DNA from: an uncultured Chloroflexia bacterium
GTDB lineage: Bacteria; Chloroflexota; Limnocylindria; Limnocylindrales; CSP1-4
Direction: 5' to 3'
Assembly (NCBI GenBank): GCA_963709605.1
Contig: CAVPWX010000020.1
Location: 401,337 to 465,336, forward strand
Length of the DNA stretch: 64,000 bases
Part shown: positions 1 to 64,000 of the stretch, one piece after another
Position numbering within the stretch: the first letter of the stretch is position 1
How the letters are laid out: each line of letters opens with the position of its first letter
The notes under the pieces: generated by a model
The model's database searches: none
What the model was told of the DNA's origin: nothing
What the model saw: only the letters and a program-made list of their open reading frames with translations
Translations under genes and position numbers: made by a program

Positions 1-108
1 CCCGACGACGCATAGCCCGTCCCGGGCGGCCGGCGGCCCGGCGAGGCGGCGGGCCGTCGCGACGCCCGAACCCCGAACCCCGGCCCCCGGGGCCGGAGCG
101 TCCTCCTT

Positions 109-141
109 GCATGACTATGCGAGCGGCGTGTATAGTCATGC
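109..141. promoter_or_regulatory. Candidate ARG box (ArgR operator) upstream of argC. It is a perfect 10-bp inverted repeat, GCATGACTAT-N13-ATAGTCATGC, and the left half is itself TGCAT-N4-ATGC.
   Basis: The palindrome is read directly from the sequence. The TGCAT...ATGCA architecture resembles actinobacterial ARG boxes. It lies about 140-250 nt upstream of the likely argC start. Confidence 0.45.
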
Positions 142-280
142 GCGACATGAGAAGCCCGGCGCTCCGGCTCGACCGGCCCGACCATCCCGCGCCTGCGTCG
201 CCGCCCTCGAGCGGCCCGGCCTGCCCTGCCCGCGCGGCCGTGCCGGCCGCGCGCCCGTGAGCACGACCACCGGGGGATCG

Positions 281-1405
281 GTGCGGGTCGCGCTGGAGCG
301 CCGGGCCGTGCCTCTCCCCCGCGGGCCGCAGGCGGACACGCAGAACGCCCGGATCCGCGTGGCGATCGTCGGGGCCACCGGCTACGTGGGAGCCGAGCTG
401 GTACGCCTGCTGACCCGCCACCCGCACGTAGAGATCGTGGGGCTCGTGGGCCGCGGGCGCAGCCAGGAGCCGATCGGCGGGACCCACATCCACCTCGACC
501 GGACGGGGCTCCACGTCGACGCGACCGTCCCCGACGCCGATGCCGTCTTCCTGGCCCTTCCCCACGGCGCCGCCGCCGAGATCGTGCCGGAGCTCGCCGC
601 GACGGGAGCCGCCATCATCGACCTGGGGCCCGACTTCCGCCTTCGCGATGCCGCCGACTACCCTCGCTGGTACGGCTTCGAGCACCCCCGCCCGGGACTC
701 CTCGCCCGCGCCGTCTACGGGCTGCCGGAGCTCCACCGGGCCGAGCTGGCAGTCCTGCGCGACGAACGGACGGCGATCGTCGGCGCGCCGGGCTGCTACC
801 CGACGGCGACCCTCCTGGCGCTTGCTCCCCTCGCCCGGGCGGGCCTGATCGGCGACCTCGTCGTCGACGCCAAGTCCGGCGTCTCGGGCGCCGGCCGCGA
901 GCCAAAGCAGGACCTCATGTTCGGCGAGGTCAACGAGAGCGTGAAGGCCTACGGCGTGGGCGGCCACCGCCACGTCGCCGAGATGGAGCAGGAGCTGGCG
1001 GCCCTCGCAGTCGCCGGCGGGCACGGCGCGGCCGCCGGCCCGGGTGTCGATGGTGTCGACTTCCTCCCCCACCTGGTCCCGATGACCCGCGGCATCCTGG
1101 CCGCCTGCCACGTCCGGCCGACGCGGCCCGTCGCGCAGCGCGAGCTCGACGCCCTCTACGTCGACGCGTACGAGGGCGAACCGTTCGTCCACCTTGTCAC
1201 CCAGCCTCCGGCGACCAAGCACGTCCTCGGCAGCAACGGCTGCCGGATCCACGTCCGGGCCGACGAGCGGACCGGCCGGGTCCTCGCGATCGGGGTGATC
1301 GACAACCTCGTCAAGGGCGCCGCCGGCCAGGCGGTCCAGGCGTTCAACGTCGTCCACGGCCTGCCCGAGACGGCCGGCCTCGAGCAGCTCCCGCTCGCCC
1401 CGTAG
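281..1405 (+). CDS. argC: N-acetyl-gamma-glutamyl-phosphate reductase
   Basis: The ORF from 107 to 1405 contains VAIVGATGYVGAELVRLL (Rossmann fold) and is ArgC-like throughout. The true start is uncertain: in-frame GTGs at 257, 281 and 359, and the TTG at 107 lies inside the putative operator. Confidence 0.85.
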   Translation: MRVALERRAVPLPRGPQADTQNARIRVAIVGATGYVGAELVRLLTRHPHVEIVGLVGRGRSQEPIGGTHIHLDRTGLHVDATVPDADAVFLALPHGAAAEIVPELAATGAAIIDLGPDFRLRDAADYPRWYGFEHPRPGLLARAVYGLPELHRAELAVLRDERTAIVGAPGCYPTATLLALAPLARAGLIGDLVVDAKSGVSGAGREPKQDLMFGEVNESVKAYGVGGHRHVAEMEQELAALAVAGGHGAAAGPGVDGVDFLPHLVPMTRGILAACHVRPTRPVAQRELDALYVDAYEGEPFVHLVTQPPATKHVLGSNGCRIHVRADERTGRVLAIGVIDNLVKGAAGQAVQAFNVVHGLPETAGLEQLPLAP

Positions 1406-1418
1406 CTGGCGATCGACG

Positions 1419-2843
1419 ATGACGGACGAGCGAACCGCCCCGCCTCCCGTGCCTGCCGCGCCGCTCGACGGCCTCCTCGCGCCGCTCCCCTCCTCCCTTC
1501 CGGAGGTCGTGACCGCGCCCGTCATGCCGGCCGGCTTCGCCGCCGGCGCGACGACCGCCGGCATCAAGGCCAGCGGCCGCGCCGACCTCGCCGTGATCCG
1601 GACCACCGCCGGCCCGGCGTCGGCCGCGGCCGTCTTCACGACGAACCAGGTCGTCGCGGCGCCGGTCCAGGCCTCGCGGGCGAACCTGGCGATCACGCGC
1701 CCCGAGGGCCGGGGTGGCGGGACCGATCATTTCGGGCGCGCCCAGGCCATCGTCGCGACGAGCGGCTGCGCCAACGCCGCGACCGGCCTCGCCGGCCTCG
1801 GCGACCAGGCCGCGATCGCCCACGCGGCGGCGGTTCACCTCGGCGTCGACCCGCACGGGGTCCTGAGCCTCTCGACGGGCATCATCGGGACGCGGCTCCC
1901 GGTGGAGAAGGTCGCCGTCGGGATCGTCAACATCGCCGCCGGCGGCCTCGCGGCCACCGACGCCGGGCTCCTGGCGGTCGCGGAGGCGCTCCGCACGACG
2001 GACACGGTGGCGAAGCTCGCCACCGCGGAGGTGCAGCTCCCGGGCCCCGACGGCGTGCCGGCGACCGTGACCGTCTCGGGCATCGCCAAGGGCGTCGGGA
2101 TGATCCACCCGCGGATGGCGACCATGCTCGCGGTGCTCCTCACCGATGCCGCGGTCAGCCCGGCGACGCTCCACGGGCTGCTCCGCGAGGCCACCGTGCG
2201 GACCTGGAACCAGCTCTCCGTCGACGGCGACACGAGCACCAACGACACGGTCTTTCTGCTCGCCTCGGGCGCTGCGGCGGCGACCCCGGTCCTGCCGGGC
2301 ACCCCCGGGGCGGCGACGCTGGGGGCCGCGATCGTGGCCGTCGCCCGGTCGCTCGCCCGCCAGCAGGCCGCCGACGGCGAGGGCGCGACGACCCTGGTCA
2401 CCTGCCAGGTCTCCGGCGCCCGCGACGACGTGGATGCCCGGGCGGTGGCCCGCGCGGTGATCTCCAGCAGCCTCGTGAAGGCCGCGATCCACGGGCGCGA
2501 CCCCAACTGGGGCCGGATCGCCGGCGCCGCCGGGAACGCCCGCCTCGGCGAGGTCCGCCTCCTCGAGATGGCCGGGCTCGCCCGCGCGGACGCCTGCGCC
2601 CGCGCCGGATCCCCCGCCTACGTCGACCCCGGTCGGATGCGGATGGCGATCGCCGGCCACCTCGTCTCCGACGGCTCGGCCGGTGGCCCGGTCGCCTTCG
2701 ACCGCGCCGCGGTCCGCGCGGCGATGGACGCGCCCGAGGTCCTCGTGCGCCTGGACCTGGGCCTGGGCGACGGGACCGGGGAGGCCTTCGGCTGCGACCT
2801 GACCGAGCAGTACGTGATCGAGAACGCGGAGTACACCACGTGA
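1419..2843 (+). CDS. argJ: Bifunctional glutamate N-acetyltransferase/amino-acid acetyltransferase (ornithine acetyltransferase)
   Basis: ATML autoprocessing motif (MATMLAVLLTDAAV). ArgJ-like throughout, and it follows argC. Confidence 0.9.
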   Translation: MTDERTAPPPVPAAPLDGLLAPLPSSLPEVVTAPVMPAGFAAGATTAGIKASGRADLAVIRTTAGPASAAAVFTTNQVVAAPVQASRANLAITRPEGRGGGTDHFGRAQAIVATSGCANAATGLAGLGDQAAIAHAAAVHLGVDPHGVLSLSTGIIGTRLPVEKVAVGIVNIAAGGLAATDAGLLAVAEALRTTDTVAKLATAEVQLPGPDGVPATVTVSGIAKGVGMIHPRMATMLAVLLTDAAVSPATLHGLLREATVRTWNQLSVDGDTSTNDTVFLLASGAAAATPVLPGTPGAATLGAAIVAVARSLARQQAADGEGATTLVTCQVSGARDDVDARAVARAVISSSLVKAAIHGRDPNWGRIAGAAGNARLGEVRLLEMAGLARADACARAGSPAYVDPGRMRMAIAGHLVSDGSAGGPVAFDRAAVRAAMDAPEVLVRLDLGLGDGTGEAFGCDLTEQYVIENAEYTT

Positions 2844-3628
2844 GCGAGATCCTCGTCCTCAAGCTCGGCGGGACGACCCTCGCCGAGCAGCAGCAGGTGC
2901 TGGCGGAGGTGGCCGTGGTCGCCCGCCGCCGCCCCGTCGTGATCGTCCACGGCGGCGGCAAGCGGATGACCGAGTGGCTCGACCGGCTCGGCGTCCCCAC
3001 CCGTTTCGAGGGCGGGCTGCGCGTCACCGACGGGCAGGCGATCGAGGTCGCGGCAGCCGTCCTGCGCGGGGTGGTCAACTCCGAGCTCGTGGCGGCCCTG
3101 CGGGACCTGGGCGTCGACGCAGTGGGCCTCTCGGGCGTGGACGGCGGGCTGCTCATCGCCGAGCGCGTGCCCGGGATGGGCCTCGTCGCCCACGTCGTCG
3201 GCATCAAGCGCGACCTGCTCGACGCGATCCTGGTGACCGGCCAGGTGCCGGTGGTGGCGCCGCTCGCCCGCGACGAGGGCGGGATCGTCTGCAACGTCAA
3301 CGCCGACGATGCCGCTGGGGGTCTCGCCGCCGGCCTGGGCGCGCGCCAGCTCGTCCTGATGACCGATGTCGACGGGATCCGCGGCGCGGACGGGACGAAG
3401 GTCGCGACGCTCACCGCCGCCCGGGCCGAGGCCCTGATCGCGGACGGGACGATCTCCGGCGGCATGGTCCCCAAGATCCGGGCGGCCCTCGCGGGGATCA
3501 CCGGCCCGGGGGCCGAGGCGATCATCTGCGACGCGGCGGCGCCCGGGGCGCTCGCGCGGGCCCTCGGCGATGCGGCCTTCGGCACGCGGGTCACGGCCGG
3601 CCGAGACGCCACCGGAGGGCCGGCATGA
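2840..3628 (+). CDS. argB: Acetylglutamate kinase
   Basis: N-terminus LVLKLGGTTL and the amino-acid kinase fold. The start overlaps the argJ stop. Confidence 0.9.
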   Translation: MSEILVLKLGGTTLAEQQQVLAEVAVVARRRPVVIVHGGGKRMTEWLDRLGVPTRFEGGLRVTDGQAIEVAAAVLRGVVNSELVAALRDLGVDAVGLSGVDGGLLIAERVPGMGLVAHVVGIKRDLLDAILVTGQVPVVAPLARDEGGIVCNVNADDAAGGLAAGLGARQLVLMTDVDGIRGADGTKVATLTAARAEALIADGTISGGMVPKIRAALAGITGPGAEAIICDAAAPGALARALGDAAFGTRVTAGRDATGGPA

Positions 3629-4248
3629 GCACCCCGCCGTCCGCGGGGACCCGCGCGCCCTCCCGCCGGGTCGGCGCCGGGGGGACCCACCGCGCCGCAC
3701 GCCGCCTGGCGATCCTGGACCTGGTGGCCGCCCGGTCGATCGGCAGCCAGGAGGAGCTCGCCGGGCTCCTCCGCGAGCGCGGCTTCGCCGTCACCCAGGC
3801 CACGGTGAGCCGCGACATCGCCGACCTGGGGCTCGTGAAGGCGGCGCGGGGCGACCACCACGCGTACGTCACGCCGCAGGCTCTCACCGGGGCACCGGAG
3901 GCAGCACGCCTGCGAGAGTCCGGGGCGACGACCGAGCCGGCCCGGGAGCTCCCCGACCCCGGCGAGACCCGGCTGCGGCGGATTCTCGCCGACTATCCCG
4001 TCGCCATCGCCCGCAGCGGCCTGACCCTGGTCCTCGTCAGCCGCCCCGGGGCCGCATCGGCGATCGCCCAGGCGATCGACGAGTCGAGCCTCGACGACCA
4101 GGTCGGCACGCTCGCGGGAGACAACACGCTCCTGGTCCTCTTCGCCGACGAGCCCGCCCTGGAGCGCTGGCGGGCCCGCTTCGATGCCCTCGCAGCCCAG
4201 GCGGCCGCCGGCCTGCCAGGGGCCGATCTCACCAGCACGTACCCCTAG
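3625..4248 (+). CDS. argR: Arginine repressor
   Basis: ATG at 3625 overlaps the argB stop (ATGA). It has a winged-helix N-terminus (QEELAGLLRERGFAVTQATVSRDIADLGL) and a C-terminal oligomerisation domain. Confidence 0.8.
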   Translation: MSTPPSAGTRAPSRRVGAGGTHRAARRLAILDLVAARSIGSQEELAGLLRERGFAVTQATVSRDIADLGLVKAARGDHHAYVTPQALTGAPEAARLRESGATTEPARELPDPGETRLRRILADYPVAIARSGLTLVLVSRPGAASAIAQAIDESSLDDQVGTLAGDNTLLVLFADEPALERWRARFDALAAQAAAGLPGADLTSTYP

Positions 4249-4274
4249 GTCCCAGAACGGAGGCAGGCTCAGCC

Positions 4275-5567
4275 ATGAAGAAGAAGGTCGTTCTCGCCTA
4301 CTCGGGCGGTCTCGACACCTCGGTCGCGGTCGCCTGGCTGCGCGAGCAGCACGACGCGGAGGTCGTGACCCTCACCGTCGACGTCGGGGGGACCTCCCTC
4401 CGCGAGGGCGTCGAGCGACGCGCCATCTCAGCCGGCGCCTCCCGGGCCTACGTCGTGGACGCGAAGGAGACCTTCGTCCGCGACTTCTGCTGGCCCGCCC
4501 TCCAGGCGAACGCCCTCTACCAGGGCGCCTATCCCCTGGCCACCGCCCTCGCCCGCCCCCTCATCGCCCAGCTCCTCGTGGAGGTCGCCCAGAAGGAGGG
4601 CGCCGACGCGGTCGCGCACGGCTGCACCGGCAAGGGCAACGACCAGGTCCGCTTCGACGTCGCCGTCCACGCCCTCGACCCGGGGCTGACAGTGATCGCC
4701 CCGATGCGGGTCGGGATGGGCCTGACGCGCGACCAGTCGATCGACTACGCCGCGGCGCGGGGGATCGAGATCCCGATCACGAAGTCCTCGCCGTACTCCA
4801 TCGACGTCAACATGTGGGGCCGCTCCTGCGAGACCGGCGTCCTCGAGGACCCATGGGTGGCCCCGCCGGCCGACGCCTTCGCCTGGACGGTCGCTCCGGC
4901 CGACGCCCCGCCGGCGGTCGAGATCGTCATCGGCTTCGAGGGCGGGATCCCCGTCTCCATCGACGGGGAGCGCCTCGGCCCGGTGGCCCTCGTGGAGCGC
5001 CTCAACGCCCTCGGCGGAGCGCACGGCGTGGGACGGATCGACCACGTCGAGGACCGCCTCGTCGGGATCAAGAGCCGCGAGATCTACGAGGCGCCGGCGG
5101 CGGTCATCCTGCACGCCGCGCACACGGCGCTGGAGGGGCTCGTGCTGTCCAAGGACACCCTCCGCTTCAACCGCGTCGTGGCCCACGAGATCGCCCAGCT
5201 CACCTACGACGGGCTCTGGTTCAGCGCCCTCCACCGCGACCTGCGCGGCTATGTCGCCAGCTCCGACCGGACCGTCTCCGGCGAGATCCGCGTCCGCCTG
5301 GATCACGGCTCCGCGACGGTGAACGGGCGGCGCTCGCCGCTCTCGCTCTACGACAAGAGCCTGGCGACGTACGACGAGGGCGACGCCTTCGACCACGCGA
5401 GCGCGGTCGGGTTCATCGAGATCTTCGGGCTTCCGCTCCGCGTGGAGGCGGCCCGCCACGGCGCGGTCGGCGCGCACCACGGCGCGGCCTGGACGTGGAC
5501 CGATCCCCTCCTCCCCGACCTCCCGGCGACGGTGACCGACCCGGCGCCGGCGGGATCGGCCGGCTGA
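4275..5567 (+). CDS. argG: Argininosuccinate synthase
   Basis: MKKKVVLAYSGGLDTSVAVAWL PP-loop motif. RBS GGAGGCAGG upstream of the ATG at 4275. Confidence 0.9.
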   Translation: MKKKVVLAYSGGLDTSVAVAWLREQHDAEVVTLTVDVGGTSLREGVERRAISAGASRAYVVDAKETFVRDFCWPALQANALYQGAYPLATALARPLIAQLLVEVAQKEGADAVAHGCTGKGNDQVRFDVAVHALDPGLTVIAPMRVGMGLTRDQSIDYAAARGIEIPITKSSPYSIDVNMWGRSCETGVLEDPWVAPPADAFAWTVAPADAPPAVEIVIGFEGGIPVSIDGERLGPVALVERLNALGGAHGVGRIDHVEDRLVGIKSREIYEAPAAVILHAAHTALEGLVLSKDTLRFNRVVAHEIAQLTYDGLWFSALHRDLRGYVASSDRTVSGEIRVRLDHGSATVNGRRSPLSLYDKSLATYDEGDAFDHASAVGFIEIFGLPLRVEAARHGAVGAHHGAAWTWTDPLLPDLPATVTDPAPAGSAG

Positions 5568-5650
5568 GCGTTGCGGGCGCCACCCCTCCGCGGACGCCCG
5601 CCACCACCGGGACGGGCGCCCGCCGCCCGATCGCGCGACAATCGCCGGCA

Positions 5651-7012
5651 ATGACGAACCTCGGTCGCATCCCGCGCCCCCGGTCGCCGGCCGTCGGGCC
5701 CCCGGCCGCACCCGCCACGCCCGGCGGCGAGAAGCCCACGGCGCACCCGGCAGCCGGGGCCGAGATGCTCACGCCGGACGCCGACATGCTGCGAACCCTG
5801 CGCGAGCTGTCCTTCCTCCACGAGTTCGCCCAGCTGGCCACGCAGGCGCGCGACTGGGACGAGCTGATGCACACCGTCGTCGACCGGACGCGGGAAGCGC
5901 TCCACGTCGAGGTCTGCTCGTTCTACGTTCTCGAACATGCCACCGACCGGCTCACGCTCGCGGCCACCAACGGCCTCGACCGGGAGCACATCGGCAAGGT
6001 GAGCCTCGCCCTCGGCGAGGGGGTCACCGGCGCGGCCGCGGCCGCCCGGCGGCCGATCGAGATCCCCGACGTCCGGCTCGACCCGCGGTTCAAGTACCTG
6101 CGCGGCTTCGACCTCGCGGGGCTCACCTCGATGCTGTCGGTGCCGCTCACATGGAACGACCTCGTCGTCGGCGTCCTGAACGTCCAGACCGTGGCGACCC
6201 GGCGGTTCACGCCGCGCGAGGTCAACTTCCTGGTGACGATCGCGGCGCTGCTGGCCGGCATCGTCGAGAAGGGGCATCTCCAGCAGGCGCAGGAGCAGCA
6301 GCTGCAGGCCCTGCAGGAGCTCGACGAGGCCCGCGCGGATCTCCTCTCCCTCGTGACCCACGAGCTGCGGACGCCGCTGTCGGTCGTGCGCGCCTACATC
6401 GACCTCCTGGCCGACGCCGCCGAGGGCGTCGGCGACGCGCCCGCCCGCGCGAGCTCCGGGGACTGGCGGAACGCCGCCGTCGACCAGATCAGCCGTCTCG
6501 ACCGCCTCGTCGATTCCATCCTCGTGTCCGTCCGCGGCGAGGGGCTGGCGGCCCTGGCCCGCACCCCGTTCGACGTCGGCGGCGCCGTTGCCGAGACGAT
6601 CGAGGTCCTGCGCCCGCTCCTGCGCAACCACGACCTCCGCCTGGGAGCCACCGACCCCGGGCTCACGGGGCTCGGCGACGAAGCGCGCTTCCGGCAGGTC
6701 ATGGAGCAGCTCCTGGAGAACGAGGCGAGGTACGCTCCGCGCGGCTGGGGCGTCTCGGTGGGAGCGTGGCGCCAGGCCGGCGAGATCCGGGTCTACGTGA
6801 CCGACGACGGTCCCGGGGTCCCCATCGAGGAGTGGGAGACGGTCTTCGAGGCGTTCGTGCGCAAGGCGCGCCGCCGCGGCCGCGGCTCCGGCATCGGCCT
6901 GTATGCCGCGCGCCGGCTGATGGACGCCATGGGCGGCCGCGTCTGGATCGAGGGAAACGGGTTCGGCGGCAGCCGCTTCGTGGTGGCCCTGCCGGAGGCC
7001 GCCGAGGCATGA
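5651..7012 (+). CDS. Soluble GAF-domain sensor histidine kinase (GAF-HisKA-HATPase_c). No transmembrane segment is evident.
   Basis: GAF region (ALHVEVCSFYVLEH...), HisKA H-box (LVTHELRTPLSVV) and a C-terminal ATPase with G-boxes. An alternative start is the ATG at 5765. Confidence 0.75.
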   Translation: MTNLGRIPRPRSPAVGPPAAPATPGGEKPTAHPAAGAEMLTPDADMLRTLRELSFLHEFAQLATQARDWDELMHTVVDRTREALHVEVCSFYVLEHATDRLTLAATNGLDREHIGKVSLALGEGVTGAAAAARRPIEIPDVRLDPRFKYLRGFDLAGLTSMLSVPLTWNDLVVGVLNVQTVATRRFTPREVNFLVTIAALLAGIVEKGHLQQAQEQQLQALQELDEARADLLSLVTHELRTPLSVVRAYIDLLADAAEGVGDAPARASSGDWRNAAVDQISRLDRLVDSILVSVRGEGLAALARTPFDVGGAVAETIEVLRPLLRNHDLRLGATDPGLTGLGDEARFRQVMEQLLENEARYAPRGWGVSVGAWRQAGEIRVYVTDDGPGVPIEEWETVFEAFVRKARRRGRGSGIGLYAARRLMDAMGGRVWIEGNGFGGSRFVVALPEAAEA

Positions 7013-7037
7013 TGGACGGAGTGGAGGTGCGCGCGCG

Positions 7038-7742
7038 ATGACCATGCCCCAGGCATCCGCCGGGCTGCGAATCCTCGTGGTGGACGACGAGCCGGCGATG
7101 GTCGGAGCGATCACGGCCCTGGTCGGGACCGCCGGCCACCAGGTGATCACCGCCTACGACGGCGATACCGCCCTCCGCCGCTTCGAGGAGGAGGCGCCGG
7201 ACCTCGTCCTCCTCGACCTGGCCATGCCCGGCCGGGACGGCGTCGACGTCTGCCGCGAGATCCGCAGGACGAGCCGGACGCCGGTCATCGTGCTCACGGG
7301 CGAGGCCGACGAGCTGGCCAAGGTGGAGGCTCTCGACGCCGGCGCCGACGACTACGTGACCAAGCCGTTCGGCAAGCAGGAGCTCCTCGCCCGGATCCGG
7401 GCGGTGATGCGCCGCCTCGAAGGAGGCGATGCACCCGCAGGGGGGCTGCGCGTGGGGGCCCTGGTCCTCGACACCGGCCGCCACGAGGCCGTCGTGGATG
7501 GGCGCGTCCTGGCCCTGACCCGCACCGAGTTCGCGCTGCTCGCGTCGCTGGCGGCCGCGCGCGGGCGGGTCGTGCCGCACGATCGCCTGCTCGCGGCCGG
7601 CTGGCCCAACGATCCCGACCCGGACCCGCAGTGGCTGAAGCCCCACCTGGCCCGCCTCCGGGCGAAGCTCGAGGAGGCCGGCGCACCGCTCCCGACGAGC
7701 GTGCGCGGCGTGGGCTACCGGCTGGAGGCCTCTGGGGAGTAG
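7038..7742 (+). CDS. OmpR-family response regulator
   Basis: Receiver domain (LRILVVDDEP...LVLLDLAMPG) followed by a winged-helix trans_reg_C domain. Paired with the upstream kinase. Confidence 0.85.
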   Translation: MTMPQASAGLRILVVDDEPAMVGAITALVGTAGHQVITAYDGDTALRRFEEEAPDLVLLDLAMPGRDGVDVCREIRRTSRTPVIVLTGEADELAKVEALDAGADDYVTKPFGKQELLARIRAVMRRLEGGDAPAGGLRVGALVLDTGRHEAVVDGRVLALTRTEFALLASLAAARGRVVPHDRLLAAGWPNDPDPDPQWLKPHLARLRAKLEEAGAPLPTSVRGVGYRLEASGE

Positions 7743-7748
7743 CGGACC

Positions 7749-7787
7749 TTGCGTGATTGCGCAATGACGCAACTCCGCTGCTACAAT
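7749..7787. promoter_or_regulatory. Near-perfect 24-bp palindrome, TTGCGTGATTGCGCAATGACGCAA, followed by a TACAAT -10-like hexamer.
   Basis: 22 of 24 positions are self-complementary. It sits in the intergenic region between the response regulator and the downstream membrane protein. This is one of the few AT-richer spots in the area. Confidence 0.35.
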
Positions 7788-7865
7788 CCGGCTGCCGCGA
7801 CAGGAGGGCCGCGCCCCTCACCTGGCCGGCGACGCGAGCCCACCCGGGAGCACACATGAGCGAGG

Positions 7866-8447
7866 TTGCCCGATGATCAACCAGGGGGAGACCGTGCGGC
7901 CCGGCCCGCCGGGGCGCCAGTGACCGCGCCGCTCCTCCGGCGCCTCCCCTGGCTCGCCGACCGACGGTATCTCGCCTGGTCGACCGCCGGGAGCGTCGTC
8001 GGCCTCGTTGCCTTGGGCCTCTCCAGCGCGATCATCCCGAACCCTCTGTTCGGCCGCCAGATCCCGCCCGAGCCGTTCGCAATCGCCGTCTGGCTCTCCT
8101 CCGCGATCCTGATGGGCCTCCTCGCCGGGACCTATCTCGCGCCGCCGCCCGCGGCCGTGATGGACCCGCCCGACCCGGGCCGCGCCGTGGCCGCGACGGG
8201 GGGCGACCCCGGCCCCGAGCGCCGCACGTCGGCCCTCGGCTACGCCGGCGGGCTTGCGGCATTCCTGGCGATCGGCTGCCCCGTCTGCAACAAGATCGTC
8301 CTGGTCCTCCTCGGGACGAGCGGCGCCCTCGCGGTCTGGGCTCCCCTCCAGCCGCTGATCGGGATCGCCTCGCTGGCGCTGCTCGGGGCCACGCTTGCCT
8401 GGCGGCTCCGGATGCGGGCCCGCGGCAACGCCTGCCCGGTCGGCTGA
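7866..8447 (+). CDS. Hypothetical membrane protein with an intramembrane CPVC motif
   Basis: Several hydrophobic helices and an IGCPVCNKIVLVLLG motif. The start may be the GTG at 7920. Confidence 0.45.
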   Translation: MPDDQPGGDRAARPAGAPVTAPLLRRLPWLADRRYLAWSTAGSVVGLVALGLSSAIIPNPLFGRQIPPEPFAIAVWLSSAILMGLLAGTYLAPPPAAVMDPPDPGRAVAATGGDPGPERRTSALGYAGGLAAFLAIGCPVCNKIVLVLLGTSGALAVWAPLQPLIGIASLALLGATLAWRLRMRARGNACPVG

Positions 8448-8462
8448 CCCGGGGTCCGCGGG

Positions 8463-9353
8463 TCAGCGGCCCTCGAGCGCGCCGGCGATCGCGGCGACGT
8501 GGGCCGCCGTTGTGCCGCAGCATCCCCCCACGACCGAGGCGCCGAGCTCCACCGCCCGCCGGGCGTAGACGGCCGCGTCGGCCGGCGTGGCCGGGTAGGT
8601 CACCGCTCCGCCGGGGCCCACCACCGGGCGGCCGGCGTTCGCCTTCGCGACGAGGGGGAGCCCGGGCGCCCCCGCCCGGAGCCCGGGGAGGACGTCGAGG
8701 ACCGCCTCGAACCCGGTTCCGCAGTTCGCCCCGGCGGCGGCGACCCCGAGGCCGGCGAGCGCCTCGGCGACGGCTTCCGGCCTGTCGCCGAAGAGCGTCC
8801 GGCCGCGCTCGAAGGTGAGGGTGGCGACGATCGGCAGGCCGGGTGCGGCCTCACGGGCCCCCTCCACGGCCGCCCGGGCCTCGGCGAGGTCGGCCATGGT
8901 CTCGACCCACAGCACGTCGACGCCGGCAGCGAGGAGCGCCGCCGCCTGGGCCGCGAAGGCCTCCCGCGCGGCGCCCGGGTCCAGCTCGCCGTAGGGAGCC
9001 AGCAACGCGCCGGTCGGGCCGATCGAGCCGGCGACGACGACGTCCCCGCCGGCGGCCGCCCGGGCGACGGCGGCGGCGGCCCGGCAGACCTCGGCCGTCC
9101 GTCCCGCGGCCGGCCCGTCGGCGAGCCGCAGCGGGTTGGCCCCGAAGGTGCAGGTGAGGACGACGCGGGCGCCGGCCGTGACGTGGCCGGCGTGGACACC
9201 CGCCACGGCCGCCTTCCCCGCGTCGGTCAGCAGCCATGCCTCGGGCGCCAGGCCCGACGGCAGGCCGGCAGCGATGAGCGCCGTGCCCATCGCCCCGTCG
9301 GCGGCGACCGGGCCGGCGGCCAGGAGGTCCGCGAAGCGCGACGCGTCACCCAC
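8463..9353 (-). CDS. Homocysteine S-methyltransferase (homocysteine-binding domain) family protein
   Basis: GANCGTG and GGCCGTTAAHVAAI motifs are typical of the Pfam S-methyl_trans family (MmuM, and the MetH N-terminus). Confidence 0.65.
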   Translation of the reverse strand: MGDASRFADLLAAGPVAADGAMGTALIAAGLPSGLAPEAWLLTDAGKAAVAGVHAGHVTAGARVVLTCTFGANPLRLADGPAAGRTAEVCRAAAAVARAAAGGDVVVAGSIGPTGALLAPYGELDPGAAREAFAAQAAALLAAGVDVLWVETMADLAEARAAVEGAREAAPGLPIVATLTFERGRTLFGDRPEAVAEALAGLGVAAAGANCGTGFEAVLDVLPGLRAGAPGLPLVAKANAGRPVVGPGGAVTYPATPADAAVYARRAVELGASVVGGCCGTTAAHVAAIAGALEGR

Positions 9354-9407
9354 GGGCGCTGTCCTGCCGCGGGGGACGGGGCGGTGACGACGCGACCGGC
9401 CCGCGGC

Positions 9408-9899
9408 TCAGAGAGGGACCGCCACGGCGTGCTTCAGGTCGCGGGCGACGGCCTCGATCTCGTCCTGGTCCCTCGAGTGGGCGAGGAGGGCGATCATCAT
9501 CTCCTCCTCGTCGAGGTGGACCCGCACGATGGCGTGCAGCCGGTAGAGGACGCGCCGCAGGGCCAGCGCCTCGCCGCGGTGGTACGGACCCTCGCCGTGG
9601 GCCGCGCAGAGGCGGTCGAGCTCGTCGATGAGATGACGGACCTCAGCGTGCTCGCGGCGCAGCGGGGCGAGCGCCCCGGTGTCGGAGAGCAGGACCTCCA
9701 GGCGGGGATAGACCGCGCGCTCGCTGGCCTCCATGTGCGGGATGAGCGTCCCGGTCAGGAAGGCCCGGGTCTCGAGGACGCGGGGTCGGAGCTCCTCGCA
9801 GGACGCCGTCCCCACCATGCGGGCGGTCTCGAGCAGGTCGTCAATGCGCGGGATGAGCTGGTCGTGGTGCTCGTGGACGGTGTCGGCCAGGGTGCTCAT
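9408..9899 (-). CDS. Hemerythrin HHE cation-binding domain protein
   Basis: Repeated H/HH/E motifs (HEHHDQL, HMEASERAVYP, REHAEVRHLIDEL, HLDEEEMM). Confidence 0.6.
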   Translation of the reverse strand: MSTLADTVHEHHDQLIPRIDDLLETARMVGTASCEELRPRVLETRAFLTGTLIPHMEASERAVYPRLEVLLSDTGALAPLRREHAEVRHLIDELDRLCAAHGEGPYHRGEALALRRVLYRLHAIVRVHLDEEEMMIALLAHSRDQDEIEAVARDLKHAVAVPL

Positions 9900-10107
9900 C
9901 GGTGGCCTCGTGCTGCGGCAGGGGGAACGCGCGACGATCGTCCCCGCGCCGGTGGACTCTCGCCAGAGCCGGACGGCCCGAATCCGGCGCCGTTCGAACC
10001 CGGCAGATGAGATCGAGTCTCATAGGTGGGCAGCGGGCCGGCAGCCGGCAGAGCTCGACGACCACGGCACGGCAGACCCGGCGGCCTGTGCCCGGCCCGC
10101 GAGTCGC

Positions 10108-13100
10108 CTAGCCCGCCGGCAGCGGCTCCACGAGCCAGAACGCGGTCCGCGACGTCTCCCAGCCGGCAAGGAGCGTGGCGGCCAGGCCGCTTCCCTCGGC
10201 CGCATGGGCGGCGACGAGGGCCCGGACCTCGGCCTCGCGCTGGGTGGCGTCGGGCCGCGGCTCTTCCCCATCCGATCCGGTGCCCAGCGCCCCCAGGCGC
10301 ACGGCGCGCACGCTCGCGTCGTTGAGGCGCAGCGGCGCCCGGCCGTCGGGATCGAAGAGGTAGGCCCGGCCACCGGTCATCCCGGCGCCGAAGTTGCGGC
10401 CCGTCGGACCGAGGACGACGACGACCCCGCCGGTCATGTACTCGCAGCCATGGGCCCCGATCCCCTCCACGACGGCGCTCGCCCCGGAGTTGCGGACGGC
10501 GAAGCGCATCCCGGCTCGCCCCACGAGATGGAGCCGGCCGGCCGTCGCGCCGTAGAGGCAGGTGTTCCCGGCGATGGCCTCCCGCTCGGCGCGGAAGCCG
10601 GCCGTGGTGGCCGGCCGCACGACAACCGTGCCTCCCGAGAGGCCCTTGGCCACGTAGTCGTTGGCGATGCCGTCCACCGCCACCCGGACGCCGTCGGTCG
10701 CGAACGCGCCCAGGCTCTGGCCGGCCGCGCCCGTCGCCCGCAGGTCGACGACGATGGGGCTCGGCCCGGCAGGGGCCGGCCGGCCACGACGCCCCCGGCG
10801 GTCGCGGGCCCGTTCCAGGTCGCCGGAGATGCGGGCCCCGACGGTGCGCTCGGCGGTCGTGAGCTCCGCCGCAAGGACCACCGGCTCCGGCGTCTCGCGC
10901 GCGGCGAGGGCCGCCATCGCCGGCGCGAGCGCCGCGGCCAGCCGCTCGTCGAGCGGGCTCGCGGCCGGAGCCTCCGCGAGCCGGCCGATGCTCTTCGGGA
11001 CGGCCGCCCGCTCCGCCGGGAGTCGCCACGCCGGCGCCTCGACGACCGGCGCCAGATCGAGCGGCGCCCCGTCCTCGACCGCCAGGCGATCGGTCCGTCC
11101 CACGGCGTCGGCGAGCGAGTGGAAGCCCAGCCGGGCGAGCTCGCGCCGGACGTCCTCGGCGAGGGCGGTGAAGAAGGCCACGACCTGCTCCGGGGTCCCC
11201 GCGAACTTCGCCCGCAGGTCCTCGCGCTGGGTGGCGATCCCGGTGGGGCACGTGTCGAGGTGACACTGGCGGGCCATGTCGCAGCCGATCGCGACGAGGG
11301 CGGCGGTGCCGAAGCCGTACTCCTCGGCCCCGAGGAGGGCGGCCACCACGATGTCACGACCCGTCTGGAGCCCGCCGTCCGTCCGCAGGACGACGCGGTC
11401 GCGAAGGCCCTGGCGGACGAGGACCTGGTGGGCCTCGGCGAGGCCGAGCTCCCAGGGGGCGCCGACCGACTTGATCGACGAGAGCGGGCTGGCGCCCGTG
11501 CCTCCGGCGTGGCCGGACACGAGGACGTAGTCCGCGTGGGCCTTCGCGACGCCCGCGGCGATCGTCCCGACGCCCGCCGAGGCGACGAGCTTGACCCCGA
11601 TCCTGGCCCGGGGGTTGACCGCCCGCAGGTCGGCGATGAGCTGGGCGAGGTCCTCGATCGAGTAGATGTCGTGATGCGGTGGCGGGCTGATGTAGGTCAT
11701 CCCGACCTGCCCGCGGCGGAGGGCGGCGATCAGGGGGGTCGCCTTCCTGGCGGGCAGCTGACCGCCCTCGCCGGGCTTGCTCCCCTGGGCCATCTTGATC
11801 TCGAGCTGCTCGGCCCGGGCCAGGTACCGGGCCGTGACGCCGAAGCGCGCCGAGGCGACCTGCTTGATCGCCGATTCGGCGAGCTCGCCGGACTCGTCGG
11901 GCTCGTAGGAGGCCGGGTCCTCGCCGCCCTCGCCGGAGTTCGAGGCCGCCCCCAGGCGCCGCATCCCGATGGCCAGCGCCCGGTGCGCCTCGGGCGAGAG
12001 GGCGCCGAGGCTCATCGCCGAGGAGACGAACCGCCGCACGATCTCCGAGGCCGGCTCGACCGTCGCCAGCGCCACCGGGCGCACCCGCCGCAGCGCGAGG
12101 AGGTCGCGGACCATCGCCGGCTCGTCGCGGACCACGGCAGCCCGGTAGGCGACCAGCTGCTCCTCGATCGCAGCCTGTTCGGCGGCCGGCGCGAGCGCCG
12201 CGCCGGGTCCGACGCCCGCCGGACGGCCGGCCGCAAGCGCCTGCGTCGCCCTGGCCACGGCCGGCGAGAACGCGTGGAGCTCCCCGTCGGCACGGAACCG
12301 GGCGAATCCCGGGTCGGCGAGAGCGGGTGCCGCAGGCACGTCCAGGAAGGCCGCGCCGTGGCGGGCGAGGGCCTCGGCCCCGAGGCGCTCGAAGGTGGCA
12401 GCGCCGGCCGTTCGCGGCGCGGCCGGGAAGCAGCGTCCTGCCACCTCGTCGGCGAGGCCGATGACATCGAAGAGCTGGCCCCCTCGGTACGAGGCCAGCG
12501 TGCTGATGCCCATCCGGGCCAGCACCTTGCGCAGGCCGTGCTCGAGCGCCTCGAGGAGGCGCGCCTCGGCCGCATCCGGCTCGAGGTCTTCCTGCCCCCG
12601 CGAGCCGGCGATCGCGCGGGCCAGGTCGATCGCGTGCCAGGGGTGCACCGCGTCGGCGCCGGCCGCGAGGAGCATCGCGACGGCGTGGACGTCGAAGGCG
12701 TCGCCCGCCTCGACCAGGAGATCGGAGGCGTCCCGCCGTCCGGCGTCGACCAACGCGGCGCTGACCGCCCCCACCGCGAGGAGGCTCGGGACGGGGACGC
12801 GTCCGGGGCCGGCGTCGCGGTCGGTGAGGACGAGGAGCTCGGCGCCCCGATCCTGCGCCCGGCCCGCCGCGGCGACGAGACGGCCGAGGGCCGCGTCGAG
12901 GCCCGCCGGCCCGTCGGACGCCGGCCAGGTCGCATCGAGGGTCGTGACCCGCCATGGCGCCGACCCGTCCGGCCCTCGGCGTTCGAGGGCCTCGAGCGCC
13001 GCGCGGCCTGCGCTCCCCACGAGCGGCCCTGGCAGCTGCACGCAGCGGGGCGCGCCGCGACGAGCGGAGTCCAGGAGCCGCGGGCGGGGGCCCATCGGCA

Positions 13101-14766
13101 CCTCGAGGCTCATCACGATCCGCTCGCGCTCGGGGTCGATCGGCGGGTTCGTCACCTGGGCGAACGCCTGGCGGAGGTAGCCTCCGACCCCGCGAGGTCG
13201 CCGCGCCATCACGGCCAGGGGCGTGTCGTCCCCCATGCTCCACGTCGGCTCTCGGCCGGTCGTGGCCATGGTCTTCACGGTCATCCGGAGCTGCTCGGCG
13301 TCGAGCCCGAAGAGGAGCTGGCGGCGTTGCGCCGCTCCGGCGTCGGGCGGGCTGCCGGCCGCCGCGGCCGACGTCGCCTCCAGGCGCGGCGGCGCCGTCC
13401 CCGCGGGAGCCGTCTCGATCGCCGCCCGCTTGGCGCTTCCGTCCTCCAGGATCCGGCCCGCCACGGTGTCGACCAGGAGAAGCTCGCCGGGACCGAGCCG
13501 CCCGCGGCGGACGATCTCGCCCGGCGAGGCCGGGAGCATGCCCGCCTCCGAGCCGCAGACGACGAGGCCGTCCCGGCGAACCTCGAACGCCGCGGGCCGC
13601 AGGCCGTTGCGGTCGAGCACGCAGCCGACGCGCCGTCCGTCCGAGAAGACCAGCGCGGCCGGGCCGTCCCAAGGCTCGATCCGCGCCACCGCTGCCGCCT
13701 GCCAGGCCGCCAGGCCGGGCACGGGCTCGTCGCGCAGCTCCAGCGCCTCGGGGACGAGGGCCATCGCCGCCGCGTCGATCCGCCAGCCGGCGGCGAGCAG
13801 GAGCTCGAGGGCCTCGTCGAGCGATGCGGAGTCGGAGCCGGCCGGGTCGAGGAGCGGCCGCCCGGCGGCCGCGAGCTCGGCGAGACGCCGGCCCAGCCGT
13901 CCCCCGCCGAGGCGGGCCGTCCGCCCGCGCATCGCCTCGCGGTTGCCGCGCAGCGTGTTGATCTCCCCGTTGTGGGCGACCAGCCGGAACGGCTGGGCGA
14001 GAGCCCACGACGGATGGGTGTTCGTCGAGTAGCGCTGGTGGAAGACGGCATAGGGAACGCGCAGGTCGGCCTGCCCGAGATCCCGGTAGAAGCGGCCCAG
14101 CTCCCCGCCCACGAAGAGCCCCTTGTAGACGAGCGTCCGCGTCGAGAGGGAGGCGACGTGGAACGCCTCGAGGCCCGAGGCGGCCGCGGCGGCCGCCTCG
14201 GCCGCCCGGCGGGCGACCAGGAGGGCGCGCTCGAAGCGTGTCGGGCCCATCCCGGCCGGCCGCTCGACGAGCACCTGCCGGATCTCCGGCGCCGATGCCG
14301 CGGCCTCCGGGCCGAGCACCGACCGGTCCACCGGCACGCGCCGCCAGCCGGGCGTCGCCAGGCCCTCGGCGGCCAGCGCCGCGCCGACGATCCGGCGCGC
14401 CGCGTCACCTGCGGCCGCATCGGCCGGCAGGAAGACGGCGCCAACCGCGAGGCGCGCGGGATCCACGGCGACGCCCGCGTCGCGGGCCAGGGCCCCGACG
14501 AGGTGCAGGGTCGCCGGGAGGGCGATGCCGGCCCCGTCGCCGGTCCTCGCGTCCGCGGCGATGGCCCCGCGATGGGTCAGCGCGGAGAGCGCCTCGAGGG
14601 CCATGGCGACGACGCGGCCGCCGCGCCGTCCGGCCCGGCTCGTCTCGGCGACGAAGCCGACCCCGCACGCGTCGTGCTCGAAGCGGGGATCGTAGAGGGG
14701 CGCGTCGGGGATCGACAGCGGGGCGGGCTCGGCGCGGCGAGGTCGGTCCATCTGGGCGGCCTCCAT
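10108..14766 (-). CDS. gltB: Glutamate synthase large subunit (1552 aa)
   Basis: N-terminal Ntn amidotransferase domain (HDACGVGFVAE), FMN/Fe-S central domain and C-terminal GXGXG domain. No gltD-like small subunit is adjacent. Confidence 0.9.
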   Translation of the reverse strand: MEAAQMDRPRRAEPAPLSIPDAPLYDPRFEHDACGVGFVAETSRAGRRGGRVVAMALEALSALTHRGAIAADARTGDGAGIALPATLHLVGALARDAGVAVDPARLAVGAVFLPADAAAGDAARRIVGAALAAEGLATPGWRRVPVDRSVLGPEAAASAPEIRQVLVERPAGMGPTRFERALLVARRAAEAAAAAASGLEAFHVASLSTRTLVYKGLFVGGELGRFYRDLGQADLRVPYAVFHQRYSTNTHPSWALAQPFRLVAHNGEINTLRGNREAMRGRTARLGGGRLGRRLAELAAAGRPLLDPAGSDSASLDEALELLLAAGWRIDAAAMALVPEALELRDEPVPGLAAWQAAAVARIEPWDGPAALVFSDGRRVGCVLDRNGLRPAAFEVRRDGLVVCGSEAGMLPASPGEIVRRGRLGPGELLLVDTVAGRILEDGSAKRAAIETAPAGTAPPRLEATSAAAAGSPPDAGAAQRRQLLFGLDAEQLRMTVKTMATTGREPTWSMGDDTPLAVMARRPRGVGGYLRQAFAQVTNPPIDPERERIVMSLEVPMGPRPRLLDSARRGAPRCVQLPGPLVGSAGRAALEALERRGPDGSAPWRVTTLDATWPASDGPAGLDAALGRLVAAAGRAQDRGAELLVLTDRDAGPGRVPVPSLLAVGAVSAALVDAGRRDASDLLVEAGDAFDVHAVAMLLAAGADAVHPWHAIDLARAIAGSRGQEDLEPDAAEARLLEALEHGLRKVLARMGISTLASYRGGQLFDVIGLADEVAGRCFPAAPRTAGAATFERLGAEALARHGAAFLDVPAAPALADPGFARFRADGELHAFSPAVARATQALAAGRPAGVGPGAALAPAAEQAAIEEQLVAYRAAVVRDEPAMVRDLLALRRVRPVALATVEPASEIVRRFVSSAMSLGALSPEAHRALAIGMRRLGAASNSGEGGEDPASYEPDESGELAESAIKQVASARFGVTARYLARAEQLEIKMAQGSKPGEGGQLPARKATPLIAALRRGQVGMTYISPPPHHDIYSIEDLAQLIADLRAVNPRARIGVKLVASAGVGTIAAGVAKAHADYVLVSGHAGGTGASPLSSIKSVGAPWELGLAEAHQVLVRQGLRDRVVLRTDGGLQTGRDIVVAALLGAEEYGFGTAALVAIGCDMARQCHLDTCPTGIATQREDLRAKFAGTPEQVVAFFTALAEDVRRELARLGFHSLADAVGRTDRLAVEDGAPLDLAPVVEAPAWRLPAERAAVPKSIGRLAEAPAASPLDERLAAALAPAMAALAARETPEPVVLAAELTTAERTVGARISGDLERARDRRGRRGRPAPAGPSPIVVDLRATGAAGQSLGAFATDGVRVAVDGIANDYVAKGLSGGTVVVRPATTAGFRAEREAIAGNTCLYGATAGRLHLVGRAGMRFAVRNSGASAVVEGIGAHGCEYMTGGVVVVLGPTGRNFGAGMTGGRAYLFDPDGRAPLRLNDASVRAVRLGALGTGSDGEEPRPDATQREAEVRALVAAHAAEGSGLAATLLAGWETSRTAFWLVEPLPAG

Positions 14767-14956
14767 GGGGACGCATGGCCATCCCCCTCACGGCGGGAGG
14801 CCGAACGTACCCGGGCACCCCGGCGCGATCAGTGCCGCGACGGCACGGCCCGGTGCGAATCCGGTGGCGCCCCGGTTGCCGTTGAGGACGGTCCGCAAGC
14901 CGTCACCGGCCCGCCACCGCGCCGCAGCCCGGCCCGGCCGTACGATCGCGTCGCCC

Positions 14957-15670
14957 ATGACCAGCCGACCCTCCGCGCGCCTCCGCGTCCTCGTCGCCGC
15001 CCCCTTGCCGGCGGACGTCGGGGCGGTCGCCAGCGTCCTCGGGGCCGCCGGGTACGAGGTCCTGACCGCCTACCGTGCCGACGCCGCGATCGCCCGCCTC
15101 GTGGCAGATCGTCCCGACCTCCTCGTGGTCGACCCGGCGATCGGCGACGGACCGCCGGCCGATCTGGTCGCCCGGCTCGGGGGCTACAGCGACAGCCCGC
15201 TGCTGGTCCTCGCGGACGTCGTCGACGAGGCGGTGGTCGGGGCGGCCCTCGATGCCGGGGCCGTCGACGTGGTGGGGCGTCCGATCCGTCCCCTGGAGCT
15301 GCTGGCCCGGCTCGGCGCGGCGGCCCGCCGCGGGGCGCCGGCGGCGGCCGCCCAGGGCGTCCTGCCGGACGGTCTCCGGATCGACATGGCGCGGCGCGAG
15401 GCGAGCGTGACCGGCCGCCGCGTCGCGCTCACCCCCACCGAGTTCGATCTGCTCGCCGCCCTCGCCGCCCGCCGCGGCGGCGTCGTCGACCACCGGCTGC
15501 TCGTTCGCGCGGCCTGGCCGGATCCGGCCGCGGTGGACGTGGAGACGCTGCGCACTCACCTTGCCCGCCTGAACGTCAAGCTGATCGAGACGGGGCACCC
15601 GGGCCTGCGGAACGTCCGGGCGCGGGGGTACGCGGTGCGCGTGGAGGGCTCGGACGCGCCAGGGGCGTGA
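14957..15670 (+). CDS. Orphan OmpR-type response regulator, possibly GlnR-like
   Basis: Atypical receiver domain plus a winged-helix domain (LTPTEFDLLAALAARRGGVV). There is no adjacent kinase. It lies between divergent gltB and convergent amtB. Confidence 0.65.
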   Translation: MTSRPSARLRVLVAAPLPADVGAVASVLGAAGYEVLTAYRADAAIARLVADRPDLLVVDPAIGDGPPADLVARLGGYSDSPLLVLADVVDEAVVGAALDAGAVDVVGRPIRPLELLARLGAAARRGAPAAAAQGVLPDGLRIDMARREASVTGRRVALTPTEFDLLAALAARRGGVVDHRLLVRAAWPDPAAVDVETLRTHLARLNVKLIETGHPGLRNVRARGYAVRVEGSDAPGA

Positions 15671-15746
15671 GGCCCCGGCACGGGAAGGGGCCACGCGCCT
15701 CACGCGAGACGGGCGGCCCCAGGTCTGCCTCGAGCTCCCGTCTGGC

Positions 15747-16973
15747 TCACGCCGTGTAGGCCGCCTCGCGGTGGACGGCGCGGTCGAGGCCGGCGATCTC
15801 GTCCGCCTCCCCGACCCGGACCCTGAAGACCAGGTCGACGACCTTGAGGATCGCGAAGGTCACCGTGCCGCTGAAGATCCAGGTCGCGCCGACGGCGATC
15901 ACCTGGTTGACCAGGAGCTGCGGGTTGCCGCTCTCGAGGAGCCCTCCGCCGTTGACCGCGGGGTTGACGAGGGTCGAGGCGAAGACGCCGGTCAGGACGG
16001 CGCCGAGCGTGCCCCCGACGCCGTGGACGGCCCAGACATCGAGAGCGTCGTCCACCTGGAGCCGCTCGCGCAGAAGGATCGCGCCGTAGCAGACGCCGCC
16101 CGCCGCGAAGCCGATGGCGAGCGCGCCGCTGATGTCGACGTAGCCCGACGCTGGCGTGATCGCGACGAGACCGGCGACCGCCCCCGAAACCGCGCCGACG
16201 ACCGACGGCGCCCCCTTGTGGAGCCAGCCGATGAAGAGCCATGTAAGGGACGCGGCCGCGGCCGCCGTGTTGGTGACCATGAGGGCGTTCACGGCGAGGC
16301 CGTTGGCGGCCCATGCGGAGCCGGCGTTGAAGCCGAACCAGCCGAACCAGAGCAGCGCGCCGCCGAGGACGACGTACGTCACGTTGTGCGGCTCGAATCG
16401 CTCGGACTCGGCCCGGATCCGCTTCCCGAGGTACAGCGCCGCCACGAGCGCAGCGACGCCGGAGCTGATGTGGACGACGAGGCCGCCGGCGAAGTCGAGG
16501 GCGCCCAGCTGGTAGATCCAGCCGTCGGCGTTCCAGACCCAGTGGCAGAGCGGCAGGTAGACGAGCGTCGACCACAGGAGGGCGAAGACCACGAAGGCGT
16601 TGAAGCTCTTGCGCTCGGCGAACGCCCCGGTGATGAGGGCCGGCGTGATGATGGCGAACATCATCTGGTAGACGACGAAGAGCATCGCCGGGATCGTGGT
16701 CGCGTACGACCCGGGCTCGGCGCCGATCCCGCGCAGGAAGAGGTGGTCGAGGCCGCCGATGAGACCGCCCTGGCTGGGGCCGAACGCGAGCGTGTACCCG
16801 AAGACCACCCAGGTCACGCTGACGAGCGCCAGGATGAACCAGCTGTGCATGATCGTGGAGAGGACGTTCTTCGTGCGGACGAGGCCGCCGTAGAAGAACG
16901 CGAGGCCCGGCGTCATCAGCATGACCAGGCCCGTCGACATCAGGATCCAGGCGGTGTCTCCGGTGTCCACCAC
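15747..16973 (-). CDS. amt: Ammonium transporter
   Basis: Amt/MEP signature (DTAWILMSTGLVMLMTPGLAFFYGG). GTG at 16973 is preceded by GGAGGGAGGAG. No glnK follows. Confidence 0.85.
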   Translation of the reverse strand: MVDTGDTAWILMSTGLVMLMTPGLAFFYGGLVRTKNVLSTIMHSWFILALVSVTWVVFGYTLAFGPSQGGLIGGLDHLFLRGIGAEPGSYATTIPAMLFVVYQMMFAIITPALITGAFAERKSFNAFVVFALLWSTLVYLPLCHWVWNADGWIYQLGALDFAGGLVVHISSGVAALVAALYLGKRIRAESERFEPHNVTYVVLGGALLWFGWFGFNAGSAWAANGLAVNALMVTNTAAAAASLTWLFIGWLHKGAPSVVGAVSGAVAGLVAITPASGYVDISGALAIGFAAGGVCYGAILLRERLQVDDALDVWAVHGVGGTLGAVLTGVFASTLVNPAVNGGGLLESGNPQLLVNQVIAVGATWIFSGTVTFAILKVVDLVFRVRVGEADEIAGLDRAVHREAAYTA

Positions 16974-17158
16974 GGCTCGCTCCTCCCTCCGTGCCGCGGG
17001 CAGCTCCGGCCCGCCGGCGCGCGGCACGGGCGCGCCGGGCCCGTCCGATGGCCGGACCGTAGGGCCGGCGCGAGCAGGCCTGGCCCACGACCGGCGCGCG
17101 TCTCGGTTCCGCCGCGGTTGCGATTGGGGACGCGCGCCATCTGCGCCACAATGGCGCC

Positions 17159-18163
17159 ATGAACGACTCCCGGCCTGGCCCGGCCCAGGGCGCCCCGGCG
17201 GCCGGCGCCGAGGCCCATCCCACGCGCGTGGCGGTCGTCGGCACCGGTGCCGTCGGCTCGACCTTCGCCTTCAGCCTGCTCCTCTCCGGCCTGGCGGCCG
17301 AGATCGTCCTCGTCGACGCCAACGCGCGGAAGGCCGAGGGCGAGGCGATGGACCTCATGCACGCGGTCCCGTTCGCCCGGAACACCCGCATCTGGGCCGG
17401 CACGATGGACGACTGCGCGGGGGCGGCCATCACGGTCATCTCGGCCGGCGCCGCCCAGAAGCCCGGCGAGTCGCGGCTCGACCTCCTGCGCAAGAACGCG
17501 GCGATCTTCCGCCAGATCGTGCCGCCGATCGCGGCCGCCAACCCCGACGGGATCGTCCTCGTCGCCACCAACCCCGTCGACGTCCTCGCCTACCTGGCCT
17601 ACCGGATCTCGGGGCTTCCGTCGGCCCGCGTGATCGGCTCCGGGACCATCCTCGACACCGCCCGCTTCCGGGCCATGCTCGCCGACTACTACGGCGTGGA
17701 CCCGCGGTCGGTCCACGCACACATCGCCGGCGAGCACGGCGACACGGAGGTCCCGGTCTGGTCGCTGGCGAACATCGCCGGGATGTCGCTCGCCGACTTC
17801 GCGAACGCCAACGGGATGGAGCACGACCCGGCGCGACTGCGCGGGATCTTCGAGGCGACGCGCGACGCCGCCTACCGCATCATCGAGCTCAAGGGCGCCA
17901 CGTACTACGCGGTTGCCGCGGGGATCCTGCGGATCGTCGAGGCCATCCTGCGCGACCAGTCGACGGTGCTGTCGGTCAGCTCGCTGATCTGCGACTACTA
18001 CGGGATCGACGACGTCTACCTGTCCGTGCCGACCGTGGTCGGCCGCGGCGGGGTCGAGCGGACGCTGCGGCTGGCCCTCTCGGCCGAGGAGGCGTCGGGG
18101 CTGCGGCGCTCGGGCGAGCTCCTGCGCGAGACGATCGCGAGCCTCGAGCTCGATCCGTCCTGA
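17159..18163 (+). CDS. ldh: L-lactate dehydrogenase
   Basis: VAVVGTGAVG NAD-binding fold and IAGEHGDTEVPVWS catalytic loop. Confidence 0.8.
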   Translation: MNDSRPGPAQGAPAAGAEAHPTRVAVVGTGAVGSTFAFSLLLSGLAAEIVLVDANARKAEGEAMDLMHAVPFARNTRIWAGTMDDCAGAAITVISAGAAQKPGESRLDLLRKNAAIFRQIVPPIAAANPDGIVLVATNPVDVLAYLAYRISGLPSARVIGSGTILDTARFRAMLADYYGVDPRSVHAHIAGEHGDTEVPVWSLANIAGMSLADFANANGMEHDPARLRGIFEATRDAAYRIIELKGATYYAVAAGILRIVEAILRDQSTVLSVSSLICDYYGIDDVYLSVPTVVGRGGVERTLRLALSAEEASGLRRSGELLRETIASLELDPS

Positions 18164-18181
18164 CGCCCGCGTCCGGCGCCG

Positions 18182-18394
18182 TCAGGACTGGTCCGACCCG
18201 GTCCGGCTGGCCACGGCCCGAGCAAGGACGGCGAGCCCGAGAGCGATCAGCGCGAGGGGCCAGATCTGGTCCCAGTCGAGCTCGGGCAGCTGGAACCCGA
18301 ACGTGTTGACGAGCAGGTAGTAGCCGCCCACGAGCAGGAGGATCGCGCCGAAGATCAGCGCGCCGATGTCGACCTTGTGGCCGGCGAGATGCAT
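18182..18394 (-). CDS. Small two-helix membrane protein (hypothetical)
   Basis: A 70-aa ORF with two hydrophobic helices. Weak support. Confidence 0.3.
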   Translation of the reverse strand: MHLAGHKVDIGALIFGAILLLVGGYYLLVNTFGFQLPELDWDQIWPLALIALGLAVLARAVASRTGSDQS

Positions 18395-18546
18395 CGAGAT
18401 CCCTCCGTCGGGCTCCGGCGCGCGCCGCGCTCATGGGCGATGCTGGTCCGGGCCGGACGCCCGCGCCGAGGCTCTGCGCTCCGCGCGGCCCGCGCAAGTG
18501 CCGTTGGTCCCCTCGCCGTCCTTCGCGCGTCGCCGCCCTCCGGGCG

Positions 18547-19973
18547 CTACGCCCCGGCGGTCTCCAGGCGTGCCCGGGCGGCGGCCAGGGCCGCGTCGAC
18601 GCGCCCGGGGGCCGTCCCGCCGACGACGTCGCAGGACGCGAGGGCCGCTTCCACGGTCGCCGCCGCGCGGAGCTCCCCGGGGAGCGCGGGGTCGCCGGCC
18701 AGGCCGAGGGCCGTCGTGTCGCGCCCCTCGGCCAGGGCAGCCGCGATCGTCGCGTCCGGGAGCTCGCCCAGCGCCACCTCGTCCCGCTCAGCCTCCGCGA
18801 CCAGGCGGCCGACCACGCGGTGGGCGACGCGGAACGGCACGCCCCGCCGGACGAGGGCGTCGGCGACGGCGGTCGCCGTGATGTACCCCTCCTCGGCGGC
18901 CCGCCCCATCGCGGCGCGGTCCACGGCGAGAGTCGCCACCATCCCGGCCATGACATCGAGCGACGCCTCCAGCGTGGCGCAGGCCTCGAAGAGCGGTGGC
19001 TTGTCCTCCTGGAGGTCGCGCTGGTAGGCCAGGGGCAGGCCCTTCAGCAGCGCCAGGAACCCCGCCAGCGAACCGATCACCCGGCCGGCCCGCCCCCGCA
19101 CCAGCTCGGCCGGGTCGGGGTTCTTCTTGTTGGGCATCATCGACGAGCCGGTCGAGAAGGCGTCGGCGGCCCGGACGAAGCCGAAGCGTGGGTTCGACCA
19201 CCAGGTGATCTCCTCGGCCAGCCGGGAGAGGTGGACCATCCCGAGGGCGCAGGCGAAGAGGAGCTCCGCCGCGAAGTCGCGATCGGAGACTGCGTCGAGC
19301 GAGTTGGCGGTGACGCCGTCGAAGCCGAGCTCGCGGGCGGTCGCCTCGCGGTCGAGCGCGTAGCCGGCCCCGGCGAGCGCTCCCGAGCCGAGCGGGCTCG
19401 ACGTTGGCCCGGCGGCGGCAGTCGGCGAGGCGGCCCCGGTCCCGTTCCAGCATCTCCACGTAGGCAAGGAGGTGATGGGCGAGGAGCACCGGCTGGGCCG
19501 GCTGGATGTGGGTCGTGCCCGGGCAGGACCGCGTCGCCCTCGCGGTCGGCGAGGTCGACGAGCGCCCGCTCCATCCCCAGCATCGCCGCGTCGAGCGCGT
19601 CGATCGTCCGCCGCGACCAGAGGCGGAGATCCGTGGCCACCTGGTCGTTCCGGGAGCGGCCGGTGTGGAGCTTCCCGGCCAGCGATCCGATCCGCTGGGC
19701 GAGGGCCTCCTCGAGGTTCATGTGGACGTCCTCGAAGGCCGGGTCCCAGGCCAGCGTCCCCGCCTCCACCTCGGCGCGCAGGCCGTCGAGGCCCGCCACG
19801 AGCGCCTCGACCTCGTCGGGCGCGAGCAGGCCCGCCCGTCCCAGCCCCCGCACGTGGGCGACCGATCCGGCCAGGTCGTCGAGGGCCAGCGCACAGTCGA
19901 CATCGATCGAGCGGGTGAAGTCGGCCGTCAGCGCATCCGTCGAGCCCGTGAACCGCCCGCCCCAGAGCCGCAT
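18547..19973 (-). CDS. argH: Argininosuccinate lyase, disrupted by two frameshifts about 100 nt apart
   Basis: N-terminal part ([10 protein letters not shown]...) is in one frame (the upstream part of this frame in ORF 19137..20348 is non-ArgH read-through). [20 protein letters not shown] is in a second frame, and [10 protein letters not shown]...C-terminus in a third (ORF 18547..19467). ATG at 19973 has a GGAGGG RBS. Confidence 0.8.
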
Positions 19974-20104
19974 ACGTCCCTCCGTCTCGCGCCGCCGGCA
20001 GCCGCCGCGGGTCGCCCCGGACCGGCGGCGCGACGGCCGCCGCTCCCGTGGCCGCTCCTCAGCCCGGCACCGGCGGCAATGGTACCTGCCGCTCGAAGTC
20101 CTCC

Positions 20105-21268
20105 TCACGCGCGACCTGCTCCCCGGTCCGCGGGAAGACCGCGTAGGCCAGGACGGCCGCGCCGAGCGCGAGGAGCGTGGCGAGCGACGAAGACGATCTC
20201 GGAGCCGAAGGCGCCGTAGAGGAGCCCGCCGACGACGTTCGCCAGCACGGCGGCCAGCCCGAAGCCGGTCAGCTGGTAGAGGCCCTGGCCGGTCGCCTGG
20301 AGCCGCGGCGGGAGGAGGACGGCCATCGTCAGGACGCTGCCCACCCACAGCCCGGCGAAGCTGAAGCCGGTCGCGACCCGGGTCGCGACGATGAGCGAGC
20401 GGGCTGTCGAGGACGACCCACGAGGCGAAGCACGCCGCGTAGACGAGGATGCTGGCGGCGATGAGGCCGCGGATCCCGACCCGCGCGGCGATCGCAGCCG
20501 ACGACGAGCATCGCCGGGATCTCCGCGAAGGCGGACACGCCCGCCAGCAGGGCCACGTCCGAGGGGCCGCCGCCGAGCTCGAGGAGGCGCAGGGGCAGGT
20601 AGGTGAAGCCGGCGATGATGCCGATGTGGACGAGGAGGATCGCCAGGAGGACAGGCCAGAGCCGGGGCTGGATCCGCAGCGCGACGCCGAACGAGCCGCC
20701 CCGCACGTGGCCGCCGGTCGACCCGCTCCAGGTCGGCTCGGTCGACGTCGGGCGCCCGGAGCGCGGCCAGGCCGAGGAGCACGGCGAGCCCGGCGCAGAG
20801 CGCGAACGCCGGGCCGTAGCCGGTCACGTTGTAGAGGAAGCCGGCGAGCGTGGCGACGACCGCGAACCCGACCGAGGAGAGGAGCCGGATGCGGCCGTAC
20901 TCGCGGCCGTGGTTCGTGATCGCGTTCACCGCCAGGGCGTCGCCGAGCGGGCCCCAGGCGCTCTCGAAGAGGCTGAAGCCGACGAACCCCAGGGACATGA
21001 CGACGAGCGGGACGGGGCGCCGGCGATCAGGACGAACACCGCAGAGCCGACGGCCGCGACGGCCAGGGCCCGCCGGCGTCCCAGGATCGACGTCGGCGAT
21101 GTGGCCCCATGCCGGCACGGCCAGCGAGAAGGCGGCCGACGACGCGGCGGTGATGAGGCCGATCCCCTCGGGCGACACGCCGCGGTCGTCGAGGATCACG
21201 GCGATGAAGGGGTAGAAGACGCCGAGGGCCGCCCCGTTGAGCAGGAAGACGGCGCGTAGGGCACGCAT
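20105..21268 (-). CDS. MFS transporter (apparent frameshifts)
   Basis: MFS-like N-terminal half with 12-TM character. The middle segment is in another frame (ORF 20329..20706). Confidence 0.6.
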   Translation of the reverse strand: MRALRAVFLLNGAALGVFYPFIAVILDDRGVSPEGIGLITAASSAAFSLAVPAWGHIADVDPGTPAGPGRRGRRLCGVRPDRRRPVPLVVMSLGFVGFSLFESAWGPLGDALAVNAITNHGREYGRIRLLSSVGFAVVATLAGFLYNVTGYGPAFALCAGLAVLLGLAALRAPDVDRADLERVDRRPRAGRLVRRRAADPAPALACPPGDPPRPHRHHRRLHLPAPAPPRARRRPLGRGPAGGRVRLRGDPGDARRRLRSPRGSGSAASSPPASSSTRRASPRGSSSTARSLIVATRVATGFSFAGLWVGSVLTMAVLLPPRLQATGQGLYQLTGFGLAAVLANVVGGLLYGAFGSEIVFVARHAPRARRGRPGLRGLPADRGAGRA

Positions 21269-21393
21269 GCGTCCTCATGGTACGGGCTGGCAGTCGGGAT
21301 GCGTCGGTCCCTCGGTCGCTGGGCGGGCCCGCCGGCGCCCTGCCGAGCGTGGCAGACTCCGCCGGTGACCCCCGAGCCCGGCCGGCGCGAAGC

Positions 21394-22358
21394 CGTGGCC
21401 GATCTGCCCGCGCCCGCCGCCGATCTGCCCGCGCCCGCCGCCGATCTGCCCGCGCCCGCCGCCGGGGCACCCCGCCCGTCGGCCTCGTACGCCGTCCTGC
21501 TGGGCGCGCTGTCCCTCATGTGGGGCAGCAGCTACCTCTTCATCAAGATCGGGGTCGAGACGCTCCCGCCGCTGAGCCTCGTGCTGCTGCGCGTGCTCGT
21601 CGGCTTCGCGATCCTGCTCCTCGTCGTGGCCGTCACGCGGACGCCGCTGCCGCGCGACGCCCGCACCCTCGGCCACCTTGCCGTCCTGGGTGCCGTCAAC
21701 ATCGCGATCCCGTTCTGGCTGATCGGCTGGGCCGAGCAGCACATCGACTCCGGCCTCGCCGGGATCCTCCAGTCGACCGCGCCCTTCTTCACTCTCGTCA
21801 TCGCCGCGACGTTCGTCCACGACGAGCAGGATCACCCGGGGGCGGCTGGCCGGCATCGGGCTCGGCTTCCTCGGCATCCTGGTCCTTTCTCTCGAGAACC
21901 TGGCCGACCTGGGCAGCGCCCTCGGCGCGGAGCGGCTGCTGGCGGAGCTCGCCGTCGTCGGCGCCTCGCTGGCCTACGCGGTCGGCAACACCTACGCGCG
22001 GCGCACCCTCCGGAACACCCGCCCGCTCGTGCTCTCGACGGGCCAGGTCGGGTGGGCGGTTGTGCTGGTGGCGATCCTCGCCTTCGTCGTCGATGGCGGC
22101 GTGACAATGCCGGCGGTGCCGGAGGCCGCCTTCTCCGTGCTCTGGCTCGGGGCGGTGGGGACCGGTTTCGCCTACATCGTCTTCTTCCGGCTGCTTACCG
22201 GCTGGGGACCCACGCGGGCCAGCCTCGTGGCCTACCTCCTGCCGGTCGTCGCGGTGATCCTCGGGGTCGTCGTGCTCGGCGAGACGGTGGACGCCCTGTT
22301 CCTGGCGGGTGCTGCGCTCATCGTCGCCGGCGTCTGGGTCGTCAACCGGAAGGGGTGA
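21394..22358 (+). CDS. EamA/DMT-family transporter (single-base insertion frameshift near 21827)
   Basis: Two EamA halves (LMWGSSYLFIKIG..., ...LGAVGTGFAYIVFF). The frame breaks at caGgatcacc. The start must precede TM1 (YAVLLGALSL), and the GTG at 21394 is a candidate. Confidence 0.6.
21398..21460. repeat. Perfect 3 x 21-bp tandem repeat (GCCGATCTGCCCGCGCCCGCC). If translated it encodes (ADLPAPA)x3.
   Basis: Direct reading. It lies between the divergent MFS and EamA genes, and may be inside the EamA N-terminus if the GTG at 21394 is used. Confidence 0.8.
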
Positions 22359-22439
22359 CGCCAGGGCGCGGCGTCACGCCGCGCCGGCCCGGCCGATGCC
22401 CCCGCTCAGGTCTGACCCCTCCGGATCTCCTCCCCCGCC

Positions 22440-23070
22440 GCGCAGCCGACGATATGGTCGTTGACCAGGCCGGTGGCCTGCATGAACGCGTAGCAGACGG
22501 TCGGGCCCGACGAAGCGGAAGCCGCGGCGCTTCAGCTCGCGGCTCATCGCCCGCGACTCGGCCGTCTCGGCCGGCAGCTCGCCGAGATTGGCCGGAAGGC
22601 GATCGAGCGGCACGCCTCCGACGAAGCTCCAGAGCAGGTCGACCAGCGAGCCGCCGGCGTCCCGGAGCGCGAGCACGGCCCGCGCGTTCGCGATCGCGCT
22701 CTCCACCTTGAGCCGGTTGCGGACGATGCCGGGGTCGGCCAGCAGGCGGGCCACGTCGTCGTCGCCGAAGCCGGCCACGACGGCCGGGTCGAAGCCCGGC
22801 GAAGGCGCGCCCGTACCCCTCGCGCTTGCGCAGGATCGTCGACCACGAGAGGCCGGCCTGGGCGCCCTCGAGGACGAGCATCTCGAAGAGGTGCCGCTCG
22901 TCGCGGGACGGGCGGCCCCACTCCTCGTCGTGGTAGGCGCGGTAGAGCGGGTCGCCCTCCACGCCCCAGGCGCAGCGGGCGACCCCATCCGGGCCGACGG
23001 TGACGGTCCGCGTCGCCCACGGGTTCGCCGGCGCACCGGTCGCTCCCGCCGCGCCGGCCAGATCCGCCAT
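22440..23070 (-). CDS. tag: DNA-3-methyladenine glycosylase I (apparent frameshifts)
   Basis: CAWGVEGDPLYRAYHDEEWG, MLVLEGAQAGLSWSTIL, then ...RFVGP continue in other frames. The ATG overlaps the stop of the upstream permease (ATGA). Confidence 0.7.
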
Positions 23071-24758
23071 CAGTCCACGTCCCGCCGCCGGAGGCCCCAC
23101 GCCCCGAGGAGGATGCCGCCCACGGCGATGACGAGGCAGGCGGCGACGCCCACCAGGTCCCACTCGCCCACCATGGGCTTGCCGAAGTGGGCGGTCAGGG
23201 CGAGCTGGTGGAGCCAGTCGGGCAGGTTCAGCGGCGGCGCCACGAGGTCGAGCAGGTAGGTGGCCACCACGACAAGGGCGGCGATCTCGGCCGCGATCGA
23301 CGTCCGCCAGACGCCGCCGACGGCCACGCCGATCCCGACGATCGCGGCCGCGTACAGGCCGAGCGAGGCACAGCCGAGGAGGGCGTCGCCCGAGCTGAGG
23401 CCGCCGATCGCCGACCCGATCCCGACACCGGCCGCGAACAGGACGGTCGTCACGACGACCGCGAGGAGCGCCGCCACGCCGCCGGCGACGACCCAGCGGG
23501 CCCGCGCCAGCGGCGTCGCCAGGACCAACTCGAGGCGCCCGTCGCCCTCGTCCGACGCCCACCTCGCCACGAACGTCGCCGCGGCGAAGCCGGCCGCGAT
23601 GAACAGCAGCTCCGCGTAGAACTGCATCCACCCGCCGACCGACGCGAAGTCGGCGTCGGGGAAGAGCAACGAGAAGCTGTCGAGGAGCCCGCCCGAGCTC
23701 GAGATCGTGTCGGCCAGCGACCCGGCGAGGGCCGTGTAGAGGACGCCGATCAGGCGGAGGCCGATCCCCCAGGAGAGGGCCCGCGGGAGCTGGTCGCCGA
23801 ACGCCCGGGCCGTCGGACCGTGGACCCCGAGGACCGCCGCCGGCAGCTGCGGGAGCGAAAGGCCGGCCGTGACGCCCAGGTCGCGGCGCGAGAACAGCTC
23901 GATCCCGATCGCGAGGAGCGCGACGCCGACGATCCCCACGAGCGCCAGCGACGGCCAGTCGTAGACGCCGACGAGCGGGATGTGGTCGAACGTCCAGCTG
24001 AACGGGCTCAGGAGGAGCAGCGGGCCGCCGACGTTCAGGCCGTTCGTGATCCAGAGGGCCGCCATCGCGAGGCCGGCGACCCCGGCCGAGCCGGCCCGCC
24101 CGAGCAGCGGCGAGAGGGCGAACGCGAGGCCGCCGAAGAACATGGCGAGGCAGCCGATCCAGAGGGCGAAGCCGGCCGACGACAGCAGCGAGATGTGGTC
24201 GCCGAGGGCGGCGTCACCGAAGACGTTGGAGCTGAAGGTCGTCGCGAGGGCAAGAACCACCATCGCCAGCCAGAGCAGGGTCAGGTGGGCGGCCAGCTTC
24301 TCGAGGGCGATGCGACGCTTGCCGAACGGGGCGGCCGCGACGAAGTCGAGGCTGCCGCGGCGCGCTTCGCCGGCGAGCGTCCCAGACAGGGCCATGATCG
24401 ACCAGATGGCGGTGCCGAGGGCGAAGATCGCGCTGTACTTGAAGGTGACGTAGCCGCCGAGCGTGCCGACCTTCGCGCCGATGAGGTCGACGTTGCCGAA
24501 CAGCCGCATCATCGACTCGGGGATGCTCCCGAAGAGCGCGTCGACCTCGAGCCGGGCGGCCGGCGTTGGGAAGATGTTCGACACCGCGGCACCCATGACG
24601 AGCGCCATCCCGCCGAGCAGGCCGGCCGCGATGATGAAGGCGAGGCGGGAGTCGCGGATCGTCTTGCCGTAGATGGAGCCGAAGCCGTAGAGCTTCCGGC
24701 GCAGAGGGATCGGCGGGAAGGCCGTCGCCCGCTCGGGGCTGCCTGCCTGGATCGCCAT
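23070..24758 (-). CDS. ABC-2 type exporter permease (large, multi-TM)
   Basis: 562 aa and highly hydrophobic. Immediately downstream of an ABC ATPase. Confidence 0.65.
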   Translation of the reverse strand: MAIQAGSPERATAFPPIPLRRKLYGFGSIYGKTIRDSRLAFIIAAGLLGGMALVMGAAVSNIFPTPAARLEVDALFGSIPESMMRLFGNVDLIGAKVGTLGGYVTFKYSAIFALGTAIWSIMALSGTLAGEARRGSLDFVAAAPFGKRRIALEKLAAHLTLLWLAMVVLALATTFSSNVFGDAALGDHISLLSSAGFALWIGCLAMFFGGLAFALSPLLGRAGSAGVAGLAMAALWITNGLNVGGPLLLLSPFSWTFDHIPLVGVYDWPSLALVGIVGVALLAIGIELFSRRDLGVTAGLSLPQLPAAVLGVHGPTARAFGDQLPRALSWGIGLRLIGVLYTALAGSLADTISSSGGLLDSFSLLFPDADFASVGGWMQFYAELLFIAAGFAAATFVARWASDEGDGRLELVLATPLARARWVVAGGVAALLAVVVTTVLFAAGVGIGSAIGGLSSGDALLGCASLGLYAAAIVGIGVAVGGVWRTSIAAEIAALVVVATYLLDLVAPPLNLPDWLHQLALTAHFGKPMVGEWDLVGVAACLVIAVGGILLGAWGLRRRDVD

Positions 24759-24759
24759 G

Positions 24760-25664
24760 TCAGCCCACCTCCACGGCTTCGCGGCCGTACTGGGCCAGGA
24801 ACGTCTCCTCGAGGCTGGGCTCGCGGCTGACGAAGTCGAGCAGCTCGTAGCGGGCGGCCGCCTGCACGACCGGCGTGATCGCCCCGGCGACGCGCAGGCG
24901 CAGGACGTGGTCCTCGACGATCACCTCGCTGACGCCCGGCAGCGCCGCGAAGGCGGCCGCCGGGACCTCGCCCGCGAAGCGCAGCTCGACCTGGTGGTGG
25001 GCCAGGTCGCGCAGGTCGTCGACCGTGCCGACCTTGACCAGGAGGCCCTCGCGGATGATCCCCACCCGGTCGGCGGTCTTCTCCACCTCGGAGAGGATGT
25101 GGGAGGAGAGGAAGACCGTCGCCCCGTCGGCCACCGCCTCGCGGAGGACGCCGAAGAACGTCTGCTGGACGAGCGGGTCCAGGCCCGCCGTCGGCTCGTC
25201 GAGCAGGAGCAGCTCGGGGCGGTGCTGGAGGGCGATGACGAGGGCGACCTTCTGCTTGTTGCCCTTGCTGTACTCCTTGAACTTGCGCGACGGGTCGAGG
25301 TCGAAGCGCTCGACGAGGCCGGCCTGGTAGGCGGGGTCGACGCCGCCGCGCAGGTTGGCGAAGTACTCCAGGTGCTGGCCGCCGGTCAGGCGGTCGTAGA
25401 GGGCGAACTCGCCGGGCAGGTAGCCGATCCGGCGGTGGATCGCCACCGGGTCGGCGCTCGACTCGATGCCGAAGACGCGGGCCGACGCCCGAGGTCGGCC
25501 GGATCAGGTCGAGCAGGGTCCGGATCGTCGTCGTCTTGCCGGCGCCGTTCGGGCCCCAGGAAGCCGAAGATCTCGCCCTGGGCAACGGCGAGATCGACCT
25601 CGATGATCCCGCGGTGGCTGCCGTAGCTCTTGGTGAGCTTCTCGGTCTCGATGACGGCGGTCAT
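24760..25664 (-). CDS. ABC transporter ATP-binding protein (apparent frameshifts)
   Basis: Walker A (GPNGAGKTTT) lies in a different frame from the N-terminus (MTAVIETEKLTKSYG). The C-terminus is in the ORF 24760..25446 frame. Confidence 0.75.
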
Positions 25665-25677
25665 GGGGGCTCCTTTC

Positions 25678-26361
25678 TCAGGCGAACCAGACCTGCATGG
25701 CGTGAGGGTCGACGAGGACGAACGAGCCGGCGCGAAGGCCGAGGATCCGCTCGATCGCTTCCTCGTAGGCGGCGATGCGCCGCTGGGCCGCGGTGAACGG
25801 GACCCGGCCGTCGAGGCGATCCATGAGGAGGCTGACGAGCGCCTCGCCCGAGCCGGAGAAGAAGGCGACGAGGATGACCGCGCTGTCGTCGGGCGACGAC
25901 GGGTCGAACGTGCCCTCGGCCGCGCCCTGCCGGATGATCCGGGCGAAGAGCGGCACAAGGCGCTCGGCGCCGGCGCGGGCGACCCGGAAACGCACCAGAT
26001 CGTTCTCCCGTCCGTGCCACGAGCGGATCAGGGCGAGGAGCAGGTCGCTGCGCTCCGTCTTCCACGCCCCGGCGGTCGAGAAGACCGCCTGGAGCTTGGC
26101 GGCCGCGGGCAGGTCGGGATCGGCGACGATCGGCTCGACGAGCGCCATCGCCGCGTCCGTCATGCGCTCGATGACTGCCTCGAGCAGCGACTCCTTCGAG
26201 CCGAAGTAGTGATAGAAGGCACCCTTCGACGCGTCGAGCTCGTCCAGGACGTCCTGGATGCTCATCTGCTCGTAGCCCTTCGTCCGGATGAGGCGCTCGG
26301 CGGCGTCGAGGAACGCCTCCCGGCGGATGGCGCGGCTCGTGGGGTTCAGCGTGCGTGCCAC
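25678..26361 (-). CDS. TetR-family transcriptional regulator
   Basis: HTH region (AFLDAAERLIRTKGYEQMSIQDVLDELDASKGAFYHYFGSKE). A GTG start near 26361 is preceded by GAGAGG. Confidence 0.75.
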   Translation of the reverse strand: MARTLNPTSRAIRREAFLDAAERLIRTKGYEQMSIQDVLDELDASKGAFYHYFGSKESLLEAVIERMTDAAMALVEPIVADPDLPAAAKLQAVFSTAGAWKTERSDLLLALIRSWHGRENDLVRFRVARAGAERLVPLFARIIRQGAAEGTFDPSSPDDSAVILVAFFSGSGEALVSLLMDRLDGRVPFTAAQRRIAAYEEAIERILGLRAGSFVLVDPHAMQVWFA

Positions 26362-26371
26362 CGGCCTCTCG

Positions 26372-26400
26372 ATAATCGGACCGACCGTCGGTCGGATTAT
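26372..26400. promoter_or_regulatory. Candidate TetR operator. It is a 14-bp-arm inverted repeat, ATAATCGGACCGAC-c-GTCGGTCGGATTAT, with one mismatch.
   Basis: Read directly. It sits immediately upstream of the TetR start in the divergent intergenic region. Confidence 0.45.
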
Positions 26401-26466
26401 ACGCGGCGCCGGTCCCCCCGTCCCGGGCCGTTCGGCCCTGCCCAACGAGCCGTCGAGCGGGTGTAC

Positions 26467-26486
26467 AATTCATCCGTCGATGAATT
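26467..26486. promoter_or_regulatory. Perfect palindrome AATTCATC-cgtc-GATGAATT, a second operator candidate, about 50 nt upstream of the ABC ATPase gene.
   Basis: Read directly. AT-rich in a high-GC background. Confidence 0.45.
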
Positions 26487-26536
26487 CCAGCGCCGCGGGG
26501 GCCGAGCCCTCCCTGGCGCGCAGGACGGAGGCTGTC

Positions 26537-27304
26537 ATGACGGTCGCTCCCTCGGCATCCGGCCCGACCGCCGATGAGCTGCCGCCCGCGGCGATCCGGG
26601 CCACCGGCCTGGTCAAGGTCTTCGGCGCGATTCGGGCCGTCGACGACGTCAGCTTCGACCTCGCCCCCGGCCGGATCTACGGCCTGCTGGGGCCCAACGG
26701 CTCCGGCAAGACGACGCTGATCCGGCTCCTGACCGGCATGGCCCGGCCCACCGCCGGCCGGGCCGAGGTGCTGGGCACCCCGATGCCGTCGCGCCCGATC
26801 CTCGCCCGGATCGGCTACATGACCCAGGCGGACGGGGTCTACCCGACCCTGACCGTCGGCGAGAACGCCCGCTTCTTCGCGGCGGCGTACGGCGTCCGCG
26901 ATCGGGCGAGCGTCCTCGAGGCCCTCCGCCTCGTCAACCTCGACGACCGCCTCGACGCCGTCGCCTCGACGCTCTCGGGGGGCCAGCGGCGCCGGCTCTC
27001 GCTCGCCTGCGCCCTGGTCCACCGGCCGCCGGTGCTCTTCCTCGACGAGCCGACGGTGGGGATCGATCCCCTCCTCCGGGCCGAGTTCTGGGCTCACTTC
27101 CGGGACCTCGCCGCCGCCGGGGCCACGATCGTCGTCTCCAGCCACGTCATGGACGAGGCGGACCGCTGCGACGAGCTCCTCTTCATCCGGACCGGGAAGG
27201 TGACCGCCCGGGGCAGCGGCGCCGAGATCCGGGCCCGGGCCGGCACCGCGAGCCTGGAGGACGCGTTCCTGCGTCTCGGCGGCGCCGTGGAGGCGACCCG
27301 ATGA
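26537..27304 (+). CDS. ABC transporter ATP-binding protein
   Basis: Walker A (GLLGPNGSGKTT), signature (LSGGQRRR) and Walker B (LFLDEPT). RBS GGACGGAGG. Confidence 0.85.
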   Translation: MTVAPSASGPTADELPPAAIRATGLVKVFGAIRAVDDVSFDLAPGRIYGLLGPNGSGKTTLIRLLTGMARPTAGRAEVLGTPMPSRPILARIGYMTQADGVYPTLTVGENARFFAAAYGVRDRASVLEALRLVNLDDRLDAVASTLSGGQRRRLSLACALVHRPPVLFLDEPTVGIDPLLRAEFWAHFRDLAAAGATIVVSSHVMDEADRCDELLFIRTGKVTARGSGAEIRARAGTASLEDAFLRLGGAVEATR

Positions 27305-28445
27305 GCGGCCATCGCCTCTTCGCCTTCTTCCGCCGGGTGGCCCAGGAGATCCGCCGCGACCGCCGCTCGGTGGCGCTCCTCTTCGTCGTCCCGATCGTCA
27401 TGACGGGGCTCGTCACGTTCATCGTCCGCGAGGGCGAGACGCCGGTCGTGAACGCCGCGGTCGTCAACGACGCCGGCGCGGCCGGGATCGGCGCGACGGC
27501 GGCGCTCGACGCCGCGCTGGCCGAGGACGGCGGGTCGGCCGAGGTCGTCGCCGACGAGGCGACGGCACGCGCGGCGCTCGAGGACGAGGCCGTCTCGCTC
27601 GTCATCTTCCTCCCGGCCGGCCTGGGCACGGCCGACCCCGGGACGGTGACGCTCCTCACCGACGGCCTCGACCCATCGGGGAGGCGACCCAGGTCGCCGC
27701 CGTCCAGCGGGCGATGCTCCGGGCCGTCGGCACGCTCACCGGTCGGCCGCTGCCGACGATCGAGCACACGACGCTCTACGGGGTGCCGAGCGACGACCCG
27801 ATGGCCCCCTTCGCGCCGGCCATCCTCGCCTTCCTCGCCTACTTCTTCGTCTACATCCTGACCGGCATCAGCTTCCTCCGCGAGCGCGTCGGCGGCACCC
27901 TCGAGCGCCTCATGGCGACGCCGATCACGCGCGGCGAGGTCGTCCTCGGCTACACCCTGGGCTTCGGGCTCTTCGCCGCCCTCCAGGTCGGCCTGCTGCT
28001 CCTCTGGTCGCTCGGGACCGTCGAGGTGCCGGCGCTCGGGCCGCTGCCGGCGTTCTCGGTCGGCCTCGGGCTCGCCAATGCCGGCAACCCGCTCCTGGCC
28101 TATCTCGTCGTCGTCATCGCCGCCCTCGGCTCGGTGAGCCTCGGGATCTTCGTCTCCACGTTCGCCCGCACCGAGCTGCAGGTCGTCCAGTTCATCCCGA
28201 TCGTCATCGTCCCCCAGTTCCTCCTGTCGGGCGTCCTCTTCCCCGTCAGCAGCCTGCCGGAGGTCCTCCAGCCGCTCGTCTGGCTCATGCCCATGACCTA
28301 CGCCGCCGACGGCCTCCGCCAGGTCCTCATCGCCGGCGCCGACCTGGCGACGCCGGCGCTCCAGCTCGACCTCCTCGTGCTGACCGGCGTGGCGCTCTTC
28401 TTCGCCGGGATCGCGGCGCTCACGATCCGGCGCGAGGTCGCGTGA
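27301..28445 (+). CDS. ABC-2 type exporter permease (frameshift near 27690)
   Basis: The ATG overlaps the ATPase stop (ATGA). The second half is in the ORF 27714..28445 frame. Confidence 0.7.
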
Positions 28446-29200
28446 GCATGCCGGCCGGGCCCGGCCGGCAGCACGTCCGATCCGGGCGGACGGGGCGCCG
28501 GCCCGGCGCCAGCGACACCCGCGAGCGGATCCTCGCCGCGGCGCGCGCCGCGTTCGCCGAGGCCGGCTTCGACGGCGCGACGATCCGGGCGATCGCCGCC
28601 CGGGCCGGCGTGGACCCGGCCCTCGTCCATCACTACTTCGGGACCAAGCAGCGGCTCTTCGTCGCGGCGATGCAGCTGCCGGTGGACCCCGCGGCCGCCG
28701 CCCCCGTCCTCCTCGCAGGGGACCCGGCCAGCGTCGGGGCCCGGATCGTGCGCTTCGTGCTCGGCCTCTGGGACGATCCTGCGACGCGGCCGGTCATGCT
28801 CGGGATCGTCCGCTCGGCGGCGTCGGACCCCGTGGCGGCCGGGATGCTCCGGGCGATCCTCGCCGAGGGACCGTTCGCCGCGATCGTCCGCGCGGTCATG
28901 ACCGAGGAGCCTTACGCGACACTCGTCGGGCCGCTCGGGCGGGCCGACGCCGAGCTGCGAGCGACGCTCGTCGGGAGCCAGCTCGTCGGCCTCCTCATGG
29001 CCCGCGCCGTCGTTGCGGTCGAGCCGCTGGCGTCGGCGCCGACGGAGGTCATCGTCGCGGCCGTCGGACCGACGATCCAGCGCTACCTCGTCGGGGACCT
29101 CGGCGACGAGTCGGGGGCGGCGGCCGGGGGCCCGGTCTGCCGCGGCTGCCGCGGCGGCGACCGGGCTCTGACCGGCGGTTGCGTCCGGGCGACGATCAGC
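28442..29200 (+). CDS. TetR-family transcriptional regulator (3' end uncertain)
   Basis: HTH region (RERILAAARAAFAEAGFDGATIRAIAARAGVDPALVHHYFGTKQ). The ORF runs on in high-GC sequence, and the real stop is probably before 29248. Confidence 0.65.
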
Positions 29201-29247
29201 GACCTGTCCCGGCACGGCTTCCGTCCGGCCTGCGGGCAAGGGGTGCG

Positions 29248-29730
29248 TCACAAAGTCCGGTCCGGGCCCCCCTCGGCGACGCGCTTGAGCGTCGCCAGCT
29301 CGGCCTCCAGGCGCGGCCCGAGTGCGCGGCGCTCCAGGCGCAGCACGGCGCGGCCGATTCGCGAGCGCCCCTGCAGGTGGACGGCGCAGACCACGCGCGT
29401 GCCGCCGGCAGCGGGCGCCAGCTCCCAGCGTCGCTCCCCGACGATCGCCGAGCCCGCGATGCCGAAGCGAAAGCGGCGTTCCGGTCGCGCCTCCAGGCTC
29501 TCCACCTGCGCGCTGATGGGAAGCGGCCCCAGCCGCAGGTGCGCGGTTCGCCGGGCGCCCGCGGCCGGCCAGTCGGGGCCGGCCGGGTCGAGGTCGAGGA
29601 GGCCGTCAATCGCCGCCGCGCGCGTAGGGTCGTGCAGGACGAGCCAGACGGCCGCAGGCGGCGCATCGACGAAGAGCCGCCGCTCGACGGCGTCGGCGGG
29701 GAGTCGCGGGGTGGCACGCCCGGCTGCCAT
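29248..29730 (-). CDS. SRPBCC (polyketide cyclase/START-like) family protein
   Basis: 160-aa ORF with an SRPBCC-like pattern (FVDAPPAAVWLVLHDP...). Confidence 0.5.
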   Translation of the reverse strand: MAAGRATPRLPADAVERRLFVDAPPAAVWLVLHDPTRAAAIDGLLDLDPAGPDWPAAGARRTAHLRLGPLPISAQVESLEARPERRFRFGIAGSAIVGERRWELAPAAGGTRVVCAVHLQGRSRIGRAVLRLERRALGPRLEAELATLKRVAEGGPDRTL

Positions 29731-29795
29731 GAACGGATTATCTCACCGGGTGATCCGGCGCCCGTCCGGCTCCCCCGCCGCGCCCGGCGACGAGC

Positions 29796-30899
29796 TCAGG
29801 CGAAGGCGTGCCGCTCCGGCTCCGCACCGGCGCAGGGGCTGCCCCGGCCGTAGACGACCTCGCCCGCGGTGACATCCGCGATCGTCCAGAAGACGGTCTT
29901 CACGGCCGCGTCGCCGCCCGGGGATCCCGTTGCAGCGCCGGGATGACGGCAGATCGAGTCGGGTGCCCCCTCGTGGTCGGCGAGCCAGGACCGCAGGACG
30001 GCGGGCGTGACGGCCTCCGGGGGGCCGGCCTCGGCGCCGGCGAGCAGCGCGCAGGCCCGCTCATACCGGGCGGCGGAGCGCCGGGCATACGCGGGGTCGC
30101 CCTCGTAGAGCACCATGGCCGGCTCGACGTAGTGGTTCGTGTGGGCCAGCGTCTCCCCCACCCCGAGCGTCCGCACGACGGCTGCGCAGGCGCTGCCCTC
30201 GACGTTGACGGCGCGCCCGTCGCGGTGGGCGAAGACCGTGTTGTAGCTGCTGGCGCGGTCGGGACGCAGGGCCATCGCGACCGCCTCGTCGAGCGTGGCG
30301 GCCGTCAGCTGCTCGCGGACCATCAGGAGCCGCGGGACGCCCACCCGCTCGTCGTTCGGGGAGAGCTCGTTCCCGGTGAGCGAGAGCCCGGCGTCGTTCC
30401 AGCCGACGCTGATCCAGGGACCGATCCCCAGCGAGAAGACGACCGGCTCGCCGGGGACGCGCCACTCGATCGCTACCACCCGTGCCTCGCTCGCCTCCTC
30501 GAGGTCGTTGTTGTGAGCGACCCACAGGTGGCCGTCGGCGGTGTGCGGGGGCCCGATGACGAGGTCGGAGCAGCGGCCCGGCACGGGCTCGCGCGTGCCG
30601 GCCTGCGACGGACGCACGGTCCAGATCTCCTCGACCGAGACCGCGAAGAGCGCCAGCGGATCGACACCGGCACCCTCGGCAGCCCCCTCGATCTCCTCCG
30701 CCAGCCAGGGCGTCGCCGCTCGAGTGGCGGCGCGATAGCGGGCGGCGAGCGCCAGCTGCTCGTCGCGGGTCCGGCCGGCAGGCAGGGCGGCCTCGAAGGC
30801 CACGGCTTCGCGGAGGACGGGGGCCGTGGCCGCCCCGACGGCGCGGCCCACCTCGCGGTGGGTGCCGGCGACCCGCACGAGCGGGATCCGCACGCCCAT
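29796..30899 (-). CDS. Peptidase C45 / acyl-CoA:6-aminopenicillanic-acid acyltransferase-like Ntn hydrolase
   Basis: C-terminal 368 aa of ORF 29796..32693 (MGVRIPLVRVAGTHREVG...). C45-like. ATG at 30899. Confidence 0.6.
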   Translation of the reverse strand: MGVRIPLVRVAGTHREVGRAVGAATAPVLREAVAFEAALPAGRTRDEQLALAARYRAATRAATPWLAEEIEGAAEGAGVDPLALFAVSVEEIWTVRPSQAGTREPVPGRCSDLVIGPPHTADGHLWVAHNNDLEEASEARVVAIEWRVPGEPVVFSLGIGPWISVGWNDAGLSLTGNELSPNDERVGVPRLLMVREQLTAATLDEAVAMALRPDRASSYNTVFAHRDGRAVNVEGSACAAVVRTLGVGETLAHTNHYVEPAMVLYEGDPAYARRSAARYERACALLAGAEAGPPEAVTPAVLRSWLADHEGAPDSICRHPGAATGSPGGDAAVKTVFWTIADVTAGEVVYGRGSPCAGAEPERHAFA

Positions 30900-30916
30900 C
30901 GCGGCGGTCCGCTCCC

Positions 30917-33060
30917 CTAGATCCCGGCCCGGGCGGCGGGGAGCGGCGGCAGGCGCTTCTTCCCCCTGACCAGGAAGTGGTCGAACCAGCCGCGCACCTG
31001 GACCAGGTTCTCCACCCGCCGGTAGGGCGTCCCGGAGCGGGTCAGCTCGTGGCTCTCGTCGGGGACGCGCATCAGGCGGACCGGCCGCTTGAGCGTCCGC
31101 AGGACCGCGAACAGCGCCTCGGCCTGGCCGATCGGGCAGCGCAGGTCGTTCTCGGCGTGCTGGATGAGGAGCGGCGTCCGGATCCGGTCGGCGTAGGTGA
31201 TGGGAGAGAGCTCGCGATAGAGGTCCGGCTTCTCCCAGGGCCGAGCCCCGAACTCGAGGACCCCGAAGACGCCCCCGGCGAGGTCGCCGGTCAGCATCAG
31301 GCTGGTCAGGTCGGTGACGCTGCGGCAGGTCATCGCGGCCGCGAAGCGGTCGCTGTGGCCGATGATCCAGTTCGTCAGGTAGCCGCCGTAGGAGCCGCCC
31401 GTCACCCCCAGCCGGGCCGGGTCGGCGACGCCGGCCGCCACCAGCGCCTCGACGTGGGCCATGACGTCGCGCATCGGGCCATCGCCCCAGTCGGGGAGGT
31501 TCGCGCTGTTGAACTCCTCCCCGTAGCCCTCGGACCCGCGGGGGTTCGTGTAGAGCACGCTGACCCCGGCGCCGGCGAGGACCTGGAACTCCCAGCACGG
31601 GGCCCAGCCGTAGAGGGTGTGCGGGCCGCCGTGGATCTGCAGGACCAGCGGCGCCGCCTCGCCCCGCTCCGCCGCGGCGGAACGGAGGAGCCAGCCCTGG
31701 ACATCGCGCCCGTCCACGGTCTCCCAGCGCTCCTCCGGGACCCGGAGGTCCAGCTCGGCGAGGAGCGGGTCGTTGAAGGCAGTGACCCTGCGCAACGTCC
31801 GCGCGCGGAGCGACGCGGCCGTCGGGGCGCAGGTCGAGGACGTGGACGTCGGGCAGCGCCGTGGCCGCGGACCGGATCGCCGCCACGCGCGCCCCGCCGC
31901 CGGGCAGCGCGGCGACATCCCAGCCCGACAGGTAGTGGCGGTCGTCGGTCAGGCGCTCGACGGCACCGTCCACGAGCGCGATCCGCCACAGCTCGTAGGA
32001 GCCGCGGACCGGCGCCGTGAACAGGAGATGCCGCCCGTCGGGGGTGAGCCGGAGGCGGGGCGCCTCGCCCGGCGTGACGTCGCTGCCCATCGTCGCCGCG
32101 ACCATGAGGTCGGTCGGGCCGGAGAGGTTGCGGCCGCCACCGGGATGCGCCTCGGAGCCGTCGGCGGCAAAGAGCCAGACGTCGGTCCGGGAGCCGCCGA
32201 GACGCGGCCAACGATGCCCGGCAACGGCAAGCGTCGTCCCGTCGGGCAGCCAGGCCGGGGTGCCGAAGGCGCAGCCGGCGCCGTCGGTGACGCGCGTGAC
32301 CGCCCCGCTCGCCGACGTCGACGACGAAGACGTCGAACTGGTAGTCGAGGTCGTGGTCGCGGCCGCGCGAAGCCGAGAAGGCGATCCGCGTCCCGTCGGG
32401 CGACCAGGCCGGGCCCTCGTCGGTGGTCGGCCCGTCGGTGAGACGGCGGGCAGCACCGGTCTCGGCGTCGACGAGCCAGAGGTGGCCGACCTTGTCGTCG
32501 ATGAAGCCGGGCCCGTTGAGCACCCCCTGCAGGCGGTCGAAGTACCGGTAGTCGGAGTGGGGCATCTCGCCCGGCTGCGGCGGCTTCGGCTTCCCCCGGG
32601 CCCGGCGATCCTCCTCGCGTGTGGCCCCGAAGGAGGTGGTCCGCACCACGAGGGAACGGCCGTCGGGCGACCACTCGAACGCGTCGACGCCACGCGGGAG
32701 GTCCGTCAGGCGCCGCGCCTCTCCGCCGGTCAGCGGCAGGAGGTGGACCTGCGTGCCGTCCTCGCGGTCCTGGGGCGCGCCCGGCTCCTCCTCGACGAGC
32801 GGGCGCCGGTCGGACAGGAAGGCGAGGGTGCGGCCGTCCGGCGAGAAGCGGGGCCGCGTGTCGTGGCGAGCGCCGATCGTCACCTGGCGCGCTCCGGCGT
32901 TCCCGTCGACGGGAACCAGCCACACCGCGTGCCGATAGCCGTCCCGGCCGGGGGCCACGACCTGGACGGTCATCGCGACCAGAGCCCCGTCGGGCGAGAG
33001 GTGGGGGTCGGTGGGGATCCTGAGCCTGTAGAGGTCCTCGGGGGTCGGCGGTCGAAGCAT
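30917..33060 (-). CDS. S9 family serine peptidase (acylaminoacyl-peptidase/DPP-like; apparent frameshifts)
   Basis: N-terminal beta-propeller region (RFSPDGRTLAFLSDRR) and C-terminal alpha/beta hydrolase with GGSYGG. Split over ORFs 31402..33060 and 30917..31918. Confidence 0.75.
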
Positions 33061-33190
33061 GGCCCCGAGTGTACGACCCTCCGCCCGGTGCGACGGGCCG
33101 TTCCGCCGTGGTCATGGCGCGCCCGCCGCGCGATGATGTGTCCCGAGCCCGCCGCCCGGCGGCTCGGCCTGCCCGCCCGGAGGAGCCCCG

Positions 33191-34096
33191 ATGCGCATCC
33201 TTCTCGCCCTCGACGGCTCCCCGTCCGCCGACCGGGCGCGGGCGCTCGTCACCTCGCTCGCCTGGCCGCCGGGGACCACGATCCGTATCGTCGCCGCGCT
33301 CGACGTCGCCCCCGCGCTGTGGGGCGGGCCCTGGATCCCGGCCGTGCCCGTCGACGCCGACCAGATGGAGGACGAGGCCGTCGCCGAGCTGACCCGGGTC
33401 CTCCAGGAGGCCGGTCCGCCGCTGCAGTCCGCGGGCCTGACGGTGGAGGCCGAGCTCCTCCGCGGGCGCCCTTCGGCCGCCATCGTCGATGACGCGAGGC
33501 TGTGGGGGCCGGACCTCATCGTCGTCGGCAGTCGCGGCCACGGGCCGGTCGAGATCGCGGTGCTGGGCTCCGTCTCGGCGGCCGTTGTCGACCACGCCGC
33601 GTGCCCGGTCCTCGTCGCCCGCGGCGACCACGCCGCGCGGGTGATCCTCGCCGAGGACGGCTCCCCGGCCGGGATGGCCGCCCGGGACGTCGTGGCGACC
33701 TGGCCGGCCTTCGCGACGCTTCCGGTGCTGGTGGTCGGCGTCGTGGACGTCGCCGCGCCGTGGCGCTCGGGGATCGCGCCGACGATGTTCGCCGCCGCCA
33801 TGGACGTCTACACGGAGATGCTCGCGAACGCCCGGAACACCCACCGCGAGATCGTGGCCGCCACGGAAGCGTACCTCCGGGCGGCCGGGCGGCAGGCGGA
33901 CGGCGAGCTCCGGGAGGGCGACCCGTCGGACCAGCTTCGCCGCGCGGCCGGCGACCCGGCCGGCGACCTGCTCGTCGTCGGGTCCCGGGGCCACGTGGGG
34001 ATCACCCGGCTCGTCATGGGCAGCGTGGCCCACTCGGTGCTGACCCACGCCCACTGCTCGGTGCTCGTCGTCAAGGGGTCGCACGAGGGCCACTGA
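33191..34096 (+). CDS. Tandem-domain universal stress protein (UspA x2)
   Basis: Two Usp domains, each ending ...VGSRGHG...VLGSV...H..CPVLVV. Confidence 0.75.
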   Translation: MRILLALDGSPSADRARALVTSLAWPPGTTIRIVAALDVAPALWGGPWIPAVPVDADQMEDEAVAELTRVLQEAGPPLQSAGLTVEAELLRGRPSAAIVDDARLWGPDLIVVGSRGHGPVEIAVLGSVSAAVVDHAACPVLVARGDHAARVILAEDGSPAGMAARDVVATWPAFATLPVLVVGVVDVAAPWRSGIAPTMFAAAMDVYTEMLANARNTHREIVAATEAYLRAAGRQADGELREGDPSDQLRRAAGDPAGDLLVVGSRGHVGITRLVMGSVAHSVLTHAHCSVLVVKGSHEGH

Positions 34097-34126
34097 ACGG
34101 CCCGTCCGGCAGGGGCGCGTCCTGCG

Positions 34127-34461
34127 CCGCCGTGCGCGCCGGGGCCCGCCCGATCGGTCCTGCGATCGGTCCGGTGACGGCCACGCCCGGTGAGAGGGGC
34201 GATCCGTCGGAACCGCCGAGCGATCACGCTCGGCTGTCGCCACCGCGCGCGCAGGACCGATCACCCCGGGGAGCCGGGCTCCGACGTGCGCTTGATCGCC
34301 GGGACGCGCCCCGCCGTGCGCGCCGGGGCCCGCCCGATCGGTCCTGCGATCGGTCCGGTGACGGCCACGCCCGGTCAGAGGGGCGATCCGTCGGAACCGC
34401 CGAGCGATCACGCTCGGCTGTCGCCACCGCGCGCGCAGGACCGATCACCCCGGGGAGCCGG
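34127..34461. repeat. Two copies of a 151-bp element (34127-34277 and 34311-34461, 1 mismatch). Each contains 13-bp terminal inverted repeats, GATCGGTCCTGCG...CGCAGGACCGATC. MITE/REP-like.
   Basis: Direct reading. It is intergenic, between uspA and a convergent permease gene. Confidence 0.8.
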
Positions 34462-34490
34462 CCCGCCGGGCCCCGAGCCGGCCCGCCTGG

Positions 34491-34605
34491 CCTGCCCTGC
34501 CTCGGCCGGCGCCCCGGAGGCGGGCCGGCACCCGGCCCTGCCTCGGCCGGCGCCCCGGAGGCGGCCCGGCTCGGAGGCGGCCCTGCCTCGGCCGGCGCTT
34601 CGGCA
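34491..34605. repeat. Short tandem repeats CTGCCTCGGCCGGCGCCCCGGAGGCG, two copies plus a partial third
   Basis: Direct reading. Confidence 0.7.
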
Positions 34606-34650
34606 ACCCTGCCCGCCGTGGCGGCGGCCCACTCGCGGCCGGAGCCGCCG

Positions 34651-35916
34651 TCAGCGGCTGCGGGCCGCCCGGACCACCCCGCCGACGCTCGGTCGCTGCC
34701 CGTAGAGGAGGACGCCGGCCGCGTAGATCCGGGCCGCGACCAGGAGGGCGATAAGGATCGCCGCGACCAGGAGGCCGATCGCGAGCGCCAGCTCCCACGG
34801 CTCCACCCATCCGACGACGAGGCGCGTCAGCATCAGGTAGGGGCTGAAGAAGGGCAGCCAGGAGAGCGGGGCCACCCACGGCGCGGCAGGGTTGGTCGAG
34901 GCGAAGAAGGCGGCGAAGTACGCCGCGAACGAGAGCATCAGCATCGGGAGGGCCACCTGCTGGACGTCCTCCTGGCGGCTCACCAGCGAGCCCGCCGCGG
35001 CGTAGACGAGCGCGGTCAGGACGAACCCGAGGAGGAAGAAGACGACGAAGGCGGCCAGGATACCGGGTGTCAGCCCGGCGAGGGGCGTGCCGTCGCCGGC
35101 CTCGCCCAGCACCAGGCGGGCCAGCGGCCCCTGGAGGGCCACCACCGCGGCCGCGGGCAGCACGATGGCGGCCAGCTGGGTCAGGCCGGCGCCCCCGACG
35201 CCCACCACCTTGCCGGCCAGCATCTCCCCGGGGGTCGCGGCATTCAGCATCACCTCCATGACGCGGCTCGACTTCTCCTCGGCGACGCTCGTCGCGACCC
35301 ACATCCCGTAGGTCACCGAGGTGACGAAGACGAGGATGACGAGGATCGTGGCGAGGATCTGGTTGCCCGCGGCGTCGAGCTCCGAGCCTCCCGGCCTGTC
35401 GCCCGGGATGGCGTCGGTCACCACGAACTCGCCGATCAGCCCCTTTGCCTCGTCGGCCCGGATGCTCGCCGCGACGGCGACCGCCACGAGCCGGAACAGG
35501 ATCGCCTGCCGGCCGGCCGGGTTCCCGGTGACGTATTCGAAGTCGAGCCGCTCCTCGGCCCCGATCGTCACGACGAGCAGGCCGTCGAGCGTCCCGGCGG
35601 CGACCTCGGCGCGGGCCTCCGGCACGTCCGCCGGGTCGACGAGGATGAACTCGTAGATCGGGCTGGCCGTCGGGTCGAGGCCGGCGCCTTCGTTGAGGAC
35701 GATCTCCAGCGAGCGAAGCGTCAGGTCGGCGGTCCGGGCGTCGGGCGCGCTGGCCGCGATCCGGACGACGGACTCGCGCTCGAGGACGCGGATGGCCAGC
35801 GGGGCGAGCGCGGCGGCAGTGGCCACCACCGCGAGGACGAGCGTGGAGATCGCGAAGGCCCGGCTCCGGACGCGGACGCCGTACTCGCGCCCGGCCACGA
35901 GACGGGCGTTGCGCAC
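34651..35916 (-). CDS. ABC-2/YhgE-like multi-TM permease (orphan, no adjacent ATPase)
   Basis: N-terminal TM, large extracytoplasmic region, then about 5 C-terminal TMs. The start is uncertain (GTG at 35916). Confidence 0.5.
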   Translation of the reverse strand: MRNARLVAGREYGVRVRSRAFAISTLVLAVVATAAALAPLAIRVLERESVVRIAASAPDARTADLTLRSLEIVLNEGAGLDPTASPIYEFILVDPADVPEARAEVAAGTLDGLLVVTIGAEERLDFEYVTGNPAGRQAILFRLVAVAVAASIRADEAKGLIGEFVVTDAIPGDRPGGSELDAAGNQILATILVILVFVTSVTYGMWVATSVAEEKSSRVMEVMLNAATPGEMLAGKVVGVGGAGLTQLAAIVLPAAAVVALQGPLARLVLGEAGDGTPLAGLTPGILAAFVVFFLLGFVLTALVYAAAGSLVSRQEDVQQVALPMLMLSFAAYFAAFFASTNPAAPWVAPLSWLPFFSPYLMLTRLVVGWVEPWELALAIGLLVAAILIALLVAARIYAAGVLLYGQRPSVGGVVRAARSR

Positions 35917-35997
35917 GAAGACGGAGCCGGGGTCGCTGCGACGCACGGGCGAAGTCTGCCGGAACCTGCCTTCCGGCGCCGCCCGTACAATCCGGGC

Positions 35998-36390
35998 ATG
36001 ACCTCCAGCTACCTCCGGGGCGACGACGTGACGGCGCCGCTGCGCATCCACGCCGATCGCGAGGCGCGGACCCTCCGCATCGACTGGGCCGACGGCCACG
36101 TCTCCACATACGGCTTCGACCTCCTCCGCTGGCTATGCCCCTGCGCCTACTGCCGCGGCGAGGCCGGGCTCCCGGGCTGGCTGGACTCGAACCCCACCCT
36201 CACGGCCAAGCAGACGCGGCTCGTCTCGATCGAGCCGGTCGGCGGGTACGCGATCGCGCCGTCGTGGGGTGACGGGCACCACACCGGCTTCTACACGTAC
36301 ACCGCGCTGCGCGCCCACTGCCCCTGCCCAGCCTGCGTCGCCGCCCGAACTGCCGGCGGGCATCCCGATCCGGGCCGCCCGTCCGCCTGA
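35998..36390 (+). CDS. DUF971 (gamma-butyrobetaine hydroxylase-like N-terminal domain) Cys-rich protein
   Basis: CPCAYC...CPCPAC motifs. 130 aa. Confidence 0.5.
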   Translation: MTSSYLRGDDVTAPLRIHADREARTLRIDWADGHVSTYGFDLLRWLCPCAYCRGEAGLPGWLDSNPTLTAKQTRLVSIEPVGGYAIAPSWGDGHHTGFYTYTALRAHCPCPACVAARTAGGHPDPGRPSA

Positions 36391-36501
36391 CATCGGTCGA
36401 TCCGGCCCTCGGGGCCGGGGCGCGAGCGTGCTACGATCGCCGGCCGGACCGAATCGCGCCGCCGGCGCCCGACGGTCCCCCAGGATCGCCGACACGCCCG
36501 C

Positions 36502-38652
36502 ATGACCACCCTCCGCGCGCGCCCCCGCCGCCCCGGACGCCGCCGTCCGGCGGGGGTTCCCTACATCAACCGGGAGCTCTCCTGGCTCGACTTCAACGCG
36601 CGCGTCCTGCACGAGGCCCGCGACGAGCGGAACCCGCTCCTGGAGCGGGCGAAGTTCCTCGCCATCTTCGCCTCGAACCTCGACGAGTTCTTCCAGGTCC
36701 GCGTCTCGGGCCTCATGGAGCAGGTGGCCGCGGGGAGCGGCAGGCGATCCTCGGACGGGCGCACCGCGGCCGAGCAGCTCGTCGCCATCCGCGACCGCGT
36801 CCAGGACCTGGTCAACGAGCACAGCCGCCTCTTCGGGCAGGTCCGGGCGGGCCTCGCCGGGCACGGCATCTCCATCGTGGACCACGCCGCAGTCCCAGAG
36901 CATCACGCCCGCCTCCGGGAGCGCTACCTGGAGGAGATCTTCCCCGTCCTGACGCCGCTCGCCGTGGCGTCCGGCCATCCGTTCCCCTACATCAGCACCC
37001 TGAGCCTCTCCCTGGCGATCACCGTGGCCGACCCGGTGACGGACGAGGAGCGCTTCGCGCGAGTCAAGGTCCCACCCATCCTGCCCCGCCTCGTCGAGGC
37101 CGAGGCCCACATGTTCGTCCCCCTCGAGCAGGTGATCGCGGCGAACCTCGACGCGCTCTTCCCGGGCATGCAGATCGTCCAGGCCCACATGTTCCGGGTC
37201 ACCCGCGACGCCGACTTCGACATCGAGGAGGACGAGGCGGGCGACCTCCTCCTGGCGATCGAGCAGGAGCTCCGCCGCCGTCGCTTCGGCTCTGCCGTCC
37301 GCCTCGAGGTCGAGGAGGGGATGCCAGCCGGGATGCGCGACTTCCTTCTGACCGGGATCGGCCTCGGCGCAGCCGACCTCTTCGAAGTCCCCGACATGCT
37401 GGACCTCACCTGCCTCTGGCAGATCGCGACGCTCGAGGTGCCGGAGCTGCGCGATCCGCCGTGGACCCCGGTCGTGCCGCCGCGCCTGATCCCGGTCGAC
37501 GAGGGTGAGCCCGTCGATGTCTTCGCCGCGATCCGCCAGGGCGACCTCCTCGTCCACCATCCGTACGAGTCGTTCACCGCGTCGGTCGAGCGCTTCATCA
37601 CCCAGGCGGCCGACGACCCGGATGTGCTGTCGATCAAGCAGACGCTCTATCGCACGTCCGGCGACTCGCCGGTCGTCCGCGACCTGATCCGGGCCGCCGA
37701 GCAGGGCAAGCAGGTCGTGGTGCTCGTGGAGATCAAGGCCCGCTTCGACGAGGAGGCCAACATCGTCTGGGCCCGCAAGCTGGAGCAGGCGGGCGCCCAC
37801 GTCGTGTACGGGCTGGTCGGCCTCAAGACCCACAGCAAGGTGGCCCTCGTGGTCCGCCGCGAGGGCTCCGGGCTGCGGCGCTATCTCCACCTCGGAACCG
37901 GCAACTACAACCCCAAGACGGCGCGCCTCTACACGGACCTCGGCCTCCTCACCTGCCGGCCGGAGCTCGGCGCCGACGCGACCGACCTCTTCAACTTCCT
38001 CACCGGGCTCTCGCGCCAGCAGGGGTTCCGGCGCCTCCTCGTCGCGCCCGACACGCTGCGGCCCCGGATCCGCGACCTCATCGCCCGCGAGGCGGACCAC
38101 GCCCGGGCCGGCCGGCCCGCCCGCATCGTGGTCAAGGTCAACGCCCTCGTCGACCCCGAGATGGTCGAGCACCTCTACGACGCCAACGATGCGGGGGTCG
38201 AGATCGAGTGCATCGTCCGGGGCGCCTGCAGCCTCAACCCCGGCCTCCCGGGCCGGTCGGAGCGCATCCGCGTCCGCTCGATCATCGGCGAGTTCCTGGA
38301 GCACAGCCGCATCTTCGGCTTCGCCAACGGCGGCCGGCAGGAGTGGTACACCGGGTCCGCGGACCTCATGGAGCGCAACCTCGACCGGCGGATCGAGGTG
38401 GTCTTCCCGGTCGAGGACCTGGCCGCCCAGGCGCGGATCGAGGAGATCATCGCGGTCCTGCTGGCAGACGACCGCCGCTCCTGGCAGCTCGGCACCGACG
38501 CGACCTGGCGCCGGACGGAGGAGATCCTCCGGGCGCCCGGCTCGACCGACACGTTCGTGACCCTCAAGGAACGGGCCATCGCCGCCGCCGCCGTCGCCGT
38601 GGAGATCGCGCCGGAGGGGCCGCCGACCGCGTCGATGGACCCGCGGGCCTAG
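36502..38652 (+). CDS. ppk: Polyphosphate kinase 1
   Basis: 716 aa. N-terminus PYINRELSWLDFNARVL, and PPK1 N, H, C1 and C2 domains. Confidence 0.9.
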   Translation: MTTLRARPRRPGRRRPAGVPYINRELSWLDFNARVLHEARDERNPLLERAKFLAIFASNLDEFFQVRVSGLMEQVAAGSGRRSSDGRTAAEQLVAIRDRVQDLVNEHSRLFGQVRAGLAGHGISIVDHAAVPEHHARLRERYLEEIFPVLTPLAVASGHPFPYISTLSLSLAITVADPVTDEERFARVKVPPILPRLVEAEAHMFVPLEQVIAANLDALFPGMQIVQAHMFRVTRDADFDIEEDEAGDLLLAIEQELRRRRFGSAVRLEVEEGMPAGMRDFLLTGIGLGAADLFEVPDMLDLTCLWQIATLEVPELRDPPWTPVVPPRLIPVDEGEPVDVFAAIRQGDLLVHHPYESFTASVERFITQAADDPDVLSIKQTLYRTSGDSPVVRDLIRAAEQGKQVVVLVEIKARFDEEANIVWARKLEQAGAHVVYGLVGLKTHSKVALVVRREGSGLRRYLHLGTGNYNPKTARLYTDLGLLTCRPELGADATDLFNFLTGLSRQQGFRRLLVAPDTLRPRIRDLIAREADHARAGRPARIVVKVNALVDPEMVEHLYDANDAGVEIECIVRGACSLNPGLPGRSERIRVRSIIGEFLEHSRIFGFANGGRQEWYTGSADLMERNLDRRIEVVFPVEDLAAQARIEEIIAVLLADDRRSWQLGTDATWRRTEEILRAPGSTDTFVTLKERAIAAAAVAVEIAPEGPPTASMDPRA

Positions 38653-38660
38653 GAGATTCG

Positions 38661-40490
38661 ATGACGATCGGGACCGTGGAGGTGGAGCTCAAGTACCGGG
38701 TCGCCAGCGCGACAGCGGCCGCGCGCTTCGCGGCCGCGCGCTCGCTCGGGCCGTTCCGGGTCGCCGGGCGCGCCCGGCAGGTCCAGATCGAGGATCGCTA
38801 CCTCGACACGTCCGACGGCGCGCTCGGCCGGGCGGGCTACGCCGCCCGCCTCCGGCGCGGCCCCTCGATGACCGTCATCTCCGTCAAGTCGACCACCCCG
38901 GCGGCCACGGCGCTCCACCGCCGCGAGGAGCTCGAGGGGCCGGCCGACCTCTCGCTCGACCCGCACGCCTGGCCCTCGTCCCCCGCCCGGTCGCTGATCC
39001 TCGAGCATGCCGGAGAGGCGCCGCTCATCGAGCTCGTGACCGTGCGCCAGCTGCGCCGGACGCGGATCCTCGCCGACGAGGCGAGCGAGGTGGAGCTCTC
39101 GCTCGACGAGGTCGCGGTGGTCGCGGCGGGCCGGGTCCTCGATCGCTTCCTGGAGCTCGAGGTGGAGCTCCGCCGCGGACCGTCGGACGGGCTCGAGGCG
39201 CTCGCGTCCGTGCTGGCCGGCGATCCCGACCTGGTGCCGGAGACCGCATCGAAGCTCGAGCGGGCACTCGCCGTCGTCGGCACCGGCCCGCGACCGCGCG
39301 GCCGGCCGCGCGCCGCGCCCCAGGCGATGCCCGAGCTCGGGCCCGATGTCGCGGCGCCGGCCGGGGCCGGCCCCTCGAACGGGCCGGCGGGCGAAGAGCC
39401 CGGGGCGCCCGGGCCGGCGGCCGCGCCCAGGGCGCCCGGGCCCGTGAGCGAACCCCCCGTGATCCCGGCGCCGGGGCCGCCGCCGGCGGCGACAGAGGCC
39501 CAGCCGGCGGCGCCGGAGACCCCGCCCGAGCCGCCCGTCGCGCCTCGGCTGGCGGTCGGGAAGTCGCCGGGCGTCACCGCCGACGATGTCCTCGCCGAAG
39601 CCGGCCGCAAGGTCGTCCGCTTCCACTTCGCCCGGATGCTGGCCCGCGAGGCCGGCACGCGATCGGGGAAGGCGATCGAGGAGCTCCACGGGATGCGCGT
39701 GGCCACCCGCCGGATGCGCGCGGCGTGGCGCGTGTTCGGCGACGGCTTCCGCGCCGACCGCACGCGCCGGCTCCGCGGCCGGCTGCGGGTCCTGGCCGGG
39801 CGCCTCGGCGCGGTCCGCGACCTCGACGTCCTCATCGAGGCGGCGGCCGCCCACCAGGGCTCCCTCTCCCCCCGGGAGGCGAGGTCCTTCGAGCCGCTCC
39901 TCGCTGCGTGGCGCGAGGAGCGCGAGGTCGCCCGGGTCGTGCTCCTCCGCGAGCTCGACAGCACGGCCTACGAGCGCCTGGTGGAGGACTACCGGGTCTT
40001 CGTCGCGACGGAGGGTGCGGCCGCGCTCGTGCCCGCCACCCCGGTGGCCCCGCACCGGGTCCGCGACACCGCCGCGTCGCGGATCTGGCTCGCCTACGAG
40101 CAGGTGCGCGCCTACGAGTCGGTGCTCCGCTGGGCGGACATCGAGACGGTCCACCAGCTCCGCATCGCCGCCAAGTGGCTGCGCTACACCCTCGAGTTCT
40201 TCCGCGAGGTGCTCGGGCCGGAAGTCGACGTCCTGATCCCCCGCGTCGTCGCCCTCCAGGACCACCTCGGCTGGCTCCACGACGCCGACGTGACGATCGC
40301 CCTCACCCGCCAATTCCTCGTCGCCAACGCCGGGACCCTCTCCCGTGACGAGACGCAGGCGATCGGGGCGTACCTGACACTCGAGGAGCGGGAGCTGGCA
40401 AGGCTTCGCCGCACGATGGGCGTGCCCTGGCGGGCCGTCAGCGGCGCCCCGTTCCGGCGCCTTCTGGGGAGGGCGGTCGCCGCCCTCTGA
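38661..40490 (+). CDS. CYTH-domain / CHAD-domain protein with a Pro/Ala-rich linker
   Basis: N-terminal CYTH (VEVELKYRV...), and C-terminal CHAD helices containing HGMRVATRRMRAAWRVF (HxxRxxxRRxR). RBS AGGAG. Confidence 0.8.
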   Translation: MTIGTVEVELKYRVASATAAARFAAARSLGPFRVAGRARQVQIEDRYLDTSDGALGRAGYAARLRRGPSMTVISVKSTTPAATALHRREELEGPADLSLDPHAWPSSPARSLILEHAGEAPLIELVTVRQLRRTRILADEASEVELSLDEVAVVAAGRVLDRFLELEVELRRGPSDGLEALASVLAGDPDLVPETASKLERALAVVGTGPRPRGRPRAAPQAMPELGPDVAAPAGAGPSNGPAGEEPGAPGPAAAPRAPGPVSEPPVIPAPGPPPAATEAQPAAPETPPEPPVAPRLAVGKSPGVTADDVLAEAGRKVVRFHFARMLAREAGTRSGKAIEELHGMRVATRRMRAAWRVFGDGFRADRTRRLRGRLRVLAGRLGAVRDLDVLIEAAAAHQGSLSPREARSFEPLLAAWREEREVARVVLLRELDSTAYERLVEDYRVFVATEGAAALVPATPVAPHRVRDTAASRIWLAYEQVRAYESVLRWADIETVHQLRIAAKWLRYTLEFFREVLGPEVDVLIPRVVALQDHLGWLHDADVTIALTRQFLVANAGTLSRDETQAIGAYLTLEERELARLRRTMGVPWRAVSGAPFRRLLGRAVAAL

Positions 40491-40593
40491 CGCCCGGGGC
40501 AATCGTCCGGCGGTCGTGGCCCGGGTCGTCGGCCGCGTCGTCGGCCGCGTCGACCCTGTGCCGCGCGGCGGTGCCGGAGGGCGGACCTCGCCG

Positions 40594-41523
40594 TCAGCCC
40601 GCCCAGCCGTGGGCGAGATCGTCGAGGCGGTCGCGCCACCCGCGACCGGCGCGGGCGAGGGCCAGGACGACGCCCTCCCGGATCCCCTCCTCCACCGCCT
40701 CGACGCGGGCCACCCCGTAGTGGGCCATGAGAGCCTCCAGGATCGCGGCGCCTGCGGGAAGGATCCGGGCCCGGGTCGCGCGGATCCCGAACCGGTCGGC
40801 GACCGTCGCCGCCGGGGCCGCCGCCAGCGTCCGTCGCGCGGTCGCCAGCCGGCGGGGCGTGAGGACCCGGTCGTGTCGCGCCGCGGGGACGATCTTGACG
40901 AGGTTGGACGAGGTGCCCCCCACGGCCAGGATCAGGGCCGGGCTGCCCGGCGGGGCACCGCGAAGGTGGGTCCGGGCCGCCGTCCGCAGAGCAGCCATCT
41001 CGTCGCGCGTCGGCGGATCGTGGGCCACGAGCTCCCGGGTGAGCGACGCGCCGCCGATGGCCAGGGCGCCCGCCCGGGCGCGCGCCCTTGGCTCGACGAC
41101 GACCACCTCGCTGCTGCCCCCGCCGATGTCGACCACGGCGAGGGGCACCTCGACCGGGCGGCCGGCCGTCGCACCGAGCAGGTTGAGAAGGCCCTCCTCC
41201 GCGTGGTCCAGGACATGGAGCGGGACGCCGGTGGCGGCCTCGACCGCGACCACCACGGCCCGGGCATCGGCGGCCTGCCGGAGGGGTTGCGTCGCCACGA
41301 ACGCGATGTCCCGGGCGCCGAGGCCGCGCGCGGTCGTCGCGCACCGGACGAGCTCGCCGACCAGGTCCCCGCGAAACGGCTCCGGGATCGCGCCGTGGGA
41401 CGCTACGACGTCACCGAGATCGAGGATCGCGGATTCGTCGACGAGCGGCTCCAGGCGGTGCGCCTCGCACGTCCGCGACGAGGAGATGGACGGAGTTGGC
41501 GCCGACGTCGACCGCCGCGAAGA
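40594..41523 (-). CDS. ppx: Exopolyphosphatase/guanosine pentaphosphate phosphohydrolase (Ppx/GppA) family, with apparent frameshifts
   Basis: N-terminal AVDVGANSVHLLVA is in ORF 41411..42025, and the body with VDIGGGSSEV is in ORF 40594..41298. Confidence 0.7.
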   Translation of the reverse strand, partial: SSRRSTSAPTPSISSSRTCEAHRLEPLVDESAILDLGDVVASHGAIPEPFRGDLVGELVRCATTARGLGARDIAFVATQPLRQAADARAVVVAVEAATGVPLHVLDHAEEGLLNLLGATAGRPVEVPLAVVDIGGGSSEVVVVEPRARARAGALAIGGASLTRELVAHDPPTRDEMAALRTAARTHLRGAPPGSPALILAVGGTSSNLVKIVPAARHDRVLTPRRLATARRTLAAAPAATVADRFGIRATRARILPAGAAILEALMAHYGVARVEAVEEGIREGVVLALARAGRGWRDRLDDLAHGWAG

Positions 41524-41544
41524 CGGCCCGCCGGGAGGGCTGGC

Positions 41545-41853
41545 TCAGCGGTCGGCCGGCGCAGGGCGCGGAGCCCGGCGGGTGCGCGTGGTCGCGGGCT
41601 TGGCCGGGGTCGCCTTTGCGGCCGGGGTCGCCGTGCCGGCGACCGGTGCGCGTTCCACCGGCGTCTCCCCGAGGACCTCGGCCAGCGCGGCGCGCAGGAC
41701 CGCCACCTCGAGCTGCGCCGCCTCGAGGCGGGACGCGGCCTTCGCTTCGCGCTTCAGGCCGGCCGCCAACGCCATCTCCAGCCGCTCCGCGCGGCGATCT
41801 GGCGGCGGTCCGGCGGCCTTCCTCTTCCGCTTCGAGCGCGTCCCCTTCGCCAT
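41545..41853 (-). CDS. Small basic protein (Lys/Arg-rich N-terminus, coiled coil, Ala/Pro/Lys-rich tail), hypothetical
   Basis: MAKGTRSKRKRK..., with RBS AGGACGAGG. No recognisable family. Confidence 0.35.
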   Translation of the reverse strand: MAKGTRSKRKRKAAGPPPDRRAERLEMALAAGLKREAKAASRLEAAQLEVAVLRAALAEVLGETPVERAPVAGTATPAAKATPAKPATTRTRRAPRPAPADR

Positions 41854-41999
41854 CGTCGCCTCGTCCTTCCCGGTTCCGTGCCGACCCACCGGCCTGTACC
41901 CGACAGTCTGCCATCCCCGCCGCGCGAGCGACACGCCCCGCGACTCGCGGACTGCGACCCGCCACCCCGGCCACGCGCGACGCCGGGTGATCCCGGGTC

Positions 42000-42054
42000 G
42001 TTAACAGAGCGTTGACCGGGCGCAAACCGGTGGTTCATCGCCCCTGTCGACGCT
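42000..42054 (+). promoter_or_regulatory. Candidate PHO box. Five consecutive 11-nt direct-repeat units: GTTAACAgagc, GTTGACCgggc, GCAAACCggtg, GTTCATCgccc, CTGTCGAcgct.
   Basis: The units match the actinobacterial PhoP-type unit GTTCACC. It lies 77-131 nt upstream of the pstS GTG. Confidence 0.5.
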
Positions 42055-42130
42055 GAGGACGTATTTCGGAATGTCCGCCGCCGCAGGCGCGTCGAGCCGC
42101 GCCCGGCGGCAGCCCAGGAGGAAGCACCTC

Positions 42131-43164
42131 GTGACCATCGCATCCCCGAAGCGCATCGGCGCCCTTGCGCTCATGGCGGCCTTCGCCGTCGCGGCCTGCG
42201 GCGGCGGCGCCACGCCCGCCCCGGCCCGGCGCCGGGCTCCGGGCCACGCACCGAGCACGGCAGCGGCCTCCGGCTCGATCGTCGTCTCCGGCAGCTCCAC
42301 CGTCGAGCCGATCTCGACCGGCGTCGCCGAGCTGTTCAGGAGGCGAACCCCGAGTGCAACTACCAGATCGAGGGTCCTGGCACCGGCGACGGCTTCGCCC
42401 GCTTCTGCAACGGCGAGACCGACATCTCCGACGCCTCGCGCGCCATCAAGGACGAAGAGGCGGAGAATGCGAGGCGGCCGGCATCGAGTACGTCGAGCTG
42501 AAGATCGCCTACGACGGCATGTCGGTCATGACGAACCCGACAACGACGGCGATCGCCTGCCTCAGCTTCGCCGACATCTACGCCCTCGTCGGCCCCGAGT
42601 CGACCGGCTTCACGAAGTGGTCGGACGGCGCGGCGATCGCCAAGGAGCTGGGCTCGACACAGCCCTCCCCGACGCCGACCTCGTGATCGCGGGCCCCGGC
42701 GAGGAGTCCGGCACGTACGACTGATTCGTGGAGCTCGTGATCGCCAAGACCGCCGAGTCGCGCGGCCAGGAGGCCCAGACCCGGCCGCGACTACACCAGC
42801 TCGGCCAACGACAACATCATCATCGAGGGCATCAGCGGCAACCCGACCTCGCTCGGATGGGTCGGCCTCGCGTTCGCCGAGGAGAACGCCGGACACGGTC
42901 CGCGAGATCCCGATCAGCAAGGACGCCAACGGGACCTGCGTCGAGCCCAACGCCGAGACGGTCTCCGACGGCAGTTACCCGATCTCCCGGCCCCTCTTCA
43001 TCTACGTGAACAAGGCGAAGGCCGAGGCGAACCCGGCCGTCGCCGCCTACGTCGACTTCTACCTCGCCGAGGGAACGATCGCCAAGGTCCTCGAGACCGT
43101 CCCCTACGTGAACCTTCCCGCCGAGGAGCTCGCCGCGACGCGGGCCGCCTGGGACGCGCGCTAG
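42131..43164 (+). CDS. pstS: Phosphate ABC transporter substrate-binding lipoprotein (multiple apparent frameshifts)
   Basis: Signal peptide with lipobox (LMAAFAVAACGG). PstS segments are in three frames (ORFs 42071, 42165, 42728) plus the C-terminus PISRPLFIYVNKAKAE. Confidence 0.8.
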
Positions 43165-43260
43165 CCGCTCTCCTCTTGCGCGACGCCGGCCGGGTCGGCT
43201 CGGAGACCCGGCCGGCGTCGCGCACGCCGCTAGACTCCGCACTCGGGAGGGTTCTCGTCG

Positions 43261-44208
43261 ATGGCCACCGCAACTGCGCCGGGCGCTCCGGGCGCGCCGA
43301 GCGCGCTGGTCGGCAGCCGCGCCCGCCGCGCCCGCGAGGCCTGGATCGGCCGCGCTCTTCTTCGCCGCCGCCCTCGTCTCGGTCATCATCACCGCCTTCA
43401 TCATCCTCACGGTCTTCGAGCAGGCGGTCGAGTTCCTCCTCAAGATCGACCTCTCGCAGCTGGTCGCGCCGGGCTGGTTCCCGCGCCGCGGCATGTTCGA
43501 CATCGCGACGCTCTTCGTCGGCACGCTGCATCGTGACCGCGATCGCGATGCTCATCGCCGGCGCCGATCGGCATCCTCTCGGCGATCTACCTCTCGGAGT
43601 ACGCGAGCCCGCGGGTCCGGGGCACGGTCAAGCCGATCCTCGAGATCCTCGCCGGCATCCCCAGCGTCGTCCTCGGCTTCTTCGCCCTCACGTTCATCAA
43701 CCCGACGATCGTCCAGACGCTCGTCCCGGGCGCGAAGGGCTTCAACCTCGCGGCGGCCGCGATCGCGGTGGGCATCCTGACGATCCCCCTCGTGGCGACG
43801 ATCTCCGAGGACTCGATGAAGGCGGTCCCCCAGTCGCTGCGCGAGGCCTCCTACGGCCTCGGCGCGCGCCGGGTGACGACCGCGACCCGCGTCGTCCTCC
43901 CGGCCGCCGTCTCCGGCATCGTGGCCGCGCTCATCCTGGGCGTCTCGCCGGGCCGTCGGCGAGACGATGGTCGTGGCGATCGCGGCCGGCGCCTCGGGCG
44001 GCTCGCTCTTCTCCGTCGAACCCCTTCGAGCCCGGCCAGACGATGACGGCGGCGATGGCCGCGCTGGCCACCGGCTCGGACCAGGTCGCCGGCGACAACG
44101 CCGCGTTCCAGAGCCTCTTCTTCGTGGGGCTCCTGCTCTTCGTCATCACGCTCGCTCCTGAACGTGATCGGCGACGCCTTCGTGCGGCGCGTCCGCCAGG
44201 CGTACTGA
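43261..44208 (+). CDS. pstC: Phosphate ABC transporter permease (apparent frameshifts)
   Basis: PstC-like TM segments are spread over ORFs 43261, 43493, 43768 and 43967. Confidence 0.7.
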
Positions 44209-44217
44209 GGCCCGCGA

Positions 44218-45156
44218 ATGGCCACCTCCCCGAACCCCTCCGTCACCACGATCGCCGTCCAGCGCGCCCTCGCCGGCCACGGGCCGGACTGGCGCGGGCT
44301 GATCTTCGCCCTGCTGCTGCTCGGCTCCATCATCGCCACCCTGGCGATCCTGATCTTCCTGCTCATCGACCAGCTCTCCCGCGGCCTGCCGGTCTACCAG
44401 GAGCGCGGCCTCGACTTCCTCACGTCCGGCCTCTCGTCGAACCCCGCCAACGCCGGCATCGGCCAGGGGATCCTGGGCTCCATCCTCATCGGGATCCTCG
44501 TGAGCCTGTTCTGCTTCCCGCTCGGAATCCTCACCGCCGTCTACATCGAGGAGTACGCCCCCGACAACCGGCTGACGCGATTCATCAACATCAACATCCG
44601 GAACCTCGCCGGCGTCCCCTCCATCGTCTACGGCCTCCTGGGCCTGACCGTCTTCGTGGCCTTCTTCGCGTTCCTCGGGTTCCCCAACAACGGGCGCAAC
44701 ATCATCGCCGGGGCGATGACCCTCACCGCGCTCATCCTTCCCATCGTCATCATCACCTCGGCCGAAGCGCTGCGGGCCGTGCCGCGAACGCTGCGCGAGG
44801 GCGGCTACGGCGTCGGCGCGTCGCGCTGGCAGGTGACCAGCCGGCTCGTCCTCCCGGCCGCGCGCTCCGGCATCCTGACCGGCACGATCCTCGCCCTCGC
44901 CCGCGCCCTCGGCGAGACCGCCCCGCTCCTGCTCGCCGGGGCGATCCTCGGCACCTTCTCGAGCCAGGGCGGGCTGGAGAGCCTCCTCACGGGCCCGTAC
45001 ACGGTCCTCCCGATGACCGTCTACGACTGGGCCCGCAAGCCCCAGGAGGAGTTCCGCGCGCTGACCTCGGCGGCCATCATCGCCCTCCTCGTCATCACCC
45101 TCTTCTTCAACACCCTGGCCATCCTTCTCCGCAACCGGTACCAGAAGCAGTGGTAG
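44218..45156 (+). CDS. pstA: Phosphate ABC transporter permease
   Basis: Intact 312-aa ORF with a PstA-like pattern. Confidence 0.85.
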   Translation: MATSPNPSVTTIAVQRALAGHGPDWRGLIFALLLLGSIIATLAILIFLLIDQLSRGLPVYQERGLDFLTSGLSSNPANAGIGQGILGSILIGILVSLFCFPLGILTAVYIEEYAPDNRLTRFININIRNLAGVPSIVYGLLGLTVFVAFFAFLGFPNNGRNIIAGAMTLTALILPIVIITSAEALRAVPRTLREGGYGVGASRWQVTSRLVLPAARSGILTGTILALARALGETAPLLLAGAILGTFSSQGGLESLLTGPYTVLPMTVYDWARKPQEEFRALTSAAIIALLVITLFFNTLAILLRNRYQKQW

Positions 45157-45185
45157 AGAACGACCGTCCACCCGAGGGGGATCCC

Positions 45186-46054
45186 GTGACCACCGACACC
45201 CAGCCGGCCCCCAGCCGGGACGTCCGGATCGGCGCCGACGCGATCGCGGCCGGCGCGAACTCGGCGCTCGACGAGGAGATGGCGTCCCTCCCCACGGCCG
45301 TCTCCCTGCGCAACGTCCACCTCCACTACGGCTCGTTCCGGGCCGTGAAGGACGTGACGATCGACATTCCCGAAGAACCGGATCACCGCCCTCATCGGGC
45401 CGTCCGGCTGCGGCAAGTCGACGCTCCTCCGCTCGATCAACCGGATGAACGACCTCATCCCGAGCGCCCGCGTCGAGGGCGAGATCCTCTTCCACGGCGA
45501 GAACCTCTACGCCGACTACGTCGACCCGGTCGAGGTCCGGCGGAGGATCGGGATGGTCTTCCAGAAGGCGAACCCGTTCCCCAAGTCGATCTACGACAAC
45601 ATCGCCTTCGGCCCCCGGATCACCGGCTGGAAGGGCGACATGGACCAGCTCGTCGAGGCGTGCCTGCGGCGGGCGGCGCTCTGGAACGAGGTGCAGGGAC
45701 AAGCTCGGCGATTCGGGCCTCGCCCTCTCGGGCGGCCAGCAGCAGCGCCTCTGCATCGCCCGGGCGATCGCGACCGAGCCGGACATGATCCTCATGGACG
45801 AGCCCTGCTCCGCCCTGGACCCGCGCTCCACGCTCCAGATCGAGGAGCTCATGGCGGAGCTCAAGGAGAAGTACACGATCGTCATCGTGACCCACAACAT
45901 GCAGCAGGCGGCACGGGCATCCGACTTCACCGTCTTTCTCAACATGGACGATGATCGGGCCGGCTACATCGTGGAGCAGGGTCCGACGGCCCAGATCTTC
46001 ACCAACCCGAAGAACCAGATGACCGAGGATTACGTTTCCGGGCGCTTCGGCTGA
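45186..46054 (+). CDS. pstB: Phosphate import ATP-binding protein (at least three apparent frameshifts)
   Basis: Walker A (GPSGCGKST), [14 protein letters not shown] and [13 protein letters not shown] lie in different frames. A single extra g in cccGaagaaccgg causes the first shift. Confidence 0.85.
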
Positions 46055-46071
46055 GCGGGAGGAGAGAGCAC

Positions 46072-46827
46072 GTGACCGAGCGAGATCCCCAGCAGGAGCC
46101 GGTGCTCGACCGCCAGGTCGAGGAGATCCTGCGCGGGGTCGAGGGCGACATCCCCGAACCCGTGGTTGCGCTGCCCCGCAGGCCCCTCGACCGCGAGGAG
46201 CGGACGATCAAGGATGTTCTCCTCCGGATGGGCAGCATCATCGAGGAGCGGATCCGCCTCACTGTGGAGGCGCTCGAGACGCACGACGACGCGAAGGCGC
46301 TCGCCGTCATCGAGGGCGACGAGGAGATCAACGCCCTCCAGGTCCAGGCGATGGATCACGTGGTCCTGGCGATCGCCACCCAGCAGCCGGTGGCCCGCGA
46401 CCTGCGCTTCCTCCTCGCGCTCGACCGGATCGGCGCCGAGCTGGAGCGGATCGGCGACTCGGTCGCGAACGTCGCCAAGCGGGCCCGCGAGCTCGCCCCG
46501 GTGCCGCCCCTGGAGGGCCACCTGGCGATCCCCGAGATGGGGCGCATCGCCGCCCAGTTCCTCGCCGACACCATGCGGGCGCTGGTCGACAGCGATGCCG
46601 CGGCGGCCCGCGAGGTGGCGACCCACGACGACGACATCGACGCCCTCTACCACCGCTGCGTCGACCGCCTGGTCGAGCTCGCCAAGGCCGACCCCGACAA
46701 CGTCGAGCGGGCGATGAAGCTCCTCATCGCCGCCCGCTACATGGAGCGGGTCGGCGACCACATCACGAACATCGCGGAGGACGTCGTCTTCGTCTCCTCG
46801 GGCCAGCGCGAGGACCTCAACCCGTGA
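46072..46827 (+). CDS. phoU: Phosphate signalling complex protein PhoU
   Basis: Two PhoU repeats. RBS GGGAGGAGAG before the GTG at 46072. Confidence 0.85.
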   Translation: MTERDPQQEPVLDRQVEEILRGVEGDIPEPVVALPRRPLDREERTIKDVLLRMGSIIEERIRLTVEALETHDDAKALAVIEGDEEINALQVQAMDHVVLAIATQQPVARDLRFLLALDRIGAELERIGDSVANVAKRARELAPVPPLEGHLAIPEMGRIAAQFLADTMRALVDSDAAAAREVATHDDDIDALYHRCVDRLVELAKADPDNVERAMKLLIAARYMERVGDHITNIAEDVVFVSSGQREDLNP

Positions 46828-47258
46828 CGGGGGCCGCGCGGGTGCTGGTCGTCTGCACCGGCAACGCCGCGCGGAGCCAGATGGCCGAGGCGTTCCTCTC
46901 CCGCGAGGGGGTCGCCGCGGCATCGGCCGGGACGCACCCGGCCGGCGTCCACCCGCTCACCGTCGCCGTCCTCGCCGAGGTCGGCATCGACTGGTCCGGG
47001 GCCCATTCCAAGGGGATCGGCGAGATGCTCGACGGGCCCTGGGACCTCGTCCTGACCGTCTGCGACGATGCCCGCGAGGCGTGCCCCGTCGTGCCCGGGG
47101 CACGGCGGACCGCCCACGAGGGGTTCCCGGACCCGGCCGCGGCGACGGGCACCGAGGAGGATCGGCTCGCCGCGTTCCGGGCCGCCCGCGACGCGATCGC
47201 CGCCCGGATGACGACCCTCGCGGCGGACCTCCGCGCCGAACGGGAACCCGCCGGATGA
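46824..47258 (+). CDS. arsC: Arsenate reductase, thioredoxin-coupled LMW-PTP family (or LMW protein-tyrosine phosphatase)
   Basis: CTGNAARSQMAE P-loop, and a Cys-X7-Cys pair (TVCDDAREACP) as in ArsC Cys82/Cys89. It lacks the DPYY motif. The GTG overlaps the phoU stop (GTGA). Confidence 0.65.
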   Translation: MTGAARVLVVCTGNAARSQMAEAFLSREGVAAASAGTHPAGVHPLTVAVLAEVGIDWSGAHSKGIGEMLDGPWDLVLTVCDDAREACPVVPGARRTAHEGFPDPAAATGTEEDRLAAFRAARDAIAARMTTLAADLRAEREPAG

Positions 47259-47752
47259 GCCGCGACCTGCCGGGTCTCGTCGAGCTCTGCCTCCTGCGCC
47301 ACGCCCACGCGGGCGACAGCACCACGTGGGAGGAGGCCGACGAGCTGCGCCCCCTGACCGAGAAGGGCCGGCGCCAGGCGGAGCGCCTCGCCCGGCAACT
47401 GGCGGGGGCCGGCTTCGCCCCGGACGTCGTCCTGGCCTCGCCGCTCGTCCGCGCGCGCGAGACGGCCGAGATCGTGGCCGAGATCCTCCGGGCTCCCCTG
47501 CGGATCGATCCCCGGCTCGGCGAGATGCTCGACATGGCTTCCGTCGAGGAGATGCTCGCCGACGCCGGCGATCCGCGGCGCCCGGTGCTCGTCGGGCACG
47601 ACCCCGACTTCTCCGAGCTGGCCTCGGAGCTCGTCGGGGCGCCGATCGCCATGCGCAAGGGAACCCTCGCCCGGATCGACGTCGAACGCCCGCTCGAGCC
47701 CGGCGGCGGCGAGCTGCGCTGGCTCCTGCCCCCGGACCTGCTCAGGGGCTAG
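47255..47752 (+). CDS. Histidine phosphatase superfamily protein (SixA-like phosphohistidine phosphatase)
   Basis: LRHAHA (RHG motif) and a downstream H. The ATG overlaps the arsC stop (ATGA). Confidence 0.6.
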   Translation: MSRDLPGLVELCLLRHAHAGDSTTWEEADELRPLTEKGRRQAERLARQLAGAGFAPDVVLASPLVRARETAEIVAEILRAPLRIDPRLGEMLDMASVEEMLADAGDPRRPVLVGHDPDFSELASELVGAPIAMRKGTLARIDVERPLEPGGGELRWLLPPDLLRG

Positions 47753-47778
47753 CCTCCGGGGCGTCCCGGGGCGAGACG

Positions 47779-48147
47779 TCAGCAGCCGGCCGGCGCCGCG
47801 AGGTTCCCGTAATCGGTGCCCAGGGCGGCACTCACCTCCAGGGCGACCGCGGGCAGGTAGGTCTTCACCTCGTTGGTGGCCCGCAGGTGGGCCATGATCA
47901 CGTCGTTGGCCCGCACCGCCGCCTGGCACAGGCGGAGCCGGTCGACCTGCTCCTGGCTCGGGGCAAGGCCCGACTGCTGGACGCGCGCCACGCTGCCCTG
48001 CTGCTCGCGGAGATCGGCCATCAAGCCTTGCGCCGCTGGGTCGTTCTCGAAGGCCTCGGCGGCGGCGCGGGAGGCGGCGACGGCGGGTGCCTGCAGGAGG
48101 GCCCGGCCGAACGCGACGGCCGCATCCTGGAGCTCTGTGCTGAGCAT
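47779..48147 (-). CDS. YlbF/YmcA-like (UPF0342) helical protein ending in Cys
   Basis: 122 aa, helical, C-terminus ...LAAPAGC. RBS GGGGAG. Confidence 0.4.
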   Translation of the reverse strand: MLSTELQDAAVAFGRALLQAPAVAASRAAAEAFENDPAAQGLMADLREQQGSVARVQQSGLAPSQEQVDRLRLCQAAVRANDVIMAHLRATNEVKTYLPAVALEVSAALGTDYGNLAAPAGC

Positions 48148-48159
48148 CGTGTTCTCCCC

Positions 48160-48585
48160 TCAGCCGCAGCAGCCGCCGGCGGAGCGGCAGTTGGCGGCGA
48201 AGTCGATCCCGATCTGGGCGCTGACGACCGCGGCCGTCTCGCGACACACGCTCTGGAACGCGGCCGTGGCCGCGACGTACGCCGTGACGGACGGGACCGC
48301 GTACGTGGCCTGCTGGAGGCGCTCCAGCTCAACGCGCTGGGCATCGGGGAGGACCCCCATCATCAGCTCCACGCGGAGCTCGGCCTGGCGCAACTGGAAT
48401 GCCTCGATCGCCGATGTCGCGGCGGGATCCTTCGAGAGCGCCCGGTCGGCCGCCATGAGGGCGGTGAACTCGGGGCTGGCGCGGAGGGTCGCACCGAAGG
48501 CGCCGGCCGCCGAGAGCGCCTCGGCCTCCGCCGCCCGGGTGGCGGCCGCGCGATCGGCCGGGTCGAGTGTCGTTGGGTGGAGCAT
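48160..48585 (-). CDS. YlbF/YmcA-like (UPF0342) helical protein with a Cys-rich tail
   Basis: 141 aa, C-terminus ...ANCRSAGGCCG. RBS GGAGG. A paralog of the gene downstream. Confidence 0.4.
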   Translation of the reverse strand: MLHPTTLDPADRAAATRAAEAEALSAAGAFGATLRASPEFTALMAADRALSKDPAATSAIEAFQLRQAELRVELMMGVLPDAQRVELERLQQATYAVPSVTAYVAATAAFQSVCRETAAVVSAQIGIDFAANCRSAGGCCG

Positions 48586-48601
48586 CGGGTCAGGCCTCCG
48601 T

Positions 48602-50471
48602 TCAGGCGACGAGCGCGGTGGGGGCGAGGGTTCGCTCGAGGAGCTCGGTCAGCCGGTCGAGGCCCATGACCTCGCCGTCGAGCAGGGGCACCTCGAGGAC
48701 CGGGACCGAGAAGCGCTGCTCGATGTCGGCGAGGTATGACTGCTGCATGTTCCAGCGCGCCCGCGAGTACGGCGTCTGCAGGGCATCGTCGGGCAGGACC
48801 ATGTTGGCGACGACGAGTCCCAACGGGATCCCGAGCGATTCCAGCTCGGCGATGGCGCGCGTTGCCTCGACGATCGGCGTTGCCTCCGGGTACATCACGA
48901 AGGCGAACGTGCTCTCGGCCGGGTCGCGCATCATCTCGATGACCCGGCTGAACTGGGCCTTCGCGACGTCGTCGGCGGCGGCCGTGTCGACCGAGGCGAA
49001 GACCTTGATGTCGATCTGGCGGCTCCAGTCGATGGGGAGCTCGAGCAGCCGCAGGGTGTGGCCCGTCGGCGCCGTGTCGAAGACGGTGACGTCGAACGCG
49101 TCGCGGCTGGCCAGCTCGATGAACTGGTCGAACGCCGCCATCTCCTCGGTGCACGGCGAGTCGAGCTCCTCGCGCATCGCGGCGATCGAGGCCGGGCTCC
49201 GGCCGCGCGCGACCGCGTCGGCAATGATCCGATCGGTGTAGGCGATGGCCGCGGCCTTGGCGTCGACGCGGGCCGCCCAGAGGCCGTCCACGCCGTCCAC
49301 CGGCGCGGGCTCCGTCCCGACCGTCGCGCCGAGGACCTGCCCGATGTGGGCCGCGGGATCGGTCGTCACCAGGAGGGTGCGATGACCCTGGCGCGCCGAC
49401 CAGAGGGCGGTGGCGCAGGACGCGACCGTCTTGCCGACGCCGCCCTTGCCGGCAAAGAAGATCGTCCGAGGGCTCCCGTTCGGCAGGAGCGCCGCCGCCA
49501 CGGCCGCCTCGTCGTCGCGCGTCGCCCGCGTCGACCCGCGGTCCGCATGGCCGAAGGCCGGCCTCGTGGCGTGCTCGTCGGCGAGGAGCGGGACCAGGGC
49601 CCGCAGCCGCGCGATCCCGCGGACCTCGCCGTCGAGGAGCGGGACGCGCCGGGTCGGCATCGGCAGCTGGCGCGCGATCTCGGCGAGGTAGCGCTCCTGC
49701 ATCGCGATGCGGGCAGCGAAGAACGGGGTCGAGGCCTCCTCGGCGGGCAGGATCCCGTTGACGATGAGCTCCGTCGTGACGATCCCGAGGCGGGCCAGCT
49801 CGGCGCCGGCGCGCCGCGTCTCGGCGATCGCGGTCGCCTCTGGATGGAGCACGAACGCGAACCGTGTCAGCGACTGGTCGCGCAGCGCGGCAAGTGCCCG
49901 CTCGTACTTGACCTTCGCCTCGGCGATGGCCGCCGCGGGGCCGATGCACGTCTGGCCGGCGCCCGCGTCGGCCTGCGAGATGCTCTTCGACCACGCCTCG
50001 GGCAGCTCGAGCAGGCGCACCGTGTGGCCGGTCGGCGCCGTGTCGAAGATCACCAGGTCGAAGCCGGGCGCCGGTGGGCGGCGCTGCGGGGGCCGGCGCC
50101 GTCGGGTCGAGGAAGTCGGCGAACCGATCGAAGGCTGCGACCTCCGCGGTGCAGGGCCCGGCGAGCTGCTCCTCCATGACCCGCACGATCTCCGGCGGGA
50201 AGATCTCGCGGATCGGGGCGAGCGTCCGGTCGGTGTACTCGGCAGTCGCACGGTCGGGGTCGATCTCCATCGCCGACAGGCTCGGCACGCCCACGATCCG
50301 GGTGATCGCGTGGCCGATGGGCTGCTCGAACACGTCCGCGAGGTTGGATGCCGGGTCCGTCGTCACGATCAGGACGCGCGTGCCGGCATCGGCCTCCGCG
50401 ACCGCGGTCGTGCAGGCCATCGTCGTCTTGCCGACGCCGCCCTTGCCGGAGAAGAAGAGGAACTGGGTCAC
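48602..50471 (-). CDS. arsA: Arsenite-stimulated ATPase ArsA (apparent frameshift near 50100)
   Basis: Two halves, each with a P-loop (GKGGVGKTT, GKGGVGKTV) and the DTAPTGHT signature. Cys are present at the expected metalloid-site positions (GPCTAEVAAFDRF, GQTCIGP, SPCTEEMAAFDQF). Confidence 0.8.
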
Positions 50472-50498
50472 CGCGGATCCTTTCGGGAGCGCTGCGGC

Positions 50499-50834
50499 TC
50501 AGGCGTTGCTGGTGAGCTCGGCGCGGAGCTCGTCGAGGGTTGGGTAGGCGTCGGTCTTCACGATGCGTCCGCCCATCACGGTGATCGGCAGGACCTCGAG
50601 CTGGCGCTCCTTGATCAGCTGGTAGACCTCGCGGTTGCGCATGAAGGCCTGGGGGTCCGCGGTCATCATGTGGCGGACCACCGTCCTGCCCTCGGCCTCG
50701 AGCGTGAAGACCGCCTCGCTCAGGTCGACGAGCGTCGTATCGAGCACGGGACCGCAAAGCCCCGTCGGGCAGCAGAGCGGCGGGTCGAAGATCTCGACGT
50801 CGGGGGTCGCGGGGCCGGACAGCTGATCACTCAT
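50499..50834 (-). CDS. arsD: Arsenical resistance operon metallochaperone/repressor ArsD
   Basis: MSDQLSG...IFDPPLCCPTGLCGP N-terminal vicinal Cys motif and a thioredoxin-like fold. 111 aa. Confidence 0.75.
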   Translation of the reverse strand: MSDQLSGPATPDVEIFDPPLCCPTGLCGPVLDTTLVDLSEAVFTLEAEGRTVVRHMMTADPQAFMRNREVYQLIKERQLEVLPITVMGGRIVKTDAYPTLDELRAELTSNA

Positions 50835-51102
50835 GGGACGCTTGCTCCTGTGGGTGGCGGAGTGGAGCCGGGGCGGCCGGCTGGGTGAGCACGAGAGGAT
50901 CGACCGGTGAACGTGCCGCGGCCCGGGCGGCGTCAGCCGCGCTCCTGCCGCGGACCAGGTCACGGATGCGGTTGAACGCCAGCTCGAGGAGGGGCGTCTC
51001 GAAGAAGGGCCCGCAGGCACCTCCCGGGCAGCACGTCGGCTCAGCGAGTAGGTCGGTATCGGTCGCTCGGGGGTTGTCGGTCGCGTCATGCATGTAGAGC
51101 AT
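50827..51102 (-). CDS. ArsD-like N-terminal paralog (truncated or degraded)
   Basis: Contains TCCPGGACGP and LELAFNRIRDL, but the C-terminal half does not resemble ArsD. It overlaps the arsD start. Confidence 0.45.
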   Translation of the reverse strand: MLYMHDATDNPRATDTDLLAEPTCCPGGACGPFFETPLLELAFNRIRDLVRGRSAADAARAAARSPVDPLVLTQPAAPAPLRHPQEQASHE

Positions 51103-51403
51103 CCGACTGCAGAGCCTCGGCGACGGCGCGCTCGATGGCGGAGACGTTGAGCTTCCCGCCGCTGAAGCGGCGGATCCCGTCGATCATCACGACCGGCGGA
51201 ACGGCCTCGCCGGCCGCGATCGCCGCCTCGACGTCCGGGTGTCGGGCCATCTCGGGACCGAAGAGCTCGGCGTACTCGAAGGCGACGGCCGGCCCGAACC
51301 GCTCGGCGAGGCGCCGCTCGACGAACGCCGCGGCCGCCCGCCACGTCTTCCCGGGGTCGCAGGCTGCCATGGGCACCCCTACCACGACGACCGTGCTGGT
51401 CAT
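51086..51403 (-). CDS. Small thioredoxin-fold-like protein (possibly YuzD/DUF1462-like), hypothetical
   Basis: MTSTVVVVGVPMAACDPGKTW...; weak pattern similarity to DUF1462 disulfide oxidoreductases. The ATG overlaps the arsR stop. Confidence 0.35.
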   Translation of the reverse strand: MTSTVVVVGVPMAACDPGKTWRAAAAFVERRLAERFGPAVAFEYAELFGPEMARHPDVEAAIAAGEAVPPVVMIDGIRRFSGGKLNVSAIERAVAEALQSDALHA

Positions 51404-51825
51404 CGCGAGACCTCCGCGGCCAGTGGCAGGCGCGACAGTGGCGACGGCTCGAGACCCGTCGTACTGCGGGAGCCGCAGTCGGTGCACAGGCAGGCCGTGG
51501 CCGCGTCGGTGGTGGGAGTGAGGAGATCGACGACCGCGGCCCGCAGCGCCTCGACCCGCTCGACGTCGAGGGAGTAGAAGACCCAGCGGCCGCTCCGCCG
51601 CTCGCGGAGCAGGCCAACGCCCCGCAGCGTCCGAAGGTGGTGCGAGACGAGTGCCGTGCTCATGCCGAGCGCGTCGCCGACGTCGCAGACGCAGTGCTCT
51701 CCGTGGGCGAGGAGGGCCACGATGCGGGCACGGTTCGGCTCCGCGACCGCCTGCAGGACGGCGAGCTGATCGTGCGCCAGAGGGAGTGCGATCCCGTGCG
51801 CGGGGTGGGCTTTCATGGCTCCCAT
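51400..51825 (-). CDS. arsR: ArsR/SmtB family As(III)-responsive repressor
   Basis: HTH plus the GEHCVCDV metal site, like ELCVCDL in R773 ArsR. A C-terminal extension carries CLCTDC. Confidence 0.75.
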   Translation of the reverse strand: MGAMKAHPAHGIALPLAHDQLAVLQAVAEPNRARIVALLAHGEHCVCDVGDALGMSTALVSHHLRTLRGVGLLRERRSGRWVFYSLDVERVEALRAAVVDLLTPTTDAATACLCTDCGSRSTTGLEPSPLSRLPLAAEVSR

Positions 51826-51850
51826 TCTAACAACTGTTAGACCAACGTGT
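51826..51850. promoter_or_regulatory. ArsR-type operator candidate, ATTCTAAC-aact-GTTAGACCAAC (TCTAAC-N4-GTTAGA palindrome), abutting the arsR start
   Basis: Read directly. AT-rich. Near-identical to the site at 52907-52930. Confidence 0.5.
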
Positions 51851-51861
51851 GTTTGACGGAA

Positions 51862-52083
51862 TCATCCGCAGCATCCGGGCCCGCGATCCGGACCGCAGGC
51901 GAGCGAGGATGGGCGCCTGGCCTGGTGGACGATCGTCGCGAACGTCAGCCGCTGCCGGGCTTCCCGGCTCCCACATGCGGGGCATGTCGGTACCAGTCCG
52001 CCTTCGCGCTCGGCGATCGAGGCGCGAACCTCGAAGGCCTCGCCACAGCGTCGGCATTCGTAGTCGTACAGGGGCACGGTCAC
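51862..52083 (-). CDS. FmdB-family zinc-ribbon protein with an extra C-terminal Cys tail
   Basis: PLYDYECRRCGEAFEV...CPACGS, then ...ACGPDRGPGCCG. Confidence 0.5.
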   Translation of the reverse strand: MTVPLYDYECRRCGEAFEVRASIAEREGGLVPTCPACGSREARQRLTFATIVHQARRPSSLACGPDRGPGCCG

Positions 52084-52153
52084 ACTCCTCCCCGCCGCCG
52101 GACGCATGGCGCGTCATCCTCGCGGCGGATTCCGCTCCGCCCGTCGCGTGCTC

Positions 52154-52843
52154 TCACGTGCTGACCACCATGAACGCCTCCGCCAGGCGCCCGTTCGGGA
52201 GCCCGCCCTCGGCGGCCAGGTCGACCAGGCGGGCAGTGACGCTGCGCTCCAGGTCGGTCATCTGGTCGGTCTGGCTGTGGTGCTCGCGCAGTGCCGCAAG
52301 CCTCCGATCGATGGTGCCGGTGACGTCCACCCAGTGGTTGGGCGTCGGCGCGCCGAAAAGCCAGGCCTCGGGCACCTCCCACTCGACGAGGCCCTCGTGC
52401 CGGGCGAGGGTCGGGTGCGCCAGGGGGTTGCGGGCGTCGGGGTAGATCGCGGCGATCGACGCCTCACCCGCGGCGATGTGGTCGGGGTGAAGCTCGCAGA
52501 TGCGACGCCAGTTGCGCTCGGGCGAGTGAATGAGCATGCGCTGCGGTCGCACCTGGCGGATGACCCGGGTGATGTCGCGGCGCAGCTCCATGGTGGCGAC
52601 CAGCTCTCCGTCACGATAGCCGAGGAAGCGCACGTCGCGGACGCCGAGGACGGCGGCGGCCGCCACCTGCTCCCGCCGCCGCCGGGCAGCCACGTCGGCA
52701 CGGGTGGCGGCACGATCGACGCCGCCGGCGTCGCCGTCGGTGATGACGCAGTAGGTGACCGCGATGCCGGCGTCCGTCAGCAACGCCACCGTCCCGCCGG
52801 CGCTGAAGTCGACGTCGTCGGGGTGCGCGGCGACGACGAGCAC
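52154..52843 (-). CDS. PIG-L/LmbE-family N-acetylglucosaminyl deacetylase (MshB/Mca-like)
   Basis: VLVVAAHPDDVDF and PIG-L fold motifs. GTG start at 52843. Confidence 0.7.
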   Translation of the reverse strand: MLVVAAHPDDVDFSAGGTVALLTDAGIAVTYCVITDGDAGGVDRAATRADVAARRRREQVAAAAVLGVRDVRFLGYRDGELVATMELRRDITRVIRQVRPQRMLIHSPERNWRRICELHPDHIAAGEASIAAIYPDARNPLAHPTLARHEGLVEWEVPEAWLFGAPTPNHWVDVTGTIDRRLAALREHHSQTDQMTDLERSVTARLVDLAAEGGLPNGRLAEAFMVVST

Positions 52844-52906
52844 GCGCTCGATCGAGCCCGGATTTCAGCATGGCAGGGCGGTCCCACGCGACGAGTGGTG
52901 GTCCAT

Positions 52907-52930
52907 GACGTTTATTCTAACCAAGGTTAG
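52907..52930. promoter_or_regulatory. Second ArsR-type operator candidate, ATTCTAAC-caag-GTTAGTACAAC, upstream of the PIG-L gene
   Basis: Read directly. 19 of 23 positions match the site at 51826-51850. Confidence 0.45.
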
Positions 52931-52961
52931 TACAACATGAGTTTGAGAACTTCGGCCCCTT

Positions 52962-52981
52962 GCCCGGGGCCGAACGGCCCG
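52962..52981. terminator. GC-rich hairpin CGGCCCC-ttgcc-CGGGGCCG immediately after the truncated acr3 ORF
   Basis: Read directly. There is no U-tract, which is common for actinobacterial terminators. Confidence 0.3.
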
Positions 52982-52992
52982 TACCCCGCTCC

Positions 52993-53262
52993 TCACCGTC
53001 GCCAGGCCGCGCCCGATCGCACGGCACGCAGCGTGCTCGCCGACACGACCGTCCAGGCGACGGCCTCGAAGCGGACGTTGACCATCATCGGGTAGATGAT
53101 CATGAAGACCGCGGCCGTCGTGACGCCGCCGAGGAGCCCGGCCTGGCTCGTCGCGAACCCGGCAAGCGCGTTCCCGGCCAGCAGGCCGACCACGATGGCC
53201 AGGCTCACGTAGGCCAGCATCCAGCGGTTGAGATGCTCCTGGAGGGAGCGGATCCGGGTCAT
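52993..53262 (-). pseudogene. N-terminal fragment (about 85 aa) of an ACR3-family arsenite efflux permease, terminated by a stop. The remaining roughly 270 codons are absent.
   Basis: MTRIRSLQEHLNRWMLAYVSLAIVVGLL...MIIYPMMVNVRFEAV resembles the ACR3 N-terminus (...MYPPLAKVRYEEL). No continuation in any frame; the PIG-L gene follows. Confidence 0.55.
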
Positions 53263-53650
53263 CGCGCTGCGGCCGGCGTCGCCGTCACCGTGGCCCCGCT
53301 GATCCGTTCGCGGAACACATCGTGCCCGGGCTGGCTGGGGCGGGTCGGACATGGTGCGCCTTCTTCGTTGTCGTCCGTGTGGGGGATGGGCCGGCTCGTG
53401 CTCGGTCCATTTATCTCACCGTGAACTGTGTTATTATGCCCCAAGAGATCCCTCTGCCGTCGGTCACCTCGTTGGGTGCTGATCGGCCTACCGGAACAGG
53501 ACATGCGGGACGGACCCGGCGAGCACACCGCTGAGCTGAGCGGCTCGCCGGCACCGTCGATCGCTGGAGCGGCCGGGATCTCGTTCCAACGCCCAGGCCC
53601 AGCCTCCCTACCCGAGCCTCGCCGCCTCAGCGTTTCAGACAGGTGGCACG

Positions 53651-54689
53651 TCAGCCCGTCGATGCAGCCCGGTGCCCGGCGTGCCGCTCCGCCACGATCT
53701 CGGCCAGGATGCCGAGCGCGATGTCGGCCGGCGTGTGGCCCCCCAGGTCGAGCCCGACCGGGGCGTGGATCCGGGCCAGCTGGGCGTCGTCGAGCCCCGC
53801 CTCGCGCAGGCGCGCCAGCCGCTGGCCATGGGTCCGCCGGCTCCCGAGCGCGCCGACGTAGAAGGCGCCCCGCCGCAGGGCGGTGATGATCGCCGGGTCG
53901 TCGATCTTCGGGTCATGGGCCACGGCCACGACGTGGGCGGCCGCGTCGATGCCGGCCCGGTCGGCGAGCTCGTCGGCCCAGCCGAGCAGCAGCTGGTCGG
54001 CGTCGGGGAACCGCTCACGGGTCAGGAACGCGGCCCGGGGGTCCACCACGACCGTCTGCAGACCGATCGCGTGGGCCAGGCGGACCAGGTAGACGGCGAT
54101 CTCGCCGGCCCCCGCGATGATGAGGCGGGCGGCGGCGAGCATCTCGAGGAAGACGTCGCGCCCGCCGGCCCGGACGATGCGGGAGGCGCCGGCACGGAGG
54201 GCGTCCCGGGCAAGGTCCGCGAGCTCGGCGTCGGCCGCCACGTCGCCAAGAGAGCCGGAGCGGATCCCCGCCGGCGTCGAGGACGACACGCTCCACGTCG
54301 GCGGCCTGCCGACCAGCCGGGAGCGGGGTGGCGATCAGCAGCGCCCGGCCCTCCCCTGCCGCGTCGAGGACCACGTCGGGCAGGACCGGCTCGACGAGGA
54401 CGTCGATCTCGCCGCCGCAGGTGAGGCCCACCTCGGCGGCCCGCTCGTCGGTGACCCCGTAGCGCACCAGCTCGCGATAGCCGCCGCGCCGGGCAGCCTG
54501 GACGGCCTCCGCCGCGGCGCCCTCGACGCAGCCCGCGGAGACGCTCCCGGCAAGCCGGCCGTCGTCGGCGGCAAGGAGGGTGCTGCCGATCTCGAAGGGG
54601 GCCGACCCGACGGACCGGACGAGCGTCGCCCGGCCGAACCCCACCCCCTCGGCTCGCCAGCGAGCGCCGGTCGCCAGGACGTCCCTCAC
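53651..54689 (-). CDS. XdhC/CoxI-family accessory protein (apparent frameshift near 54270)
   Basis: XdhC N-terminal domain (ORF 54015..54689) and Rossmann-like C-terminal domain (ORF 53651..54289, LIIAGAGEIAVYLVRLA). Confidence 0.7.
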
Positions 54690-54726
54690 GGCGCCCCGGC
54701 GCTCGAGAAGGCCGCCCAGCCGGTGT

Positions 54727-55078
54727 TCATCGCGCGTTCTCCTCGGCGTCGAGCACCTCTAGCGCCCACCCGTAGGCGGCCACGCTGGCCGGGAATCCGG
54801 CGGTGGGGATCGCCAGCACGATCGCGTGGAGCAGCTCCTCCCGCGTCAGCCCCTCGGCGAGCCCGCGCCGCACGTGCGAGCGCACGGCGCCCTCCGACGC
54901 CAGGCCGATGGCGATGCCGAGCTTCACCAGGCGCTGCTCGCGGGCGCCCAGCGGCCCGGCCTCGCGAACGCGAGCGGCGAGGCCCTCGTACGCCTCGACC
55001 ACGTCGGGCAGGTCGCGCCGGACCTGCTGGTAGATGCGGGGCGTGTACCCCGGTTCCTTCGACCCGTCGTCCACCATC
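54727..55078 (-). CDS. Carboxymuconolactone decarboxylase (AhpD-like) family protein
   Basis: AhpD-like core pattern (EQRLVKLGIAIGLASEGAVRSHV). ATG at 55078 with a GGGAG RBS. Confidence 0.7.
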
Positions 55079-55179
55079 GTGTCTCCCTGGGATCCGGCCC
55101 CTCGCCGCCACGGCAGCGCCATGCGCGTCGACCACGATGGTACCGCGCACGCCGACCCGGCCGGTCGGGGCCGCGCAGT

Positions 55180-56710
55180 TCACGTGAGCGACGGAAACAG
55201 CGTCCGGTCGGTGTGCGGCAGGAAGAGCGCCGCCGTGTACTCGTCGAAGTAGCGCGGCTCGACGGTCAGCTCGAGGCAGGTGATCGACGAGGCGATCTCT
55301 CGCGCGCGCCGCCACGCCGCGCGCGAGAGAAGCGCTGCATGCGCGCCCGCCAACGAGCTGTTGCCGATGAACTGGATCCGCTCGCGCGGGATGTCGGGCA
55401 GGAGCCCGATCCGTACTGCCTGCTCGATCTCCAGCGATTGGCCGAAGTTGCCGGCGATGAAGACTCGCTCCACGTCAGCAAACGCCAGGCCCGCGTTCGC
55501 AAGCAAGATTTCGCGAACCCGCGTAGAGGGCGGCCTTGTCGCGAATGAGGTTCGCAATGTCGCCCTGCCGCAGCGCGATGTCGCGCCCGACGGCTGTCTC
55601 GTTCGCCGAAGCCAGAACGACCTCGGCGTATCCTTCGCGGCGACGCACGCTGGGCGCGGCGAGGTCGACCTTGCCGGCGCGGTCGATAGCGCCGACCTGG
55701 AGGAACGCGCCGAGCGCCTCGATGAGCCCAGAACCACAGATCCCCCGAGGCGGCTGGCCGCCAACGGTGGCATAGGCGAGACGACCATCGTCGGCCCAGA
55801 CGCGGTCGATCGCGCCGGGTAGCGCTGCCATCCCCCACTCGAGACCGCACCCCTCGAACGCGGAGCCAGCAGAACCTGAGCATGCCATCAGGAATTCGCG
55901 GTTGCCCAGTACCGTCTCGCCATTGGTGCCGATGTCGATCAGGATGGAAAGCGGTTCCTCGTCCGCGATCCGTGTCGAGAGCAGGCCGCCGGTTACGTCG
56001 CCGCCCACGTAGCCGCTCGCCGCCGGGAGGAGATAGAGCGGCGCGCCTTCGCCGACGTTCAATCCCACTTGGGCGACGTCGAGAACCGGAAACGCGGTGG
56101 CCGCCGGCACGTATGGCTCCCGGCGGATACTGCCGGGGTCGAGGCCAAGGAGCAGGTGCATCATGACGGTGTTGCCCGCCATGGCCACCGCCGCGATGTC
56201 GTCCTGGCCGACCCGCGCCTCGGCGCCCAGCGCCGCCACGAGCTCGTTCAGTGAGTCGAGAGCCGCCTGGCGCAGCGCTTCGAGCCCACCCGGTTCCTCG
56301 GCGTGCATCATCCGCGACGTGACGTCCATGCCGAAGATGCGCTGCCCGTTGTAGACGAGGTGAGATCCGAGGACCGCGCCCGATTCGATGTCGACCAGCT
56401 CTGCGACGACCATCGACGTGCCGAGGTCAACCGCGAGTCCCAGCGTGCGCGACGCTTCGCCGAGCGGTACGACGCGGACGACGCGCCACGTGTCGCCCAC
56501 ATCAGCCAGCGTCGCGTCGACCTGCCAGTCCCCGCGCCGCAGCGCTGGACCCAGGTCGCGCAGCACGGCCAGGGTCGGTTCAAGCGAACGGTCATCGAGC
56601 CGCGGCCGCAGCGTGCGCGCAACTCGTGCCCAGTCGCTCGTCGTATCGCTGAGCGAGGGTGGGTCGACCGTGAGAGACACCCGTTGCAGCAGAGCATCGT
56701 CCGCGCGCAT
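55180..56710 (-). CDS. ASKHA-fold DUF4445 protein (RACo-like putative corrinoid reductive activase without an N-terminal ferredoxin domain; apparent frameshift)
   Basis: LAVDLGTSMVVAEL, IDIGTNGETVLG and GICGSGLIEALG motifs match the RACo C-terminal ATPase. The C-terminus is in ORF 55180..55788. Confidence 0.55.
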
Positions 56711-56937
56711 CTGCATCTCCTTGGATCTCCGCGACACCCGCTCCGTCGTCATCGGGAGCCTGCAGTTGGCGTTCGCCATGGCGTCGTCGACCGCGCCGAC
56801 GCCCAATGCTGTCCGAGGCTTCTTGCCGGGCGCGCGGGACTGCGGCATCCTGAACCGTGGCGGGCGCTTCGCCGTTCGTGATCCTAACCCGTCATGGTGC
56901 GGCCGACCTGCGAGGACGACCAGAGGGGAGAGCGCAC

Positions 56938-57105
56938 GTGGAACCGAAACTCGTCATCACCCTGGACGCGGAGGACCTGCAGGAGCTCGAGCGGATCCTG
57001 ATCGACCGGGACGCCAAGGACGCCCTCAGGTTCCTGGATGAGCGCATCGCCAAGAAGGTGAAGGTCGCGAACAGCCCCCACTGCAAGCCGCCCTTCGACG
57101 GCTGA
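56938..57105 (+). CDS. Small hypothetical protein (55 aa)
   Basis: A GTG with a GAGGGGAG RBS, and a conserved-looking ...ITLDAEDLQELERILIDRDAKDALRFL. Speculative. Confidence 0.3.
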   Translation: MEPKLVITLDAEDLQELERILIDRDAKDALRFLDERIAKKVKVANSPHCKPPFDG

Positions 57106-57186
57106 GCTCGACAGGAGGCGAATGGCGCCCGGCTGTCGATCATCCAACGTCCCCGATGGCGTCGCCCGGCGGCGAACAGGAGACCC

Positions 57187-57921
57187 GTGGCTGAGATCAG
57201 GAAGGTCGATCCGGCGCCGGACTACCCGCCCGAGGAGGGCTGCTACCTCCGGGGCAACGACTACTCGCCCGTGGCGGTGCTAGTCATCCTGAAATGGATC
57301 CGGGAGGAGACTCCGCCCGAGATCGAGGCGCTCGTCCGGGTGGGCGTCGAGAGCGGGGCGGCCCTCTCGGGCACCCTCCAGACCGAGAACGTCGGGCTGG
57401 AGAAGGTCATCTGCAACGTGGTGGCCAACCCGAACATCCGCTACCTCGTCGTCTGCGGCCCCGAGTCGCCGGGGCACCACGTCGGCGAGACGATCCTCGC
57501 CCTGATGGCGAACGGCGTCGACCAGCGGAAGCGGATCGTGGGCACCAGCGCCCAGACGCCCTACCTGTTCAACATCCCGGTCGCGTCGATCGAGCGGTTC
57601 CGTCGCCAGGTCACGGTGATCGACCTGATCCACGAAGGGCGGCCGGAGGTGATCCGCGAGGCCGTCGCGGCCTGCTACCAGGAAGAGCCGACGCCCTTCC
57701 GCGATCGCCTCCTGCACGATCCCGGCGCCTGGCCGGATCCGCCCATCAGCGGCCGGATCACCTGGCGCGTCACCGACCCGACGAGGGAACCCAAGAGCGA
57801 GGAGGAGCGGGCCGGGCAGGAACGGATCCGGGCGCTGATCGACCGCGCCAGGAAGGCCGCCGAAGCGAGGCACGGCGGCCCCCCGGACCCGTCGGGGGGC
57901 GAAGCCGGCTCGCCGGGCTAG
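57187..57921 (+). CDS. MtrA-like protein (homolog of tetrahydromethanopterin S-methyltransferase subunit A, cobamide-binding fold), soluble
   Basis: TENVGLEKVICNVVANPNIRYLVVCGPESPGHHVGET is closely similar to the MtrA core (TENLGIEK...NPNIRFLVVCG.E..GH). Confidence 0.55.
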   Translation: MAEIRKVDPAPDYPPEEGCYLRGNDYSPVAVLVILKWIREETPPEIEALVRVGVESGAALSGTLQTENVGLEKVICNVVANPNIRYLVVCGPESPGHHVGETILALMANGVDQRKRIVGTSAQTPYLFNIPVASIERFRRQVTVIDLIHEGRPEVIREAVAACYQEEPTPFRDRLLHDPGAWPDPPISGRITWRVTDPTREPKSEEERAGQERIRALIDRARKAAEARHGGPPDPSGGEAGSPG

Positions 57922-58001
57922 GCGGAATCCTCGAGCCGGAGAGCCTCGTGGTCAGCGCCCTGGTCCAACGGCCGACCGATGCCGCGGGCCTCCGCCCCTG
58001 A

Positions 58002-58256
58002 CTACTCGTCCAACCAGACGGCGATGTTGCCGGCCGAGGGGATCCGTCCCGCGCTCACCACCTTGCCGTCGATCACGAGGCCCGGGGTCGACAGCACGCC
58101 ATAGGCGGCGATCTGGGCGTGGTCGGTCACCTTGACGATCTCGGCTTCGACGCCGGCCATCATGACCGCCTCGCGGGCGTTCGCCTCGAGCTGCTTGCAG
58201 TTGTCGCAGCCGGGACCAAGAACCTCGATTCTCGTCAAGTGAAGGCCTCCATCCAT
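58002..58256 (-). CDS. Small thioredoxin-fold redox-active disulfide protein (TIGR00412-like)
   Basis: 84 aa with a GPGCDNCK CxxC motif. Confidence 0.7.
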   Translation of the reverse strand: MDGGLHLTRIEVLGPGCDNCKQLEANAREAVMMAGVEAEIVKVTDHAQIAAYGVLSTPGLVIDGKVVSAGRIPSAGNIAVWLDE

Positions 58257-58318
58257 GGCGCGCCGGGCGCGCCGTTCTCAGCGGTGGGACATGGCCGCCG
58301 GGCGGGCGGCGCGCATGG

Positions 58319-58648
58319 TCACGCGAGGATCTCCCCGAGCGCCTCGAGCGCCCGCCGGCAGGCGGCGGCGTCGCGCTCGTAGTAGACCCGCCGGGTATCG
58401 GCGCCGACGCGGCTGGCGCGCACCAGCCCGGCGTCGCGGAGGCGGGCGAGGTGGTTGCTCACGTTGTTCTGCTGGGCGCCGAGGGCGGCGGCCATCTCGC
58501 AGACGCAGACGGGCCCGTCGCGGAGCATCCGCACGATGCTGGCCCGGTTCGGGTCGGCAAGGAGCGCGGCGGCCGCCGTGGCATCGCTCACGTCGGGCGC
58601 CGGGAGGTTCATTCGCAGGTCCTGGAGGACCGGCAGCTCAATCGGCAT
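58319..58648 (-). CDS. arsR: ArsR/SmtB family metalloid-responsive repressor
   Basis: HTH with the GPVCVCEM metal-binding site. Confidence 0.8.
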   Translation of the reverse strand: MPIELPVLQDLRMNLPAPDVSDATAAAALLADPNRASIVRMLRDGPVCVCEMAAALGAQQNNVSNHLARLRDAGLVRASRVGADTRRVYYERDAAACRRALEALGEILA

Positions 58649-58693
58649 CGGAGGTCTCCTCTGGCGTGCCGTTCATGGACGTGGCGATCGTTG

Positions 58694-59449
58694 TCATGTC
58701 AGGAGGATCCAGGCGCGCTGGATCGCGAGCGCCACGAGGGCGACGGCGAAGATCCGGGACAGGGTCTGGCTCTTCACCCAGCCGGCCGTGAAGCGAGCGC
58801 CGAGCCAGGCCCCGATGACCGCGGCGATCGAGGTGACGATCACCGTCGGCCAGTCGAAGGTCGCGGTCGGGAGGTGGGTGGCGAAAGCCGAGAAGGACGG
58901 CAGCGTCACCGCGACGGAGTTCGTGGCAGCGGCCAGGCGGGCGGAATAGCCGACCAGGGTGAGCGTCGGCATGAGCAGGAACCCGGGGCCCACGCCGAGA
59001 AACCCGGCGAAGACGGAGATCGGCACGGCCGCGCCGGCGGCCTTCGCCCTGTTGCGGTCGGTGATCTCGGCGACCACCTCGGTCGAGGCGCCCTTCGGCA
59101 GCGCCATCCGGACGGCGAGGAAGAGCAGCACACCGACGTAGAGCCACCAGACGATGTCGACGGTGGCGAACTGGAGGAGCCAGACGCCGAGCGGCGCCCC
59201 GATCGTGGTGATCGTCACCAGGATGAGCGCACCGCGCTTGTCGACCATGCCCTTGCGCCAGAAGGCGATCGCGGCGCTGATCGCGGTCAACCCGTTGAGC
59301 AGCAGCGCCCAGGGCTGGATCTCGTTGATGAGGTCGTAGCCGAACAGCCCCAGGACGGGGATGGCGATGAAGGCGACGCCGAGGCCGAGCATCCCCGACA
59401 GGAACGACAGGCCGAACAGCAGCGGCGTCAGGAGCAGCAGCATCTCCAC
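58694..59449 (-). CDS. TauE/SafE (DUF81) family anion exporter
   Basis: 251 aa, 7-8 TM segments, GMLGLGVAFIAIP and GFLGVGPGFLLMP motifs. Confidence 0.8.
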   Translation of the reverse strand: MEMLLLLTPLLFGLSFLSGMLGLGVAFIAIPVLGLFGYDLINEIQPWALLLNGLTAISAAIAFWRKGMVDKRGALILVTITTIGAPLGVWLLQFATVDIVWWLYVGVLLFLAVRMALPKGASTEVVAEITDRNRAKAAGAAVPISVFAGFLGVGPGFLLMPTLTLVGYSARLAAATNSVAVTLPSFSAFATHLPTATFDWPTVIVTSIAAVIGAWLGARFTAGWVKSQTLSRIFAVALVALAIQRAWILLT

Positions 59450-59453
59450 GGGA

Positions 59454-59906
59454 TCAGGCCACGATCTCGAACGTCGGCTCGACGACGATCTCGGACTTCA
59501 CGGAGTTGGCGACGAGGCTGAATCTCTGCGCCGACTTCAACGCCCGGCGGGCGCGGGCCTCGACGACGGCCGGCTGCTCCGCCCCGGCGCGGATGACGAT
59601 CCGCGGCCACAGCCGCAGGTAGGTGAAGGTCTCGGTCCGGTCGAGCTCGATGAGCTTGGTTCCCTCGGCCCTGCAGTCGTACGACTGCAGGTCGAGCCGG
59701 AACCGCTCGGTCGCCCAGATGAACATCATCATCACGCAGGTGTTCGCCGCGGCGACGAAGGCATCCTCGGGCGTCAGCACCCCGGGATGTCCCTGGGCAT
59801 CGGGTGGAGCCGAGAAGGGCATCTCCGGGCCGTTGCCCAAGGTGATCTGCCCCCAGTGCTCCCCCGTCCACGTCACCGTCGTGTGGTACGTCGCCCTGCG
59901 GCTCAC
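59454..59906 (-). CDS. OsmC/Ohr-family peroxiredoxin-like protein
   Basis: OsmC fold pattern with two Cys (...AANTCVMMMF... and ...DCRAEG...). The GTG overlaps the upstream stop (GTGA). Confidence 0.7.
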   Translation of the reverse strand: MSRRATYHTTVTWTGEHWGQITLGNGPEMPFSAPPDAQGHPGVLTPEDAFVAAANTCVMMMFIWATERFRLDLQSYDCRAEGTKLIELDRTETFTYLRLWPRIVIRAGAEQPAVVEARARRALKSAQRFSLVANSVKSEIVVEPTFEIVA

Positions 59907-60615
59907 GGCCGAGACCCCGTCGGGTGGCAGAAGGCGGCGTACTCGCGCGCGAGCGCGGCCGCGTACTCCTCGTCGGTCCCGGCCGGCACGTCGTTGTAGA
60001 TCTTCACGGTCTCGAGCAGCTCCTTCGCAACCTCCGCGCCGGGCGCCTTCCCCGCGCCGCGGAACTGCTCGAAGATCAGCGGCAGGGCCGCGAGGGGAAC
60101 CGGCCGTGCCGTCCACGTCCACGGTCTGCACCGGGATGGCAGACGCGCACGCACAGCCGGCCTGCGGCGCGGCCTCCACGAACGACCCGCGGCGCCGATC
60201 CCATCGCTCCCCGAGAAGCTCGTCGACGAGGCCGGCGACCCGGTCGGCGGTCACCTCGGCCGCCTGCCGGCCGGCGGCGTCCAGGCGGCGGGCGCCCCGG
60301 GGCCGGTCCAGGCCGTGCTCGGCCAGCAGATCGGTCACGACGACGCTCGCGGCTGGTTTGCCAGAGAACTGCTCGGTGGCCCGCGCCGCGCACCGCTTTT
60401 CGCAGCCGTCGACCGCGATCGTCGGGTAGAAACGGGCGAAGGCCCGGTCGCCTTCCCCGCCGGCCAGGAAGAGCGGCAGGCAGATGGTGACCGTGTCGTC
60501 GGGGCGGAGCTGCTCCAGCACCCTGCAGTGCGGCCAGGCGGGTCACCGTCCCCTCGGCCAGCTCCTCGCCGGAGCATGCGACGATCCCGACCTTGCGCTG
60601 CGGCAGCTCAGGCAT
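59903..60615 (-). CDS. DGC-domain (PF08859-like, Cys-rich putative Zn-binding) protein (apparent frameshifts)
   Basis: MPELPQRKVGIVACSGEE..., then ...ICLPLFLAGGEGD...YPTIAVDGCEKRCAAR..., in shifted frames. Confidence 0.45.
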
Positions 60616-61013
60616 GGTCGGATGCCTCCTCGCGGGAGACCAGGTCGTCGACGACGGTGGCGATCTCCTCGGCCACCGCATGGGCGAGCTGCTGTCCGCC
60701 CTCGTTCAGCTCGGCGATGCCCCGCGGCTTCAGCTCCCGGTTCCGCCGGTACACGTCGAGCACCGCGATGCCCTGGGCGACGTGCCCTCCGCTCTCCTCC
60801 ACCATCTTGGCGGCGCAGGCGAGCTTGCAGCCGTCGATCGTCACCGCCGGATGCGCCCTGACCGCGGCGCGGGCGTCCTCGTCACCCAGGACCAGGAGCG
60901 AGAGGGCCACGAGCCCCGTGGCCCCCGGCCGCAGAGTCCTCGGTGACCTCGTAGGCGGCCTCGCGGCTGACCGTGCCGTACGTCTTGCCGATGCCGCTGC
61001 AGGGCACGACCAT
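60608..61013 (-). CDS. DGC-domain protein (paralog; apparent frameshift near 60935)
   Basis: MVVPCSGIGKTYGTVSREAAYEV..., then ...AVTIDGCKLACAAKMVEESGG. Confidence 0.5.
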
Positions 61014-61033
61014 GACCTTGCGATCTTCGGGGC

Positions 61034-61483
61034 TCACGGCTTCTTCGCTTCCTCTTCAGCCTGGGCGCGCATGACCTCGAAGTACGCCTGCGGGTCCAGC
61101 AGGCGCTCGCGGTCGGCCGGCCAGTCGGAGGCCTCGATGACGGCGAGCCACCCTTCGCCGTACGGATCCTGGTTGATGGCCTCGGGGGACAGCTCCATCG
61201 CCGGGTTCACCTCGACGACCGTACCTCCGACGGGCGAGAGCACCTCCACGTTCGCCTTGATCGTCTCGATCGTCGCCACCTCGTCGCCGGCTGCCACGGC
61301 CGTGCCCTCCGCCTTGACCTCGGCGAAGGCGACGTCGCCATTGAGCTGCTGGAGGAAGTCCGTCATCCCGACACGGACCCGGTCGCCGTCCGCGAGGGCC
61401 CAGGCGCCCTCGGCGGTGTAGAGGCGATCGGTCGCGACCCGGAAGATGAACTTGTCGACCGTGGTCTCCAGGTAGTCGGGCAT
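61034..61483 (-). CDS. gcvH: Glycine-cleavage H-protein-like lipoyl carrier protein
   Basis: GcvH fold with a lipoyl-lysine context (ATIETIKANVEV). 149 aa with an acidic tail. Confidence 0.7.
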   Translation of the reverse strand: MPDYLETTVDKFIFRVATDRLYTAEGAWALADGDRVRVGMTDFLQQLNGDVAFAEVKAEGTAVAAGDEVATIETIKANVEVLSPVGGTVVEVNPAMELSPEAINQDPYGEGWLAVIEASDWPADRERLLDPQAYFEVMRAQAEEEAKKP

Positions 61484-61488
61484 GGGTT

Positions 61489-62913
61489 CTACCGCCTCTG
61501 AAAGTGGATGGTGGCGTCGCGGAAGCCGAGCGCTGCCTCCAGCATCGCCTCCGGCAACGTCGGATGGGCGTGCGTGGTCCAGGCGAGGTCGTCGGCCGTC
61601 GCTCCGACCTGGACCGCAAGAGCCCCCTCGGCGATGAGGTCGGTGGCGTGTGGGCCCAGGAGATGAACGCCCATCACCGTGCCGCTGCCCGCTTCGCACA
61701 CCAGCTTCACCAACCCATCCATCTCGCCGAGGATGCGTGCTCGGGGATTGGCTGAGAACGGGAACTGGGTGACCTTCACGTCTGCTCCCTGCCCTTGCGC
61801 CTGCGCCGCGGTCAGGCCGACGCTGGCCAGCTCGGGCCTCGTGAAGACGACACTTGGAACGGATCGGTAGTCCACGGTGCGACTGCCGCCGCATGCGTTC
61901 TCGGCCGCCATGCGCCCGTCGACCATGGCCTTGTGCGCCAGCATCGGACCGCCGATCGCGTCGCCGATCGCCCACACGTTGGGAACACTGGTCTCCAGGC
62001 GCTCGTTCACGGCGATCGCCCGACCGCTCATCGTCACGCCGACCTCGGCCAGGCCGAGACCATCGGTGTTCGGCCAGCGTCCCGTGGCGACGAGGACCCG
62101 ATCACCGTCGACTCGCGACGGAGCGCCTTTCGCGTCGCGATGGAACACCGCCAAGCCACTTCCGGCGGGCGCGATCTCCTCCACGTGGGCGCCGGTGATG
62201 ATGCCCATGCCCCGTCGCCGGAGCAGGAGCGCCAGGCGCTGGGCAATCCCCTCGTCGGTTGCGCCCGGCAGCAGGGTCGACATCATCTCCACGATGGTCA
62301 CGCGGCTGCCAAGGGCCTCGTAGATGCAGGCGAACTCGAGGCCGATGACACCCCCGCCGACCACGATCAGGCGGTCGGGGATCTCCGCGATGTCGAGCGC
62401 CTCGGTGCTGGTGATCACGCCGGGCAGGTCGAGGCCGGGGATCGGTGGCCGGGCGGGGATCGACCCCGGGGCCAGGATCACGCGCCTGGCCGACACGTTG
62501 ATCGCGTCGCCGGTGTCGGGCTGCACCCGGAGGGTGTCGGGCGCCGAAAGGTGGCCCGTGCCGCGCAGGAGGGTGACCCCCGACCTCTTCAGCAGGTGCT
62601 CGACCCCACCGACCAACGCGTCCACGGCTCCCTGCTTGTACGCCATGAGGGCGGGCGGGTCGGGCACGACCGTCGAGATGGCGAGGCCGAACTCGTGCGC
62701 ACGCCTCGCCTTCAGCAGCAGCTCTGTCGACGTGGTCAGGGCCTTGGTCGGGATGCAGCCGATGTTCAGGCAGGTGCCCCCTACCCGCTGGTTCTCGATG
62801 AGCACCGCGCTCGCGCCCAGCTGCGCTGCACGAAGCGCGGCCACGTAGCCGGCAGGACCACCACCCAAGACGGCCACGTCGAACCGGTCGTTCATCACAG
62901 TCGACAGTGTCAC
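61489..62913 (-). CDS. lpd: Dihydrolipoyl dehydrogenase (E3)
   Basis: FAD fold (VAVLGGGPAGYVAA), redox-active disulfide (GGTCLNIGCIPTK) and HAHPTLPEA interface motif. Confidence 0.8.
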   Translation of the reverse strand: MTLSTVMNDRFDVAVLGGGPAGYVAALRAAQLGASAVLIENQRVGGTCLNIGCIPTKALTTSTELLLKARRAHEFGLAISTVVPDPPALMAYKQGAVDALVGGVEHLLKRSGVTLLRGTGHLSAPDTLRVQPDTGDAINVSARRVILAPGSIPARPPIPGLDLPGVITSTEALDIAEIPDRLIVVGGGVIGLEFACIYEALGSRVTIVEMMSTLLPGATDEGIAQRLALLLRRRGMGIITGAHVEEIAPAGSGLAVFHRDAKGAPSRVDGDRVLVATGRWPNTDGLGLAEVGVTMSGRAIAVNERLETSVPNVWAIGDAIGGPMLAHKAMVDGRMAAENACGGSRTVDYRSVPSVVFTRPELASVGLTAAQAQGQGADVKVTQFPFSANPRARILGEMDGLVKLVCEAGSGTVMGVHLLGPHATDLIAEGALAVQVGATADDLAWTTHAHPTLPEAMLEAALGFRDATIHFQRR

Positions 62914-63017
62914 ATCGCATCGGGGGGCAACGCAGGGCCATTGGTCATCAGTTGCTGGGCTTGGTGGCGACGCCGACCGCTTGACCTTCGAGCGACTCGA
63001 AGGTCTACGATCCCCGC

Positions 63018-63188
63018 ATGCGCATCGCCATTCTCTCCGGCGTCCACTCCAGTCTGCTGGCGCTCGAGGCCGTCCTGGCCCACATCGCCTGGGTCGGCGT
63101 CGTCCGGCGCACGTTCGCGGTGATGTCGTCGGCTACGCGCCCGCTTGAGTTCGCCCGCCAGCTCCGGGAGGCGCGAGGGTACGGGTGA
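63018..63188 (+). pseudogene. Remnant of a metallophosphoesterase (YfcE-like) N-terminus, about 56 codons
   Basis: MRIAILSGVHSSLLALEAVLAHI.... The GDVVGYAP motif is visible only in a shifted frame before a stop. Confidence 0.4.
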
Positions 63189-63556
63189 GAATCTCGGAGC
63201 TCGCCCATCGCGCCGGTGTCAACCCATCCGCGATCCGGTTCTACGAGGAGATCGGGGTCCTGCCATCGCCGATCCGCCAGGCGAATGGCTATCGTGCTTA
63301 CAGCACCGACGACCTCGCCCGCCTGCGCCTGGTCGTCTCGCTCCGGCGGCTCGGACTCGGACCACATGACGCGGGCCGGCTGGCGCGGCTATGTCTGGAG
63401 CGCGGTGGGATCGACGGCGACCTTGTGCCCCTGCTCGCCGACCAGCGGGCGGCGATCGCCCGCCAGCGCGCGGATCTCGACCGACTCGAGAGCGAGCTGC
63501 TCGACCTCGAGCTGACGATCGCGGCCGCTGGCCGCGCAGCAAAGGAGAAACCAACG
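63185..63556 (+). CDS. MerR-family HTH regulator; reads in frame into the next ORF
   Basis: ISELAHRAGVNPSAIRFYEEIGVLPSP...YRAYSTDDLARLRLVVSLRRLGL, then a coiled-coil region. GAGGG RBS before the GTG. There is no stop before 63557. Confidence 0.6.
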
Positions 63557-64000
63557 ATGTCCGAGGCCCCGATCCGCACCCTGTTCGTCTGCACGGGCAA
63601 CAGCGCTCGCAGCCAGCTTGCCGAGGCGCTCCTCGCGCAGTTCGGAGGATCCGATTTCGAGGTCCACTCCGCCGGGACCGAGCCGAAGGGCGTCAACCCG
63701 TTCGCGGTGGAGGTGCTCGCGAGGCGCGGGATCGACTGGTCGCAGGCGACCAGCAAGTCGGTCGACAGGTTTGTGGGCCAGTCGTTCGACTACGTGATCA
63801 CCGTGTGTGACCGCGCCCGCCAGTCGTGCCCGGTCTTTCCGGGCAGCTACAACTCCCTCCATTGGGGTCTCGAGGACCCGGCCGAGGTCGAAGGGACCGA
63901 CGAAGAGAAGCGGGCGGCGTTCGAGCGCACGGCCATGGAGCTGGGCCAGCGACTGCGACCGTTCACGGAGATCGCCCTGCGGGCCGCGGGCCGAACCCGA
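63557..64000 (+). CDS. arsC: Arsenate reductase, LMW-PTP/thioredoxin-coupled family (partial at the window end). Possibly the C-terminal domain of a MerR-ArsC fusion.
   Basis: AAGGAG-N9-ATG, CTGNSARSQLAE P-loop, VITVCDRARQSCP Cys pair. Confidence 0.7.
   Translation, partial: MSEAPIRTLFVCTGNSARSQLAEALLAQFGGSDFEVHSAGTEPKGVNPFAVEVLARRGIDWSQATSKSVDRFVGQSFDYVITVCDRARQSCPVFPGSYNSLHWGLEDPAEVEGTDEEKRAAFERTAMELGQRLRPFTEIALRAAGRTR

Follow-up and report, generated by a model that had tools for sequence, protein, structure and literature searches.

An arsenic-resistance island in a Chloroflexota genome holds an operon of eight genes, all on the minus strand (Table 1). Positions refer to the window, that is, the whole 64-kb stretch of DNA that was analysed. 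Profile searches against curated Pfam and NCBIfam cut-offs confirmed the domains that the initial annotation had assigned to all eight genes. The exception to the cut-offs is the GcvH-like protein on TIGR00527 (101.6 bits, cut-off 115.85); the same protein reaches 117.2 bits on NF002270 (cut-off 117). From lpd through tauE, consecutive genes overlap or lie at most 5 nt apart. GTGA overlaps are found at the GcvH/DGC1 (61034-61037) and DGC2/OsmC (59903-59906) junctions and the DGC1/DGC2 junction reads ATGCCTGA. The Lpd/GcvH and OsmC/TauE gaps are 5 and 4 nt, respectively. Thus the tight junctions first described for all eight genes, including GTGA at DGC/osmC, hold from lpd to tauE, whereas arsR and the thioredoxin-like gene follow gaps of 45 and 62 nt. 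Orthologue gene calls and the upstream alignment indicate that Lpd probably starts at ATG 62895 rather than at GTG 62913.

Table 1. Features of the operon and of the surrounding arsenic island (window coordinates; LMWP, low-molecular-weight-phosphatase).
Feature	Position	Strand	Basis
Lpd, dihydrolipoyl dehydrogenase	61489-62895 (open up to 62913)	-	TIGR01350 489.2 bits (cut-off 408.8), PF07992/PF02852
GcvH-like lipoyl carrier, 149 aa	61034-61483	-	PF01597 109.6 bits
DGC1, three-Cys DGC-domain protein, 142 aa once repaired	60608-61037	-	PF08859 55 bits (cut-off 27)
DGC2, four-Cys DGC-domain protein, 236 aa once repaired	59903-60614	-	PF08859 60.5 bits (cut-off 27)
Atypical OsmC-like two-Cys protein, 150 aa	59454-59906	-	PF02566 38.1 bits (cut-off 27.5)
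TauE/SafE (TSUP) family membrane transporter	58694-59449	-	PF01925 131.6 bits
ArsR/SmtB metalloregulator, CVC motif	58319-58648	-	NF033788 74.5 bits (cut-off 55), PF01022
MTH895/ArsE-family CxxC mini-thioredoxin	58002-58256	-	TIGR00412 93.7 bits (cut-off 62), PF13192
Candidate MerR-type promoter reading away from lpd	62981-63011	+	Inverted repeat and sequence
MerR HTH + LMWP/ArsC-like fusion gene, runs past window end	63185-64000	+	PF13411/PF00376, PF01451, one frame
Rest of arsenic island	46824-51861	mixed	Pfam results, L001 orthologues, gene order in L081 and L083
LMWP-type ArsC	46824-47258	+	Pfam
ArsA, frame-broken	48605-50471	-	Pfam, L001 orthologue comparison
ArsD	50505-50876	-	Pfam, L001 orthologue comparison
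ArsR2, second CVC-type ArsR	51400-51861	-	Pfam, L001 orthologue comparison

The metalloid link suggested from the operon itself is stronger than could be seen at first, the operon being surrounded by genes for ArsD, ArsA, ArsR2, ArsC and the MerR-ArsC fusion. Two YlbF-like genes and an Acr3 fragment complete the island, and the same layout is found in loci L081, L083 and L084. The region upstream of lpd had been put forward for an ArsR binding assay. It contains a perfect dyad, GACCTTCGAG-CGA-CTCGAAGGTC, located within the 19-nt spacer between a -35 box (TTGACC) and a -10 box (TACGAT). Judging from known features of MerR-family promoters, this inverted repeat resembles the operator of a MerR-type promoter that points in the opposite direction. 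A search for an ArsR operator at the operon found none.

In the window as written, DGC1 and DGC2 are not the intact operon members that they had been taken for. DGC1 shows one frame switch and DGC2 two, and their PF08859 scores were obtained only after deleting one base per site. Comparison with L084, a metagenome contig (JGI 3300027885) that matches the window with 98.9% identity across 5,451 nt and has both genes intact, reveals three extra single bases in the window, at ~60936 in DGC1 and at ~60524 and ~60108 in DGC2. They are the sole net frame-changing differences between the two sequences. The same three sites are found by comparison with L001 and L047. Intact orthologues occur for both, of 142 aa (DGC1, 92% identity) and 236 aa (DGC2, 94% identity). 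None of the insertions lies in a long homopolymer run. At least five further genes of the 64-kb window are frame-broken: ArsA, XdhC and an ABC ATPase with respect to their orthologues, RACo, which is split over two frames, and PstC, which appears broken as judged by translation alone. MFD-labelled MAG loci (L003, L028, L039 and L082) also have broken genes, at different positions. Because the DGC genes are intact in L084 and at least five other genes of the window are broken, assembly indel errors are the most likely origin of the three insertions. The other six operon genes align to their orthologues as full-length single HSPs, including Lpd against L001.

Lpd carries the redox-active CLNIGC motif and ends with HAHPTLPE. 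In the GcvH-like protein, the lipoyl lysine recognised early on in ETIKA corresponds to K76. This residue and E73 are invariant in 55/55 homologues. DGC1 has exactly three invariant cysteines (C13, C70 and C74), the fourth cysteine kept by most of the DGC family having been lost. DGC2 has four (C14, C45, C71 and C75), and a C-terminal extension with a CxC motif whose C154 and C156 are 96-98% conserved. In an AlphaFold2 model of the DGC1 orthologue P0121 (pLDDT 91.3), the fold is flavodoxin-like and the cysteines sit at one sheet edge, directly behind neighbouring strands. Proteins with two DGC domains fused in tandem occur naturally, which argues that the pair acts together. The probable assembly is a DGC1/DGC2 heterodimer in which the cysteines cluster into Cys3 and Cys4 sites.

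The OsmC-like protein has four invariant residues, E47, C57, C78 and S130, and H17 is found in 42/44 homologues. Cys57 and Glu47 occupy the positions of the peroxidatic cysteine and of its accompanying glutamate. In contrast, the two cysteines are 21 residues apart instead of ~60 as in Ohr/OsmC peroxidases, Ser130 stands where the resolving cysteine is normally found, a histidine replaces the catalytic arginine at the Ohr position and no arginine is present at the OsmC position. Identity as a canonical Ohr/OsmC peroxidase, which the initial comparison with lipoyl-reduced peroxidases had suggested, was rejected on these grounds. As both the hallmark cysteine pair and the catalytic arginine are missing, a peroxidase role should not be assumed. 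Among solved structures, Ta0195 (2ONF) and VCA0330 (2D7V) come closest; both are function-unassigned, and by sequence the protein falls with this uncharacterised third group. For a homologue with similar gaps, activity results are conflicting (PMC5384416).

ArsR, encoded toward the 3' end of the operon, and the mini-thioredoxin both bear the motifs first reported for them. The ArsR motif is VCVCE, and C48, C50 and C97 are invariant in 6 close orthologues. The mini-thioredoxin motif is CDNC, with C17 and C20 invariant.

We compared 56 related loci from Anaerolineae, two Acidobacteriota and one Bathyarchaeia. The GcvH-DGC1-DGC2-OsmC order is complete in 46 of these independent loci, a recurrence that points to more than chance. 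A same-strand ArsE-type mini-thioredoxin gene lies no more than 2.5 kb away in 44/56 loci, its distance to the core frequently being under 100 bp, and an ArsR-family gene, by the same measure, in 35/56. Lpd is adjacent to the core in 12/56 loci and TauE within 4 kb in only 8/56. Of the eight-gene unit initially described, the conserved part is therefore GcvH-like, DGC1, DGC2 and OsmC-like, together with the mini-thioredoxin and ArsR; Lpd and TauE are lineage-specific accessories. At least one of Acr3, ArsC, ArsD and ArsA is encoded within 10 kb in 22/54 module loci compared with 0/24 canonical gcvH loci; for module loci that span at least 15 kb, the count is 14 of 27. The TIGR00832 score of Acr3 is 448 bits. 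The neighbours in related loci also comprise multi-thioredoxin-domain proteins, VKOR, CcdA and AhpD-like CMD proteins. A literature search found no earlier description of the GcvH-DGC-DGC-OsmC core, which is present in more than 45 genomes.

We tentatively propose, at somewhat less than even chances, that the operon is controlled by ArsR and encodes a lipoyl/cysteine dithiol relay. A CVC motif in ArsR is typical of As(III) sensors. Binding of As(III) to ArsR would derepress the operon. Following the chemistry of the families, electrons would pass from NADH to Lpd and then to the lipoyl group of the dedicated GcvH-like carrier; in relatives without an adjacent lpd, the housekeeping E3 would reduce the carrier. 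The dihydrolipoyl arm would hand reducing equivalents to the downstream, translationally coupled DGC1/DGC2 and two-Cys OsmC-like proteins, with the ArsE-type mini-thioredoxin as an additional CxxC partner. The OsmC-like protein would most likely be the terminal reductase. Its candidate substrate is either an oxidised species linked to arsenic or, as for Trichomonas L/H/OsmC, a hydroperoxide. TauE may be an exporter added to the unit in this lineage, with the initially suggested sulfite, selenite and thioarsenate as speculative substrates. The relay is favoured by the domain identities, the tight junctions from lpd through tauE, the recurrence of the core, the arsenic genes around it, the DGC-DGC fusions, the precedents given below and the invariance of the lipoyl lysine and of the cysteine sets in every small protein. 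It is disfavoured by the substitutions in the OsmC-like protein (Ser130, no catalytic arginine), by the scarcity of adjoining lpd genes and by the 3' position of arsR with no operator found at the operon. Members of the ArsR family can respond to other metals, to sulfite or to persulfide, which counts against it as well. If the relay is real, the lipoyl cofactor, the classical target of arsenite, may serve in arsenic defence.

A possible, if rather unlikely, alternative is capture and hand-off of arsenite. The Lpd-reduced dihydrolipoyl arm would chelate As(III) or trivalent organoarsenicals and the arsenic would be passed to the Cys3 and Cys4 sites of DGC1/DGC2, then on to ArsD/ArsA-Acr3 or TauE, so that lipoyl enzymes of central metabolism would be protected. 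Dihydrolipoate is a classical high-affinity As(III) ligand, and three cysteines, the number left in DGC1 by the loss of the fourth, usually coordinate As(III) in ArsR, ArsD and ArsA. The grouping of these cysteines at one sheet edge in the AlphaFold2 model, the co-location of ArsD/ArsA or Acr3 in many loci and the arsenic induction of related DGC and ArsE-type genes (see below) are in line with this reading. However, the DGC domain owes its zinc-binder label to annotators working on sequence grounds only, and the invariant OsmC-like protein is left unexplained.

The co-occurrence of Lpd, an H-protein and an OsmC-family protein in one operon could also reflect a general lipoyl-dependent peroxide defence, of the Trichomonas L/H/OsmC or bacterial Ohr type, sited by chance in a thiol-redox island, with an ArsR that senses redox or a non-arsenic metal. 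Retention of Cys57 and Glu47, the thiol-redox neighbours in related loci and the oxidant protection given by S. aureus GcvH-L (PMC12440151) agree with this. We consider it improbable in view of the cysteine spacing, the missing arginine, the CVC motif and the enrichment of ars genes near the module but not near canonical gcvH. It also fails to account for the obligatory DGC pair.

Very unlikely is a sulfur or sulfite module akin to sHdr-LbpA (PMC10332631), with TauE as sulfite exporter and a BigR-like ArsR as sulfite/persulfide sensor: the carrier resembles LbpA in kind and a TauE/SafE family transporter is present, but ArsR matches BigR at 33.5 bits, far under the cut-off of 155, TauE is rare among the loci, and no Hdr-like, DsrE/TusA, sLpl or LipS genes were seen in the examined neighbourhood clusters and gene tables. 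Least credible is decay, with real frameshifts and a module non-functional in this organism; three frame-changing insertions outside long homopolymers in two adjacent genes would fit it, but the intact genes of L084, the other broken genes of the window, the differently placed breaks in the MFD-labelled loci and the absence of further signs of decay in the remaining six genes all speak against it.

The closest known analogue of the proposed relay is the Trichomonas L/H/OsmC peroxidase. The initial annotation's idea of an OsmC protein reduced by Lpd and an H-protein finds a true precedent there: 2016 work on hydrogenosomes, as cited in PMC7946386 and PMC5384416, describes electron transfer from NADH to OsmC via the L and then the H proteins. 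Both systems combine a dihydrolipoyl dehydrogenase (L) with an H-protein that is lipoylated and stands alone, without P/T proteins, and with an OsmC-family protein lacking the canonical arginine. The second OsmC cysteine is at ~125 in Trichomonas and at 78 here, and our system has further obligatory partners, the two DGC proteins and the ArsE-type mini-thioredoxin. In our case the genes make up one bacterial operon, which includes arsR and lies in an arsenic island. Bacterial Ohr/OsmC proteins share the PF02566 fold family, the helix-1 cysteine and the preceding PE-motif glutamate, and lipoyl groups of proteins are their physiological reductant (PMC5384416), another point in common; they differ at the resolving and catalytic positions, where our protein has an invariant serine and a histidine.

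A DGC gene also accompanies arsR in the ArsR-ArsP-ArsE-DGC operon of Pseudodesulfovibrio mercurii ND132, which is induced transcriptionally by As(III) and As(V) (bioRxiv 10.1101/2022.10.17.512643). It shares ArsR, an ArsE-type thioredoxin-like protein (PF13192) and a DGC protein (PF08859) with our operon. Unlike ours, it has an ArsP permease and one DGC protein, and no lipoyl carrier, Lpd or OsmC-like protein. sHdr-LbpA likewise uses a dedicated GcvH-like carrier outside glycine cleavage in a cysteine/sulfur-based redox pathway, whereas our operon comes without Hdr-like subunits, DsrE/TusA or sLpl/LipS lipoylation genes and in an arsenic rather than a sulfur oxidation context. Finally, the Staphylococcus aureus GcvH-L/LplA2/SirTM operon also carries an extra, stress-linked GcvH paralogue with a lipoyl-based action in an operon of its own, but its partners, a macrodomain protein, a sirtuin and a ligase, are wholly different from those found here.

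The eight minus-strand genes of the operon were assigned from the family matches collected in the table, all of their products scoring above curated family cut-offs. In the HMM search, the match of the TauE/SafE transporter to PF01925 is full length and above the cut-off. Look-ups of the exact GcvH-like and TauE sequences of the window returned no record. The tight gene junctions described in the initial annotation were borne out. GTGA overlaps are found at the GcvH/DGC1 and DGC2/OsmC junctions, the DGC1/DGC2 junction reads ATGCCTGA, and the remaining junctions as far as tauE have gaps of 4-5 nt. Gaps of 45 nt and 62 nt precede arsR and trx, respectively. Orthologue gene calls and the upstream alignment make ATG 62895 a more likely start for Lpd than GTG 62913. 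The G+C content of the window is about 70%. We found no sigma-70-like promoter or meaningful terminator in the operon region, and no Rfam family or tRNA in the window.

Family assignments of the operon genes and of selected neighbours
Feature	Position	Strand	Match or remark
Dihydrolipoyl dehydrogenase Lpd	within 58002-62913	-	TIGR01350, 489.2 bits (cut-off 408.8)
GcvH-like protein	within 58002-62913	-	PF01597, 109.6 bits
DGC1 and DGC2	within 58002-62913	-	PF08859, 55 and 60.5 bits (cut-off 27) after frameshift correction (one base removed per frame-change site)
OsmC-family protein	within 58002-62913	-	PF02566, 38.1 bits (cut-off 27.5)
TauE/SafE transporter	within 58002-62913	-	PF01925, 131.6 bits (cut-off 32.6), residues 11-244
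ArsR/SmtB regulator with VCVCE	within 58002-62913	-	NF033788, 74.5 bits (cut-off 55); PF01022, 55.7 bits
MTH895/ArsE-family CxxC mini-thioredoxin	within 58002-62913	-	TIGR00412, 93.7 bits (cut-off 62)
PIG-L/LmbE-family deacetylase	52154-52864	-	PF02585, 104 bits
AhpD-like CMD protein	54727-55122		
RACo-type corrinoid activase	55180-56848		frame-broken
MtrA-like corrinoid methyltransferase subunit	57187-57921		NF002126, 184 bits
MerR HTH + LMWP/ArsC-like domain fusion	63185-64000	+	divergent from lpd

A tblastn survey yielded 56 related loci. The core GcvH-DGC1-DGC2-OsmC is complete and in this order in 46 of them; in most of the other ten, contig ends cut it off. On the same strand and within 2.5 kb, a TIGR00412-type thioredoxin gene is found in 44/56 loci, often less than 100 bp from the core, an ArsR-family gene in 35/56, and one or the other in 49/56. 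Lpd is adjacent upstream in 12 of the 56 loci and TauE lies within 4 kb in 8. As bona fide ars genes we counted Acr3 (448 bits on TIGR00832), thioredoxin-type ArsC, ArsD and ArsA within 10 kb. Such genes accompany the module at 22 of 54 loci and at 14 of the 27 loci of at least 15 kb, as compared with none of the 24 canonical gcvH loci from the same search. We therefore take a cysteine/lipoyl module of five or six genes, linked to arsenic islands, as the real unit, to which Lpd and TauE were added in this lineage. The association with arsenic islands is robust and unexpected.

Chloroflexota/Anaerolineae MAGs are the nearest relatives, and carriers are mostly Anaerolineae, among them a cultured isolate, Ornatilinea apprima P3M-1 (L041), in which the gene series is trx-gcvH-DGC1-DGC2-osmC-CMD. 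Two loci are from Acidobacteriota (L031, L038). Two Bathyarchaeia loci (L053 and L055) have the DGC and GcvH-like genes, with an OsmC-like gene only in L053. Several further genes lie beside the module in related loci. An HgcB-like 2x[4Fe-4S] ferredoxin and a Cys-rich protein of about 120 residues (cluster c25, no Pfam or NCBIfam match) are encoded inside the DGC/GcvH cluster of L054 (8026-11915) and directly upstream of it in L055 (7894-10462); in L053 (8727-11699), genes for HgcB-like ferredoxins precede the cluster closely but are on the opposite strand. These proteins may serve as an alternative electron input to Lpd. A radical SAM/SPASM protein is found in L083 (6282-7547, directly upstream of lpd), L082 (11952-13217), L019 (4170-5360) and six other loci. 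Its closest model, the tungsten-cofactor oxidoreductase maturase TIGR04317, gives 294 bits, below the cut-off of 380. In L010, L017 and L019, lpd is directly preceded by a small CxxC ORF of 63-87 residues.

In the window, the operon belongs to an arsenic island. The same-strand genes downstream of it encode XdhC, the PIG-L deacetylase, an Acr3-like fragment and a second CVC-type ArsR, and further along a conserved hypothetical protein, ArsD, ArsA and two YlbF-like proteins. The island gene order is the same in the related loci L081 and L083. On the plus strand, at the island edge, an LMWP-type ArsC adjoins pstC/pstA-like genes and phoU (43537-47258, with phoU at 45955-46827), an arrangement also seen in L082. 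PIG-L/LmbE is the family to which the deacetylases of low-molecular-weight-thiol biosynthesis belong; in L081 and L083 the place of this gene is taken by a SAM-dependent methyltransferase. Between the operon and XdhC there is an insertion of three genes (54727-57921; see table), none of which occurs in the 56 related loci. On this ground the genes for the MtrA-like and RACo-type proteins were rejected as parts of the module. The MtrA-like gene is retained in the closest relative, JGI contig 3300027885 (L084), which matches the window at 98.9% identity across 5,451 nt, with its genes in the same order. These genes hint at corrinoid-dependent methyl chemistry within the arsenic island.

Scores of Lpd against MerA, glutathione reductase and mycothione reductase models are all under their cut-offs. 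Its translation contains the redox-active CxxxxC disulfide, GGTCLNIGCIPTK, and the C-terminal His-Glu dyad region, THAHPTLPE; 13 orthologues all retain C48 and C53. In the GcvH-like protein, the lipoyl-lysine K76 and E73 are invariant in 55/55 homologues. This protein falls under the cut-off of the GcvH equivalog TIGR00527 (101.6 versus 115.85 bits) and barely passes that of the subfamily model NF002270 (117.2 versus 117 bits). In the related loci, the DGC genes always come after the GcvH-like gene. Within 10 kb in L081 and L083, and along the 5.5-kb contig L084, no annotated neighbour has a GcvT or GcvP domain. The GcvH and Lpd genes of the module should not be counted as parts of glycine cleavage or 2-oxoacid dehydrogenase complexes in metabolic reconstructions from MAGs.

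The CVC pair of ArsR, GPVCVCEMAAAL, stands at the start of the DNA-recognition region, with both cysteines (C48, C50) unchanged in 6 orthologues. The third cysteine of the R773-type site is missing and a conserved C97 is present instead. In the mini-thioredoxin, C17-D-N-C20 is invariant in 35 homologues. No ArsR operator was identified for the operon. The region upstream of lpd, where ArsR binding had initially been proposed, contains one strong dyad, a perfect 10-3-10 repeat at 62983-63005. The dyad sits within a plus-strand spacer of 19 nt that is flanked by TTGACC and TACGAT (promoter candidate from 62981), and a MerR-family gene is adjacent. A -35/-10 pair with a 19-nt spacer holding a dyad is the architecture of MerR-family promoters. 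L083 has no MerR gene at this position and lacks the left arm of the dyad. On these grounds we rejected the dyad as an ArsR operator; it is probably not an ArsR site. About 7 nt past TACGAT is ATG 63018 of a 56-codon ORF without Pfam match, which spans to 63188 and may be translated from a leaderless transcript. Its stop codon and the start codon of the MerR-ArsC fusion gene overlap in GTGA; the fusion gene is itself an unusual case of a regulator joined to an arsenate-reductase fold. A conserved 20-mer, TGTGACACTGTCGACTGTGA, lies just upstream of the lpd ATG; it occurs once in the window, so that no regulon motif can be derived.

Beyond gene identity, conservation and context, we infer each step of the mechanism. 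In the best-supported model, which we favor tentatively, the operon would encode an As(III)-derepressed dithiol relay. As(III) would relieve repression of the operon; electrons from NADH would then reach the lipoyl arm of the GcvH-like carrier through Lpd and continue to the cysteine proteins, with the OsmC-like protein as probable terminal reductase. The model is supported by the hydrogenosomal OsmC of Trichomonas, by lipoylated proteins that serve as reductants of bacterial Ohr/OsmC enzymes (PMC5384416) and by an arsenic-induced ArsR-ArsP-ArsE(PF13192)-DGC(PF08859) operon in Pseudodesulfovibrio mercurii (bioRxiv 10.1101/2022.10.17.512643).

The obligatory presence of two DGC proteins is not explained by the relay and leaves room for a doubtful alternative, in which the dihydrolipoyl arm and Cys3/Cys4 sites would bind and traffic As(III) itself. 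The D-G-C motif is invariant in the DGC homologues. DGC2 has all four family cysteines, a presumed metal site, invariant (C14, C45, C71, C75) and a C-terminal extension with a CxC motif. DGC1 has three invariant cysteines (C13, C70, C74) and an alanine at the second cysteine position of the family; the missing fourth cysteine is present in most family members (50%-identity representatives). The AF2 model of a DGC1 orthologue (pLDDT 91.3) has a flavodoxin-like alpha/beta fold. The cysteine positions are just past strands 1 and 3, and for DGC2 past strand 2 too, hence at one edge of the sheet, which makes a clustered site likely. Single-chain tandem DGC-DGC proteins of 278-432 residues also occur (P0244, P0261, P0287, P0302, P0306, P0331), P0244 with a CxC motif in the linker joining both domains. 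These natural fusions argue that DGC1 and DGC2 act as a pair. We know of no solved structure of the DGC family PF08859. Full-text searches for PF08859/COG4273 gave no dedicated study, DGC queries returned diguanylate-cyclase papers only, and one line in the P. mercurii preprint is the sole mention found.

Lipoyl groups are a textbook cellular target of arsenite. In a fuller and rather unlikely version of the capture scheme, the dedicated lipoyl-protein, which Lpd keeps reduced, would trap As(III) or trivalent organoarsenicals in the form of a cyclic dithioarsinite. The Cys3/Cys4 sites of DGC1/DGC2 would pass it to ArsD/ArsA-Acr3 or TauE, and the OsmC-like and ArsE-type proteins would resolve mixed thiol adducts. 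If arsenic capture is correct, the module would be a new kind of arsenic-resistance determinant, in which a classical arsenite target is turned into a defence, and would give a first function to the uncharacterised DGC family.

A defence against peroxides independent of arsenic is improbable. The initial annotation placed the OsmC-like protein with OsmC/Ohr peroxidases. The OsmC fold holds (PF02566) and the Glu of the PE motif, Glu47, is invariant; the cysteine spacing and the catalytic arginine do not fit. Ohr/OsmC peroxidases are marked by two cysteines about 60 residues apart and by catalytic Arg and Glu residues (PMC5384416). Here, the invariant cysteines are C57, in helix 1, and C78, only 21 residues apart. 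The nearest proteins by sequence, Ta0195 (2ONF) and VCA0330 (2D7V), are both of unknown function; the position of their second cysteine is Ser130 in 44/44 sequences. The position of the Ohr GGR arginine is His17 in 42/44, and the loop preceding helix 1 has no arginine. Arg79 directly follows the new invariant Cys78 in 39/44. Because of the Ser130, His17 and Cys78 pattern, we class the protein from its sequence as a member of the fold family outside the characterised peroxidase subfamilies, with thiol chemistry as its likely predicted activity.

A role in sulfur or sulfite metabolism is very improbable. The sHdr-LbpA sulfur oxidation system also uses a lipoyl carrier, beside whose gene stand those for Hdr-like subunits and for a dedicated sLpl/LipS pair. 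None of these was found in the inspected neighbourhood clusters, in the gene tables of four loci or in cluster maps from nine more.

Finally, three-frame translation revealed one frame change in DGC1 and two in DGC2. The eight genes and their junctions stand as initially described; the two DGC genes are not intact as written, the frame breaks having been missed. Exactly three net frame-changing indels separate the window from L084. In each case it is the window that has the additional base, near 60936, 60524 and 60108, and the same three sites are seen against L001 and L047. Intact DGC orthologues of 142 residues (92% identity) and 236 residues (94%) are abundant in metagenomes. A metagenome pattern scan gave no match to the unshifted version of the second site; the P0001 protein led to L084, which answered the question instead. 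Other genes of the window are frame-broken relative to orthologues, namely ArsA (48605-50471), XdhC (53675-54689) and an ABC ATPase (25009-25655). RACo is split over two frames by Pfam coordinates and PstC (43537-44046) appears broken from its translation. These split genes point to roughly one indel per 5-7 kb across the window, so that any ORF-based reading of it needs frameshift-aware translation. Several related loci from MFD-labelled MAGs, which we take to be long-read assemblies, have breaks at other positions. Together, the intact L084 and orthologues, the other broken genes and the broken MFD loci indicate that the three DGC insertions are most probably assembly errors, and true decay of the DGC genes is very unlikely.

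Full-text searches gave no paper that connects ars operons with a GcvH paralogue, Lpd or OsmC. The presence of a lipoyl carrier and its reductase in ars islands of dozens of anaerobic Chloroflexota, as well as Acidobacteriota and Bathyarchaeia, suggests that a layer of arsenic defence has gone unrecognised. The module also opens a first way into the function of two orphan families, DGC/PF08859 and a third group of OsmC-like proteins. The idea is directly testable, as O. apprima P3M-1 is in culture and the module proteins are small and soluble. The proposed lipoyl-dependent thiol relay is in itself of a known kind; what is new is its embedding in an arsenic island and the two orphan families. 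According to two reports (PMC7946386, PMC5384416), lipoate donates electrons to the hydrogenosomal OsmC of Trichomonas by way of the L and H proteins, which there belong to an incomplete glycine decarboxylase. This L/H/OsmC system is the closest known to the relay proposed here.

What the first reader, a model, noticed from the sequence alone, without database searches (positions are those of the whole stretch)
63018..64000. MerR-family regulator reading in frame, with no stop codon, into an ArsC arsenate-reductase domain, beside a metallophosphoesterase remnant
The frame from the GTG at 63185 encodes a MerR HTH and coiled coil. It continues without a stop codon through AAGGAGaaaccaacgATG into an ArsC (LMW-PTP family) domain. 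This is either a MerR-ArsC fusion or two genes that lost the intervening stop. A fusion would make a redox-active arsenate-sensing transcription factor, which would be unusual. The sequence just upstream is a 56-codon stump of a metallophosphoesterase (MRIAILSGVH...), whose stop overlaps the MerR start (GTGA). This indicates a past rearrangement at the island edge.
Basis: seen in the sequence. Interest (0 to 1): 0.6.

Follow-up and report, generated by a model that had tools for sequence, protein, structure and literature searches.

The report
Conserved MerR–arsenate reductase fusion regulator
A DNA-binding switch of the MerR type is genuinely fused to a complete arsenate-reducing enzyme in one gene that many soil Chloroflexota share, and it probably turns on its own small arsenic-detoxification operon; nobody appears to have studied it.

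Summary
From GTG 63185 one frame runs without a stop through a MerR DNA-binding domain, a long helix and a complete ArsC domain to the window end. It is not a lost stop. Three independent assemblies match the window at 99.7-99.9% with no gaps, and identical 278-aa proteins exist. At least 118 protein clusters (70-100% identical) have the same architecture, mostly from Chloroflexota MAGs.

New findings:
1. A CueR-like promoter (TTGACC, 19-nt spacer holding a perfect 10+10 palindrome, TACGAT; 62981-63011) sits upstream. It occurs once in each of the 16 fusion loci whose upstream DNA could be read. The start codon lies 6-7 nt after the -10, implying a leaderless mRNA.
2. In relatives the gene is followed closely or with overlap, on the same strand, by ACR3 or an aquaporin, and ArsM/ArsR/ArsDA lie nearby.
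3. The linker keeps a ribosome-binding site and an ATG/GTG. This suggests two products, a regulator and a free ArsC, as in TipAL/TipAS.
4. The 56-codon ORF is a deleted YfcE-like phosphoesterase. The 555-nt net loss keeps its stop overlapping the GTG.

The sensing mechanism (arsenate-driven thiol switch or arsenite binding) is inferred. I found no literature on this fusion. I rate it a new variant of a known kind, of moderate interest.

The parts
62981..62986 (+). -35 hexamer TTGACC of a MerR-type promoter
   Evidence: sequence. Conserved in all 16 fusion loci whose upstream DNA could be read. Identical to the -35 of E. coli PcopA (PMC9004249).
62983..63005 (.). Palindromic operator GACCTTCGAG-cga-CTCGAAGGTC lying inside the 19-nt spacer
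   Evidence: 10-nt arms, 100% complementary, 3 nt apart; it is the only match in the 64 kb even with 3 mismatches allowed (expected 0.00-0.02 by chance). One copy per fusion locus.
63006..63011 (+). -10 hexamer TACGAT, 19 nt after the -35 and 6 nt before the ATG at 63018, implying a leaderless mRNA
   Evidence: The geometry TAnnnT + 6-7 nt + start codon is conserved in relatives. The transcription start itself is inferred, not measured.
63018..63188 (+). 56-codon remnant of a YfcE-like metallophosphoesterase gene (pseudogene stub). It is still an open frame from the leaderless ATG to the original stop.
   Evidence: alignment with the full-length genes of L029 and L002 shows that the first ~127 nt and last ~45 nt are kept, with a 1-nt deletion, a 554-nt deletion, and D8G/N12S in the metal-binding motif; no Pfam hit; the L029 orthologue is YfcE-like; the same stub is present in L157 and L028; L078 covers only its first 33 codons, up to the contig end.
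63185..63188 (+). GTGA overlap of the stub's stop codon with the fusion gene's start codon (translational coupling)
   Evidence: The full-length MPE genes have the same 4-nt overlap (L029 5858/5861; L153 6001/6004). Other stubs also end in an overlap.
63185..64000 (+). merR-arsC fusion gene, codons 1-272 of 278 (cut by the window end)
63185..63403 (+). Winged helix-turn-helix DNA-binding domain (aa 1-73), closest to CueR/MerR/CadR. It includes the invariant Cys70 (63392-63394).
   Evidence: Cys70 is conserved in more than 99% of 119 homologues.
63413..63544 (+). Long helix (aa 77-120), the expected antiparallel coiled-coil dimerisation helix. It starts at the near-invariant Asp77.
   Evidence: AF2 model, helix 77-120. 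Asp77 is conserved in 67 of 68 sequences.
63542..63559 (+). Internal Shine-Dalgarno AAGGAG (63542-63547), a 9-nt gap, then in-frame ATG (63557-63559, Met125). This is a candidate second start giving a 154-aa free ArsC.
   Evidence: 108 of 112 homologues have an M or V exactly 4 residues before PIR (111 of 112 have one within 1-5 residues: 91 M, 20 V); every Val at that position is GTG (base rate 0.30); Arg codons just upstream are AGR in 31 of 65 against 83 of 1571 elsewhere (Fisher p 1e-20); an SD-like 4-mer is present in 47 of 49.
63572..63985 (+). Thioredoxin-type ArsC (LMW-PTP fold) domain, aa 130-267. Key codons: Cys136 (63590-63592), Arg142 (63608-63610), Cys208 (63806-63808), Cys215 (63827-63829), Asp231 (63875-63877).
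   Evidence: the alignment to B. subtilis ArsC 1jl3 (E 3e-32) aligns the query's CTGNSARS, VCDRARQSCP and HWGLEDP with the chain's CTGNSCRS, LCGDAADKCP and HWGFDDP; their numbering as C10/R16/C82/C89/D105 is my own knowledge of the pI258/B. subtilis enzymes. Foldseek TM 0.90-0.95 to ArsC2 of D. indicus, B. subtilis ArsC and pI258 ArsC; the three Cys are invariant in the 70-100% identity clade.

Best explanation
This is a genuine single gene that is widely conserved in Chloroflexota. It encodes a MerR-family transcription factor in which the C-terminal metal-binding loop of a CueR-like ancestor has been replaced by a complete thioredoxin-type arsenate reductase (ArsC) domain.

The protein most likely binds as a dimer to the palindrome inside the 19-nt-spacer promoter at 62981-63011. 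It would hold that promoter off without inducer and activate it by DNA distortion when arsenic is present. It thereby controls its own leaderless operon. In this window the operon is a decayed phosphoesterase stub plus the fusion gene. In relatives it also contains ACR3 or an aquaporin.

The signal is probably read by the ArsC domain. One route is arsenate turnover, which passes through Cys136-arsenate, a Cys136-Cys208 disulfide and a Cys208-Cys215 disulfide, and is reset by thioredoxin. The other route is binding of the arsenite product by the cysteines, possibly with Cys70.

A conserved internal ribosome-binding site and start codon probably also yield a free 154-aa ArsC from the same mRNA. 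The regulator and the bulk enzyme would then rise together, as with TipAL/TipAS.

Shown: the ORF, the domains, the catalytic residues, the promoter/operator and its conservation, the gene neighbourhoods, and the conservation of the internal start. Inferred: DNA binding, the inducer, activation, the leaderless transcript, and the second product.
For: The fusion is real. Searches show identical 278-aa proteins and gap-free independent assemblies. In one search, 118 of the best 120 clusters carry MerR+LMWPc at 273-287 aa.

Both domains look functional. Pfam and NCBIfam hit both. PDB sequence matches are to ArsC (E 5e-36 to 3e-32) and to CueR/MerR (E ~1e-11). The AF2 model has pLDDT 86 with a wHTH, a 44-residue helix and an ArsC fold, and Foldseek gives TM 0.90-0.95 to solved ArsCs. 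The P-loop Cys/Arg, the Cys pair and the Asp are invariant in the main clade.

The promoter is CueR-like. It has a perfect 10+10 palindrome in a 19-nt spacer, is unique in the window, and occurs once in each of the 16 fusion loci whose upstream DNA could be read, always upstream of the fusion gene or of the gene or stub that precedes it. It is 19/27 identical, with the same geometry, to E. coli PcopA (PMC9004249).

The context is arsenic. ACR3 starts 5 nt (L155) or 77 nt (L156) after the fusion gene. A MIP gene overlaps it in L030. ArsM and ArsR lie adjacent in L030 and L156, and ArsA/ArsD are nearby in L153 and in the window.

The internal start is conserved. The precedent is TipAL/TipAS (PMC7762955).

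A divergent clade has lost all three catalytic Cys yet keeps the fusion (P0122). This argues that the domain also has a non-enzymatic, regulatory role.

A natural ArsR-ArsC fusion confers an As(V) response (review PMC11672702).
Against: There are no experimental data on any family member. The exact operator sequence is not specific to this family. It also precedes CueR-like/CopZ operons and Firmicutes MATE/ABC transporter genes, so it identifies the DNA-binding clade, not the signal.

In the window and its closest relatives, no arsenite exporter lies in the operon, and the divergent neighbours are Lpd/GcvH/DGC/OsmC. That would also fit a thiol or peroxide stress role.

The ArsC domain scores below NCBIfam's equivalog cut-off (132.7 against 174.3).

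SD-like strength in the linker is not unique within the gene: 20% of control windows are as strong. The codon-usage and M/V statistics come from related sequences, which are not independent.

The AF2 model is a monomer with pTM 0.56, so how the two domains communicate is unknown.
Confidence: 0.6

Rival explanations
1. Sequencing or assembly error. Two ordinary adjacent genes (merR and arsC) appear fused because a stop codon or a frameshift was lost in this assembly.
For: The window does carry apparent frameshifts in the neighbouring DGC genes. An SD and an ATG sit at the domain boundary.
Against: Two independent assemblies that cover the linker (L157, L028) agree with 0 gaps; L078 agrees over the promoter and the first 33 stub codons. 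Identical 278-aa proteins come from the ENA, JGI, Logan and NCBI sources. In one search, 118 of the best 120 clusters, down to 70% identity, have the same uninterrupted architecture.
Confidence: 0.01
2. The fusion is real, but the ArsC domain is only a tethered enzyme, fused for co-expression and stoichiometry. It is not the sensor. The MerR part would be constitutive, or would respond through its own residues (for example Cys70) or through a partner protein.
For: ArsC is fused to many unrelated partners: ArsR, GNAT/ArsN, Acr3 and AqpS (PMC6205960). Reviewers describe it as 'predestined for fusions'. The conserved internal start suggests the enzyme also works alone.
Against: MerR-family activators need a C-terminal effector module, and the ArsC domain sits exactly where that module should be, about 10 residues after the coiled coil. 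The P0122 clade keeps the fused domain after losing all catalytic Cys, which is hard to explain for a purely enzymatic passenger. Cys70 and Asp77 are near-invariant next to the junction.
Confidence: 0.2
3. The protein senses general thiol-oxidative stress or phosphate-type oxyanion stress rather than arsenic. It would use the redox-active cysteines or the P-loop of the LMW-PTP fold, and it would control antioxidant or phosphate genes.
For: In the window, L029, L153 and L154 the divergent neighbours are Lpd, GcvH, two DGC proteins, OsmC and TauE. In L030 and L032 the pst-phoU operon is adjacent.
Against: The operator occurs only once per locus and faces the fusion operon, not the neighbours. 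The genes that follow it closely or with overlap on the same strand are ACR3 or MIP. The residue set is that of arsenate reductases rather than of protein phosphatases, and the closest structures are ArsCs.
Confidence: 0.1

Closest known systems
ArsR-ArsC (ArsRC) fusion proteins of Leptospirillum ferriphilum, Microbacterium, Sinorhizobium and Paracoccus
   Same: A transcription factor is fused N-terminally to an LMW-PTP-type ArsC in one polypeptide within arsenic loci (PMC6205960; PMC6514093). The Paracoccus fusion improves detection of As(V) (PMC11672702). Such HTH_5+LMWPc proteins appear among the hits here (P0165, P0167, P0179).
   Different: The DNA-binding module here is MerR-type. It is expected to act as an activator on a 19-nt-spacer promoter by DNA distortion. 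ArsR/SmtB proteins are repressors released by As(III). The known As(III)-binding Cys sites of ArsR are absent.
CueR (E. coli Cu(I) sensor) and the metal-sensing MerR subfamily (MerR, ZntR, CadR/PbrR)
   Same: These are the best-matching regulators by sequence and by fold. The promoter has the same architecture and is 19/27 identical to PcopA, including TTGACCTTC...GAAGGT and the 19-nt spacer. Short CueR-like genes that follow CopZ-like genes use the same operator (L099).
   Different: The metal-binding loop after the dimerisation helix (Cys112/Cys120 in CueR) is missing. A 150-residue ArsC domain follows instead.
TipAL/TipAS of Streptomyces lividans (and AlbA/AlbAS)
   Same: It is an autoregulated MerR-family gene whose C-terminal effector domain is also made alone from an in-frame internal start codon (PMC7762955). 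Here a conserved SD plus ATG/GTG precedes the ArsC domain.
   Different: The effector domain here is an enzyme (ArsC), not the TipAS antibiotic-binding domain. The short product has not been demonstrated.
Thioredoxin-coupled arsenate reductases (S. aureus pI258 ArsC, B. subtilis ArsC, Deinococcus indicus ArsC2)
   Same: It has the same fold (TM 0.90-0.95), 42-45% identity to the D. indicus and B. subtilis enzymes and 34-36% to pI258 ArsC, a CX5R P-loop, the Cys82/Cys89-equivalent pair and the Asp105 equivalent.
   Different: The domain is covalently attached to a DNA-binding domain. It scores below the NCBIfam equivalog cut-off. The window also carries a separate stand-alone ArsC next to phoU (46824-47258).

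Membership tests
MerR family of transcription regulators | N-terminal winged helix-turn-helix (Pfam MerR / MerR_1) | tested here: met
   MerR_1 at 59.4 bits (cut-off 21.6) and MerR at 54.9 bits (cut-off 28.2), on aa 1-65.
MerR family of transcription regulators | Long dimerisation helix (antiparallel coiled coil) following the DNA-binding domain | tested here: met
   AF2 helix at 77-120 with block pLDDT of 69-89 (71 for residues 71-80, 84-89 for 81-110, 69 for 111-120); a weak MerR-DNA-bind hit on aa 44-108. Dimerisation itself was not tested.
MerR family of transcription regulators | Palindromic operator inside a promoter with an over-long (19-20 nt) -35/-10 spacer | tested here: met
   TTGACC, then 19 nt containing a perfect 10+10 inverted repeat, then TACGAT. 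It is conserved in the 16 fusion loci whose upstream DNA could be read.
MerR family of transcription regulators | Effector-dependent activation by DNA distortion | not testable with these tools
   This needs in vitro transcription or footprinting.
CueR / metal-sensing MerR subfamily | C-terminal metal-binding loop with two Cys (CueR Cys112 and Cys120) directly after the dimerisation helix | tested here: not met
   the alignment to CueR stops at about residue 109-121. A 9-residue linker and the ArsC domain follow, and there is no CxxxxxxxC loop.
Thioredoxin-coupled LMW-PTP-type arsenate reductase (pI258 / B. subtilis ArsC) | CX5R phosphate/arsenate-binding loop with the nucleophilic Cys (Cys10, Arg16) | tested here: met
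   CTGNSAR, with Cys136 and Arg142 invariant in the main clade.
Thioredoxin-coupled LMW-PTP-type arsenate reductase (pI258 / B. subtilis ArsC) | Redox-relay Cys pair (Cys82, Cys89) and the general-acid Asp105 | tested here: met
   VCDRARQSCP and HWGLEDP align with LCGDAADKCP and HWGFDDP of 1jl3. Cys208, Cys215 and Asp231 are conserved in 66 of 68 sequences.
Thioredoxin-coupled LMW-PTP-type arsenate reductase (pI258 / B. subtilis ArsC) | Score above the curated equivalog cut-off (TIGR02691) | tested here: not met
   132.7 bits against a cut-off of 174.3. It is therefore a related subfamily, not a certified equivalog.
Thioredoxin-coupled LMW-PTP-type arsenate reductase (pI258 / B. subtilis ArsC) | Arsenate reduction coupled to thioredoxin | not testable with these tools
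   An enzyme assay is required.
TipA-class dual-product MerR genes | In-frame internal start codon that yields the C-terminal domain alone | tested here: inconclusive
   The sequence signal is conserved. No protein-level evidence exists, and the SD free-energy profile alone is not unique.
TipA-class dual-product MerR genes | TipAS-type effector domain (PF07739) | tested here: not met
   the C-terminal domain is LMWPc.
ArsR-ArsC fusions | ArsR/SmtB winged-helix (HTH_5/HTH_20) N-terminal domain | tested here: not met
   only MerR models hit the N-terminal part.
YfcE-like metallophosphoesterase (the upstream 56-codon ORF) | Complete calcineurin-like domain with the metal-binding motifs (DxH ... 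GD ... GNH[DE] ... H ... GH) | tested here: not met
   there is no Pfam hit, 185 of 241 codons are lost, and the first motif SDVH has become SGVH. It is a pseudogene remnant.

The most novel reading that the evidence does not exclude
The ArsC domain is a catalytic sensor. Each turnover of arsenate drives the Cys136 to Cys208 to Cys215 disulfide relay, and the resulting conformational change flips a MerR-type promoter on. Thioredoxin resets it. This would be a one-component cytoplasmic transcription factor that reads arsenate itself, with signal strength set by the balance of As(V) flux and thiol-reducing power. The same gene would also supply the bulk enzyme from an internal start. By my own knowledge, characterised cytoplasmic arsenic regulators are ArsR/SmtB repressors that sense As(III) or MAs(III).
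Probability: 0.3. Interest if true: 0.75.

Novelty: new variant of a known kind. Interest (0 to 1): 0.55.

Why it matters
If the model holds, arsenic control in a large, mostly uncultured soil phylum runs through a MerR-type activator rather than the textbook ArsR repressor. In that activator an enzyme domain takes the place of the metal-binding loop.

It would be a compact natural example of an enzyme used as a sensor. It would be a candidate part for arsenate-specific biosensors, because current ArsR sensors see As(III). It would extend the TipAL/TipAS principle of one gene giving both a regulator and its free effector domain to a detoxifying enzyme.

The repeated decay of the first gene of these leaderless operons into short ORFs that keep the overlapping stop/start is a separate, testable hint. 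It suggests that termination-reinitiation coupling is under selection.

For annotation, these proteins are currently labelled either 'arsenate reductase' or 'MerR family transcriptional regulator'. Each label is only half right.

Tried and rejected
1. The promoter scanner found nothing because it only allows 16-18-nt spacers. The MerR-type promoter was found by eye, with the repeat finder, and confirmed by pattern searches.

2. I hoped the operator would define the regulon. The metagenome scan showed that the exact motif is shared with CueR-like/CopZ operons and with Firmicutes MATE/ABC transporter promoters. It therefore marks a DNA-binding clade and not this family. No second target was found in the window.

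3. An anti-SD duplex-energy profile along 22 genes put its minimum in the linker, but it was not decisive: 20% of control windows were as strong, and conserved Gly/Glu motifs also score well. The M/V(GTG) alternation and the AGR codon enrichment were more informative.

4. Eight literature searches and six of the papers they led to gave no report of a MerR-ArsC fusion or of a MerR-type arsenic regulator. Subscription-only literature is not covered.

5. I rejected 'rearrangement at an island edge'. Gene order on both sides of the stub is collinear with L029 and L153.

6. P0180, an apparent 41%-identity member, looks like a frameshifted translation and was ignored.

7. The AF2 monomer (pTM 0.56) cannot show how the ArsC domain contacts the DNA-binding domain of the partner subunit. 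I drew no conclusion from the relative orientation of the domains.
Full report
**1. The observation**

A frame opens at GTG 63185, the first possible start after an in-frame stop 14 codons upstream. It runs for 272 codons to the last base of the window without a stop.

Pfam places MerR/MerR_1 on residues 1-65 and LMWPc on residues 133-259. NCBIfam's best models are the pI258-type thioredoxin-dependent ArsC for the C-terminal half and MerR/CueR/CadR/ZntR for the N-terminal half. AAGGAG lies at 63542-63547 and an in-frame ATG at 63557-63559 (Met125). The 56-codon ORF MRIAILSGVH... occupies 63018-63188, and its TGA overlaps the GTG (GTGA, 63185-63188).

**2. It is not a lost stop**

Three independently assembled contigs from other data sets match the window at 99.7-99.9% with no gaps. 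They are L157 (Logan), L028 (ENA megahit) and L078 (JGI). L157 and L028 cover the linker. Proteins P0273 and P0274 are identical to the window's 272 residues and end six residues later, at 278 aa.

In the homology search, 118 of the 120 best clusters carry both domains in one chain of 273-287 aa, at 70-100% identity. Named genomes are almost all Chloroflexota MAGs. More distant fusion clades exist at 47-56% identity (P0122, P0123, P0144).

**3. Anatomy of the protein**

An AlphaFold2 model built from 68 family members has mean pLDDT 86. It shows a winged HTH (residues 1-73), one 44-residue helix (77-120), a 9-residue linker and an alpha/beta domain (130-267). Foldseek matches that domain to ArsC2 of Deinococcus indicus, B. 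subtilis ArsC and pI258 ArsC at TM 0.90-0.95. The N-terminal part matches CueR.

The HMMER alignment to B. subtilis ArsC shows every residue of the thioredoxin-coupled mechanism. These are the CX5R loop (Cys136, Arg142), the relay pair Cys208/Cys215 with the same six-residue spacing, and Asp231. The numbering of the B. subtilis residues as Cys10, Arg16, Cys82, Cys89 and Asp105 is my own knowledge.

Across 119 full-length homologues the three ArsC cysteines are invariant. A fourth cysteine, Cys70, at the end of the helix before the coiled coil, is conserved in more than 99%. Asp77 is also nearly invariant.

The two-Cys metal-binding loop that defines CueR-type sensors is absent, and the ArsC domain stands in its place. 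The protein is therefore a MerR-family member but not a CueR. It is ArsC-like, although below NCBIfam's equivalog cut-off (132.7 against 174.3 bits).

**4. The promoter**

The promoter lies between the divergent lipoamide dehydrogenase gene (61489-62913, minus strand) and the 56-codon ORF. It reads TTGACC (62981-62986), then a 19-nt spacer, then TACGAT (63006-63011). The spacer and the -35 together contain a perfect 10+10 inverted repeat, GACCTTCGAG-cga-CTCGAAGGTC. The generic promoter scanner missed it because it allows only 16-18-nt spacers.

The motif occurs once in the window even with three mismatches allowed, where 0.00-0.02 matches are expected by chance. It occurs exactly once in each of the 16 fusion-bearing loci whose upstream DNA could be read (L007 is masked by N and L028 starts too late). 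In every case it lies upstream of the fusion gene or of the gene or stub that precedes it.

It is 19/27 identical, with identical geometry, to the CueR-bound E. coli copA promoter TTGACCTTCCCCTTGCTGGAAGGTTTA (PMC9004249). The start codon follows the -10 hexamer by 6-7 nt in essentially all loci. That leaves no room for a leader, so a leaderless mRNA is inferred but not shown.

A scan of metagenome contigs gave a caveat. The exact operator is also used by short CueR-like regulators, one of them after a CopZ-like gene. It also precedes MATE/ABC transporter genes in low-GC gut bacteria. It therefore identifies the DNA-binding clade rather than the signal.

**5. What the regulator controls**

Nine different neighbourhoods were read.
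- In L155 an ACR3 arsenite exporter starts 5 nt after the fusion gene. In L156 it starts 77 nt after it.
- In L030 a MIP channel gene overlaps the end of the fusion gene. ArsR and an ArsM that scores above NCBIfam's cut-off lie alongside.
- L156 also has ArsM and ArsR.
- L153 has ArsR, ArsA and ArsD nearby.
- L030 and L032 lie beside pst-phoU.

The window itself carries phoU plus a stand-alone ArsC (46072-47258) and ArsA/ArsD (48363-51617, minus strand).

The fusion thus takes the place of arsR plus arsC at the head of minimal arsenic operons. Within this window its only recognisable target is its own two-cistron operon.

**6. The phosphoesterase remnant**

In the syntenic relatives L029 and L153 (83% and 81% protein identity), a 241-aa YfcE-like metallophosphoesterase begins at the leaderless start. 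It ends in the same 4-nt overlap with the fusion gene. L034 and L073 have it too.

Alignment shows what the window retains. It keeps about 127 nt of the 5' end, with a 1-nt deletion and D8G/N12S in the first metal-binding motif. It also keeps about 45 nt of the 3' end, and 554 nt have been deleted in between. The total loss of 555 nt (185 codons) returns the frame to the original stop. L157 and L028 carry the same junction.

Gene order on both sides is collinear with L029. This is therefore decay of one gene and not evidence of a rearrangement at an island edge.

Other lineages have independent mini-ORFs between the leaderless promoter and the fusion gene, and each ends in an overlapping stop/start:
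- 18 codons in L030;
- 13 codons in L061 and L068;
- 23 codons in L091;
- 5 codons in L043.

In L083 the fusion gene itself has been reduced to a 28-codon stub that overlaps a MIP gene. Six of six stubs keep the junction. This suggests selection for termination-reinitiation coupling, but the sample was chosen post hoc.

**7. The internal start**

In 108 of 112 homologues a Met or Val lies exactly four residues before the PIR motif that opens the ArsC domain; 111 of 112 have one within one to five residues (91 Met, 20 Val).

At the DNA level (49 unique sequences):
- Every such Val is GTG, although GTG is only 30% of Val codons elsewhere in these genes.
- Arg codons in the six preceding codons are AGR in 31 of 65 cases, against 83 of 1571 elsewhere (Fisher p 1e-20).
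- 47 of 49 sequences have an SD-like 4-mer at the right distance.

These sequences are related, so the p-values overstate independence. A simple anti-SD energy profile was not decisive either.

The pattern matches the TipA precedent. In that MerR-family gene, two alternative start codons give the regulator TipAL and the free effector domain TipAS (PMC7762955).

The divergent clades point the same way. P0122 has lost all three catalytic cysteines (C136S, C208S, C215R). P0123 has lost one (C208S). Both lack the internal Met, yet both keep the fusion, Cys70 and Asp77. The fused domain therefore appears to have a role beyond catalysis.

**8. Mechanism proposed**

The parts listed above are shown. 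The following is inferred. A dimer binds the palindrome and represses the sub-optimal promoter. Arsenic converts it to an activator that realigns the -35 and -10 elements, as established for MerR and CueR.

The signal is read by the ArsC domain in one of two ways. In the first, arsenate turnover acts as the signal. The Cys136-Cys208 then Cys208-Cys215 disulfide relay is accompanied by a large conformational change in the pI258 enzyme (my own knowledge), and thioredoxin resets it. In the second, the arsenite product is bound by the thiols, possibly together with Cys70 of the partner subunit.

Output is positive autoregulation of the fusion, of the free ArsC and, where present, of ACR3 or MIP. 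A natural ArsR-ArsC fusion that improves As(V) detection shows that tethering ArsC to a regulator can work in this way (PMC11672702).

Rivals:
- A tethered enzyme with no sensing role (0.2).
- A general thiol or oxyanion stress sensor (0.1). This is suggested by the Lpd/GcvH/DGC/OsmC neighbours in the window's own lineage.
- An assembly error (0.01).

**9. Comparison and novelty**

Known ArsC fusions are ArsR-ArsC, Acr3-ArsC, AqpS-ArsC and ArsN-ArsC (PMC6205960). The first and last of these also appear among the hits here. Eight full-text searches found no MerR-ArsC fusion and no MerR-type arsenic regulator. Sources label these proteins 'arsenate reductase' or 'MerR family transcriptional regulator'.

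I classify the finding as a new variant of known kinds. It combines a MerR one-component regulator, ArsC fusions and TipA-like dual products. The family is real and widespread but uncharacterised.

Interest is moderate, at 0.55. The architecture is solid and the model is directly testable, but the function rests on inference.

Noticed in passing
L030 7948-8004; L061/L068; L091; L043; L083 (oriented coordinates); window 63018-63188: There are independent short ORFs of 5-56 codons between the leaderless promoter and the next gene. Each starts at the leaderless start codon and ends in a 4-nt stop/start overlap (ATGA, GTGA or TTGA). In L083 the fusion gene itself is reduced to a 28-codon stub coupled to a MIP gene. 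This suggests selection to keep termination-reinitiation coupling while the first gene decays.
   Followed up: partly
window 59927-61037 (minus strand): The two DGC-domain genes are intact in L029 and L153. In the window they match in three and in two different reading frames respectively (tblastn). They are either indel errors in the assembly or pseudogenes. The neighbouring Lpd, GcvH and OsmC genes are intact.
   Followed up: partly
window 58622-62913 (minus strand); L029 698-5032; L153 874-5148: A conserved divergent cluster lies next to the fusion operon: dihydrolipoyl dehydrogenase, a GcvH-like lipoyl carrier, two DGC proteins, OsmC and TauE. It looks like a lipoyl-dependent peroxidase or thiol-redox set embedded in an arsenic region. 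Its link to arsenic is unexplained.
   Followed up: partly
window 46072-47258 (+), 48363-50471 (-), 50499-51617 (-): PhoU is immediately followed by a stand-alone LMW-PTP-type ArsC that is 56% identical to the fused domain. ArsA and ArsD lie a few kb away. The genome therefore has a second, unfused arsenate reductase linked to phosphate control, as in L032 (pst-phoU-LMWPc).
   Followed up: partly
L099 1342-1760; L105; L052; L045, L048, L053-L055, L082: The exact operator TTGACCTTCRAG-N3-CTYGAAGGT also precedes short CueR-like MerR genes in L099, L105 and L052, in L099 after a CopZ-like gene. It also precedes MATE or ABC transporter genes in low-GC gut metagenome contigs. One DNA-recognition solution is thus shared across very different MerR sensors.
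   Followed up: partly
P0122 (281 aa), P0123 (282 aa): These divergent fusion clades have a degenerate ArsC domain. P0122 has lost Cys136, Cys208 and Cys215, and its P-loop reads SNFNAAR. P0123 has lost Cys208. Both lack the internal Met but keep Cys70 and Asp77.
   Followed up: partly
L071 2463-2486 (minus strand): A second copy of the operator lies on the opposite strand about 1.6 kb downstream of the fusion gene. It is next to a different promoter-like site and another MerR paralogue that appears frameshifted.
   Followed up: no
L028 946-1728 (-); L153 7809-9059 (-): Just beyond the window's end, the next gene is a convergent radical SAM/SPASM maturase. Its best NCBIfam hit is the tungsten-cofactor oxidoreductase maturase, below cut-off. 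In L153 it is followed by ArsR, two YlbF-like genes, ArsA and ArsD.
   Followed up: no
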